Source: Eledone cirrhosa
Lineage: Eukaryota
DNA length: 64,000 bases
NCBI GenBank assembly: GCA_964016885.1
Contig: CAXHJY010001609.1
Coordinates: 248,001 to 312,000 of the forward strand
Direction of reading: 5' to 3'
In this document: positions 1 through 64,000 of the stretch, piece after piece
Layout: each line of letters starts with the position of its first letter
Numbering within the stretch: position 1 is the stretch's first letter
The notes under the pieces: model-generated
Told to the model about the DNA's origin: nothing
Database searches by the model: none
The model's input: the letters and a program-made list of their open reading frames with translations, nothing else
Program-made: the position numbers and the translations under genes

Positions 1-735
1 TCTTCCATCCAGTTTCTTTCTCAGTTCATCCAGGCTTTGTCATTCTCACACATTAACATTGCACATCCATCAAAGCATGCTTGCATAATTTTTTTCTAGT
101 CTTCGCATGTCCTCTACATTCACTGCCCGTGTCTCACTACCATGCAGCAGTTCTCTAAACTTCTTCCATTCTGTCCTTATTCTAGCTACTAAGCTCTCCG
201 AACACCCTCCTCCACTGCTAATTATATTGCCTAGGTAGCAAAAGCTATCAACCACTTCCTGGGATTGGAAAAGGTTTATAGTATTTATTACATTATTATT
301 ATTGGCAATCTTAGTCTCAATTGTCCTTGAACATCTACTACATACAAAGTCTTCCTTTCCTGTTATCCTACTGTGGGGGCTAGGGAACCAGAAGTGTAGG
401 GACAGTCATGCTGGAAGTGAAGAGCTAGTGACCATACATCGGAAGTGCAGCTAGGTCTCTCTCTTGGTCTATGTGCCACGGCAGAGTGTGGACGTTTTGT
501 CATGACTGATGCGAATGAGTGTGTGAGTTTTGCTATGTTCTCTGGTCAGACATAAAACAGGTGAGCATCACATAGAGAGATTCGGTCTGGACATGAGTGG
601 AGATGCAAAGGTAGGCCCCTTTGCTTCTTACAGCACCTACTAAACCTCTTGTGTACTCAAGATTTACATTGTGTGCCTACTCCTTTTCTAGATATTGAGC
701 AAGGCCACTTCCCTGATGAGATTGGTCTCCCTTTT
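1..735 (-). mobile_element. Degenerate RTE-type LINE fragments (post-RT region)
   Basis: Minus-strand ORFs VDSFCYLGNIISSGGGCSES..RIRTEWKKFREL and SSGKWPCSI.RKGVG are homologous to the element at 2789-5340. Confidence 0.75.
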
Positions 736-1047
736 TGAGACCCTTTTCCAAAAAAATGTCTAGTTAATAAAAATAATGTGGAGCTGGTAAGATGAGACTT
801 AAGTTGAAGAGAGATTACAGACAGTAAAACATGAGTTTTTAAGTCATCTTCCTTGCTAAAGAAAGGGGTTATCCTTGCTGGTCCTATGGTAGTAGGGCCA
901 GACATTCACCTGCTGAGGCTTTAAGTTTAAGCTATATGAAATTTGAGAACCCTTTTCCAAAAAAATTTGGGTAAACATTTTTTTAAATAATTATACATGA
1001 TTATTAGAGTTATGACCCCTTTACAGTCTGAGTTGAAATCCCACCTT

Positions 1048-1228
1048 GTATCTGTATTATTTTTGACCGTTGGTCAGTCAATGGCAACATTGAGGAACGA
1101 ATGAATTAGATTACCGATATAGAAGACACAGAAGCGAAAAGCGAAAACCAACCAAACAGTGAGTGCGTTCTGTTATTAATTCTGGCAATATTACACAAAT
1201 ATGACCCTCTCCAAGTATAACAATATAA

Positions 1229-1232
<4 letters not shown>
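1048..1232 (+). mobile_element. 3' end of a Penelope-like element; inverted copy at 2400-2581
   Basis: About 180 bp, near-identical to the reverse complement of 2400-2581. Ends ATGACCCTCTCCAAGTATAAC+(TA)n, resembling the GIY-YIG element end at 37564-37585 (ATGACCCTCCCAAAGTATAAC+(TA)n). Confidence 0.6.
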
Positions 1233-1283
<51 letters not shown>

Positions 1284-1323
1284 CGATATTAATAAATGGA
1301 AACTATATTTATAAAACCATATT

Positions 1324-1388
1324 TATTTCCTTATACATATTTCAGGGATACCACATTAAATTATGGTATGCCTTCATCAGACAAAATA
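1324..1388 (-). ncRNA. Type I hammerhead ribozyme motif, partly degenerate (family E)
   Basis: Minus strand reads TATTTTGT CTGATGA AGGCATACCATA-atttaa-TGTGGTATCCCT GAAA TATGTA TA AGGAAATA. It lies in a short element flanked by (TA)n on both sides. Confidence 0.6.
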
Positions 1389-1628
1389 CAATATATAACA
1401 GTTTTACAAATAGCTTTGACGTACCCTTTTAAAATACAACCATTACTTTTGGAGGCTGTCTGGATAGTGATTTGTTTATATAATAAGTCATAGTGTTAAG
1501 CACAATTAGAAAACGACGTAGAGAAAGAAAACGAAAAAAGACGGAGAGAGAGAAAAGAACAAAGACGGAGAGAGGGAAAGAAAACCTGGAGAAATATATT
1601 TATATATATATATTTATATATATATATA

Positions 1629-2300
1629 TCATCATCATCATCAACGTTTAACGTCCGTGTTCCACGGTGGCATGGGTTTGGACGGGGGTTTTCCCACTTG
1701 AGGCAAGAGTGATTGTCTTGCTCGCATAGGACTGTCTGGCAGGTTTTCTACAGTTGGATGCCCTTCCTAACACCAACCACATTTACAGTGCGGGTCTGGG
1801 AGGTTTTTACCGTGTTGCCTACACAGCCACATTACAGCGTGGACTGTGTGTTTTTCTGTCGTGACACCTACACGATCTCATTTGTTTCGGCCTGGATGGT
1901 GTGGCACCAACATAACTTTACATAGAAGGGGGCGGTGTGGATGGGGTGGGAGTGGTGGGACGGGGGTGTATTTTGTTAGAGATGCCTACTGACTGTAGTA
2001 GGTTTTACTTTGTATTTAAGTAAGGCGGGTCTTCTCTATTACTGAGTACCGCCAAAGGTCTCGGTCCAGTGACATTGTCTTGGTGAGGTGTAAGTGTGTG
2101 AGGTCGGAGTTTATCAGCTCGTCCCAGGTTTTTCTGGGTCTGCCTATTCCGTGGCTACCGTCTATCTTTATTGCCCTGCACTTTGTTATACAGCTATCGT
2201 CCTTCATGCGCATCACGTGACCATACCAACGTAGCCTTCTCTCTAGTAAACAACATCTGATCCCTCTTATTTCTAATTTTTTCCTTAGTTCGTTTATATT
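1629..2300 (-). mobile_element. RTE LINE 3' end (ORF C-terminus, 3'UTR, (GAT)n tail)
   Basis: Contains RRLRWYGHVMRM...GRPRKTW and ends in GATGAT repeats at ~1630. Part of the UTR is duplicated at 2616-2788. Confidence 0.8.
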
Positions 2301-2325
2301 TAGTTTATATTAGTTGCTTTATATT

Positions 2326-2356
<31 letters not shown>

Positions 2357-2369
2357 TTATATATATATT

Positions 2370-2400
<31 letters not shown>

Positions 2401-2788
2401 TTATATTGTTATACTTGGGGAGGGTCATATTTGTGTAATATTGCCAGAATTAATAACAGAACGCACTCACTGTTTGGTTGGTTTTCGCTTTTCGCTTCTG
2501 TGTCTTCTATATCGGTAATAAAATTTATTCGGTCCTCAATGTTGCCATTGACTGACCAACGGTCAAAAATAATACAGATACCATATAGACACAAACACAA
2601 TTATATAGTTTATCAAAGTGTGTTTTTTTTGTCGTGACACCTACACGACCTCATTTGTTTCGGGCTGGATGTTGTGACACCAACATAACTTTACATTGAA
2701 AGGGGCGGTGTGGATGGGGTTGGGATGGGGTGGGGATGGTGTGACGGTGGTGTATTTTCTTAGAGATGCCTACTGACTATAGTAGATT

Positions 2789-5340
2789 TCACAGCTCTAG
2801 GAACTTTTTCCATCCCGTTCTGACCCTAGCTACTGTACTTTCAGAGCACCCTCCCCCACTGCTGATTTTATCACCCAGGTAACGGAAGCTATCCACTATT
2901 TCTATAGAACCACCTGTGCAATGGAACGAGTTAGTATTCTGTGGGCACTTGCTGCTACTTATTGCACCAGAGCACCGGCCACATATAAAATCTATATTCT
3001 TAGATAGCTTACCTGTGATTCCACTACATCTTTTATGTACCCATACTTTGCATATGGGACATAAAATGGAGTTTCTACCTACTCCTTTCCTACACACTGA
3101 GCATGGCCATTTCCCGGATGGGACCGGTGCCCTATTTTCCTTCCTACAAACTAGAACTTTAGTCTTAGACAAGTTAACTTAAAGGCCTTTTGATTCTAGG
3201 CCATGCTTCCATGTTTGGAATTTCTTCTCTAGTTCGGCCATTGATTCAGCTATGAGCGTTAGATCATCTGCGTATAGGAGTTTCCATGGGCAGCCGGTCT
3301 TGAACTCCTCTGTTATAGCCTGAAGGGCAATAATAAATAGGAGGGGGCTAGGGACGGAGCCCGGATGAACACTAACTTTTATGCTAAATTCTTCACTATA
3401 TTCGTTGTTAATTCTAACCTTGCTGACTGTTTCTTTATACATGGCTTGTATAGCTCTCACAAGCCATTCATCAACACCTAGTTTTCTAAGGGCCCACCAG
3501 ATAATCGAGCGGGGTACTCTGTCAAAGGCTTTCTCCAAGTCAACAAAAGCTAAGTATAGGGGTTTACTTTTAGCTAGGTACTTCTCCTGTAGTTGTCGTA
3601 CAATGAAAAGAGCGTCTGTTGTACTTTTACCTGACACAAACCCGAACTGCATTTCATCGAGATCAATTCTCTCTCTGATTAGTTGCGCTATTACTTTTTC
3701 TGTGACCTTCATGACCTGGTCAATTAATTTAATGCCTCTATAGTTTCCCCTATCTAGGGCATCACCTTTACCCTTGTAGCAGTTAATGATGATGCTGCTG
3801 CGCCAGTCCTTCGGAACAACCCCATTCTGTATGACTTGGTTTACTATCCGGGTGACCATGGTGTGTCCCACCGTTCGAGATGCTTTCAGCATTTCGGCAA
3901 CTATTTCCGCAGGCCCGGCCGCCTTGCCCGTCTTCATGTCTTTGATCGCCTTACTTATTATACTACCTTCAACTTGCACTGCTGGTCCCTCTATTGGGTC
4001 GATGTGGGGGAGACTGTCTTTCTCCCATTTATTCTCCTCATTTAGTAGGCTTCCGTAGTGACACTTCCAAGCTACCTTCTTATCAGTGTCAGTGATGGCA
4101 AGTACACCATCATCATTTAGGACACACTTCTCCCCGACAATATCACTGTTTTCCTTGACACATTGCCTAGCAATCCTGAACACCTCACGTTTTTGGTCCT
4201 CGCGTTGTAGAAGAACTTTCTTTCCTCTGCTTCCCTTCTTGCGAAGTACACTTGTCTCCTAGCTTCCCTCCTGGCCACTTGATAGTCTTCTCAACTTCCC
4301 CCATCCTGCATTGCTTTCCAAGCCTTTTTTTGGCCTTGATTGACCTCTCCACCTTACTGTTCCACCACCAAGTTACTCTCCTCCTGCCTATAGGCCTGCT
4401 CCAGCCACAGGTTCCATTTGTCGCCTTCAGCAGGTTAGCTTTCAGAAATTCCCACTGTCCCTCTATATTGTACGACTCTAATTGCTCTTCCTTACTATCA
4501 AAAGCATCAAGTAATATGCTTTTAAATTTATGACTGGCTGTGGGGTTCTTTAATTTCCATATTTTTCTCCTGAGGATAGTCCTCTTCTGTTGTCGAATAC
4601 ATCTCATCCTGACTATGAGGTCGCTGATTATGAGTCTATGTTGAGACGTGCATTCTTCATGGGGAAGGGATTTAGTGTTTACAACAGACACTCTGTCACG
4701 TCTCCTGGTAAGGATATAATCTACCTGGCTTGTGTGTTCCCCCAATCTATAGGTGATCAAGTGATTGTCTCGTTTTTTGAAGTTAGTGTTACAGATAGCT
4801 AGGTTATTTGCGTCACAGAATTCCAGGATTCTGGAACCTTCCTCATTTCTAGTACCAAACCCATAGCCTTCATGGATTCCGTCATAGCCGTCACAATGTT
4901 GTCCAACGTGACCATTTAGGTCGCCAGCAATAATTATATAGTCACTGTCGGTTATTTGGGAGGTAGTGAGCATCAGTGTCTCATAGAATCTGTCTTTTAT
5001 AGTGCCGGGCAGTTAGGATTGGGGTGCGTACGCAGATATTACTGTCACCGTAGTTCTATTGAGGACAAGTCTTATTTTAATTATTCTGTCGTTCACTTTA
5101 TTTACGTCTATTATCTTATCTGCCCACTTTTCTGCTACCATGATTCCTACTCCACCCAGCCCATTGTCATTTCCCACCCAGAAAAGCTTATAGCATCGTT
5201 CTTTACCCACGATGAATCTAGCAGACCCACCCCTCCACCTGGTCTCTTGAATACAACAAACATCGACCTCCTTACGTTCAAGCATTTCTACAACCTCGTT
5301 AGAGCGACCCTTTAAGGTGGCTACATTCATGGTACCAACT
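2789..5340 (-). mobile_element. RTE-clade non-LTR retrotransposon ORF (APE endonuclease + RT + Cys/His finger), frameshifted
   Basis: EN motifs NVATL, CIQETRW, SAYAPQ, GDLNGHVG, QVDYIL. RT motifs NYRGIKL, QFGF, FVDLEKAFDRV, YADD. Followed by a CxxC..CxxC..H..C..CxxC finger and FRYLG. Split over four ORFs. Confidence 0.92.
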
Positions 5341-5659
5341 CTGAAGTTTTGGATTGCGTTTGGAGGGTGGGAGCGGTGGGGAGCGGCTTATGTTAGCCAT
5401 CCGCGGCCGAAACAAAGAGGAGGAGCCCTTGCATTCTCGTCCATGAGCTGCTATAATTTACCAACTAGTAATGATAGCTGTTGTTTTGTGGGGGATTGAG
5501 GGCACACCACCTGTACAAAGAGATATTATCATCTTTCCTAAAGACCATCCTCCTCAGAAAATACCATAAAATTCATGCCACTTGAACCTCACGACCGACC
5601 CATAATGGTTAATTTTGGTGGCATAGTGATATGGAGAGGAATGCAGGACCTGTGTTTGC

Positions 5660-6010
5660 AATAGACACTGACAATGCAGGAGTATTACATATACTGTATA
5701 GCATATAGAGGAGGATTTAGTGCGATATATAGGGCAGGTAAATTATTTTAGCAGTATTTAGTGGAAGCCTATATGAAAGTAGAGGGATGCAGGCTTCAAT
5801 ATTTGAGGAACAATGAAGCCCAATTGTGAGTGGATGAGTATAATGGTTTAATGAATTATCTAAACAGATGATAACACTGAGCCTTAAGAAATGAAGACAA
5901 GATAAGAAACAGAGAAGACATTGACAGAATCGTGTCAGCAGAAATACCTGCATTGGAAGATGATCCAGTACTACATGAGCAGGCTTAAAAGTTTATGATC
6001 CACGGGCCAT
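5660..6010 (+). mobile_element. Helitron Rep/helicase relic
   Basis: Manual translation gives YYIYCIAYRGGFSAIYRAGKLF*QYLVEAYMKVEGCRLQYLR and EDIDRIVSAEIPALEDDPVLHEQA*KFMIHGP, matching Helitron motifs GRLFQQY.VD.Y.K.E..RL and SAEIP..MIHGPC. Contains stops and a large internal deletion. Confidence 0.75.
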
Positions 6011-6375
6011 TATACGGTCGTAGCTTCGTTAAGAATATATATAAGAAACATGTTCTATACATTTAATAAGACAAGAGAAATAAATATTTACCTCTTTCAT
6101 GTAGGTAATATAGCGGTGTTATAAAACTAATTATACGACCGGTGTAACAGTGGGTATAAATGAAAGATGTAGAAATAAAAGTTTTAACAATGACATGAAT
6201 AAAGATACAGTAATTTAATATGACCAAGAATAAATATTTAATGGAATTAAATGTAATTTAATAAGAAATAAGTAAAAGAGTGAATTGCTTAGGTAAAAGA
6301 AAAAAACAAAATGAAGAAACAGAAAATTTTGTTTGTCTTTATAAAGCTTATTTTAAGCGCGATTTTCCTTTCAAC

Positions 6376-6445
6376 GCCGTAGCTCAGTTAGTAGCAGCTC
6401 CGCTTACTAACCTTAGGGCTATCCGATACATGGTTCGAATCTTAC
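6376..6445 (+). mobile_element. tRNA-like (Pol III A/B box) SINE head relic
   Basis: GCCGTAGCTCAGTTAGT (A box) ... GGTTCGAATC (B box); no closed cloverleaf. Confidence 0.45.
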
Positions 6446-6519
6446 ACTCTTCTCTATAGTGCCACATTTTAAAAATTTCACCCGACTTTAGTTTACTCAA
6501 CGGACCGTATAATCAGAAC

Positions 6520-6680
6520 AATTTGATTGGCTGAAATTCTGATTGGCTGTTCTCGATTTCTGATTGGCTGTTCTCATGTTCAAAATTAAGCGCGGCCATA
6601 ACTCTTTAATTCAAATGTCATAAATAGGCATATACTGTTTGATTTCTCTTTTTAAAAAAGGCTAACGATATATTTGAATG
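6520..6680 (+). promoter_or_regulatory. Candidate cell-cycle promoter: 3 CCAAT boxes plus CHR-like sites
   Basis: GATTGGCTG at 6525, 6541 and 6562; TTCAAA at 6579 and 6610; TTTGAA at 6673. Lies about 2 kb upstream of the kinesin ATG exon. Confidence 0.5.
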
Positions 6681-7819
6681 GCTAAGAGATTTCGTAAGGA
6701 AAAGGCATTTTGTTTTTTGACAGTCTATTGTTTCATATTTGACTTTGGACTTTGGACAAAGATTAAACTGAAACAGGGAAATAGATAATTCTTTCTTTAT
6801 TTATAGATAATAATAATGATAATAATTATTATTATTACTACAACACCATCCTTACAGGGTCGATAAAATAAAGTACCGGACTGGGGTCGATTTATTTGGC
6901 CTTTTCTTTCCCTCCCTAAAATTCTTGGCCTTGTGCCTGATTCTGAAACCATTATTATAGGCTCAATAAAATAAAGTACCAGTAACGCACTGGGGTCGGT
7001 CGATTTAATCGATTTTCTCCCTCCTCCAAAATTGTTGATTTTGTGTCTAAATGAGAAACCATTATTATGGGGTGGGTCGATAAAATAAATGTTACTAATA
7101 TGACCACTTTATAGTCTAGACTGGGTACTTTCCGTTGTCACCAATACCTTATAGGGTAGACTGGGTACTTTTTGTTGTGTCACTAATATAACCACCTTGT
7201 AGGGTGGACTGGGTTAGATTTGTTTTGGAAATGGTAATTTGATATCTTCCTCCCTACCTCTCTCTTTTTTAAGGTGTCGCCAAGATGTTCAGTGGTCAAG
7301 CAGCGACTATATACCTATGTATCTATCTTAAAACAACAAAACCAATTTGCTATCCATTTACCCACCTATCTATATACCTTTCTATCTACCTACCTATATA
7401 CCTACCTATTTATATATTACTGTCTGTCTACTTGACTGACAATCTATATTTACCAATGTAACCATCTTTGGACAGCACAAATCCCAATAGCAATCTAAAG
7501 ATGTGTTTCTTTATTAGCCACAGGGGAACAAAAGAAGGGGACAAATACAAAGGGGGAAGTTTACATACAATAAAAACTGAATAGATAGATAGGAAGTCAT
7601 CATAATTTAGTGATATATATTTGATAGCAATAAAAAAAAAATGGAAGTAAATTATTGTAATTGATTTAAATGAATATAAAATCAATTCAGATGATTGTCA
7701 GAGTAACAAGAGGGAGAACGTTGAGGAAAATCAAGGATTGAAGTATGTTTAAATAAAATGTGTAATCAAGAATTATATTTTTACTATGAAGCCTATCATT
7801 TTTGACAGATACTATGTTA

Positions 7820-8100
7820 GTATCATCATCATCATCATTTTACATCCGCTTTTCCCTGCTTGCAAGGGTGGGACGGCAACTGTTTCTGGCTTCATTTCTA
7901 CAGCTGGATGTCCTTCCTAACACCAACCTCATTTATAGTGAGTGCTGGGTGCTTTTGTTTGCCGTGGCAACCTCCACGACCACTTTGCAGTGGAATGATA
8001 GGGACCCCAGTCTCTATCATCTCATTTCTACAGCTGAGTAAACTGGAGCAATGTGAAATAAAGTGTCTTGCTTGCTCAAGGAAACAACACATCACCCGCT
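7820..8100 (-). mobile_element. tRNA-derived SINE with RTE-like tail (5' truncated)
   Basis: Same family as 11832-12180. Confidence 0.75.
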
Positions 8101-8707
8101 CTGTATTGTTTCCTTGAGCAAGACACTTTATTTTACATTGCTCCTCCTTCCTGGATAGTGTTAACAATTGGAAAGAACTCCACTCCACTTGTTAAGCGAA
8201 TGGGGTCTGGGATCTTGTTGGCTAGTGGAATTCTAGTGCTGCAGTGGCCCTTAAATTAAACTGCAAATTGTAGTGTGTCTTATAAGTTATCAAATATGGT
8301 ATATATATATATATGTGTGTTTATATATATATATAATGGAAGAGGCCATGTAGCCGGTAAGAGTGTCAGCTTGAGTTAAGACAATTTGAAATGTTTTCCA
8401 CCATCAATTGTTAAAAAAACAAGTTAAAATCATTTAGTCATCCATTCGTGTGTTATACTTTAGTTACATACACACACATCTACATGTAAATACACAAACA
8501 GATACAGACAACAGAACTACAAACGTACATACACACATACATCTACTGAAACATTCATATACACACATCTATGTAATGATTGGAGAAGGACGGGGCTGGT
8601 GAAACACTATAGCGATGTGTGTATCGCGTCCCTTTAGGGTTTACCGGCTATGTAACATATTTGATACATAATCTGTATCTCCTGCATATATTAACAGAAA
8701 CTACAAT

Positions 8708-8860
8708 ATGTCAAGTGGTGAAACCATTCCGGCAGAAGAGAAAATTGCAGATGGCTTGCTGGATGACTTCTATTCGGAATCAACAGAGAACTTTGAGAAG
8801 TTAAAGGTTTACCTGAGGGTTCGACCATTCACTGTTGAAGAGAAGCAGAATAAACATCAG
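8708..8860 (+). CDS. KIF20A: Kinesin-6 (KIF20A/B-like) coding exon 1
   Basis: MSSGETIPAEEK...KLKVYLRVRPFT; upstream acceptor AG at 8697, donor GTAGAG. Confidence 0.8.
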
Positions 8861-9054
8861 GTAGAGTTTATCTTTCTTGATTAACCTCTTGTGATACCAA
8901 ACTGCTTGAAACCACCACCAGTTCTATGATAGAAAGCTGTTTGTTTTAAGGTTTTTATATTTGTTTGAAAGTCCTGATTATACACAGAATATGTAAAAGT
9001 GGGTTTGTCATTAATACACCCAAATAAACCCCCTACGAGATATAACCTCATTGG

Positions 9055-10250
9055 AGGCCAGCTAAACCTACATAGATGTTAGCTGTAACATGACAAGACT
9101 GGGGGTCCCTATCATTAAAGCCCCAGGAAACCTGTGAGATACAACATTATAGGTCAACTAAACCTACATAGATGTTAGCTGTAACATGACAAGACTGGGG
9201 GTCCCTATCATTAAAGCCCCATGAAACCTGTGAGATACAACATTATAGGTCAACTAAACCTACATAGATGTTAGCTGTAACATGACAAGACTGGGGGTCC
9301 CTATCATTAAAGCCCCAGGAAACCTGTGAGATACAACATTATAGGTCAACTAAACCTACATAGATGTTAGCTGTAACAACAACAGGATTGGAGACTCTAT
9401 CATTAAAATACCCAAGAAACCTCCTATCAGATACAACCTTGTACTAGACCAGCTAAACTTACAGAGCTGTAACAGGACTGGACTGGAGCCCTTGTCATAA
9501 ACCCCAGTAAACCTATCAGATACAACCTTGTACTAGGCCAGCTAAATCTACAGAGCTGTAACAGGACTGGAGCCCTTGTTATAAACCCCAGGAAACCTAT
9601 CAGATACAACCTTGTACTAGACCAGCTAAACTTACAGAGCTGTAACAGGACTGGACTGGAGCCCTTGTCATAAACCCCAGTAAACCTATCAGATACAACC
9701 TTGTACTAGGCCAGCTAAATCTACAGAGCTGTAACAGGACTGGAGCCCTTGTTATAAACCCCAGGAAACCTATCAGATACAACCTTGTACTCGGCCAGCT
9801 AAACTTACAGAGCTGTAACAGGATTGGACTGGAGAGCCCTTGTCATAAACCCCAGGAAACCTATCAGATACAACCTTATACTCGGCCAGCTAAACTTACA
9901 GAGCTGTAACAGGATTGGACTGGAGAGCCCTTGTCATAAACCCCAGGAAACCTATCAGATACAACCTTGTACTCGGCCAGCTAAACTTACAGAGCTGTAA
10001 CAGGATTGGACTGGAGAGCCCTTGTCATAAACCCCAGGAAACCTATCAGATACAACCTTGTACTCGGCCAGCTAAACTTACAGAGCTGTAACAGGATTGG
10101 ACTGGAGAGCCCTTGTCATAAACCCCAGGAAACCTATCAGATACAACCTTGTACTAGGCCAGCTAAATCTACAGAGTTGTGAGCTGTAACAGTAGGACAG
10201 GAAACCTATGAGATACAGATTTGTACTAGGCCAGTACATTTGTACAGAGC
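9055..10250. repeat. Compound intronic minisatellite (~96-bp units, then ~83-90-bp units)
   Basis: Repeated AAACCTACATAGATGTTAGCTGTAAC and CCTATCAGATACAACCTTGTACT. Confidence 0.9.
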
Positions 10251-10559
10251 TGTGAACTTTAAATTTAATTTTTCATTATTTCCAGTGTTTCAATCACTAA
10301 AAATAACAATGAAAAGGGTCAGTGTTACCTCTCACCCTTCTAACTTTTATTTGCTTGTCTATCAAAGTTGTTTAACCCTTTAGCATTTACATTATTCTAC
10401 ATTTGCTATTGTATTTTCACAGTAAACACTTTATCTCACTTAATGCAGAATCTATGAGATGCTGATGTTTATTTTGAGAACAATAACTTAACATAAGTAT
10501 GAGGAGCTGGTTTAAATGCTAAAGGGTTAGTTGATGACCAAATGATCAGTGCATACACC

Positions 10560-11112
10560 CTTATATTTTCTAGTGTCCACTGTCATCTGTCCTTTTATCT
10601 TCTCTTGTCTATCCACCAGAGCTGTTTATTAATTGGTCCTCCACCTTATATTTTTTGTCTGTCCAACATAGCTGTTTAATTGCTGGTCACTCCATACACC
10701 CCCTCCCCTAACTGACCTTCTCTTGTGTCTCTCCACCAGAGCTGTTTATTAATTGGTCCTCCACCTTATATTTTTTGTCTGTCCAATATAGCTGTTTAAT
10801 TGCTGGTCACTCCATACACCCCTCCCCTAACTGACCTTCTCTTGTGTCTCTCCACCAGAGCTGTTTGTTAATTGGTCCTCCACCTTATATTTTTTGTCTG
10901 TCCAATATAGCTGTTTAATTGCTGGTCACTCCATACACCCCTCCCCTAACTGACCTTCTCTTGTGTCTCTCCACCAGAGCTGTTTATTAATTGGTCCTCC
11001 ACCTTATATTTTTTGTCTGTCCAACATAGCTGTTTAATTGCTGGTCACTCCATACACCCCCTCCCCTAACTGACCTTCTCTTGTGTCTCTCCACCAGAGC
11101 TGTTTGTTAATT
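10560..11112 (+). repeat. ~119-bp tandem repeat containing the exon-2 splice acceptor
   Basis: CCACCAG|AGCTGTTT with the AG ending at 10619, 10739, 10858, 10977 and 11097. Confidence 0.9.
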
Positions 11113-11353
11113 GACGGCCAACTGATCACTGCGTATGCCCCGAAAGACCCCAACACCTTTAAAAGCAGCACCTACACAGCCAACAAGAACATCCAGTCGT
11201 TCAAGTTCTCCAGGATATTTGAGGAGCAGACCCAACAGAGTGAATTTTACAGTGAAACATGTGAGGGCCTTGTGAAAAACTTCCTCGGCGGACAGAACTG
11301 CCTCGTATTTGCCTACGGAGTAACCAACTCTGGCAAGACTTATACAGTACAAG
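11098..11353 (+). CDS. KIF20A: Kinesin-6 exon 2 (P-loop)
   Basis: FKFSRIF...NCLVFAYGVTNSGKTYTVQG; AG/GT boundaries in phase. Confidence 0.92.
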
Positions 11354-11831
11354 GTATACATTCTTTTTCTATATTATTATATATCATCATCGTCATCATC
11401 ATTTAACGTCCATCTTCCACGCTAGCATGGGTTGGACGGCTTTGACGCACTTGAGAAAAGATTGGTCGGGTGACCATGTCTCGCTCGTTCTGGCGGATTT
11501 TTTTACGGCTGGATGCCCTTCTTAACCACATTTACAGTGCCTTTTTACCGCATCTCGTACACAACCACTTTACAGTTAGAGGATGGAGTAGGGGTGTGGG
11601 GTGTATATTGGGTTATATATATACAGGTAAAATTCCGTTATAAAGAATTTTTCAGTATAACAAAATTTTTTTTTCAATTCCTGAGGTAATAAACAAACAA
11701 TCGCTCGATTTCTTTTGGTTGATCTCGTTGTAAAGAATTTTTCATTACAATAAATTTTTTTTTATACCCCGTAAATTTTGATATAATAGAATTTTATTGT
11801 ATGAGTGTTGGTGTATTTGTGTGTGTGTTTG

Positions 11832-12180
11832 TGGAGGCACATGGCTTAGTGGTTAGAGCATTGGCCTTGCAATCGAAAGGTTGTGAGTTCAATTCTCAGA
11901 CCGGGTGATGTGTTGTTTCCTTGAGCAAGACACTTTATTTCACATTGCTCCAGTTTACTCAGCTGTAGAAATGAGATTATAGGGATTGGGGTCCCTATCA
12001 TTCCACTGCAAAGTGGTCGTGGAGGTTGCCACGGCAAAAAAAGCACCCAGCACTCATTGTGAATGAGGTTGGTGTTAGGAAGGGCATCCAGCTGTAGAAA
12101 TCAAGCCAGAATCAGTTCCCATCCCACCCTTGCAAGCAGGGAAAAGCGGACGTAAAATGATGATGATGATGATAATGATG
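11832..12180 (+). mobile_element. Full-length tRNA-derived SINE with RTE-like 3' tail
   Basis: TGGCTTAGTGG A box, GAGTTCAATTC B box, central CCTTGAGCAAGACAC block, (GAT)n tail. Other copies at ~14047-14395(+), 15700-16073(+), 18615-18960(-), 20534-20880(+), 21650-22118(-) and 23690-24010(-). Confidence 0.85.
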
Positions 12181-12278
12181 TGTGTTTGTGTAATGATAAT
12201 TAAATGTCTGACTAAATGCCAAAGTTTCTATAATTCATTGTTTTGAAAACTACTGCCATTGTGTAATTATTATTGTAG

Positions 12279-12466
12279 GAACTCCGAAGGAACCAGGTAT
12301 ATTACCCCGTACCCTGGAGACCATCTTCAATCATGTCTCAGGCAGATTATGGCACGGGTTCGACATTAAACCCAAGATGTACCGCGATGCGATAAAATTA
12401 TCTCCGAAGATTGAATCTGAAGAGAAACAGAAGAAAGAGGAACTATTACGACTAGCTTCCTTTGAG
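12279..12466 (+). CDS. KIF20A: Kinesin-6 exon 3
   Basis: GTPKEPGILPRTLETIFNHV...; start of the long loop-6 insert typical of kinesin-6. Confidence 0.9.
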
Positions 12467-12929
12467 GTCAGTTCTTTTCTGAATTATAATTATTTATTAC
12501 TAGATGAAGGCGACAGCATCTTCCCCTTTCTGTCTATTCTACAACATTTAGTAAGATGGCCAACCAGATGACCTTTAGTAATTCCAGTAATTAGAGCGAA
12601 CACTGTGTAGAAAGAATGTTACTGTCTTTTTTTTTTTCAGTGGAATTCCATCAACCATGGCCCTCAACAAAATCCAAGCACGACTTACATTTGAGTGCCA
12701 CTCACACACAAACATTCTCACTCTCTCCATCTATGTATATCTCTTGGCGCTCTCCCCTCTCTATATATAGATGTGTGTGTCTATATATATATATATATAT
12801 TTGTGCATGTCTATATATATATATATCGGTGCATGTTTATATATATATCTGTGCATGTGTGTCTATATATATATATATATATTTGTGCGTGTCTATATAT
12901 ATATATCTGTGTATGTCTATATATTGCAG

Positions 12930-12966
12930 GAATTTGATAACCAGAGCACTTCTGCAGACAGTGGCT
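12930..12966 (+). CDS. KIF20A: Kinesin-6 exon 4 (37-nt mini-exon)
   Basis: TTGCAG|EFDNQSTSADSG|GTGAGT; supplies the phase needed between exons 3 and 5. Confidence 0.7.
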
Positions 12967-13684
12967 GTGAGTCATGCACTTTGGATGCACATGAAACTGG
13001 CCAAGATGAGGAATGGTGACCTAGTGGTTAGGGTGTTGGACTAATGACCATAAAGTCATGGGTTCAATTCCTGGACTAGGTGGCTTTGTTGTTTTTTGAG
13101 CAAGACATTTCTTTTTATATTACTTTGATGATAGAATTGGGGGGGGGGGGGTCCTATCATTAAAAAACTCGTGAAACCTCGTATGGGCTACAAACCTCTC
13201 GGGACAGACTTTAGGACAGACATGTGTTTGTGTGTGATAGGACTGAGGGCTGTTATCATGAAAAAAACTCAAGATGCAACTGTTTGGGAGGCCAGCTAAA
13301 CCTATAAATGCGTACATGTGTGTGATAGGACTATGGGCTGCTATCATTAACCCTTTAGCATTTAAACTGGCCATATTTGGCCAGAGTTCTGACCACTTTC
13401 TGTTCAAACTGATTTTAACCAGCCACTCTTATTTTATGGTATTCTCATAATAAATAATATCAAAATCTCGTAGATTCGATTTTATATGAGGTAAAACATT
13501 TACCATGAAAATATAATAGTAAATATAGAGTAATGTAAATACTAAACCTGTAAATGTGTGTATGTATGTGTATATATATATATATAAAAGTATTGAAGTT
13601 TTCGTTGAAAAAGTCAGTGGAATGAAGAGTGCTCTATGTAAGTTACAGAGCTAAATATTTAATGTATAATAAACAATACAATAT

Positions 13685-13763
13685 AATTACCTCATTACCA
13701 AAGGTTTCCTGAATAAGACGAATACAAGAAACGTCCGCATTCGTTTCGTCAGACAAGGCAATT
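13685..13763 (-). ncRNA. Type I hammerhead-like motif (family F)
   Basis: AATTGCCTTGT CTGACGA A ACGAATGCGG..CTTGTATTCGT cttattcag GAAA CC TTT GG TA ATGAGGTAATT. Stem I is 11 bp; the base of stem II is irregular. The element is flanked by (TA)n. Confidence 0.5.
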
Positions 13764-14541
13764 TAAAACATAGTGCTATATGTATATATATATATATATA
13801 AAAATGAAGAATTAGAAATAGAAGCCAGGACTATCCGTCATCAGTGGTCTACTAGCCATCATAGGTATTTCTTCGCATTACAGACCCTATACCTCAGGCT
13901 AGGGTGATGCAATAACTAAAATAAGTTATTGGGATAAAAAGAGTTGGGTGGAGAAAGAGAGACAGGTAAACAAACACGAATGGTGAGGCAACGTAAAGAG
14001 AGGAAAAAATGAGAAAATCAAGTCAATAATTCATATATATATAATAGAGGCACATGGCTTAGTGGTTAGAGCATTGGTCTTGCAATCGAAAGGTTGTGAG
14101 TTCAATTCTCAGACTGGGTGATGTGTTGTTTCCTTGAGCAAGACACTTTATTTCACATGCTCCAGTTTACTCAGCTGTAGAAATGAGATGATAGGGACTG
14201 GGATACCTATCATTCCACTGCAAAGTGGTCGTGGAGGTGCCACGGCAAAAAAAAGCACCCAGCACTCACTGTAAATGAGGTTGGTGTTAGGAAGGGCATC
14301 CAGCTGTAGAAATCAAGCCAGAATCAGTTCCTGTCCCACCCTTGCAAGCAGGGAAAAAGCGAACGTAAAATGAAATGATAAATGAAATGAAATGATATAT
14401 ATGTGTATATATATATATATTTGTGTGTGTGTGTGAGAGGACTAAGGGCTGCTATCATTAAAGCCTCCAAGAAACCTCCGAGATGCAAGCATGTAGGAGG
14501 CCAACTAAACCATTTTATTTAAATTGTTTGATTTTCTGCAG

Positions 14542-14745
14542 ATTCTGACATCAATGAGGAAGACTTGCTCCGTTCAACCCAGCTGGAGGACTCCATGTTT
14601 TCCAACCAATTGAAGTACTCGGTGTGGATCAGTTTTGCCGAGGTCTACAATGAACAGGTTTTTGATCTGTTGGTCACTCAGATCCATAAGAGACGCAACA
14701 TCTTGAAGCTGGGCCAGGACAGGAATGGTAACCATTATATTCGAG
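14542..14745 (+). CDS. KIF20A: Kinesin-6 exon 5
   Basis: YSVWISFAEVYNEQVFDLL...NHYIRG. Confidence 0.92.
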
Positions 14746-15392
14746 GTGAGTACTAATACTTTGCTTTTAATATGGAGATTTATATAGTGGGGTGGGCAGA
14801 AAATATTTATATGGTGGTGGGGTGGTTGTTGCCATAAAATATACAAAACAGAACACACCTAGTACAGTAAAGTGGTAGTATTGGTGTCTCAAAAATGCAC
14901 CCAGTCCACTCTGTAAAGTGGTAGTGGAGGTACTACGATAAAATGCGCCCAGCTGGTGCTTTGATAAAATTTATTCAGCCCACCCTGTAAAGTGATAATG
15001 CTGGTGCTGCGAAAAAACACACCCAGTACAGTAATTTGGTAGTGCAGGTGTCATAGAAATGTAGCCAGTACATTCTGAAAAGTCGTAGTGGAGGTACCAT
15101 GATAAAATGCACCTAGCTGATGCTGTAAAATAGTAAGTGCTGGTGCTTCAAAAAAACACACCCAGTACACTCTGTAAAGTGATAGTGCTAGTTCTACGAA
15201 AAAACACACACCAGTACACTCTGTAAAGTGATAGTGATGGTGCCACAAAATACACTCAGTACTCTCTGTAAAGTTGTACTGCTGGTGTCATCCAATCCAT
15301 ACTAAGCATGGGAAACAAATGTTGATGGTGGTTGTGGTGATTGTTTTTGACCATTGTCTTGATTTCTTTGTGTGTGTGTGTTTGTGTTCTAG

Positions 15393-15504
15393 GTTTGACA
15401 GAAGTGAATGTCTCCACCATTGAAGAAGCCCAGAAATTTCTGCTTTTGGGCCAGACAAACCTCCACAAAGCAGCGACAACACTCAACGATAATTCATCTC
15501 GAAG
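15393..15504 (+). CDS. KIF20A: Kinesin-6 exon 6 (switch I)
   Basis: LTEVNVSTIEEA...AATTLNDNSSRS. Confidence 0.92.
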
Positions 15505-16150
15505 GTCAGTGTTTACTTATTGATATTTACATCTTATTCCATTTGATGAAACTAATACTTCATGAAATTGCATCCTCTTTTTTACTCAGGTTTTGTTTCC
15601 TTGAGATATATATATATATATGGTGGCATTGGCCTTGAAATATATATATATATGGTAGAGCATTGGCCATGAGATATATATATATATATATATATATATG
15701 GTAGAGCATTGGCCTTGCAATCAAAAGGTTATGAGTTCAATTCTCAGACCGGGTGATGTGTTGTTTCCTTGAGCAAGACACTTTATTTCACATTGCTCCA
15801 GTTTACTCAGCTGTAGAAATGAGATGATAGGGACTGGGGTCCCTATCATTCCACTGCAAAGTAGTCGTGGAGGTGCCACGGCAAAAAAGCACCCAGCCCA
15901 CACTGTAAAAGTGGTCGTGTCGGCGCCACAAAAAAAGAACAACCAGCACTCACTGTAAATGAGGTTGGTGTTAGGAAGGGCATCCAGCTGTAGAAACCAA
16001 GCCAGAATCAGTTCCCGTCTCACCCTTGCAAGCAGGGAAAAGCGGACATAAAATGATGATGATGATAATGATGAATCCAAAATCATCAATCCCACTTACA
16101 TAATATATCTCTCACCAAATTCAATTCATTTCTTTCTCTTCCTATTGTAG

Positions 16151-16222
16151 CCATTGTATATTTAATATAAAACTCTTAGAAGTTCTTAACCGGGAGAATC
16201 ATAGTGGTGTTAAAGTCAGCAT
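16151..16222 (+). CDS. KIF20A: Kinesin-6 exon 7
   Basis: (S)HCIFNIKLLEV...VKVSM; TGTAG/GTGAGT boundaries. Confidence 0.88.
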
Positions 16223-16337
16223 GTGAGTACTCTTACATTTCTTTTACTGCTACCATTGCTCTCTCTCTCTCTCTCTCTCTCTCTATTCTGTTACTGGTTT
16301 CAGTCATTAGACAATGCTGTGTTAACTTATTTTATAT

Positions 16338-17040
16338 ATGGCGTCTGCCTCAGGAATTCTGATTAGCTGACAACATCTGTGTCAGATGTCTGTCTGTGAT
16401 TACTGTGTATGGGCAGTGTCTGTTGACAGTTGTGTGCTTGATGCCAATGTATTTGCTGTCTCCTCTTGATATCTGTGAGGTATTTGTGATTCGTTTCAGT
16501 TTCCCCCTGCCCCCCATGGCGTCTGCCTCAGGAATTCTGATTAGCTGACAAGATCTGTGACAGATGTCTGTCTGTGATTACTGTGTATGGGCAGTGTCTG
16601 TTGACAGTTGTGTGCTTGATGCCAATGTATTTGCTGTCTCCTCTTGATATCTGTGAGGTATTTGTGATTCGTTTCAGTTTCCCCCTGCCCCCCATGGCGT
16701 CTGCCTCAGGAATTCTGATTAGCTGACAAGATCTGTGACAGATGTCTGTGATTACTGTGTATGGGCAGTGTCTGTTGACAGTTGTGTGCTTGATGCCAAT
16801 GTATTTGCTGTCTCCTCTTGATATCTGTGAGGTATTTGTGATTCGTTTCAGTTTCCCCCTGCCCCCCATGGCGTCTGCCTCAGGAATTCTGATTAGCTGA
16901 CAAGATCTGTGACAGATGTCTGTGATTACTGTGTATGGGCAGTGTCTGTTGACAGTTGTGTGCTTGATGCCAATGTATTTGCTGTCTCCTCTTGATATCT
17001 GTGAGGTATTTGTGATTCGTTTCAGTTTGCCCTTGCCCCC
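16338..17040. repeat. ~175-bp tandem repeat x4
   Basis: ATGGCGTCTGCCTCAGGAATTC at 16338, 16516, 16694 and 16868; single copy in the inverted arm (23236-23408). Confidence 0.9.
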
Positions 17041-17529
17041 CAAAACTTTTGGCCTTCTGCCTAAATCAGAAACCGTTATTATTTTTGGAGGGCGTTGGAT
17101 TGGCAGTATCGGTAGAGCGTCGGACACCATGCTTTGCAGCATAGAGTTATGGCGCTTAACGTTCTGCGTTCAAATCCCGCTGGCTGAGGTTAGCTTTGCC
17201 TTACATCCATTTAAGGTTGATAAAATAAAGTACCAGTAATGTACTGGGTAATTGCTGGCCTTGTGCCTAAAATAGAAACAATTATTAGTTTGGTGGATTG
17301 GCAGTATCGTTAGAGGGTCGGACGCCATACTTTCTAGCATAGTTACGTCCCTTTATGATCTGAGTTCAAATTTCGCCGAGGTTAACTTTGCCTTTCATCC
17401 TTACAGGGGTCGATAAAATAAAGTACCAGTAATGTACTGGGTAATTGCTGGCCTTGTGCCTAAAATAGAAACAATTATTTTTACATTATTTAAACTTTTT
17501 TTTGTTTGTTTTGTTTTTGTCTTGTTTAG

Positions 17530-17676
17530 GTTGTCACTGTGTGACTTGGCTGGCAGTGAACGGGCATCTAAAACCTATTCTACTGGAGACCGACTGAAAG
17601 AGGCCGGCAACATCAACACCTCGCTGTTAACTCTTGGTCGTTGTATTGAAACAATGAGGGTTAATCAGATAAGAAG
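17530..17676 (+). CDS. KIF20A: Kinesin-6 exon 8 (switch II)
   Basis: [11 protein letters not shown]...[19 protein letters not shown], a KIF20-type signature. Confidence 0.93.
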
Positions 17677-18013
17677 GTGAGTTGAGGCAAAAGTAGGACA
17701 GGAACCTTTACTAGCAGAGAAAGTGGATATTGAATGATTGTGGGGTAGATGTTGGGGTTGTATATATATTTATACATAGGGATTGTATTGTCCAGTTACT
17801 GTAGGTTCACCAGAGTGAGCACTTGATGTGTAGTTTCCAGTTGGTATATTAGTGTTGTACTAAGCAGAGTGTAATACTAATAAAAATAAAAAGGGCAAAG
17901 TGTTAGATCTTCGTTATGTTTATTGAGGTTTGATGCGCGTTTCGTGATTTGTATAGTATTAATGTCTGGTTAAACTTGAGTATTTATTTATTTATATATA
18001 CATTTTTTTGTAG

Positions 18014-18507
18014 GGACTTTCCGAGACTGAACCCTTACCGAGATAGCAAATTAACCCGTCTATTCAAGGGTTTCTTCAATGGTCATGGCAAGGCCATAAT
18101 GATTGTCAACGTGAACAAATGTAGCAAGGTGTTCGACGAGAGCCTCCAGGTGTTCAAGTTCTCCGCCATTGCCAAGCAGGTTGTCATCCAGAAGGACCCA
18201 CTGAAGGCACCGGCACTCGAATTATCTCCTGTCCTCCCTCTTCGACCCTTATCTAACCTTCAGAAGGACCCACTGGAGGCACCGGCACTCGAATTATCTC
18301 CTGTCCTCCCTCTTCGACCCTTATCTAACCTTCAGAAGGACCCACTGGAGGCACCGGCACTCGAATTATCTCCTGTCCTCCCTCTTCGACCCTTATCTAA
18401 CCTTCAGAAGGACCCACTGGAGGCACCGGCAGTGAACGTATCTCCTCTCCTCCCTCTTCGACCCTTATCTAACCTTGAGCGGGTTTCAATACCTTCGGCT
18501 GAAGACG
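18014..18507 (+). CDS. KIF20A: Kinesin-6 exon 9 (motor end plus 24-aa repeats); reads to a stop at 18515 if unspliced
   Basis: PYRDSKLTRLF...MIVNV...FSAIAKQV followed by 4x QKDPLEAPALELSPVLPLRPLSNL; possible donor GTAATT at 18508. Confidence 0.85.
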
Positions 18508-19019
18508 GTAATTAATTTTCACCACCTTTGCTTACATTTCAGTCCCCCTCCCCTCACACTATCTGAACCCTCACCTTCCATGTTTAGAGAGCAACTGGGT
18601 GACCCCTGTGGGAATCATCATCATCATCATCATTTCATTTTACGTCCACTTTTAACTGCTTACAAGGGTGGGACGGGAACTGATTCTGGCTTGATTTCTA
18701 CAGCTGGATGCCCTTCCTAACACCAACCTCATTTACAGAGAGTGCTGGGTGCTTTTTTGCCGTGGCACCTCCACGACCACTTTACAGTGGAATGATAGGG
18801 ACCCCAGTCCCTATCATCTCATTTCTACAGCTGAGTAAATTGGAGCAACGTGAAATAAAGTGTCTTGCTCAAGGAAACAACACATCACCCGGTCTGAGAA
18901 TTGAACTCACAACCTTTCGATTGCAAGGCCAATGCTCTAACCACTAAGCCATGTGCCTCCATAATTCTGCAGTTTAATTAGAATCAATCACAAAGTATTA
19001 AAGATCAATACAAATATAT

Positions 19020-19540
19020 CATCATCATCATCATCACCGTTTTACGTCCGTTCTTCCACGCTAGCATGGGTTAGACGGGTTGTCCTGTTGTGGGCAGTGT
19101 CCGGTCGGCTAACCTTGTCTTGCTCATATGGGAACTGATTCTAGCTTGATTTCTACAGCTGGATGCCCTTCCTAACACCAACCTCATTTACAGTGTGGGC
19201 TGAGTGCTCTTTTGCAGTGGGAGGGTGTGGGGGCATATTGTCTATATGCTTCAGCTTTGGCTTGTACCCATGGGAAGGGTCGGGTCTTCTGTATTACTGC
19301 GTCACGCCAGAGGTCACGGTTGTGTGTCATTGTCTTTGAGAGGTGTAATTGGGTAACGTCGGCTTTTATCACCTCATCCCAAGTCTTCTTGAGTCTCCCC
19401 ACTCCGCGGTTTCCATCGACTTCTAGTGCACTGCACCTTTTTATGCAGCTGTCACCCTTCATATGCATCACATGTCCATACCAACGCAACCGCCTCTCCT
19501 GCACACAGCATTTGATTCCTCTTATGCTCAGTCTCTTTCT

Positions 19541-19545
<5 letters not shown>
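19020..19545 (-). mobile_element. RTE LINE 3' fragment (mirror at 19950-20475, + strand)
   Basis: RRLRWYGHVMHM...KKTWDEVIK plus 3'UTR and (GAT)n tail. Confidence 0.8.
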
Positions 19546-19602
<57 letters not shown>

Positions 19603-19634
19603 AGAACAAAAGATGGTTAAAGGAGTTCCATGTA

Positions 19635-19701
19635 TTTTATTATGCGCATTTCAAAAACAAATATCATCATGTAATAATATTTGTGTTTTCATCAGATAAA
19701 A
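19635..19701 (-). ncRNA. Type I hammerhead ribozyme (family B)
   Basis: Reverse complement of 19817-19883. Confidence 0.75.
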
Positions 19702-19816
19702 CAGGAGGACATGATATGAAGGCTAAAAAACACTTGTGGATAGTTCATTGATTTAAAACTGATTTAAAACTGCACTATCCACAAGTGTTTTTTAGCCTTC
19801 ATATCATGTCCTCCTG

Positions 19817-19883
19817 TTTTATCTGATGAAAACACAAATATTATTACATGATGATATTTGTTTTTGAAATGCGCATAATAAAA
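19817..19883 (+). ncRNA. Type I hammerhead ribozyme (family B)
   Basis: TTTTAT CTGATGA AAACACAAATATTAT..ATGATATTTGTTTTT GAAA TGCGCA TA ATAAAA. Stem III is palindromic and the cleavage triplet is AUA. Confidence 0.78.
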
Positions 19884-20987
19884 TACATGGAACTCCTTTA
19901 ACCATCTTTTGTTCTTATATATTATATATAAATATATATATATATATATTGAGAAAGAGACTGAGCATAAGAGGAATCAAATGCTGTGTGCAGGAGAGGC
20001 GGTTGCGTTGGTATGGACATGTGATGCATATGAAGGGTGACAGCTGCATAAAAAGGTGCAGTGCACTAGAAGTCGATGGAAACCGCGGAGTGGGGAGACT
20101 CAAGAAGACTTGGGATGAGGTGATAAAAGCCGACGTTACCCAATTACACCTCTCAAAGACAATGACACACAACCGTGACCTCTGGCGTGACGCAGTAATA
20201 CAGAAGACCCGACCCTTCCCATGGGTACAAGCCAAAGCTGAAGCATATAGACAATATGCCCCCACACCCTCCCACTGCAAAAGAGCACTCAGCCCACACT
20301 GTAAATGAGGTTGGTGTTAGGAAGGGCATCCAGCTGTAGAAATCAAGCTAGAATCAGTTCCCATATGAGCAAGACAAGGTTAGCCGACCGGACATTGCCC
20401 ACAACAGGACAACCCGTCTAACCCATGCTAGCGTGGAAGAACGGACGTAAAACGGTGATGATGATGATGATGATGATATATTTGTATTGATCTTTAATAC
20501 TTTGTGATTGATTCTAATTAAACTGCAGAATTATGGAGACACATGGCTTAGTGGTTAGAGCATTGGCCTTGCAATCGAAAGGTTGTGAGTTCAATTCTCA
20601 GACCGGGTGATGTGTTGTTTCCTTGAGCAAGACACTTTATTTCACGTTGCTCCAATTTACTCAGCTGTAGAAATGAGATGATAGGGACTGGGGTCCCTAT
20701 CATTCCACTGTAAAGTGGTCGTGGAGGTGCCACGGCAAAAAAGCACCCAGCACTCACTGTAAATGAGGTTGGTGTTAGGAAGGGCATCCAGCTGTAGAAA
20801 TCAAGCCAGAATCAGTTCCCGTCCCACCCTTGTAAGCAGTTAAAAGTGGACGTAAAATGAAATGATGATGATGATGATGATTCCCACAGGGGTCACCCAG
20901 TTGCTCTCTAAACATGGAAGGTGAGGGTTCAGATAGTGCGAGGGGAGGGGGACTGAAATGTAAGCAAAGGTGGTGAAAATTAATTAC

Positions 20988-23609
20988 CGTCTTCAGCCGA
21001 AGGTATCGAAACCCGCTCAAGGTTAGATAAGGGTCGAAGAGGGAGGAGAGGAGATACGTTCACTGCCAGTGCCTCCAGTGGGTCCTTCTGAAGGTTAGAT
21101 AAGGGTCGAAGAGGGAGGACAGGAGATAATTCGAGTGCCGGTGCCTCCAGTGGGTCCTTCTGAAGGTTAGATAAGGGTCGAAGAGGGAGGACAGGAGATA
21201 ATTCGAGTGCCGGTGCCTTCAGTGGGTCCTTCTGGATGACAATCTGCTTGGCAATGGCGGAGAACTTGAACACCTGGAGGCTCTCGTCGAACACCTTGCT
21301 ACATTTGTTCACGTTGACAATCATTATGGCCTTGCCATGACCATTGAAGAAACCCTGGAATAGACGGGTTAACTTGCTGTTTCGGTAAGGGATCAGTCTC
21401 GGAAAGTCCCTACAAAAAAATGTATATATAAATAAATAAATACTCAAGTTTAACCAGACATTAATACTATACAAAGACTGATAATACACACAGCTAATAC
21501 TATACACACACACATTAACACAATACCTCACACCTCTATATTAAACACTGACGACACATAACAAATGTATATACATATATATATATACATCTTGCTAACC
21601 CATGCTAGCATGGAAAAATGGACATTAAACAGTGATATTTTTTTTTTTTTTTTCAATTTACATCCACTTTTCCCTGCTTGCAAGGGTGGGACGGGAACCG
21701 ATTCTGGCTCGATTTCTACAGCTGGATGCCCTTCCTAACACCAACCTCATTTACAGTGGGTACTGGGTGCTTTTTTGCCGTGGCACCTCCACGTCCACTT
21801 TACAGTGAGTGCAGAGTGCTTTTTTGCCGTGGCACCTCCACGTCCACTTTACAGTGAGTGCAGAGTGCTTTTTTGCCGTGGCACCTCCACGTCCACTTTA
21901 CAGTGAGTGCTGGGTGCTTTTTTGCCGTGGCACCTCCACGACCACTTTGCAGTGGAATGATAGGGACCCCAGTCCCTAACATCTCATTTCTACAGCTGAG
22001 TAAATGTGAAATAAAGTGTCTTGCTCATGGAAACAACACCACATCCCCCGGTCTGAGAATTGAACTATAACCTTTCGATTGCAAGGCCAATGCTCTAACC
22101 ACTAAGCCATGTGCCTCCTATATATATATGTACACACACACACACAAATCGTTTTAACATCCACGTTCCCTGTTGCAAGGGTTAGAAATATGTATGTATG
22201 TGTATATATAATGACATTACCATAACAGAAGCTCAACAAGCTTTTGAATCCAGAGTCAGGCCAGATCAATACAGATCGAGCCTTAAGCTGATCAATCACG
22301 AAACGCGCATCAAACCTCAATAAACGTAACGCAGATCTAACACTTTGCCCTTTTTATTTTTATTAGTATTACACTCTGCTTAGTGCAACACTAATATACC
22401 AACTGGAAACTACACATCAAGTGCTCACTCTGGTGAACCTACAGTAACTGGACAATACAATCCCTATGTATAAATATATATACAACCCCAACATCTACCC
22501 CACAATCATTCAATATCCACTTTCTCTGCTAGTAAAGGTTCCTGTCCTACTTTTGCCTCAACTCACTTTCTTATCTGATTAATCCTCATTGTTTCAATAC
22601 ATTGAGTGAGAGTTAACAGCGAGGTGTTGATGTTGCCGGCCTCTTTCAGTCGGTCTCCAGTAGAATGGGTTTTACATGTTCGTTCACTGCCAGCCAAGTC
22701 ACACGGTGACAACCTAAACAAAACAAAAACAAAACAAACAAAAAAAAGTTTAAATAATGTAAAAATAATTGTTTCTATTTTAGGCACAAGGCCAGCAATT
22801 ACCCAGTACATTACTGGTACTTTATTTTATCGACCCATATAAGGATGAAAGGCAAAGTTAACCTCGGCGAAATTTGAACTCAGATCATAAAGGGACGTAA
22901 CTATGCTAGAAAGTATGGCGTCCGACCCTCTAATGATACTGCCAATCCACCAAACTAATAATTGTTTCTACTTTAGGCACAAGGCCAGCAATTTGGTGAG
23001 GAGAGGTTAAGTTGATTAAATCGACCCCAGTGCAATACTGGTACTTTATTTTATCAACCTTAAATGGATGAAAGGCAAAGCTAACCTCAGCCAGCGGGAT
23101 TTGAACGCAGAACGTAAAGGGCCATAACTCTATGCTGCAAAGCATGGTGTCCGACGCTCTACCGATACTGCCAATCCAACGCCCTCCAAAAATAATAACG
23201 GTTTCTGATTTAGGCAGAAGGCCAAAAGTTTTGGGCGGCAGGGGGGAAACTGAAACGAATCACAAATACCTCACAGATATCAAGAGGAGACAGCAAATAC
23301 ATTGGCATCGAGCACACAACTGTCAACAGACACTGCCCATACACAGTAATCACAGACATCTGACACAGATCTTGTCAGCTAATCAGAATTCCTGAGGCAG
23401 ACGCCATATATAAAACAAGTTAACACAGCATTGTCTAATGACTGAAACCAGTAACAGAATACAGAGAGAGAGAGCGAGAGAGAGGAGAGAGAGCGAGAGA
23501 GTAATGGTAGGAGTAAGAGAAATGTAAGAGTACTCACATGCTGACTTTAACAACACTAGGATTCTTCCGGTTCAGAACTTCTAAGAGTTTTATATTAAAT
23601 ATACAATGG
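20988..23609 (-). pseudogene. Partial inverted KIF20-like copy: exons 7 (23538-23609), 8 (22567-22713) and 9 (20988-21409)
   Basis: Open frames and intact splice sites, but exons 1-6 are absent from the window. Carries L>P before DLAGSE and D>N in PYRDS. Confidence 0.8.
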
Positions 23610-24008
23610 CTACAATAGGAAGAGAAAGAAATGAATTGAATTTGGTGAGAGATATATTATGTAAGTGGGATTGATGATTTTGGATTCATCATTATCATCA
23701 TCATCATTTTATGTCCGCTTTTCCCTGCTTACAAGGGTGGGACGGGAACTGATTCTGGCTTGGTTTCTACAGCTGGATGCACTTCCTAACACCAACCTCA
23801 TTTACAGTGAGTGCTGGGTGCTTTTTTGCCGTGTCACCTCCACGACCACTTTGCAGTGGAATGATACGGACCCCAGTCCCTATCATCTCATTTCTACAGC
23901 TGAGTAAACTGGAGCAATGTGAAATAAAGTGTCTTGCTCAAGGAAACAACATATCACCCATTCTGAGAATTGAACTCATAACCTTTCGATTGCAAGGCCA
24001 ATGCTCTA

Positions 24009-24052
<44 letters not shown>

Positions 24053-24313
24053 ATATCTATATATATATATCTATATATATATATCTATATATATATATCT
24101 ATATATATATATCTATATATATATCTATATATATATCTATATATATCTATATATATATATCTATATATATATATCTATATATATATATCTATATATATAT
24201 ATCTATATATATATATCTATATATATATATCTATATATATATATCTATATATATATATCTATATATATATATCTATATATATATCTATATATATATATCT
24301 ATATATATATATA

Positions 24314-25260
24314 GACCAAAAGGTCATCAATGGCGTGGATGACCGGATAAGCCTTCAGTCAGACCTACTGGCTGTTACCCAATGGGCAGAAAAGAACAAC
24401 ATGTTACTGACCGAGGACAAATTCGAACTGATCCACTTTGGAAAAGAGGATGCTCTGAAACTCCCGTACTCCCTTCCCTCCGGGGAAACTCTCGTGGCAT
24501 CTAACAACATCAGAGACTTGGGAGTAACCGTGGACAGCAACATAAGCTGGACCACGCATATAAGCAGCAAAGTTGACATGGCCCGCAGAATGTGTTCCTG
24601 GATCCTCAGAACCTTCCAGTCGAGAGATTCCCGCACCATTATCCTTCTCTTCTCTACTTTCGCCCGACCACACCTTGAATACTGTTGTCCACTGTGGTCT
24701 CCCCACACGAAACAAAGTATCATGAAACTTGAAGCTCCTCAAAGGGCAATCACGAAAAAGATAGATGGCATGTCAGACCTTGACTACTGGGGTCGATTGG
24801 AAAACCTGAAACTTTACTCACTCCAACGTCGCCGTGAGCGTTATATTATCTGCATGATGTGGAAACTGTTCCATCATCACTGCCCAAATGATGTTGGCAT
24901 CGCCTTCAAGATACACCCAAGGCTTCGGCCCCGTGCTATCCGTCCCATTCAAAAATCTAAATCGCAACTCATAACAACAATACGGCACAATTATTTCACC
25001 TCAATCGGCCCTGCTCTCTTCAACATCACAACAAGGACACGTCAAAACAGAAACTGACCACTCAAAATTCAAGAAGTCTTTGGACAAATTCCTCCAAGTA
25101 ATCCCGGACAAACCACCCACACCCGGATATGTCTCCGCAAACAGTAATTCTCTTCTCGAATGGGCCATGGTGCCCAAATCCTGAATTGAAAGACTTCGCC
25201 AGGTGGTGCTATTAAGTTAGACATGGCCTGGGCCAATACTGGCCAAAACATTTCAAAGTT
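24314..25260 (+). mobile_element. CR1-group LINE, 5'-truncated, embedded in (TA)n
   Basis: [29 protein letters not shown] and [10 protein letters not shown] motifs. Confidence 0.85.
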
Positions 25261-29467
<4,207 letters not shown>

Positions 29468-31489
29468 ACTTACATTTAAGTAAGTGCCATACTAAGAGTG
29501 AGAAATGAAATTTCGTTTTCATTTTTGTCAACTTATCGTTTTCGGTATGCCTGACCGATTTAACTCACTCAATATGCAAATTAGGCTGCTCAGCCGTTAA
29601 TTTTCATAAGGAAAGTATATACTTTCGAACGTTCAACTATCTGGCAGATGGGTAAACGGTGTTGATGATAGCTAACAAGCTTGAAACTAGTACATCGTTC
29701 CTGTGTCAGTGTTGAACAAAAAGGTGACGTGGTTGCCTTAACACCGTATGGCATAAATTCAGGCTATTCGGATTGTTAACAAACAAACGAACAAAGCGGC
29801 GTTGTAATAAACGTCCGCTAAACTGATGCGTGCATATATGTATGTGTACCTGTATGCATATATGTATATATATGTATATATATGTATATATATATATATG
29901 TATATATATGCATGCTACTGTACGTCTGTATACATATATGTATGTACGTATACATACATACTTACATTTAAGTAAGTGCCATACTAAGAGTGAGAAATGA
30001 AATTTCGTTTTCATTTTTTTCAACTTATCGTTTTCGGTATGGCTGACGGATTTAACTCACTCAATATGCAAATTAGGCTGCTCAGCCGTTAATTTTCATA
30101 AGGAAAGTATATACTTTCGAACGTTCAACTATCTGGCAGATGGGTAAACGGTGCTGATGATAGCTAACAAGCTTGAAACTAGTACATCGTTCCTGTGTCA
30201 GTGTTGAACAAAAAGGTGACGTGGTTGCCTTAACACCGTATGGCATAAATTCAGGCTGTTCGGTTTGTTGACAAACAAACGAACAAAGCGGCGTTGTAAT
30301 AAAGGTCCGCTAAACTGATGCGTGCATATATGTATGTGTACCTGTATGCATATATGTATATATATGTATATATATATATATATATGTATATACATGCATG
30401 CTACTGTACGTCTGTATACATATATGTATGTACGTATACATACATACTTACATTTAAGTAAGTGCCATACTAAGAGTGAGAAATGAAATTTCGTTTTCAT
30501 TTTTTTCAACTTATCGTTTTCGGTATGCCTGACCGATTTAACTCACTCAATATGCAAATTAGGCTGCTCAGCCGTTAATTTTCATAAGGAAAGTATATAC
30601 TTTCGAACGTTCAACTATCTGGCAGATGGGTAAACGGTGCTGATGATAGCTAACAAGCTTGAAACTAGTACATCGTTCCTGTGTCAGTGTTGAACAAAAA
30701 GGTGACGTGGTTGCCTTAACACCGTATGGCATAAATTCAGGCTGTTCGGTTTGTTGACAAACAAACGAACAAAGCGGCGTTGTAATAAACGTCCGCTAAA
30801 CTGATGCGTGCATATATGTATGTGTACCTGTATGCATATATGTATATATATGTATATATATGTATATATATATATATGTATATATATGCATGCTACTGTA
30901 CGTCTTTATACATATATGTATGTACGTATACATACATACTTACATTTAAGTAAGTGCCATACTAAGAGTGAGAAATGAAATTTCGTTTTCATTTTTTTCA
31001 ACTTATCGTTTTCGGTATGGCTGACCGATTTAACTCACTCAATATGCAAATTAGGCTGCTCAGCCGTTAATTTTCATAAGGAAAGTATATACTTTCGAAC
31101 GTTCAACTATCTGGCAGATGGGTAAACGGTGCTGATGATAGCTAACAAGCTTGAAACTAGTACATCGTTCCTGTGTCAGTGTTGAACAAAAAGGTGACGT
31201 GGTTGCCTTAACACCGTATGGCATAAATTCAGGCTGTTCGGTTTGTTGACAAACAAACGAACAAAGCGGCGTTGTAATAAAGGTCCGCTAAACTGATGCA
31301 TGCATATATGTATGTGTACCTGTATGTATATATGTATATATATGTATATATATGTATATATATATGTATATATATGCATGCTACTGTACGTCTGTATACA
31401 TATATGTATGTACGTATACATACATACTTACATTTAAGTAAGTGCCATACTAAGAGTGAGAAATGAAATTTCGTTTTCATTTTTTTCAA

Positions 31490-31492
<3 letters not shown>
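29468..31492 (+). repeat. 4 units of the ~490-bp HHR-bearing satellite (inverted relative to the main array)
   Basis: Reverse complement of 46277-48300, with matching unit variants. Confidence 0.93.
30147..30191 (+). ncRNA. Minimal type I hammerhead (family A), representative copy
   Basis: AACGGTG CTGATGA T AGCT AACA AGCT T GAAA CTAG TA CATCGTT. Confidence 0.82.
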
Positions 31493-31571
<79 letters not shown>

Positions 31572-31670
31572 TATATATATATATATATATATAGATATAT
31601 ATATAGATATATATATATATATATATATATATAGATATATATATATATATAGATATATATATATATATAT

Positions 31671-31707
<37 letters not shown>

Positions 31708-31984
31708 TATATATAGATATATATATATATATAGATATATATATATATAGATATATAAATATATATATAGATATATATATATATAGATATATATATATAT
31801 ATATATATAGATATATATATATATATATAGATATATATATATATAGATATATATATATATATATAGATATATATATAGATATATATATAGATATATATAT
31901 ATATATATATATATAGATATATATATATATATATAGATATATATATATATAGATATATATATATAGATATAGATATATATATAT

Positions 31985-32021
<37 letters not shown>

Positions 32022-32104
32022 GGAGGTGAGTTTTATTGTAGTACAATAAAGCAATGCAGATATCGGATAAGAAGCACTCTACAGTTTGTGGGACTGGAGT
32101 ATGC

Positions 32105-33890
32105 ATAATATAAGATCAAAAGATGGTTAAAGGAGTTCAATATATTTTATTATGCGCATTTCAAAAACAAACATCATCAAACAATAATATTTGTGTTTTC
32201 ATCAGATAAAACAGGAGAACATGATATGAAGGCTAAAAAAACACTTGTTGATAGTGCAATCATCATTCATCTTTCAAATACAAACTTAAAAGAACTAACA
32301 CTGCTCTCTCAGAACTCATATGGTCCTTAAAAGACAAAAACATTAAATATAACATCTTTTGGAAAAAGATTTCTTCTGCATCCTCGTACTTGAACAGTTC
32401 TCTATCTAAAATCTGTAATCTCTGCCTAAATGAAAAATTTACCATTATCTCTAACCTAGAATCCATAATAAATAGACGCTCGGATTTGTTTTCCATCTGC
32501 CTCCATAAATTCCATAGAACTTTTCACAAAGTATACAGTTAATATTCAATTCTTTATCAATTTAGAATCTTTTCTCAAAGGCACATATACATACACCTCT
32601 TTAAAATATACCCATCTACCTTACTTTAAAGGGCATTATACACTCTATAGTACTCGTTTATTCATTTACCTCATCCTATCTTCTCGTAAAACAATAACAT
32701 TTGTTTTTGACATTTTGAATATTCATCCGCAATCATTATTATTTTTTTTTTTTTTTCCCTCTATCATAAATCTTTTTAATCTCAATTTCATCCTTAATTT
32801 ATTATTATATATTTTTTTTAATATATACTCATATATTCTTTAAAATATACCCATCTACCTTACTTTAAAGGGCATTATACACTCTATAATACCCGTTTAC
32901 TCATCACCCTCATTATATCTCTTCGTAAAACAATAACATTTGTTTTTGACATTTTGAGTATTCATCCGCAATCATTATTATTTTTTCTCTCTATCATAAA
33001 TCTTTTTAATCTCAATTTCATCCTTAATTTATTATTATTTTTTTCTCCCCATCAACGAACTCATTATTAATACATATGAATTCAATATAAAAACTTTAAC
33101 TTCACATTATTTTTCTCAAATCCTATACATAAACATTTTCTCTTTGCTAATTTTAAGATTCCTACATTTCTCCTTTTGAATATTCACCCACAATTATTAT
33201 TTTTTTTCTCTCTATCTCCATACATAATCTCCCTTCGTTATTTTTTTCTCTCTATCTCCATACATAATTTCCCTTCGTTAATTTTCAAATTCCTTTAATT
33301 TATACATTATCTTCCAACGGTTCCCAACCTCTCTATATTAAAACATTATATCTTTTTCTCAGTTATAAAAACTATCTCTTTCTCTCTATCACCCATCTCT
33401 CCCTTTCCACCTTCACTCTCATCTCCTCCCCTTTTTTTTCATCCTTTCCACCCCCACCCCTCCCTAAATATAATATATTTTTTCCTCGCACATATCCTCC
33501 CTTCGTTAATTTTCAAAAATTTTTAATTTATACAGTATCTTCCAACGGCTTTCAACCCCTCTATATAAAATATATCTCCTCTCTGTTATAAAAACTATCT
33601 CTTTCTCTCTATCACCCATCTCTCCCTCTCATCTCCTTCCCTTTTCATCCTTTTCTCTCCCCCCCCTCTCTAAATAAAATATTTTTCCCAATATCACACA
33701 TCAATCTAAAACCACTTTTCATATGTTGATTTAAAACTGCACTATCAACAAGTGTTTTTTTAGCCTTCATATCATGTTCTCCTGTTTTATCTGATGAAAA
33801 CACAAATATTATTGTTTGATGATGTTTGTTTTTGAAATGCGCATAATAAAATATATTGAACTCCTTTAACCATCTTTTGATCTTATATTA
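32105..33890. mobile_element. ~1.8-kb unit bounded by ~155-bp inverted repeats, each carrying a family-B HHR (32145-32211 -, 33785-33851 +)
   Basis: Terminal inverted repeats are homologous to 19595-19920. The interior is AT-rich with internal duplications and no recognisable ORF. Mirror copy at 43870-45655. Confidence 0.75.
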
Positions 33891-33901
33891 TATATATATA
33901 T

Positions 33902-33944
<43 letters not shown>

Positions 33945-34015
33945 TATAGATAGATATATATATATATATATATATATATAGATATATATATATATATATA
34001 TATATAGATATATAG

Positions 34016-34050
<35 letters not shown>

Positions 34051-34109
34051 TATATATATATATAGATATATATATATATAGAGAGAGATATATATATATA
34101 TATATATAT

Positions 34110-34184
<75 letters not shown>

Positions 34185-34238
34185 TAGATATATATATATA
34201 TATATATATATAGATATAGATATATATATAGATATATA

Positions 34239-34269
<31 letters not shown>

Positions 34270-34281
34270 ATAGATATATAT

Positions 34282-34322
<41 letters not shown>

Positions 34323-34365
34323 TATATATATATATATATATAGATATAGATATATATATATATAT

Positions 34366-34436
<71 letters not shown>

Positions 34437-34485
34437 TATATATATATATATAGAGAGAGATATATATATATATATATATATAGAT

Positions 34486-34550
<65 letters not shown>

Positions 34551-34567
34551 TATATATAGATATATAT

Positions 34568-34608
<41 letters not shown>

Positions 34609-34679
34609 TATATAGATATATATAGATATATATATATATATATAGATATATATAGATATAGATATATATATAGAGAGAG

Positions 34680-34726
<47 letters not shown>

Positions 34727-34775
34727 TATATATATATATATATATATAGAGAGATATATATATATATATATATAG

Positions 34776-34840
<65 letters not shown>

Positions 34841-34949
34841 TAGATATATATATATAGATATATATATATAGATATATATATATATATATATAGATATATA
34901 TATATATATATAGAGAGATATATATAGATATATATATATAGATATATAT

Positions 34950-34989
<40 letters not shown>

Positions 34990-35180
34990 ATATATATATA
35001 GATATATATATATATAGAGATATATATAGAGATATATATAGAGATATATATATATATAGATATATATATATATATAGATATATAATATATATATAGATAT
35101 ATATAGATATAGATATATATAGATATAGATATATATAGATATAGATATATATAGATATAGATATATATATATATAGATAT

Positions 35181-35235
<55 letters not shown>

Positions 35236-35535
35236 GATATATATATATATAGATATATATATATCTATATCTATATATATCTATATATATATATATATAT
35301 ATATATATCTATATATATATATATCTCTATATAAATCTCTATATATATCTCTATATATATATATATATCTATATATATATCGTTATACTTTGGGAGGGTC
35401 ATGTTGCCAATAAGAAACACACGCACCAGTTGCTTTCACTTCAATTTAATTTAATATATATTTATAAATTTACAAATTTATAAATTTCTGGTTGGTTGGT
35501 TGGTTCCACAACCAGATAGTTGTTTATATATATAT

Positions 35536-35580
35536 AGTCATAGTTCTTTCGTCACACACTCTGTGACCTCTTCAGTGACT
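35536..35580 (-). ncRNA. Minimal hammerhead in Penelope pLTR (family C)
   Basis: Mirror of 37386-37430. Confidence 0.75.
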
Positions 35581-35877
35581 GGGGATTTCTTTCTTCGTTT
35601 CTGTGCCTTTCCTTTCTTCTATCCTACGCCATTTTGTTTGTGTGTGGGTTGCGTGCTCAGTTTGCGCATGCGCCACATCCGGGTGTCTGTGTGTGTTTGT
35701 GTTCATTTTTCTATTTTTCTATTTATATTTGTTTGTTTATTTATTTATTTATTGTTGGTTGGTTGTTTGTTCTATGTGTGTGTGTGTTTTCATTTTGTCT
35801 TGTGTGTGTTTTCATTTTGTGTGTGTTTTCAATTGTAAGTTGTTTGTTCTATGTGTGTGTGTGTTTTCATTTTGTCC

Positions 35878-36411
35878 TTAATTGTAAGTTTTGATGTTGC
35901 TGTTCCACTCATATTTTCTATTTAATTTTGGTTTTAATTCTTTTATGCTTACTGCCTCTGTAATTTGCCTAAACATTGCGTCTTTCTTGTGTGTGGATTC
36001 TATTTTTATTTCTATGCTCTCTAATTTACCCCTGTGTTCTATCTTAGCATGTTGGTAGAGCACAGATGATTCTTTACTATCTTGGAGGTCTCGCCAGTGT
36101 TCATTTATTCGTTCCCCTATACTACGAGCTGTCTCACCTATGTACACTATATTTTTGTTTCTACATTGTCCCTCAGTACATCTTATGCTATATACTACAT
36201 TTCTAGTTTTACAGTTAATATGGGGGCTTATTTTACAGGTTATACATTTCTTATCTATACATGAGGGTCTTTGGAACGGGTATGTCTTGCTAATAAGTGT
36301 TTTTACGGAGGTACCAGGTCTTTCTACTATCTTAATATTGAGATTATGTTTCTTTAGGGCCCTTCTAAATTTGTAGGCTAGTTCACCTCTAGGGGTTGTA
36401 TTGATGAACAT
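35878..36411 (-). CDS. Penelope-type GIY-YIG endonuclease domain (truncated ORF)
   Basis: Cys linker, NVVYSIRC..VYIGETARSIGERINEH..RQITEA..LN. Confidence 0.85.
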   Translation of the reverse strand: MFINTTPRGELAYKFRRALKKHNLNIKIVERPGTSVKTLISKTYPFQRPSCIDKKCITCKISPHINCKTRNVVYSIRCTEGQCRNKNIVYIGETARSIGERINEHWRDLQDSKESSVLYQHAKIEHRGKLESIEIKIESTHKKDAMFRQITEAVSIKELKPKLNRKYEWNSNIKTYN

Positions 36412-36554
36412 TATACTCTGGTATTTATTGCTATCATACCATGAGTTTATTCTATTGGCCTTGTTCTTAGTTCTTTCTATAGAAAGAACTAAGAACTAAG
36501 AACAAGGCCAATAGAATAAACTCATGGTATGATAGCAATAAATACCAGAGTATA

Positions 36555-37088
36555 ATGTTCATCAATACAACCCCTAGAGGTGAACTAGCCTACAAATTTA
36601 GAAGGGCCCTAAAGAAACATAATCTCAATATTAAGATAGTAGAAAGACCTGGTACCTCCGTAAAAACACTTATTAGCAAGACATACCCGTTCCAAAGACC
36701 CTCATGTATAGATAAGAAATGTATAACCTGTAAAATAAGCCCCCATATTAACTGTAAAACTAGAAATGTAGTATATAGCATAAGATGTACTGAGGGACAA
36801 TGTAGAAACAAAAATATAGTGTACATAGGTGAGACAGCTCGTAGTATAGGGGAACGAATAAATGAACACTGGCGAGACCTCCAAGATAGTAAAGAATCAT
36901 CTGTGCTCTACCAACATGCTAAGATAGAACACAGGGGTAAATTAGAGAGCATAGAAATAAAAATAGAATCCACACACAAGAAAGACGCAATGTTTAGGCA
37001 AATTACAGAGGCAGTAAGCATAAAAGAATTAAAACCAAAATTAAATAGAAAATATGAGTGGAACAGCAACATCAAAACTTACAATTAA
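36555..37088 (+). CDS. Penelope-type GIY-YIG endonuclease domain (truncated ORF)
   Basis: Identical 177 aa to the mirror copy. The frame is open upstream (..NSWYDSNKYQSIMF); the RT core is absent. Confidence 0.85.
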   Translation: MFINTTPRGELAYKFRRALKKHNLNIKIVERPGTSVKTLISKTYPFQRPSCIDKKCITCKISPHINCKTRNVVYSIRCTEGQCRNKNIVYIGETARSIGERINEHWRDLQDSKESSVLYQHAKIEHRGKLESIEIKIESTHKKDAMFRQITEAVSIKELKPKLNRKYEWNSNIKTYN

Positions 37089-37385
37089 GGACAAAATGAA
37101 AACACACACACACATAGAACAAACAACTTACAATTGAAAACACACACAAAATGAAAACACACACAAGACAAAATGAAAACACACACACACATAGAACAAA
37201 CAACCAACCAACAATAAATAAATAAATAAACAAACAAATATAAATAGAAAAATAGAAAAATGAACACAAACACACACAGACACCCGGATGTGGCGCATGC
37301 GCAAACTGAGCACGCAACCCACACACAAACAAAATGGCGTAGGATAGAAGAAAGGAAAGGCACAGAAACGAAGAAAGAAATCCCC

Positions 37386-37430
37386 AGTCACTGAAGAGGT
37401 CACAGAGTGTGTGACGAAAGAACTATGACT
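37386..37430 (+). ncRNA. Minimal hammerhead in Penelope pLTR (family C)
   Basis: AGTCA CTGAAGA G GTCACA gagtg TGTGAC GAAA G AA C TA TGACT. Confidence 0.78.
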
Positions 37431-37730
37431 ATATATATATAAACAACTATCTGGTTGTGGAACCAACCAACCAACCAGAAATTTATAAATTTGTAAATTT
37501 ATAAATATATATTAAATTAAATTGAAGTGAAAGCAACTGGTGCGTGTGTTTCTTATTGGCAACATGACCCTCCCAAAGTATAACGATATATATATAGATA
37601 TATATATATATATAGAGATATATATAGAGATTTATATAGAGATATATATATATATAGATATATATATATATATATATATATATAGATATATATAGATATA
37701 GATATATATATATCTATATATATATATATC

Positions 37731-37785
<55 letters not shown>

Positions 37786-37976
37786 ATATCTATATATATA
37801 TATATCTATATCTATATATATCTATATCTATATATATCTATATCTATATATATCTATATCTATATATATCTATATATATATTATATATCTATATATATAT
37901 ATATATCTATATATATATATATCTCTATATATATCTCTATATATATCTCTATATATATATATATCTATATATATAT

Positions 37977-38014
<38 letters not shown>

Positions 38015-38123
38015 ATATATATCTATATATATATATCTATATATATCTCTCTATATATATATATATATATCTATATATATATATATATATATCTATATAT
38101 ATATATCTATATATATCTATCTA

Positions 38124-38248
<125 letters not shown>

Positions 38249-38295
38249 CTATATATATATATATATATATCTCTCTATATATATATATATATATA

Positions 38296-38340
<45 letters not shown>

Positions 38341-38415
38341 CTCTCTCTCTCTATATATATATCTATATCTATATATATCTATATATATATATATATATCT
38401 ATATATATCTATATA

Positions 38416-38456
<41 letters not shown>

Positions 38457-38497
38457 ATATATATCTATATATATCTATATATATATATATATCTATA

Positions 38498-38532
<35 letters not shown>

Positions 38533-38581
38533 ATCTATATATATATATATATATATCTCTCTCTCTATATATATATATATA

Positions 38582-38656
<75 letters not shown>

Positions 38657-38699
38657 ATATATATATATCTATCTATATCTATATATATATATATATATA

Positions 38700-38768
<69 letters not shown>

Positions 38769-38827
38769 ATATATATATATATATATATATCTCTCTATAT
38801 ATATATATATATCTATATATATATATA

Positions 38828-38862
<35 letters not shown>

Positions 38863-38966
38863 CTATATATCTATATATATATATATATATATCTATATAT
38901 ATATATATATATATAAAATATTAAACAAATAATGAACAAACAATTCCTTATATTAAACAAAAAAAG

Positions 38967-39121
38967 TTCACTATTTAACGATCGTTTCTAGGGTATATAT
39001 GTGTTATAATTGGTATGCATATTTAACAGATCTATGTACAAAATTATACAAAATTATACAAATTATCAAGATTAAATATACATACCTAACTCATATATAC
39101 GCCGTCTTCAGAAATAATGAA
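38967..39121 (-). ncRNA. Hammerhead with long stem II (family D)
   Basis: Mirror of 43446-43600. Confidence 0.65.
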
Positions 39122-39891
39122 ATATATTTATTGATAATAACTACAATTCAAAATATCAGTTCAAAATTGACCAATGAAAACACAAAGGGTTAAAAGCAGT
39201 TTGGTGTGTGTATATATATGTAAAAACCTTACACATATTTTACAATAATGTGTGTATAATTTGTATGTGCATACTAAAAAGATGGATGCAAACACAAAAT
39301 TTCAAGGTTAATATCTCTGTAAGCTTAATGCGCTGATAAGATACGCAATGATACTTATGGAGTCAAGCATATAAATATATTTTTTTCATACTCACACATA
39401 TCAGTATAATCACACATACATGTGCGTATATGCATAAATATACACATAATCACGAACATACAAACACACACACTCCCCCACTCACATTTATATATGTGGA
39501 TATAAAATCATAAGCAAATAGAAATTAAGTCACTCACATAAAAACACTGGTACACACATTTCAAGATCAAGATACAGAAATTAGGTGGGAGGGGGGGGGA
39601 GGGGTCAGTATTAGATTGTCAGACCAGACAGCCTAATATAAATGTATCTATAAATTAAGAAAAATAAAAAAATAAAAACAATAAAATATAATAAATATAA
39701 TATAATGTACATACACATACAGATATACATACACATACATACATGTACGCGCACATAGAGATATCTACACATACATACATACACACATACCTATACTGTC
39801 ATACACACACATACATTTACACGAACATACACATACACATATAAAAAAAGATATAAATACACACACTCTCACGCGCAACACATACACACAT

Positions 39892-39934
<43 letters not shown>

Positions 39935-40045
39935 TATACACACACACATAGACTCATATATATATATATACACATATACACATATATATACAAACATATA
40001 TATCCCCACACTCATACCACCATAAATACACATACAAACACCCAC

Positions 40046-40087
<42 letters not shown>

Positions 40088-42459
40088 ACATATACACACG
40101 TACACATATATATATATATATACACATACATACACATACATATACATATATACACACACATAAAAAACAGACATGCACATATATATATATATATATATAT
40201 ATATTTCATTACTCTTATATATACACATAGTATATATACATACACAACCTCACTTATACACATATACACATAAGTTATATTACAATAATAATAAAGAATA
40301 ATATATATATATATATATATATACATACACACATATACATATATACATATATATATATACATACACATACATACATACACATACATACATACACCCAAAT
40401 ATATACATACATAAATACACACATACGAATAAAGACATATATTCACACATAGACACCTATATACACATATATACATATATATATATATATATATCTATAT
40501 ATATACACATACATACATATATATACATATATATATATATACACACATACACACACACACACACACACAGACACACATATACACTCACATATATATATAT
40601 ATATATGTGTATGTGAGTGTGCGCAAATACATATATATATACACACACACATACAAACACACACAAACACATACATATGCATACGTGCACACACACACAC
40701 ATATATCACATAGATACGAAGATAAACATATAAATAGAGAGACATACAAATATATACAGAACCCATATACACATACATACAAACACGCATATACATATAC
40801 ATACATATATACACATATATATATTCCTATATACAAGCATACACATACATACACATATATACATATACATACACATATACATACCACACATTCACATACA
40901 CATACATATATAATACATATATATACATATATATACATACATATGTATGTACAATCATATATACACACTCAATCTTACATTCATATTTACATGCTCATAT
41001 ATGTATTTTTATATTTAGAAATAAATACCAAAACCTATATAGACACCCACCTACACATATATTCATACATATACGCTTACAAAAACAGATGATAATAGTA
41101 TGGGGGAAAGGGGGGGGTTTGGAGAAGGGGATCAAAGTAAATATATGTTTCAAGAAACATATAATATTTTCCGTATCTTAATTCAATGTATGTTCTTACA
41201 TATTTTCAGTGCTAGGAAATACGAAATCTATGCATCCCAAAATAAAAAAGTATACCATTAATCATATGTTAACTAAACCAAAGATAGTCAACATATTGAT
41301 TTCCAAGGTGTAAATTAGTTAGGTTTATAATATTTGAAGCAGAATTATGAAGTCAAACAGTAGTAGATTATTAATTACATTATAACTAAATTAAAGTTAA
41401 TAACGTTATGGTATCAATATTAGGAGATGAATTTAGTAATAGGGAAAAGAAACCCAAATAAAAATAAAATAAAGTATTACATCGGTAGTAGCATATAAAT
41501 TATATGTTAACTAAATTAAAAATTATATATTTATTTCAATAGTATACGTTAATTAGTATATGTTAATTAGGTATACAATACATAAAGCAGATATTGTATT
41601 TCATCAATAGCATAATATAATTATATGCAAATAAAAATCAAAATTAATACGCATACATATACATATACATACACATACACATACATATACATATACACAC
41701 ATATATATATATATATACATATATATACACATATATACATATATAGTCACATAAATATACATACAGATACACATACAATACACACATATACATATACATA
41801 TAGATATACATATCTTTTTCAAAAAATTGCACAGAATATATTAACTAGGTATATATCCAAAACACATCCCATTCTATGATTACATGACATTCTGCAATTC
41901 GTCTGTACAAGGATACTAATTTTAAGCAAATTAAAAATAAAGTTTTAGGTTGATTAAAACTAAAACCAAATAATAAATATATTTCCAAAATGTATATTAA
42001 TTAGGTCTATAATACTAAAAATTCTTTCTCCGTCATAGGATACATGATATTATTTTGTTATATTTTATCTGTAAAAGAATTATAATATGTGTATGTATGT
42101 GTATGTGTATGTATGTGTATGTATATATATATATGTGTATGTGTATGTATGTGTATGTATATATATGTGTATGTGTATGTATGTGTATGTATATATATAT
42201 ATGTATATATGTATATGTGTGTATGTATATATATATATATATATATATTATTCTTTATTATTATTGTAATATAACTTATGTGTATATGTGTATAAGTGAG
42301 GTTGTGTATGTATATATACTATGTGTATATATAAGAGTAATGAAATATATATATATATATATATATATGTGCATGTCTGTTTTTTATGTGTGTGTATATA
42401 TGTATATGTATGTGTATGTATGTGTATATATATATATATATGTGTACGTGTGTATATGT

Positions 42460-42497
<38 letters not shown>

Positions 42498-42608
42498 GTG
42501 GGTGTTTGTATGTGTATTTATGGTGGTATGAGTGTGGGGATATATATGTTTGTATATATATGTGTATATGTGTATATATATATATATGAGTCTATGTGTG
42601 TGTGTATA

Positions 42609-42649
<41 letters not shown>

Positions 42650-43445
42650 ATGTGTGTATGTGTTGCGCGTGAGAGTGTGTGTATTTATATCTTTTTTTAT
42701 ATGTGTATGTGTATGTTCGTGTAAATGTATGTGTGTGTATGACAGTATAGGTATGTGTGTATGTATGTATGTGTAGATATCTCTATGTGCGCGTACATGT
42801 ATGTATGTGTATGTATATCTGTATGTGTATGTACATTATATTATATTTATTATATTTTATTGTTTTTATTTTTTTTATTTTTTTTATTTTTTTTTTTTTT
42901 TATTTTTCTTAATTTATAGATACATTTATATTAGGCTGTCTGGTCTGACAATCTAATACTGACCCCTCCCCCCCCCTCCCACCTAATTTCTGTATCTTGA
43001 TCTTGAAATGTGTGTACCAGTGTTTTTATGTGAGTGACTTAATTTCTATTTGCTTATGATTTTATATCCACATATATAAATGTGAGTGGGGGAGTGTGTG
43101 TGTTTGTATGTTCGTGATTATGTGTATATTTATGCATATACGCACATGTATGTGTGATTATACTGATATGTGTGAGTATGAAAAAAATATATTTATATGC
43201 TTGACTCCATAAGTATCATTGCGTATCTTATCAGCGCATTAAGCTTACAGAGATATTAACCTTGAAATTTTGTGTTTGCATCCATCTTTTTAGTATGCAC
43301 ATACAAATTATACACACATTATTGTAAAATATGTGTAAGGTTTTTACATGTATATACACACACCAAACTGCTTTTAACCCTTTGTGTTTTCATTGGTCAA
43401 TTTTGAACTGATATTTTGAATTGTAGTTATTATCAATAAATATAT

Positions 43446-43600
43446 TTCATTATTTCTGAAGACGGCGTATATATGAGTTAGGTATGTATATTTAATCTTG
43501 ATAATTTGTATAATTTTGTATAATTTTGTACATAGATCTGTTAAATATGCATACCAATTATAACACATATATACCCTAGAAACGATCGTTAAATAGTGAA
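43446..43600 (+). ncRNA. Hammerhead with long stem II (family D)
   Basis: TTCATTATTT CTGAAGA [~115-nt hairpin: GTATATATG/CATATATAC, GGTATGTATATTTAA/TTAAATATGCATACC] GAAA CGATCG TT AAATAGTGAA. Confidence 0.68.
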
Positions 43601-43809
43601 CTTTTTTTGTTTAATATAAGGAATTGTTTGTTCATTATTTGTTTAATATTTTATCTTGACTCTGTATACCGTTTATCTTTCACCGAAAGTGGATTTTCAT
43701 TACATCTCTTCTTTCCATGATATCCGGAATACATTGAGTTCTTCATACGGATTGGACACTACCGTAAACTCTTGGTAGATTTATCTACATATATATATAT
43801 ATATATCTA

Positions 43810-43858
<49 letters not shown>

Positions 43859-43869
43859 ATATATATATA

Positions 43870-45655
43870 TAATATAAGATCAAAAGATGGTTAAAGGAGT
43901 TCAATATATTTTATTATGCGCATTTCAAAAACAAACATCATCAAACAATAATATTTGTGTTTTCATCAGATAAAACAGGAGAACATGATATGAAGGCTAA
44001 AAAAACACTTGTTGATAGTGCAGTTTTAAATCAACATATGAAAAGTGGTTTTAGATTGATGTGTGATATTGGGAAAAATATTTTATTTAGAGAGGGGGGG
44101 AGAGAAAAGGATGAAAAGGGAAGGAGATGAGAGGGAGAGATGGGTGATAGAGAGAAAGAGATAGTTTTTATAACAGAGAGGAGATATATTTTATATAGAG
44201 GGGTTGAAAGCCGTTGGAAGATACTGTATAAATTAAAAATTTTTGAAAATTAACGAAGGGAGGATATGTGCGAGGAAAAAATATATTATATTTAGGGAGG
44301 GGTGGGGGTGGAAAGGATGAAAAAAAAGGGGAGGAGATGAGAGTGAAGGTGGAAAGGGAGAGATGGGTGATAGAGAGAAAGAGATAGTTTTTATAACTGA
44401 GAAAAAGATATAATGTTTTAATATAGAGAGGTTGGGAACCGTTGGAAGATAATGTATAAATTAAAGGAATTTGAAAATTAACGAAGGGAAATTATGTATG
44501 GAGATAGAGAGAAAAAAATAACGAAGGGAGATTATGTATGGAGATAGAGAGAAAAAAAATAATAATTGTGGGTGAATATTCAAAAGGAGAAATGTAGGAA
44601 TCTTAAAATTAGCAAAGAGAAAATGTTTATGTATAGGATTTGAGAAAAATAATGTGAAGTTAAAGTTTTTATATTGAATTCATATGTATTAATAATGAGT
44701 TCGTTGATGGGGAGAAAAAAATAATAATAAATTAAGGATGAAATTGAGATTAAAAAGATTTATGATAGAGAGAAAAAATAATAATGATTGCGGATGAATA
44801 CTCAAAATGTCAAAAACAAATGTTATTGTTTTACGAAGAGATATAATGAGGGTGATGAGTAAACGGGTATTATAGAGTGTATAATGCCCTTTAAAGTAAG
44901 GTAGATGGGTATATTTTAAAGAATATATGAGTATATATTAAAAAAAATATATAATAATAAATTAAGGATGAAATTGAGATTAAAAAGATTTATGATAGAG
45001 GGAAAAAAAAAAAAAAATAATAATGATTGCGGATGAATATTCAAAATGTCAAAAACAAATGTTATTGTTTTACGAGAAGATAGGATGAGGTAAATGAATA
45101 AACGAGTACTATAGAGTGTATAATGCCCTTTAAAGTAAGGTAGATGGGTATATTTTAAAGAGGTGTATGTATATGTGCCTTTGAGAAAAGATTCTAAATT
45201 GATAAAGAATTGAATATTAACTGTATACTTTGTGAAAAGTTCTATGGAATTTATGGAGGCAGATGGAAAACAAATCCGAGCGTCTATTTATTATGGATTC
45301 TAGGTTAGAGATAATGGTAAATTTTTCATTTAGGCAGAGATTACAGATTTTAGATAGAGAACTGTTCAAGTACGAGGATGCAGAAGAAATCTTTTTCCAA
45401 AAGATGTTATATTTAATGTTTTTGTCTTTTAAGGACCATATGAGTTCTGAGAGAGCAGTGTTAGTTCTTTTAAGTTTGTATTTGAAAGATGAATGATGAT
45501 TGCACTATCAACAAGTGTTTTTTTAGCCTTCATATCATGTTCTCCTGTTTTATCTGATGAAAACACAAATATTATTGTTTGATGATGTTTGTTTTTGAAA
45601 TGCGCATAATAAAATATATTGAACTCCTTTAACCATCTTTTGATCTTATATTATG
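43870..45655. mobile_element. Mirror copy of the HHR-bounded 1.8-kb unit (HHRs at 43908-43974 - and 45548-45614 +)
   Basis: Reverse complement of 32105-33890. Confidence 0.75.
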
Positions 45656-45737
45656 CATACTCCAGTCCCACAAACTGTAGAGTGCTTCTTATCCGATATC
45701 TGCATTGCTTTATTGTACTACAATAAAACTCACCTCC

Positions 45738-45774
<37 letters not shown>

Positions 45775-45841
45775 ATATATATATATCTATATCTATATAT
45801 ATATATCTATATATATATATATCTATATATATATATATATA

Positions 45842-45874
<33 letters not shown>

Positions 45875-46057
45875 ATATATATATCTATATATATATCTAT
45901 ATATATATATATATATCTATATATATATATATCTATATATATATATATATATATCTATATATATATATATATATATATCTATATATATATATATCTATAT
46001 ATATATTTATATATCTATATATATATATATCTATATATATATATATATCTATATATA

Positions 46058-46094
<37 letters not shown>

Positions 46095-46129
46095 ATATAT
46101 ATATATATATATCTATATATATATATATA

Positions 46130-46184
<55 letters not shown>

Positions 46185-46193
46185 ATATATATA

Positions 46194-46252
<59 letters not shown>

Positions 46253-46276
46253 ATATATATATATATATATATATAT

Positions 46277-49200
46277 AAGTTGAAAAAAATGAAAACGAAA
46301 TTTCATTTCTCACTCTTAGTATGGCACTTACTTAAATGTAAGTATGTATGTATACGTACATACATATATGTATACAGACGTACAGTAGCATGCATATATA
46401 TACATATATATATACATATATATACATATATATACATATATACATACAGGTACACATACATATATGCACGCATCAGTTTAGCGGACGTTTATTACAACGC
46501 CGCTTTGTTCGTTTGTTTGTCAACAAACCGAACAGCCTGAATTTATGCCATACGGTGTTAAGGCAACCACGTCACCTTTTTGTTCAACACTGACACAGGA
46601 ACGATGTACTAGTTTCAAGCTTGTTAGCTATCATCAGCACCGTTTACCCATCTGCCAGATAGTTGAACGTTCGAAAGTATATACTTTCCTTATGAAAATT
46701 AACGGCTGAGCAGCCTAATTTGCATATTGAGTGAGTTAAATCGGTCAGCCATACCGAAAACGATAAGTTGAAAAAAATGAAAACGAAATTTCATTTCTCA
46801 CTCTTAGTATGGCACTTACTTAAATGTAAGTATGTATGTATACGTACATACATATATGTATAAAGACGTACAGTAGCATGCATATATATACATATATATA
46901 TATATAAATATATATACATATATATACATATATGCATACAGGTACACATACATATATGCACGCATCAGTTTAGCGGACGTTTATTACAACGCCGCTTTGT
47001 TCGTTTGTTTGTCAACAAACCGAACAGCCTGAATTTATGCCATACGGTGTTAAGGCAACCACGTCACCTTTTTGTTCAACACTGACACAGGAACGATGTA
47101 CTAGTTTCAAGCTTGTTAGCTATCATCAGCACCGTTTACCCATCTGCCAGATAGTTGAACGTTCGAAAGTATATACTTTCCTTATGAAAATTAACGGCTG
47201 AGCAGCCTAATTTGCATATTGAGTGAGTTAAATCGGTCAGGCATACCGAAAACGATAAGTTGAAAAAAATGAAAACGAAATTTCATTTCTCACTCTTAGT
47301 ATGGCACTTACTTAAATGTAAGTATGTATGTATACGTACATACATATATGTATACAGACGTACAGTAGCATGCATGTATATACATATATATATATATATA
47401 TACATATATATACATATATGCATACAGGTACACATACATATATGCACGCATCAGTTTAGCGGACCTTTATTACAACGCCGCTTTGTTCGTTTGTTTGTCA
47501 ACAAACCGAACAGCCTGAATTTATGCCATACGGTGTTAAGGCAACCACGTCACCTTTTTGTTCAACACTGACACAGGAACGATGTACTAGTTTCAAGCTT
47601 GTTAGCTATCATCAGCACCGTTTACCCATCTGCCAGATAGTTGAACGTTCGAAAGTATATACTTTCCTTATGAAAATTAACGGCTGAGCAGCCTAATTTG
47701 CATATTGAGTGAGTTAAATCCGTCAGCCATACCGAAAACGATAAGTTGAAAAAAATGAAAACGAAATTTCATTTCTCACTCTTAGTATGGCACTTACTTA
47801 AATGTAAGTATGTATGTATACGTACATACATATATGTATACAGACGTACAGTAGCATGCATATATATACATATATATATATATACATATATATACATATA
47901 TATACATATATGCATACAGGTACACATACATATATGCACGCATCAGTTTAGCGGACGTTTATTACAACGCCGCTTTGTTCGTTTGTTTGTTAACAATCCG
48001 AATAGCCTGAATTTATGCCATACGGTGTTAAGGCAACCACGTCACCTTTTTGTTCAACACTGACACAGGAACGATGTACTAGTTTCAAGCTTGTTAGCTA
48101 TCATCAACACCGTTTACCCATCTGCCAGATAGTTGAACGTTCGAAAGTATATACTTTCCTTATGAAAATTAACGGCTGAGCAGCCTAATTTGCATATTGA
48201 GTGAGTTAAATCGGTCAGGCATACCGAAAACGATAAGTTGACAAAAATGAAAACGAAATTTCATTTCTCACTCTTAGTATGGCACTTACTTAAATGTAAG
48301 TATGTATGTATACGTACATACATATATGTATACAGACGTACAGTAGCATGCATATATATACATATATATATATACATATATATACATATATATACATATA
48401 TGCATACAGGTACACATACATATATGCACGCATCAGTTTAGCGGACGTTTATTACAACGCCGCTTTGTTCGTTTGTTTGTTAACAAACCGAATAGCCTGA
48501 ATTTATGCCATACGGTGTTAAGGCAACCACGTCACCTTTTTGTTCAACACTGACACAGGAACGATGTACTAGTTTCAAGCTTGTTAGCTATCATCAGCAC
48601 CGTTTACCCATCTGCCAGATAGTTGAACGTTCGAAAGTATATACTTTCCTTATGAAAATTAACGGCTGAGCAGCCTAATTTGCATATTGAGTGAGTTAAA
48701 TCGGTCAGGCATACCGAAAACGATAAGTTGAAAAAAATGAAAACGAAATTTCATTTCTCACTCTTAGTATGGCACTTACTTAAATGTAAGTCTGTATGTA
48801 TACGTACATACATATATGTATACAGACGTACAGTAGCATGCATATATATACATATATATATATATATACATATATATACATATATATACATATATATACA
48901 TATATGCATACAGGTACACATACATATATGCACGCATCAGTTTAGCGGACGTTTATTACAACGCCGCTTTGTTCGTTTGTTTGTCAACAAACCGAACAGC
49001 CTGAATTTATGCCATACGGTGTTAAGGCAACCACGTCACCTTTTTGTTCAACACTGACACAGGAACGATGTACTAGTTTCAAGCTTGTTAGCTATCATCA
49101 GCACCGTTTACCCATCTGCCAGATATTTGAACGTTCGAAAATATATACTTTCCTTTTGAAAATTAACGGCTGAGCAGCCTAATTTGCATATTGAGTGAGT

Positions 49201-52200
49201 TAAATCGGTCAGGCATACCGAAAACGATAAGTTGAAAAAAATGAAAACGAAATTTCATTTCTCACTCTTAGTATGGCACTTACTTAAATGTAAGTATGTA
49301 TGTATACGTACATACATATATGTATACAGACGTACAGTAGCATGCATATATATATACATATATATATATATACATATATATACATATATATACATATATA
49401 CATAGAGGTACACATACATATATGCACGCATCAGTTTAGCGGACGTTTATTACAACGCCGCTTTGTTCGTTTGTTTGTCAACAAACCGAACAGCCTGAAT
49501 TTATGCCATACGGTGTTAAGGCAACCACGTCACCTTTTTGTTCAACACTGACACAGGAACGATGTACTAGTTTCAAGCTTGTTAGCTATCAACAGCACCG
49601 TTTACCCATCTGCCAGATAGTTGAACGTTCGAAAGTATATACTTTCCTTATGAAAATTAACGGCTGAGCAGCCTAATTTGCATATTGAGTGAGTTAAATC
49701 GGTCAGGCATACCGAAAACGATAAGTTGAAAAAAATGAAAACGAAATTTCATTTCTCACTCTTAGTATGGCACTTACTTAAATGTAAGTATGTATGTATA
49801 CGTACATACATATATGTATACAGACGTACAGTAGCATGCATGTATATACATATATATATATATATATACATATATATACATATATGCATACAGGTACACA
49901 TACATATATGCACGCATCAGTTTAGCGGACCTTTATTACAACGCCGCTTTGTTCGTTTGTTTGTCAACAAACCGAACAGCCTGAATTTATGCCATACGGT
50001 GTTAAGGCAACCACGTCACCTTTTTGTTCAACACTGACACAGGAACGATGTACTAGTTTCAAGCTTGTTAGCTATCATCAGCACCGTTTACCCATCTGCC
50101 AGATAGTTGAACGTTCGAAAGTATATACTTTCCTTATGAAAATTAACGGCTGAGCAGCCTAATTTGCATATTGAGTGAGTTAAATCGGTCAGCCATACCG
50201 AAAACGATAAGTTGAAAAAAATGAAAACGAAATTTCATTTCTCACTCTTAGTATGGCACTTACTTAAATGTAAGTATGTATGTATACGTACATACATATA
50301 TGTATACAGACGTACAGCAGCATGCATATATATACATATATATATATATACATATATATACATATATATACATATATGCATACAGGTACACATACATATA
50401 TGCACGCATCAGTTTAGCGGACGTTTATTACAACGCCGCTTTCTTCGTTTGTTTGTTAACAATCCGAATAGCCTGAATTTATGCCATACGGTGTTAAGGC
50501 AACCACGTCACCTTTTTGTTCAACACTGACACAGGAACGATGTACTAGTTTCAAGCTTGTTAGCTATCATCAGCACCGTTTACCCATCTGCCAGATAGTT
50601 GAACGTTCGAAAGTATATACTTTCCTTATGAAAATTAACGGCTGAGCAGCCTAATTTGCATATTGAGTGAGTTAAATCGGTCAGGCATACCGAAAACGAT
50701 AAGTTGAAAAAAATGAAAACGAAATTTCATTTCTCACTCTTAGTATGGCACTTACTTAAATGTAAGTATGTATGTATACGTACATACATATATGTATACA
50801 GACGTACAGTAGCATGCATATATATACATATATATATATATACATATATATACATATATATACATATATACATACAGCTACACATACATATATGCACGCA
50901 TCAGTTTAGCGGACGTTTATTACAACGCCGCTTTGTTCGTTTGTTTGTCAACAAACCGAACAGCCTGAATTTATGCCATACGGTGTTAAGGCAACCACGT
51001 CACCTTTTTGTTCAACACTGACACAGGAACGATGTACTAGTTTCAAGCTTGTTAGCTATCATCAACACCGTTTACCCATCTGCCAGATAGTTGAACGTTC
51101 GAAAGTATATACTTTCCTTATGAAAATTAACGGCTGAGCAGCCTAATTTGCATATTGAGTGAGTTAAATCGGTCAGGCATACCGAAAACGATAAGTTGAC
51201 AAAAATGAAAACGAAATTTCATTTCTCACTCTTAGTATGGCACTTACTTAAATGTAAGTATGTATGTATACGTACATACATATATGTATACAGACGTACA
51301 GTAGCATGCATATATATACATATATATATATACATATATATACATATATATACATATATGCATACAGGTACACATACATATATGCACGCATCAGTTTAGC
51401 GGACGTTTATTACAACGCCGCTTTGTTCGTTTGTTTGTTAACAAACCGAATAGCCTGAATTTATGCCATACGGTGTTAAGGCAACCACGTCACCTTTTTG
51501 TTCAACACTGACACAGGAACGATGTACTAGTTTCAAGCTTGTTAGCTATCATCAGCACCGTTTACCCATCTGCCAGATAGTTGAACGTTCGAAAGTATAT
51601 ACTTTCCTTATGAAAATTAACGGCTGAGCAGCCTAATTTGCATATTGAGTGAGTTAAATCGGTCAGGCATACCGAAAACGATAAGTTGAAAAAAATGAAA
51701 ACGAAATTTCATTTCTCACTCTTAGTATGGCACTTACTTAAATGTAAGTCTGTATGTATACGTACATACATATATGTATACAGACGTACAGTAGCATGCA
51801 TATATATACATATATATATATATATACATATATATACATATATATACATATATATACATATATGCATACAGGTACACATACATATATGCACGCATCAGTT
51901 TAGCGGACGTTTATTACAACGCCGCTTTGTTCGTTTGTTTGTCAACAAACCGAACAGCCTGAATTTATGCCATACGGTGTTAAGGCAACCACGTCACCTT
52001 TTTGTTCAACACTGACACAGGAACGATGTACTAGTTTCAAGCTTGTTAGCTATCATCAGCACCGTTTACCCATCTGCAAGATAGTTGAACGTTCGAAAGT
52101 ATATACTTTCCTTATGAAAATTAACGGCTGAGCAGCCTAATTTGCATATTGAATGAGTTAAATCGGTCAGGCATACCGAAAACGATAAGTTGAAAAAAAT

Positions 52201-52313
52201 GAAAACGAAATTTCATTTCTCACTCTTAGTATGGCACTTACTTAAATGTAAGTATGTATTTATACGTACATACATATATGTATACAGACGTACAGTAGCA
52301 TGCATATATATAC

Positions 52314-52348
<35 letters not shown>

Positions 52349-55300
52349 CATATATACATACAGGTACACATACATATATGCACGCATCAGTTTAGCGGAC
52401 GTTTATTACAACGCCGCTTTGTTCGTTTGTTTGTCAACAAACCGAACAGCCTGAATTTATGCCATACGGTGTTAAGGCAACCACGTCACCTTTTTGTTCA
52501 ACACTGACACAGGAACGATGTACTAGTTTCAAGCTTGTTAGCTATCATCAGCACCGTTTACCCATCTGCCAGATAGTTGAACGTTCGAAAGTATATAGTT
52601 TCCTTATGAAAATTAACGGCTGAGCAGCCTAATTTGCATATTGAGTGAGTTAAATCGGTCAGGCATACCGAAAACGATAAGTTGAAAAAAATGAAAACGA
52701 AATTTCATTTCTCACTCTTAGTATGGCACTTACTTAAATGTAAGTATGTATGTATACGTACATACATATATGTATACAGACGTACAGTAGCATGCATATA
52801 TATACGTATATATATATATATACATATATATACATATATATACATATATACATACAGGTACACATACATATATGCACGCATCAGTTTAGCGGACGTTTAT
52901 TACAACGCCGCTTTGATCGTTTGTTTGTCAACAAACCGAACAGCCTGAATTTATGCCATACGGTGTTAAGGCAACCACGTCACCTTTTTGTTCAACACTG
53001 ACACAGGAACGATGTACTAGTTTCAAGCTTGTTAGCTATCATCAGCACCGTTTACCCATCTGCCAGATAGTTGAACGTTCGAAAGTATATACTTTCCTTA
53101 TGAAAATTAACGGCTGAGCAGCCTAATTTGCATATTGAGTGAGTTAAATCTGTCAGGCATACCGAAAACGATAAGTTGAAAAAAATGAAAACGAAATTTC
53201 ATTTCTCACTCTTAGTATGGCACTTACTTAAATGTAAGTATGTATGTATACGTACATACATATATGTATACAGACGTACAGTAGCATGCATATATATACA
53301 TATATATATATATACATATATATACATATATATATATATATGCATACAGGTACACATACATATATGCACGCATCAGTTTAGCGGACGTTTATTACAACGC
53401 CGCTTTGTTCGTTTGTTTGTTAACAATCCGAATAGCCTGAATTTATGCCATACGGTGTTAAGGCAACCACGTCACCTTTTTGTTCAACACTGACACAGGA
53501 ACGATGTACTAGTTTCAAGCTTGTTAGCTATCATCAGCACCGTTTACCCATCTGCCAGATAGTTGAACGTTCGAAAGTATATACTTTCCTTATGAAAATT
53601 AACGGCTGAGCAGCCTAATTTGCATATTGAGTGAGTTAAATCGGTCAGGCATACCGAAAACGATAAGTTGAAAAAAATGAAAACGAAATTTCATTTCTCA
53701 CTCTTAGTATGGCACTTACTTAAATGTAAGTCTGTATGTATACGTACATACATATATGTATACAGACGTACAGTAGCATGCATATATATACATATATATA
53801 TATATATACATATATATACATATATATACATATATATACATATATGCATACAGGTACACATACATATATGCACGCATCAGTTTAGCGGACGTTTATTAGA
53901 ACGCCGCTTTGTTCGTTTGTTTGTCAACAAACCGAACAGCCTGAATTTATGCCATACGGTGTTAAGGCAACCACGTCACCTTTTTGTTCAACACTGACAC
54001 AGGAACGATGTACTAGTTTCAAGCTTGTTAGCTATCATCAGCACCGTTTACCCATCTGCCAGATATTTGAACGTTCGAAAATATATACTTTCCTTATGAA
54101 AATTAACGGCTGAGCAGCCTAATTTGCATATTGAGTGAGTTAAATCGGTCAGGCATACCGAAAACGATAAGTTGAAAAAAATGAAAACGAAATTTCATTT
54201 CTCACTCTTAGTATGGCACTTACTTAAATGTAAGTATGTATGTATACGTACATACATATATGTATACAGACGTACAGTAGCATGCATATATATACATATA
54301 TATATATATACATATATATACATATATATACATATATGCATACAGGTACACATACATATATGCACGCATCAGTTTAGCGGACGTTTATTACAACGCCGCT
54401 TTGTTCGTTTGTTTGTCAACAAACCGAACAGCCTGAATTTATGCCATACGGTGTTAAGGCAACCACGTCACCTTTTTGTTCAACACTGACACAGGAACGA
54501 TGTACTAGTTTCAAGCTGGTTAGCTATCATCAGCACCGTTTACCCATCTGCCAGATAGTCGAACGTTCGAAAGTATATACTTTCCTTATGAAAATTAACG
54601 GCTGAGCAGCCTAATTTGCATATTGAGTGAGTTAAATCGGTCAGGCATACCGAAAACGATAAGTTGAAAAAAATGAAAACGAAATTTCATTTCTCACTCT
54701 TAGTATGGCACTTACTGAAATGTAAGTATGTATGTATACGTACATACATATATGTATACAGACGTACAGTAGCATGCATATATATACATATATATATATA
54801 CATATATATACATATATATACATACAGGTACACATACATATATGCACGCATCAGTTTAGCGGACGTTTATTACAACGCCGTTTTTTCGATTGTTTGTCAA
54901 CAAACCGAACAGCCTGAATTTATGCCATACGGTGTTAAGGCAACCACGTCACCTTTTTGTTCAACACTGACACAGGAACGATGTACTAGTTTCAAGCTTG
55001 TTAGCTATCATCAGCACCGTTTACCCATCTGCAAGATAGTTGAACGTTCGAAAGTATATACTTTCCTTATGAAAATTAACGGCTGAGCAGCCTAATTTGC
55101 ATATTGAGTGAGTTAAATCGGTCAGGCATACCGAAAACGATAAGTTGAAAAAAATGAAAACGAAATTTCATTTCTCACTCTTAGTATGGCACTTACTTAA
55201 ATGTAAGTATGTATTTATACGTACATACATATATGTATACAGACGTACAGTAGCATGCATATATATACATATATATATATATACATATATATACATATAT

Positions 55301-58300
55301 ATACATATATACATACAGGTACACATACATATATGCACGCATCAGTTTAGCGGACGTTTATTACAACGCCGCTTTGTTCGTTTGTTTGTCAACAAACCGA
55401 ACAGCCTGAATTTATGCCATACGGTGTTAAGGCAACCACGTCACCTTTTTGTTCAACACTGACACAGGAACGATGTACTAGTTTCAAGCTTGTTAGCTAT
55501 CATCAGCACCGTTTACCCATCTGCCAGATAGTTGAACGTTCGAAAGTATATAGTTTCCTTATGAAATTTAACGGCTGAGCAGCCTAATTTGCATATTGAG
55601 TGAGTTAAATCGGTCAGGCATACCGAAAACGATAAGTTGAAAAAAATGAAAACGAAATTTCATTTCTCACTCTTAGTATGGCACTTACTTAAATGTAAGT
55701 ATGTATGTATACGTACATACATATATGTATACAGACGTACAGTAGCATGCATATATATACGTATATATATATATACATATATATACATATATATACATAT
55801 ATACATACAGGTACACATACATATATGCACGCATCAGTTTAGCGGACGTTTATTACAACGCCGCTTTGATCGTTTGTTTGTCAACAAACCGAACAGCCTG
55901 AATTTATGCCATACGGTGTTAAGGCAACCACGTCACCTTTTTGTTCAACACTGACACAGGAACGATGTACTAGTTTCAAGCTTGTTAGCTATCATCAGCA
56001 CCGTTTACCCATCTGCCAGATAGTCGAACGTTCGAAAGTATATACTTTCCTTATGAAAATTAACGGCTGAGCAGCCTAATTTGCATATTGAGTGAGTTAA
56101 ATCGGTGAGGCATACCGAAAACGATAAGTTGAAAAAAATGAAAACGAAATTTCATTTCTCACTCTTAGTATGGCACTTACTTAAATGTAAGTATGTATGT
56201 ATACGTACATACATATATGTATACAGACGTACAGTAGCATGCATATATATACATATATATATATATACATATATATACATATATATACATATATACATAC
56301 AGGTACACATACATATATGCACGCATCAGTTTAGCGGACGTTTATTACAACGCCGCTTTGTTCGTTTGTTTGTCAACAAACCGAACAGCCTGAATTTATG
56401 CCATACGGTGTTAAGGCAACCACGTCACCTTTTTGTTCAACACTGACACAGGAACGATGTACTAGTTTCAAGCTTGTTAGCTATCATCAGCACCGTTTAC
56501 CCATCTGCCAGATAGTTGAACGTTCGAAAGTATATACTTTCCTTATGAAAATTAACGGCTGAGCAGCCTAATTTGCATATTGAGTGAGTTAAATCGGTCA
56601 GGCATACCGAAAACGATAAGTTGAAAAAAATGAAAACGAAATTTCATTTCTCACTCTTAGTATGGCACTTACTTAAATGTAAGTATGTATGTATACGTAC
56701 ATACATATATGTATAAAGACGTACAGTAGCATGCATATATATACGTATATATATATATACATATATATACATATATACATACAGGTACACATACATATAT
56801 GCACGCATCAGTTTAGCGGACGTTTATTACAACGCCGCTTTGATCGTTTGTTTGTCAACAAACCGAACAGCCTGAATTTATGCCATACGGTGTTAAGGCA
56901 ACCACGTCACCTTTTTGTTCAACACTGACACAGGAACGATGTACTAGTTTCAAGCTTGTTAGCTATCATCAGCACCGTTTACCCATCTGCCAGATAGTCG
57001 AACGTTCGAAAGTATATACTTTCCTTATGAAAATTAACGGCTGAGCAGCCTAATTTGCATATTGAGTGAGTTAAATCGGTCAGGCATACCGAAAACGATA
57101 AGTTGAAAAAAATGAAAACGAAATTTCATTTCTCACTCTTAGTATGGCACTTACTTAAATGTAAGTATGTATGTATACGTACATACATATATGTATACAG
57201 ACGTACAGTAGCATGCATATATATACATATATATATATATACATATATATACATATATATACATATATACATACAGGTACACATACATATATGCACGCAT
57301 CAGTTTAGCGGACGTTTATTACAACGCCGCTTTGTTCGTTTGTTTGTCAACAAACCGAACAGCCTGAATTTATGCCATACGGTGTTAAGGCAACCACGTC
57401 ACCTTTTTGTTCAACACTGACACAGGAACGATGTACTAGTTTCAAGCTTGTTAGCTATCATCAGCACCGTTTACCCATCTGCCAGATAGTTGAACGTTCG
57501 AAAGTATATACTTTCCTTATGAAAATTAACGGCTGAGCAGCCTAATTTGCATATTGAGTGAGTTAAATCGGTCAGGCATACCGAAAACGATAAGTTGAAA
57601 AAAATGAAAACGAAATTTCATTTCTCACTCTTAGTATGGCACTTACTTAAATGTAAGTATGTATGTATACGTACATACATATATGTATACAGACGTACAG
57701 TAGCATGCATATATATACGTATATATATATATATACATATATATACATATATATACATATATGCATACAGGTACACATACATATATGCACGCATCAGTTT
57801 AGCGGACGTTTATTACAACGCCGCTTTGTTCGTTTGTTTGTCAACAAACCGAACAGCCTGAATTTATGCCATACGGTGTTAAGGCAACCACGTCACCTTT
57901 TTGTTCAACACTGACACAGGAACGATGTACTAGTTTCAAGCTTGTTAGCTATCATCAGCACCGTTTACCCATCTGACAGATAGTTGAACGTTCGAAAGTA
58001 TATACTTTCCTTATAAAAATTAACGGCTGAGCAGCCTAATTTGCATATTGAGTGAGTTAAATCGGTCAGGCATACCGAAAACGATAAGTTGAAAAAAATG
58101 AAAACGAAATTTCATTTCTCACTCTTAGTATGGCACTTACTTAAATGTAAGTATGTATGTATACGTACATACATATATGTATACAGACGTACAGTAGCAT
58201 GCATATATATACATATATATATATACATATATATACATATATACATACAGGTACACATACATATATGCACGCATCAGTTTAGCGGACGTTTATTACAACG

Positions 58301-60648
58301 CCGCTTTGTTCGTTTGTTTGTCAACAAACCGAACAGCCTGAATTTATGCCATACGGTGTTAAGGCAACCACGTCACCTTTTTGTTCAACACTGACACAGG
58401 AACGATGTACTAGTTTCAAGCTTGTTAGCTATCATCAGCACCGTTTACCCATCTGCCAGATAGTTGAACGTTCGAAAGTATATACTTTCCTTATGAAAAT
58501 TAACGGCTGAGCAGCCTAATTTGCATATTGAGTGAGTTAAATCGGTCAGGCATACCGAAAACGATAAGTTGAAAAAAATGAAAACGAAATTTCATTTCTC
58601 ACTCTTAGTATGGCACTTACTTAAATGTAAGTATGTATGTATACGTACATACATATATGTATACAGACGTACAGTAGCATGCATATATATACATATATAT
58701 ATACATATATATACATATATATACATATATGCATACAGGTACACATACATATATGCACGCATCAGTTTAGCGGACCTTTATTACAACGCCGCTTTGTTCG
58801 TTTGTTTGTCAACAAACCGAACAGCCTGAATTTATGCCATACGGTGTTAAGGCAACCACGTCACCTTTTTGTTCAACACTGACACAGGAACGATGTACTA
58901 GTTTCAAGCTTGTTAGCTATCATCAGCACCGTTTACCCATCTGCCAGATAGTTGAACGTTCGAAAGTATATACTTTCCTTATGAAAATTAACGGCTGAGC
59001 AGCCTAATTTGCATATTGAGTGAGTTAAATCGGTCAGGCATACCGAAAACGATAAGTTGAAAAAAATGAAAATGAAATTTCATTTCTCACTCTTAGTATG
59101 GCACTTACTTAAATGTAAGTATGTATGTATACGTACATACATATATGTATACAGACGTACAGTAGCATGCATATATATACATATATATATATATACATAT
59201 ATATACATATATATACATATATGCATACAGGTACACATACATATATGCACGCATCAGTTTAGCGGACGTTTATTACAACGCCGCTTTGTTCGTTTGTTTG
59301 TCAACAAACCGAACAGCCTGAATTTATGCCATACGGTGTTAAGGCAACCACGTCACCTTTTTGTTCAACACTGACACAGGAACGATGTACTAGTTTCAAG
59401 CTTGTTAGCTATCATCAGCACCGTTTACCCATCTGCCAGATAGTTGAACGTTCGAAAGTATATACTTTCCTTATGAAAATTAACGGCTGAGCAGCCTAAT
59501 TTGCATATTGAGTGAGTTAAATCGGTCAGGCATACCGAAAACGATAAGTTGAAAAAAATGAAAACGAAATTTCATTTCTCACTCTTAGTATGGCACTTAC
59601 TTAAATGTAAGTATGTATGTATACGTACATACATATATGTATACAGACGTACAGTAGCATGCATATATATAAATATATATATATATACATATATATACAT
59701 ATATATACATATATACATACAGGTACACATACATATATGCACGCATCAGTTTAGCGGACGTTTATTACAACGCCGCTTTGTTCGTTTGGTTGTCAACAAA
59801 CCGAACAGCCTGAATTTATGCCATACGGTGTTAAGGCAACCACGTCACCTTTTTGTTCAACACTGACACAGGAACGATGTACTAGTTTCAAGCTTGTTAG
59901 CTATCATCAGCACCGTTTACCCATCTGCCAGATAGTTGAACGTTCGAAAGTATATACTTTCCTTATGAAAATTAACGGCTGAGCAGCCTAATTTGCATAT
60001 TGAGTGAGTTAAATCGGTCAGGCATACCGAAAACGATAAGTTGAAAAAAATGAAAACGAAATTTCATTTCTCACTCTTAGTATGGCACTTACTTAAATGT
60101 AAGTATGTATGTATACGTACATACATATATGTATACAGACGTACAGTAGCATGCATATATATACATATATATATATATATACATATATATACATATATAT
60201 ACATATATACATAGAGGTACACATACATATATGCACGCATCAGTTTAGCGGACGTTTATTACAACGCCGCTTTGTTCGTTTGTTTGTCAACAAGCCGAAC
60301 AGCCTGAATTTATGCCATACGGTGTTAAGGCAACCACGTCACCTTTTTGTTCAACACTGACACAGGAACGATGTACTAGTTTCAAGCTTGTTAGCTATCA
60401 TCAGCACCGTTTACCCATCTGCCAGATAGTTGAACGTTCGAAAGTATATACTTTCCTTATGAAAATTAACGGCTGAGCAGCCTAATTTGCATATTGAGTG
60501 AGTTAAATCGGTCAGGCATACCGAAAACGATAAGTTGAAAAAAATGAAAACGAAATTTCATTTCTCACTCTTAGTATAGCACTTACTTAAATGTAAGTAT
60601 GTATGTATACGTACATACATATATGTATACAGACGTACAGTAGCATGC

Positions 60649-60679
<31 letters not shown>

Positions 60680-63590
60680 CATATATATACATATATGCAT
60701 ACAGGTACACATACATATATGCACGCATCAGTTTAGCGGACGTTTATTACAACGCCGCTTTGTTCGTTTGTTTGTCAACAAACCGAACAGCCTGAATTTA
60801 TGCCATACGGTGTTAAGGCAACCACGTCACCTTTTTGTTCAACACTGACACAGGAACGATGTACTAGTTTCAAGCTTGTTAGCTATCATCAGCACCGTTT
60901 ACCCATCTGCCAGATAGTCGAACGTTCGAAAGTATATACTTTCCTTATGAAAATTAACGGCTGAGCAGCCTAATTTGCATATTGAGTGAGTTAAATCGGT
61001 CAGGCATACCGAAAACGATAAGTTGAAAAAAATGAAAACGAAATTTCATTTCTCACTCTTAGTATGGCACTTACTTAAATGTAAGTATGTATGTATACGT
61101 ACATACATACATGTATACAGACGTACAGTAGCATGCATATATATACATATATATATATACATATATATACATATATATACATATATACATACAGGTACAC
61201 ATACATATATGCACGCATCAGTTTAGCGGACGTTTATTACAACGCCGTTTTTTCGATTGTTTGTCAACAAACCGAACAGCCTGAATTTATGCCATACGGT
61301 GTTAAGGCAACCACGTCACCTTTTTGTTCAACACTGACACAGGAACGATGTACTAGTTTCAAGCTTGTTAGCTATCATCAGCACCGTTTACCCATCTGCC
61401 AGATAGTTGAACGTTCGAAAGTATATACTTTCCTTATGAAAATTAACGGCTGAGCAGCCTAATTTGCATATTGAGTGAGTTAAATCGGTCAGGCATACCG
61501 AAAACGATAAGTTGAAAAAAATGAAAACGAAATTTCATTTCTCACTCTTAGTATAGCACTTACTTAAATGTAAGTATGTATGTATACGTACATACATATA
61601 TGTATACAGACGTACAGTAGCATGCATATATATACATATATATATATATACATATATATACATATATATACATATATACATACAGGTACACATACATATA
61701 TGCACGCATCAGTTTAGCGGACGTTTATTACAACGCCGCTTTGTTCGTTTGTTTGTCAACAAACCGAAAAGCCTGAATTTATGCCATACGGTGTTAAGGC
61801 AACCACGTCACCTTTTTGTTCAACACTGACACAGGAACGATGTACTAGTTTCAAGTTTGTTAGCTATCATCAGCACCGTTTACCCATCTGCCAGATAGTT
61901 GAACGTTCGAAAGTATATACTTTCCTTATGAAAATTAACGGCTGAGCAGCCTAATTTGCATATTGAGTGAGTTAAATCGGTCAGGCATACCGAAAACGAT
62001 AAGTTGAAAAAAATGAAAATGAAATTTCATTTCTCACTCTTAGTATAGCACTTACTTAAATGTAAGTATGTATGTATACGTACATACATATATGTATACA
62101 GACGTACAGTAGCATGCATATATATACATATATATATATATACATATATATACATATATATACATATATACATACAGGTACACATACATATATGCACGCA
62201 TCAGTTTAGCGGACGTTTATTACAACGCCGCTTTGTTCGTTTGTTTGTCAACAAACCGAAAAGCCTGAATTTATGCCATACGGTGTTAAGGCAACCACGT
62301 CACCTTTTTGTTCAACACTGACACAGGAACGATGTACTAGTTTCAAGTTTGTTAGCTATCATCAGCACCGTTTACCCATCTGCCAGATAGTTGAACGTTC
62401 GAAAGTATATACTTTCCTTATGAAAATTAACGGCTGAGCAGCCTAATTTGCATATTGAGTGAGTTAAATCGGTCAGGCATACCGAAAACGATAAGTTGAA
62501 AAAAATGAAAATGAAATTTCATTTCTCACTCTTAGTATGGCACTTACTTAAATGTAAGTATGTATGTATACGTACATAATATATGTATACAGACGTACAG
62601 TAGCATGCATATATATACATATATATATATACATATATATACATATATATACATATGTACATACAGGTACACATACATATATGCACGCATCAGTTTAGTG
62701 GACGTTTATTACAACGCCGCTTTGTTTGTTTGTTTGTCAACAAACCGAACAGCCTGAATTTATGCCATACGGTGTTAAGGCAACCACGTCACCTTTTTGT
62801 TCAACACTGACACAGGAACGATGTACTAGTTTCAAGCTTGTTAGCTATCATCAGCACCGTTTACCCATCTGCCAGATAGTTGAACGTTCGAAAGTATATA
62901 CTTTCCTTATGAAAATTAACGGCTGAGCAGCCTAATTTGCATATTGAGTGAGTTAAATCGGTCAGGCATACCGAAAACGATAAGTTGAAAAAAATGAAAA
63001 CGAAATTTCATTTCTCACTCTTAGTATGGCACTTACTTAAATGTAAGTATGTATGTATACGTACATACATATATGTATACAGACGTACACTAGCATGCAT
63101 ATATATACATATATATATATATACATATATATACATATATATACATATATACATACAGCTACACATACATATATGCACGCATCAGTTTAGCGGACGTTTA
63201 TTACAACGCCGCTTTGTTCGTTTGTTTGTCAACAAACCGAACAGCCTGAATTTATGCCATACGGTGTTAAGGCAACCACGTCACCTTTTTGTTCAACATT
63301 GACACAGGAACGATGTACTAGTTTCAAGCTTGTTAGCTATCATCAGCACCGTTTACCCATCTGCCAGATAGTTGAACGTTCGAAAGTATATACTTTCCTT
63401 ATGAAAATTAACGGCTGAGCAGCCTAATTTGCATATTGAGTGAGTTAAATCGGTCAGGCATACCGAAAACGATAAGTTGAAAAAAATGAAAACGAACTTT
63501 CATTTCTCACTCTTAGTATGGCACTTACTTAAATGTAAGTATGTATGTATACGTACATACATATATGTATACAGACGTACAGTAGCATGC

Positions 63591-63621
<31 letters not shown>

Positions 63622-64000
63622 CATATATATACATATATGCATACAGGTACACATACATATATGCACGCATCAGTTTAGCGGACGTTTATTACAACGCCGC
63701 TTTGTTCGTTTGTTTGTCAACAAACCGAACAGCCTGAATTTATGCCATACGGTGTTAAGGCAACCACGTCACCTTTTTGTTCAACACTGACACAGGAACG
63801 ATGTACTAGTTTCAAGCTTGTTAGCTATCATCAGCACCGTTTACCCATCTGCCAGATAGTCGAACGTTCGAAAGTATATACTTTCCTTATGAAAATTAAC
63901 GGCTGAGCAGCCTAATTTGCATATTGAGTGAGTTAAATCGGTCAGGCATACCGAAAACGATAAGTTGAAAAAAATGAAAACGAAATTTCATTTCTCACTC
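46277..64000 (-). repeat. Tandem array of ~480-505-bp units (36 complete plus a partial), each with a minus-strand hammerhead; retrozyme-like satellite
   Basis: Unit starts AAGTTGAAAAAAATGAAAACG recur about every 490 bp. Length varies in an internal (TA/CA) tract. First HHR at 46600-46644. Confidence 0.95.

Follow-up and report, generated by a model that had tools for sequence, protein, structure and literature searches.

How an intron-containing kinesin gene came to lie folded against itself around a pair of retroelement fragments is the question raised by a 64-kb stretch of contig C1636 in the Eledone cirrhosa assembly (the window, in what follows, is that whole stretch). The inverted arms 15690-19748 and 19770-24010 differ by 68 substitutions in 3430 aligned columns. 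The initial annotation described an 8-kb mirror that stops at an outer (TA)n; instead, the right-arm mirror is broken at the (TA)n at 24011, picks up again some 96.3 kb further on at C1636:368270, and runs colinear from there to about C1636:391233, facing 231573, with total arm spans of ~36 kb and ~27 kb in the assembly, upstream intergenic DNA included; over these full spans the arms contain two convergent 5'-partial KIF20-like copies, with exons 1-9 in each. The reported symmetry centre at 19745-19773, with its tandem TGATTTAAAAC, was seen again, as were the contrasts between the arms, namely 4 versus 1 copies of a 174-bp repeat, 4 versus 3 copies of a 72-bp coding repeat, and a SINE-containing indel of ~0.8 kb, which measures 820 bp and was lost from the left arm, since the parent gene on C22 has the stretch. 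The features are collected in Table 1.

Table 1. Position and character of the features within the 64-kb window.
Feature	Position	Strand	Remark
Outer left arm	1..15689	+	Upstream to ~C1636:231573; mirrored with indels at C1636:368270-391233, beyond the window
Segment homologous to parent C22:18815773-18827248	6659..19590	+	
Left KIF20-like copy	8708..18515	+	Exons 1-9; motor domain only
Left-copy exons 1-5	8708-8860, 11098-11353, 12279-12466, 12930-12966, 14542-14745	+	
Left-copy exons 6-9	15393-15504, 16151-16222, 17530-17676, 18014-18507	+	
Inner left arm	15690..19542	+	
Left (TA)n target tract, intron 9	19543..19596		Same tract of the parent without stub element
5'-truncated pLTR stub	19597..19748	-	Tail-less
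Type I hammerhead motif	19633..19703	-	CUGAUGA, long helix II, GAAA, palindromic UGCGCA loop, UA
Apex	19745..19773		Asymmetric; 11-bp tandem duplication; unique in assembly
Second pLTR stub	19749..19920	+	Tail-less; identical to the first over 145 bp
Type I hammerhead motif	19815..19885	+	Identical to the minus-strand motif
Right (TA)n tract	19921..19949		26 bp shorter than left; one A interrupts
Inner right arm	19950..24010	-	Exons 9, 8 and 7 of right copy
Right-copy exons in inner right arm	9: 20988-21409; 8: 22567-22713; 7: 23538-23609	-	
820-bp SINE-containing stretch	21476..22294	-	Common to parent; deleted in left arm
96.3-kb repeat-rich insert, first part	24011..64000		Intron 6 of right copy; ends C1636:368270

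The identification of the gene as a kinesin was borne out and could be narrowed to kinesin-6, nearest to KIF20A. The closest named homolog (P0001, 74% to exon 2) had KIF20A as its best PDB match (E 1e-106, with the next kinesin at 9e-59), Pfam matched Kinesin on exon 9 of the left copy, and the P-loop and switch motifs are present in an alignment of the kinesin copies. An intact parent gene lies on C22 and a fourth, partial copy on C18. Duplication and truncation are real in the assembly: both C1636 copies stop after exon 9, and the coiled-coil stalk and tail are absent. The left copy has a 554-codon open frame followed by read-through to a stop at 18513-18515, which leaves its predicted motor-only reading frame intact, and the right copy contains all nine exons with a Leu to Pro change directly ahead of the DLAGSE motif. 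Positive selection on the left copy was considered and is unsupported, with 19 nonsynonymous versus 3 synonymous changes (p 0.28 against neutrality). The C1636 copies are 2.5% diverged from the C22 parent, whereas the arms are ~1% apart, and the duplication from C22 therefore predates the fold; the C18 copy is likewise at ~1%. DNA beyond the intron-9 tract (the rest of intron 9 and exons 10-11) is single-copy in the assembly, on C22 only, and no more-diverged KIF20 paralog able to convert exons 7-9 was found. It had been proposed to ask whether other KIF20 copies end at the same element; the C22 and C18 copies answer the first half of that proposal, but the C18 truncation, like the 96-kb insert, lies in (TA)n without an element of the stub family. 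Repeats beside the C18 truncation were considered as its lost downstream flank and rejected, the sequence being a young dispersed repeat, and C18 and the 96-kb insert have repeats alone in common. That insert contains a LINE fragment, microsatellites, Penelope-like elements, and a 492-bp satellite. The one RNA-like run yielded a spliced contig in which all letters are those of the parent; this is silent on the copies because contigs drop variants.

On sequence criteria, the apex consists of two stubs placed head to head in the ordinary way, from a young Penelope-like family that targets (TA)n. The Penelope-type assignment was confirmed through a full-length relative with a reverse transcriptase (RT) plus GIY-YIG frame, in which two direct pLTR copies 3.7 kb apart (C5:77657763-77661629) surround an 821-aa ORF. 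The YRDDG motif of this ORF is invariant among 18 homologs, its predicted fold has telomerase RT as top match, and PDB sequence searches with it returned no match; Pfam gave none on the ORF itself, with GIY-YIG in 3 and RVT_1 in 1 of the 18 homologs. The apex element differs from its nearest family copies at 1-2 of 146 bp and is an inverted 5'-truncated copy in a microsatellite target, both typical features of EN+ Penelope-like insertions; in the parts of the literature available here, such insertions have the same form, an inverted 5'-truncated pLTR with a hammerhead (PMC8557442, PMC4209133, PMC11167929), but the apex is tail-less on both sides, and the mirror extends past the element into host DNA. 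Two divergent hammerhead motifs, each joined to (TA)n, were recognized as before and are of type I. The call was made by manual motif parsing, by which the predicted core is intact in 59 of 63 family copies; an Rfam search gave no hammerhead match, and the fold is unexceptional (z about -1). In the available part of the source, hammerheads of Penelope-like elements are reported to cleave poorly and to require dimers (PMC4209133), and the two predicted at the apex lie on opposite strands. They are likely passengers of the pLTR, unneeded for the fold.

A survey of stub pairs puts the apex in context. An 87-bp tail is found at exactly one end in 47 of 57 pairs in all and in every one of the 23 unselected other pairs, and none of the 47 tailed pairs has a mirrored flank. 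The partial literature describes a one-sided tail as optional in Penelope-like insertions and, in what is accessible of PMC11167929, as the product of two reverse-transcription start sites. The apex pair belongs to the rarer form in which the tail is missing at both ends. It was first supposed that tail-less pairs are always mirror-flanked; this was rejected, as 7 of 10 tail-less pairs lack any mirror, and tail loss at the apex is therefore no more than suggestive.

The identity of the arms is layered, with ~0.5% difference near the apex and 1-3% farther out. The ratio of arm-to-arm differences to differences shared against the parent is 4:26 in the part next to the apex, 50:38 in the middle part, and 54:106 outside (best-breakpoint permutation p 0.0015). 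One sister-strand fold-back therefore does not suffice by itself, and a further step has to be supposed.

The leading explanation, to which we give an even chance, assigns the stub pair a passive role: as a 150-bp inverted repeat, it would have let a broken or cruciform DNA end fold back on itself and be copied. Such a history would begin with the copying of the nine first exons and ~2 kb upstream from C22 into a duplication-rich region, as is apparent from the assembly. A young stub pair, whose position in the (TA)n is equally apparent, would then have entered the tract. A break at or past the pair may have exposed the repeat, allowing the strand to fold back, whereupon the distal DNA (the tail and the remaining gene) would have been lost and the flank copied by synthesis. 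A copy that had already diverged slightly could have stabilized the new end, as a new template or as an annealing partner; alternatively, the apex-proximal 1.5 kb may have been homogenized from arm to arm later. The 96 kb of repeats, which sit at a different (TA)n within the right copy, would have built up last. Fold-back is favoured because two tail-less ends and an asymmetric central junction, both seen at the apex, are what it predicts, and because the parent tract is without the element, the DNA 3' of the tract is single-copy, and the apex junction is unique. A short inverted repeat with a small asymmetric central spacer is present, and distal sequence is absent from the rearranged copy. 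The initial annotation had proposed a retroelement-driven inverted duplication and truncation, of which the Penelope apex and the duplicated, truncated kinesin-6 stand in the assembly; the element itself is more likely a passive inverted repeat than a copying agent, because the mirror far exceeds the length of the element's own copying.

In the accessible part of the yeast literature, inverted repeats are sites of fold-back, in which flaps are removed and the product is afterwards stabilized via repeats (PMC10622511), and this process and ODIRA (PMC10766186, likewise available in part) resemble the present case in the short central inverted repeat, the small asymmetric spacer, the loss of distal DNA, and the long mirrored flank. 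In contrast, the kinesin palindrome is apparently germline, ~1% old, and layered in divergence, its seed is formed by two retroelement stubs within (TA)n, and no second inversion junction of the kind expected in a triplication was found.

The foremost rival, though unlikely, is an assembly artefact: either two stub-bearing alleles were fused end to end at this self-complementary element, a mis-join that the initial annotation had already named, or the join arose from a fold-back read. C1636 is of unplaced size (452 kb) and highly repetitive; two alleles would be expected to show layered divergence and to be nearly identical beside a young insertion common to both, and the arms are ~1% apart, like the C18 copy. 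A second mirror within the window has 0 substitutions over 1865 bp. Another tail-less pair stands at a contig start (C25:2204979), where 16 bp of unique sequence are mirrored, and the contig end opposite it likewise forms a hairpin; a look within 30 kb of this pair showed no inverted triplication. Fold-back reads make up ~0.55-0.6% of nanopore genomic DNA reads but are virtually lacking in PacBio HiFi according to the available part of PMC12870357, rates whose relevance depends on the technology behind this assembly. Against a mis-join, neither a second copy of the junction nor a downstream continuation is present in the assembly, the ends of C1636 are not mutual mirrors, and all 47 tailed pairs were traversed by the same assembly without mirroring; support for the join would probably amount to at most 147 bp of high-copy repeat. 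A fold-back read is countered by arms that differ within 170 bp of the apex, in (TA) length, and again at 660 bp. Three derived copies are present, and at least one duplication must therefore be real in a diploid. When reads (short contigs and RAD reads) were aligned to 18490-19840, repeat copies swamped the apex and none crossed it among the joints listed. In favour of the leading reading, the contigs of one sample include letters specific to the right arm and to the parent, and one contig crosses the point of the left-arm deletion, with 28 letters on its short side; a copy-number estimate from contig depth did not separate the models.

It is rather doubtful that the element took an active part, with its enzyme priming cDNA on two chromatids or two copies, at one and the same (TA)n, and the two cDNAs then joining head to head, so that the insertion itself produced the fold-back. 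Both ends are alike in being tail-less, the (TA)n tracts are unequal in length, the apex resembles a primary inversion junction, and the two reverse-transcription start sites behind the tail (PMC11167929, in part) would suit such bridging. A precedent is given in the available text of PMC7058536, where L1 insertions in tumours link sister chromatids into fold-back inversions, placing retroelement sequence at a head-to-head duplication junction as here; the present apex differs in being a Penelope-type symmetric stub pair rather than a single L1 bridge, and is apparently non-somatic. However, ordinary single-site insertions also yield tail-less pairs, most of them unmirrored, no feature at the apex distinguishes bridging from passive folding, and the layered divergence again requires a second step.

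Somewhat less probable still is that the (TA)n, in itself perfectly palindromic, folded before any element was there and that the stub pair entered the apex afterwards as a passenger. The breakpoints of the derived copies are all in (TA)n tracts, the parent's intron-9 tract was struck by a different, very young repeat, and near-apex identity is explicable by arm-to-arm conversion. Tracts of AT/TA repeats reportedly form cruciforms and act as fragile sites. A fresh insertion is nearly always one-tailed, as the unselected pairs attest, and an extra symmetrizing deletion would therefore be needed; moreover, the divergence of the element gives no sign that it is younger than the outer arms. Finally, retrotransposition of the intron-containing gene in trans by Penelope machinery, the rotifer precedent first invoked, is highly improbable: introns are kept and, in the accessible part of PMC3846280, Penelope repeats likewise lie beside an intron-containing duplicated gene in Adineta vaga, but the rotifer gene is enclosed by pLTRs and has a target-site duplication, whereas here the stubs are central with the kinesin gene outside, the stub family is absent from the 5' boundary of the duplicate and from the arm ends, the arms span 27-36 kb with upstream intergenic DNA included, and the reading is rejected because no Penelope repeats frame the gene.

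Yeast and tumours already provide examples of fold-back duplication at inverted repeats. In the part of the literature covered, no Penelope stub is reported at the apex of a host-gene palindrome and no KIF20 duplicates are reported from cephalopods. The kinesin copies resemble the ARR17 fragments of Populus, inverted partial duplicates that silence their parent (PMC9636151, available in part), in being partial, inverted, and fast-evolving, with an intact parent on another chromosome, and by analogy could form hairpin RNA. It is a speculative and improbable extension that the many head-to-head Penelope stubs in (TA)n of this octopod-type genome may serve as germline fold-back seeds, and that the present one gave a real palindrome, with a left arm that would yield a fast-evolving motor-only kinesin-6 or a read-through transcript that would form a hairpin RNA directed at the parent cytokinesis gene. 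Should the apex be a mis-join, Penelope stubs would be a trap for long-read assembly. If true, a germline Penelope-seeded case would tie a very abundant form of retroelement insertion to gene duplication with truncation, tail symmetry would provide a simple genome-wide screen for more cases, and the locus, if transcribed, would make it possible to ask whether a mitotic kinesin's truncated or hairpin copies are of consequence.

As assembled, the locus consists of a partial, predicted kinesin-6 paralog in a large inverted duplication that is centred on an ordinary pair of Penelope stubs. The asymmetric centre at 19745-19773 (the apex), where two Penelope-like pLTR stubs lie head to head, and the arm indels listed in the initial annotation were both reproduced, the former with an 11-bp tandem duplication and the latter in a global alignment of 15590-19758 with 19759-24060 reverse-complemented, which has 68 substitutions over 3430 columns. 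The mirror, which had been put at 8 kb, far exceeds that extent: the right arm is interrupted at the (TA)n tract at 24011 by 96.3 kb of repeats, resumes at mirror position C1636:368270 and continues colinearly, with indels, to about C1636:391233, matching 231573. The arms measure approximately 36 and 27 kb, and their outermost mirrored block is only 91% identical. The host contig, C1636 (CAXHJY010001609.1), is 452 kb long in a genome of 3.0 Gb, and the window covers its positions 248001-312000.

The duplicated gene is, judged by sequence, KIF20-like (kinesin-6), with its closest named homolog in Argonauta hians. Exon searches for other KIF20 copies, as had been proposed, found further ones on C18 and C22 of the same assembly, with four copies of exon 2 (two on C1636, one each on C18 and C22) and three of exon 9. 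Nine exons are present in both C1636 copies, their splice sites are intact and no stop interrupts them. In the left copy the frame spans 554 codons and closes at a stop barely within intron 9; in the right copy intron 6 reaches 97 kb, and Leu is replaced by Pro ahead of DLAGSE. The C18 copy comprises exons 1-6 and terminates at the same (TA)n that interrupts the right arm, with a scaffold gap 27 kb past its end. The parent, an intact gene at C22:18817871, extends beyond the intron-9 (TA)n, and the rest of its intron 9 together with exons 10-11 is single-copy among the best-scored candidates; an RNA-like run yielded one spliced contig, bearing parent letters. Across 5387 columns, divergence is 0.9-1.0% among the three derived copies and 2.5% between them and the parent, which indicates that gene duplication preceded the fold. 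Synonymous divergence from the parent is ~0.20 in exons 7-9 (16151-18200) versus 0.04-0.05 in exons 1-6, the neighbouring introns differ from the parent by ~3%, and CpG transitions account for 3 of 15 changes; no donor paralog for exons 7-9 was found.

The initially annotated hammerheads of the two apex halves share one type I motif, undetected by Rfam; its long helix II and small palindromic helix III agree with the layout given for Penelope-like elements in sections of PMC4209133. Of 63 parsed copies of this dispersed family, whose common form is the head-to-head pair in (TA)n, 59 retain an intact hammerhead core. On C5, two direct copies of the apex element enclose an 821-aa frame that contains YRDDG and, towards its C terminus, GIY-YIG-like and Cys/His motifs; its predicted fold is nearest to telomerase RT. 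Parts of PMC8557442 and PMC11167929 already describe pLTRs that are inverted and truncated, tails on one side only and microsatellite targets, and the apex element is ordinary for its family. Its halves are identical across 145 bp, both ends lack the 87-bp tail, and the junction occurs nowhere else in the assembly. A first search (41 loci) yielded 23 other pairs, each tailed at one end only and without a mirrored flank; a further 34 (24 tailed, 10 tail-less) came from three pattern searches designed to find tail-less ends. Mirrored flanks were thus seen in 0 of 47 tailed pairs, and 7 of the 10 tail-less pairs also lacked a mirror.

Features at the locus and elsewhere in the assembly (unprefixed coordinates, window; C-prefixed, other sequences of the assembly)
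Feature	Coordinates	Observation
Tail-less stub pair	C3:298263411	~40 bp of patterned microsatellite mirrored
Tail-less stub pair	C4:292938325	ambiguous, nested in another repeat pair
Tail-less stub pair	C25:2204979	16 unique bases mirrored, up to contig end
Scaffold gap	C25:2204779-2205354	both contig ends finish in hairpins; the right is a tail-less stub pair
Autonomous Penelope-like element, apparently intact	C5:77657763-77661629 (L142:1399-3864)	821-aa frame between two pLTRs
Independent tailed stub pair, same family	C22:18853097-18853522	26 kb downstream from the intron-9 tract of the parent
Very young 560-bp repeat insertion	C22:18827250-18827810	in the parent's same (TA)n; several 100% identical copies
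Tandem array	C22:18868406-18900000	~6.3-kb units, 96-98% identity, 400-bp palindrome in each
Small inverted repeat	1048-1283 / 2346-2581	97% identical
Broken reading frames	5560-6010	similar by eye to a Helitron Rep/helicase; close to the 5' boundary of the duplicate (6659), on the upstream side
Second, younger inverted duplication	29352-33978 / 43782-48425	satellite plus truncated copy of the apex family, 0 substitutions in 1865 bp; tail-less pLTR ends, set in (TA)n, form the inner ends
Perfect head-to-head pair, different Penelope-like family	35381-37586	GIY-YIG frame (Pfam PF01541); flanked by very long (TA)n tracts
Inverted pair of unassigned repeat	38913-40470 / 42085-43654	~1% diverged
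Satellite array	46275-64000	492-bp unit, at least 36 copies

We infer that the stub pair was a passive seed of fold-back. Sections of PMC10622511 describe fold-back repair at an inverted repeat as leaving a short inverted repeat, an asymmetric loop, distal loss and a long mirrored flank, and the same four anatomical traits occur here. The main difficulty for this reading is layered divergence: arm differences and shared derived sites stand at 4:26 in the 1.5 kb next to the apex, at 50:38 across 15690-18070 and at 54:106 farther out (introns alone, 2:12 versus 29:28, p 0.016). A second step is therefore needed, in which the folded end may have been joined to a copy that had diverged beforehand, or conversion may have acted near the apex. 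Two mis-joined alleles would produce such layering as well; that the palindrome is an assembly artefact is unlikely overall. The unplaced size and repeat-richness of C1636, the C25 mirror at a contig end and a second mirror within the window with 0 substitutions in 1865 bp speak for it; however, the downstream continuation and a second junction are both absent from the assembly, the arms already differ at 170 bp and again at 660 bp from the apex, and the assembly traversed 47 tailed pairs correctly. Contigs from one sample, which is possibly the assembly's own source and hence not independent, support three sequence types, not their linkage: run X1 carries right-arm letters in exon 8, X2 and X3 carry parent letters, and the SINE junction common to both arms was found. 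One such contig crosses the left-arm deletion point, its short side of 28 letters being below the 31-letter threshold.

Less likely still is a Penelope insertion that linked two chromatids and so produced the fold, modelled on the L1 insertions bridging chromatids in tumours described in parts of PMC7058536; the least probable of these three alternatives has the fold forming at bare (TA)n, with the element inserted afterwards. Rotifer-style Penelope mobilisation, suggested initially, is rejected because stubs of the apex family are missing at the arm ends and at the duplicate's 5' boundary, whereas in the rotifer precedent, as given in portions of PMC3846280, the gene is enclosed by pLTRs and a target-site duplication is present. 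The ingredients of the locus are known, and no report of their combination was found in the literature searched.

The left copy has kept its reading frame and motor motifs, and its private changes comprise 19 nonsynonymous and 3 synonymous sites; the corresponding counts for the parent-plus-stem branch are 12 and 23. Constraint on this copy is relaxed (p 0.0001), and a test against neutrality gave no support for positive selection (p 0.28). Read-through from a putative left promoter would give a hairpin over exons 7-9, for which hairpin formation by the Populus ARR17 fragments, as outlined in sections of PMC9636151, serves as the model.
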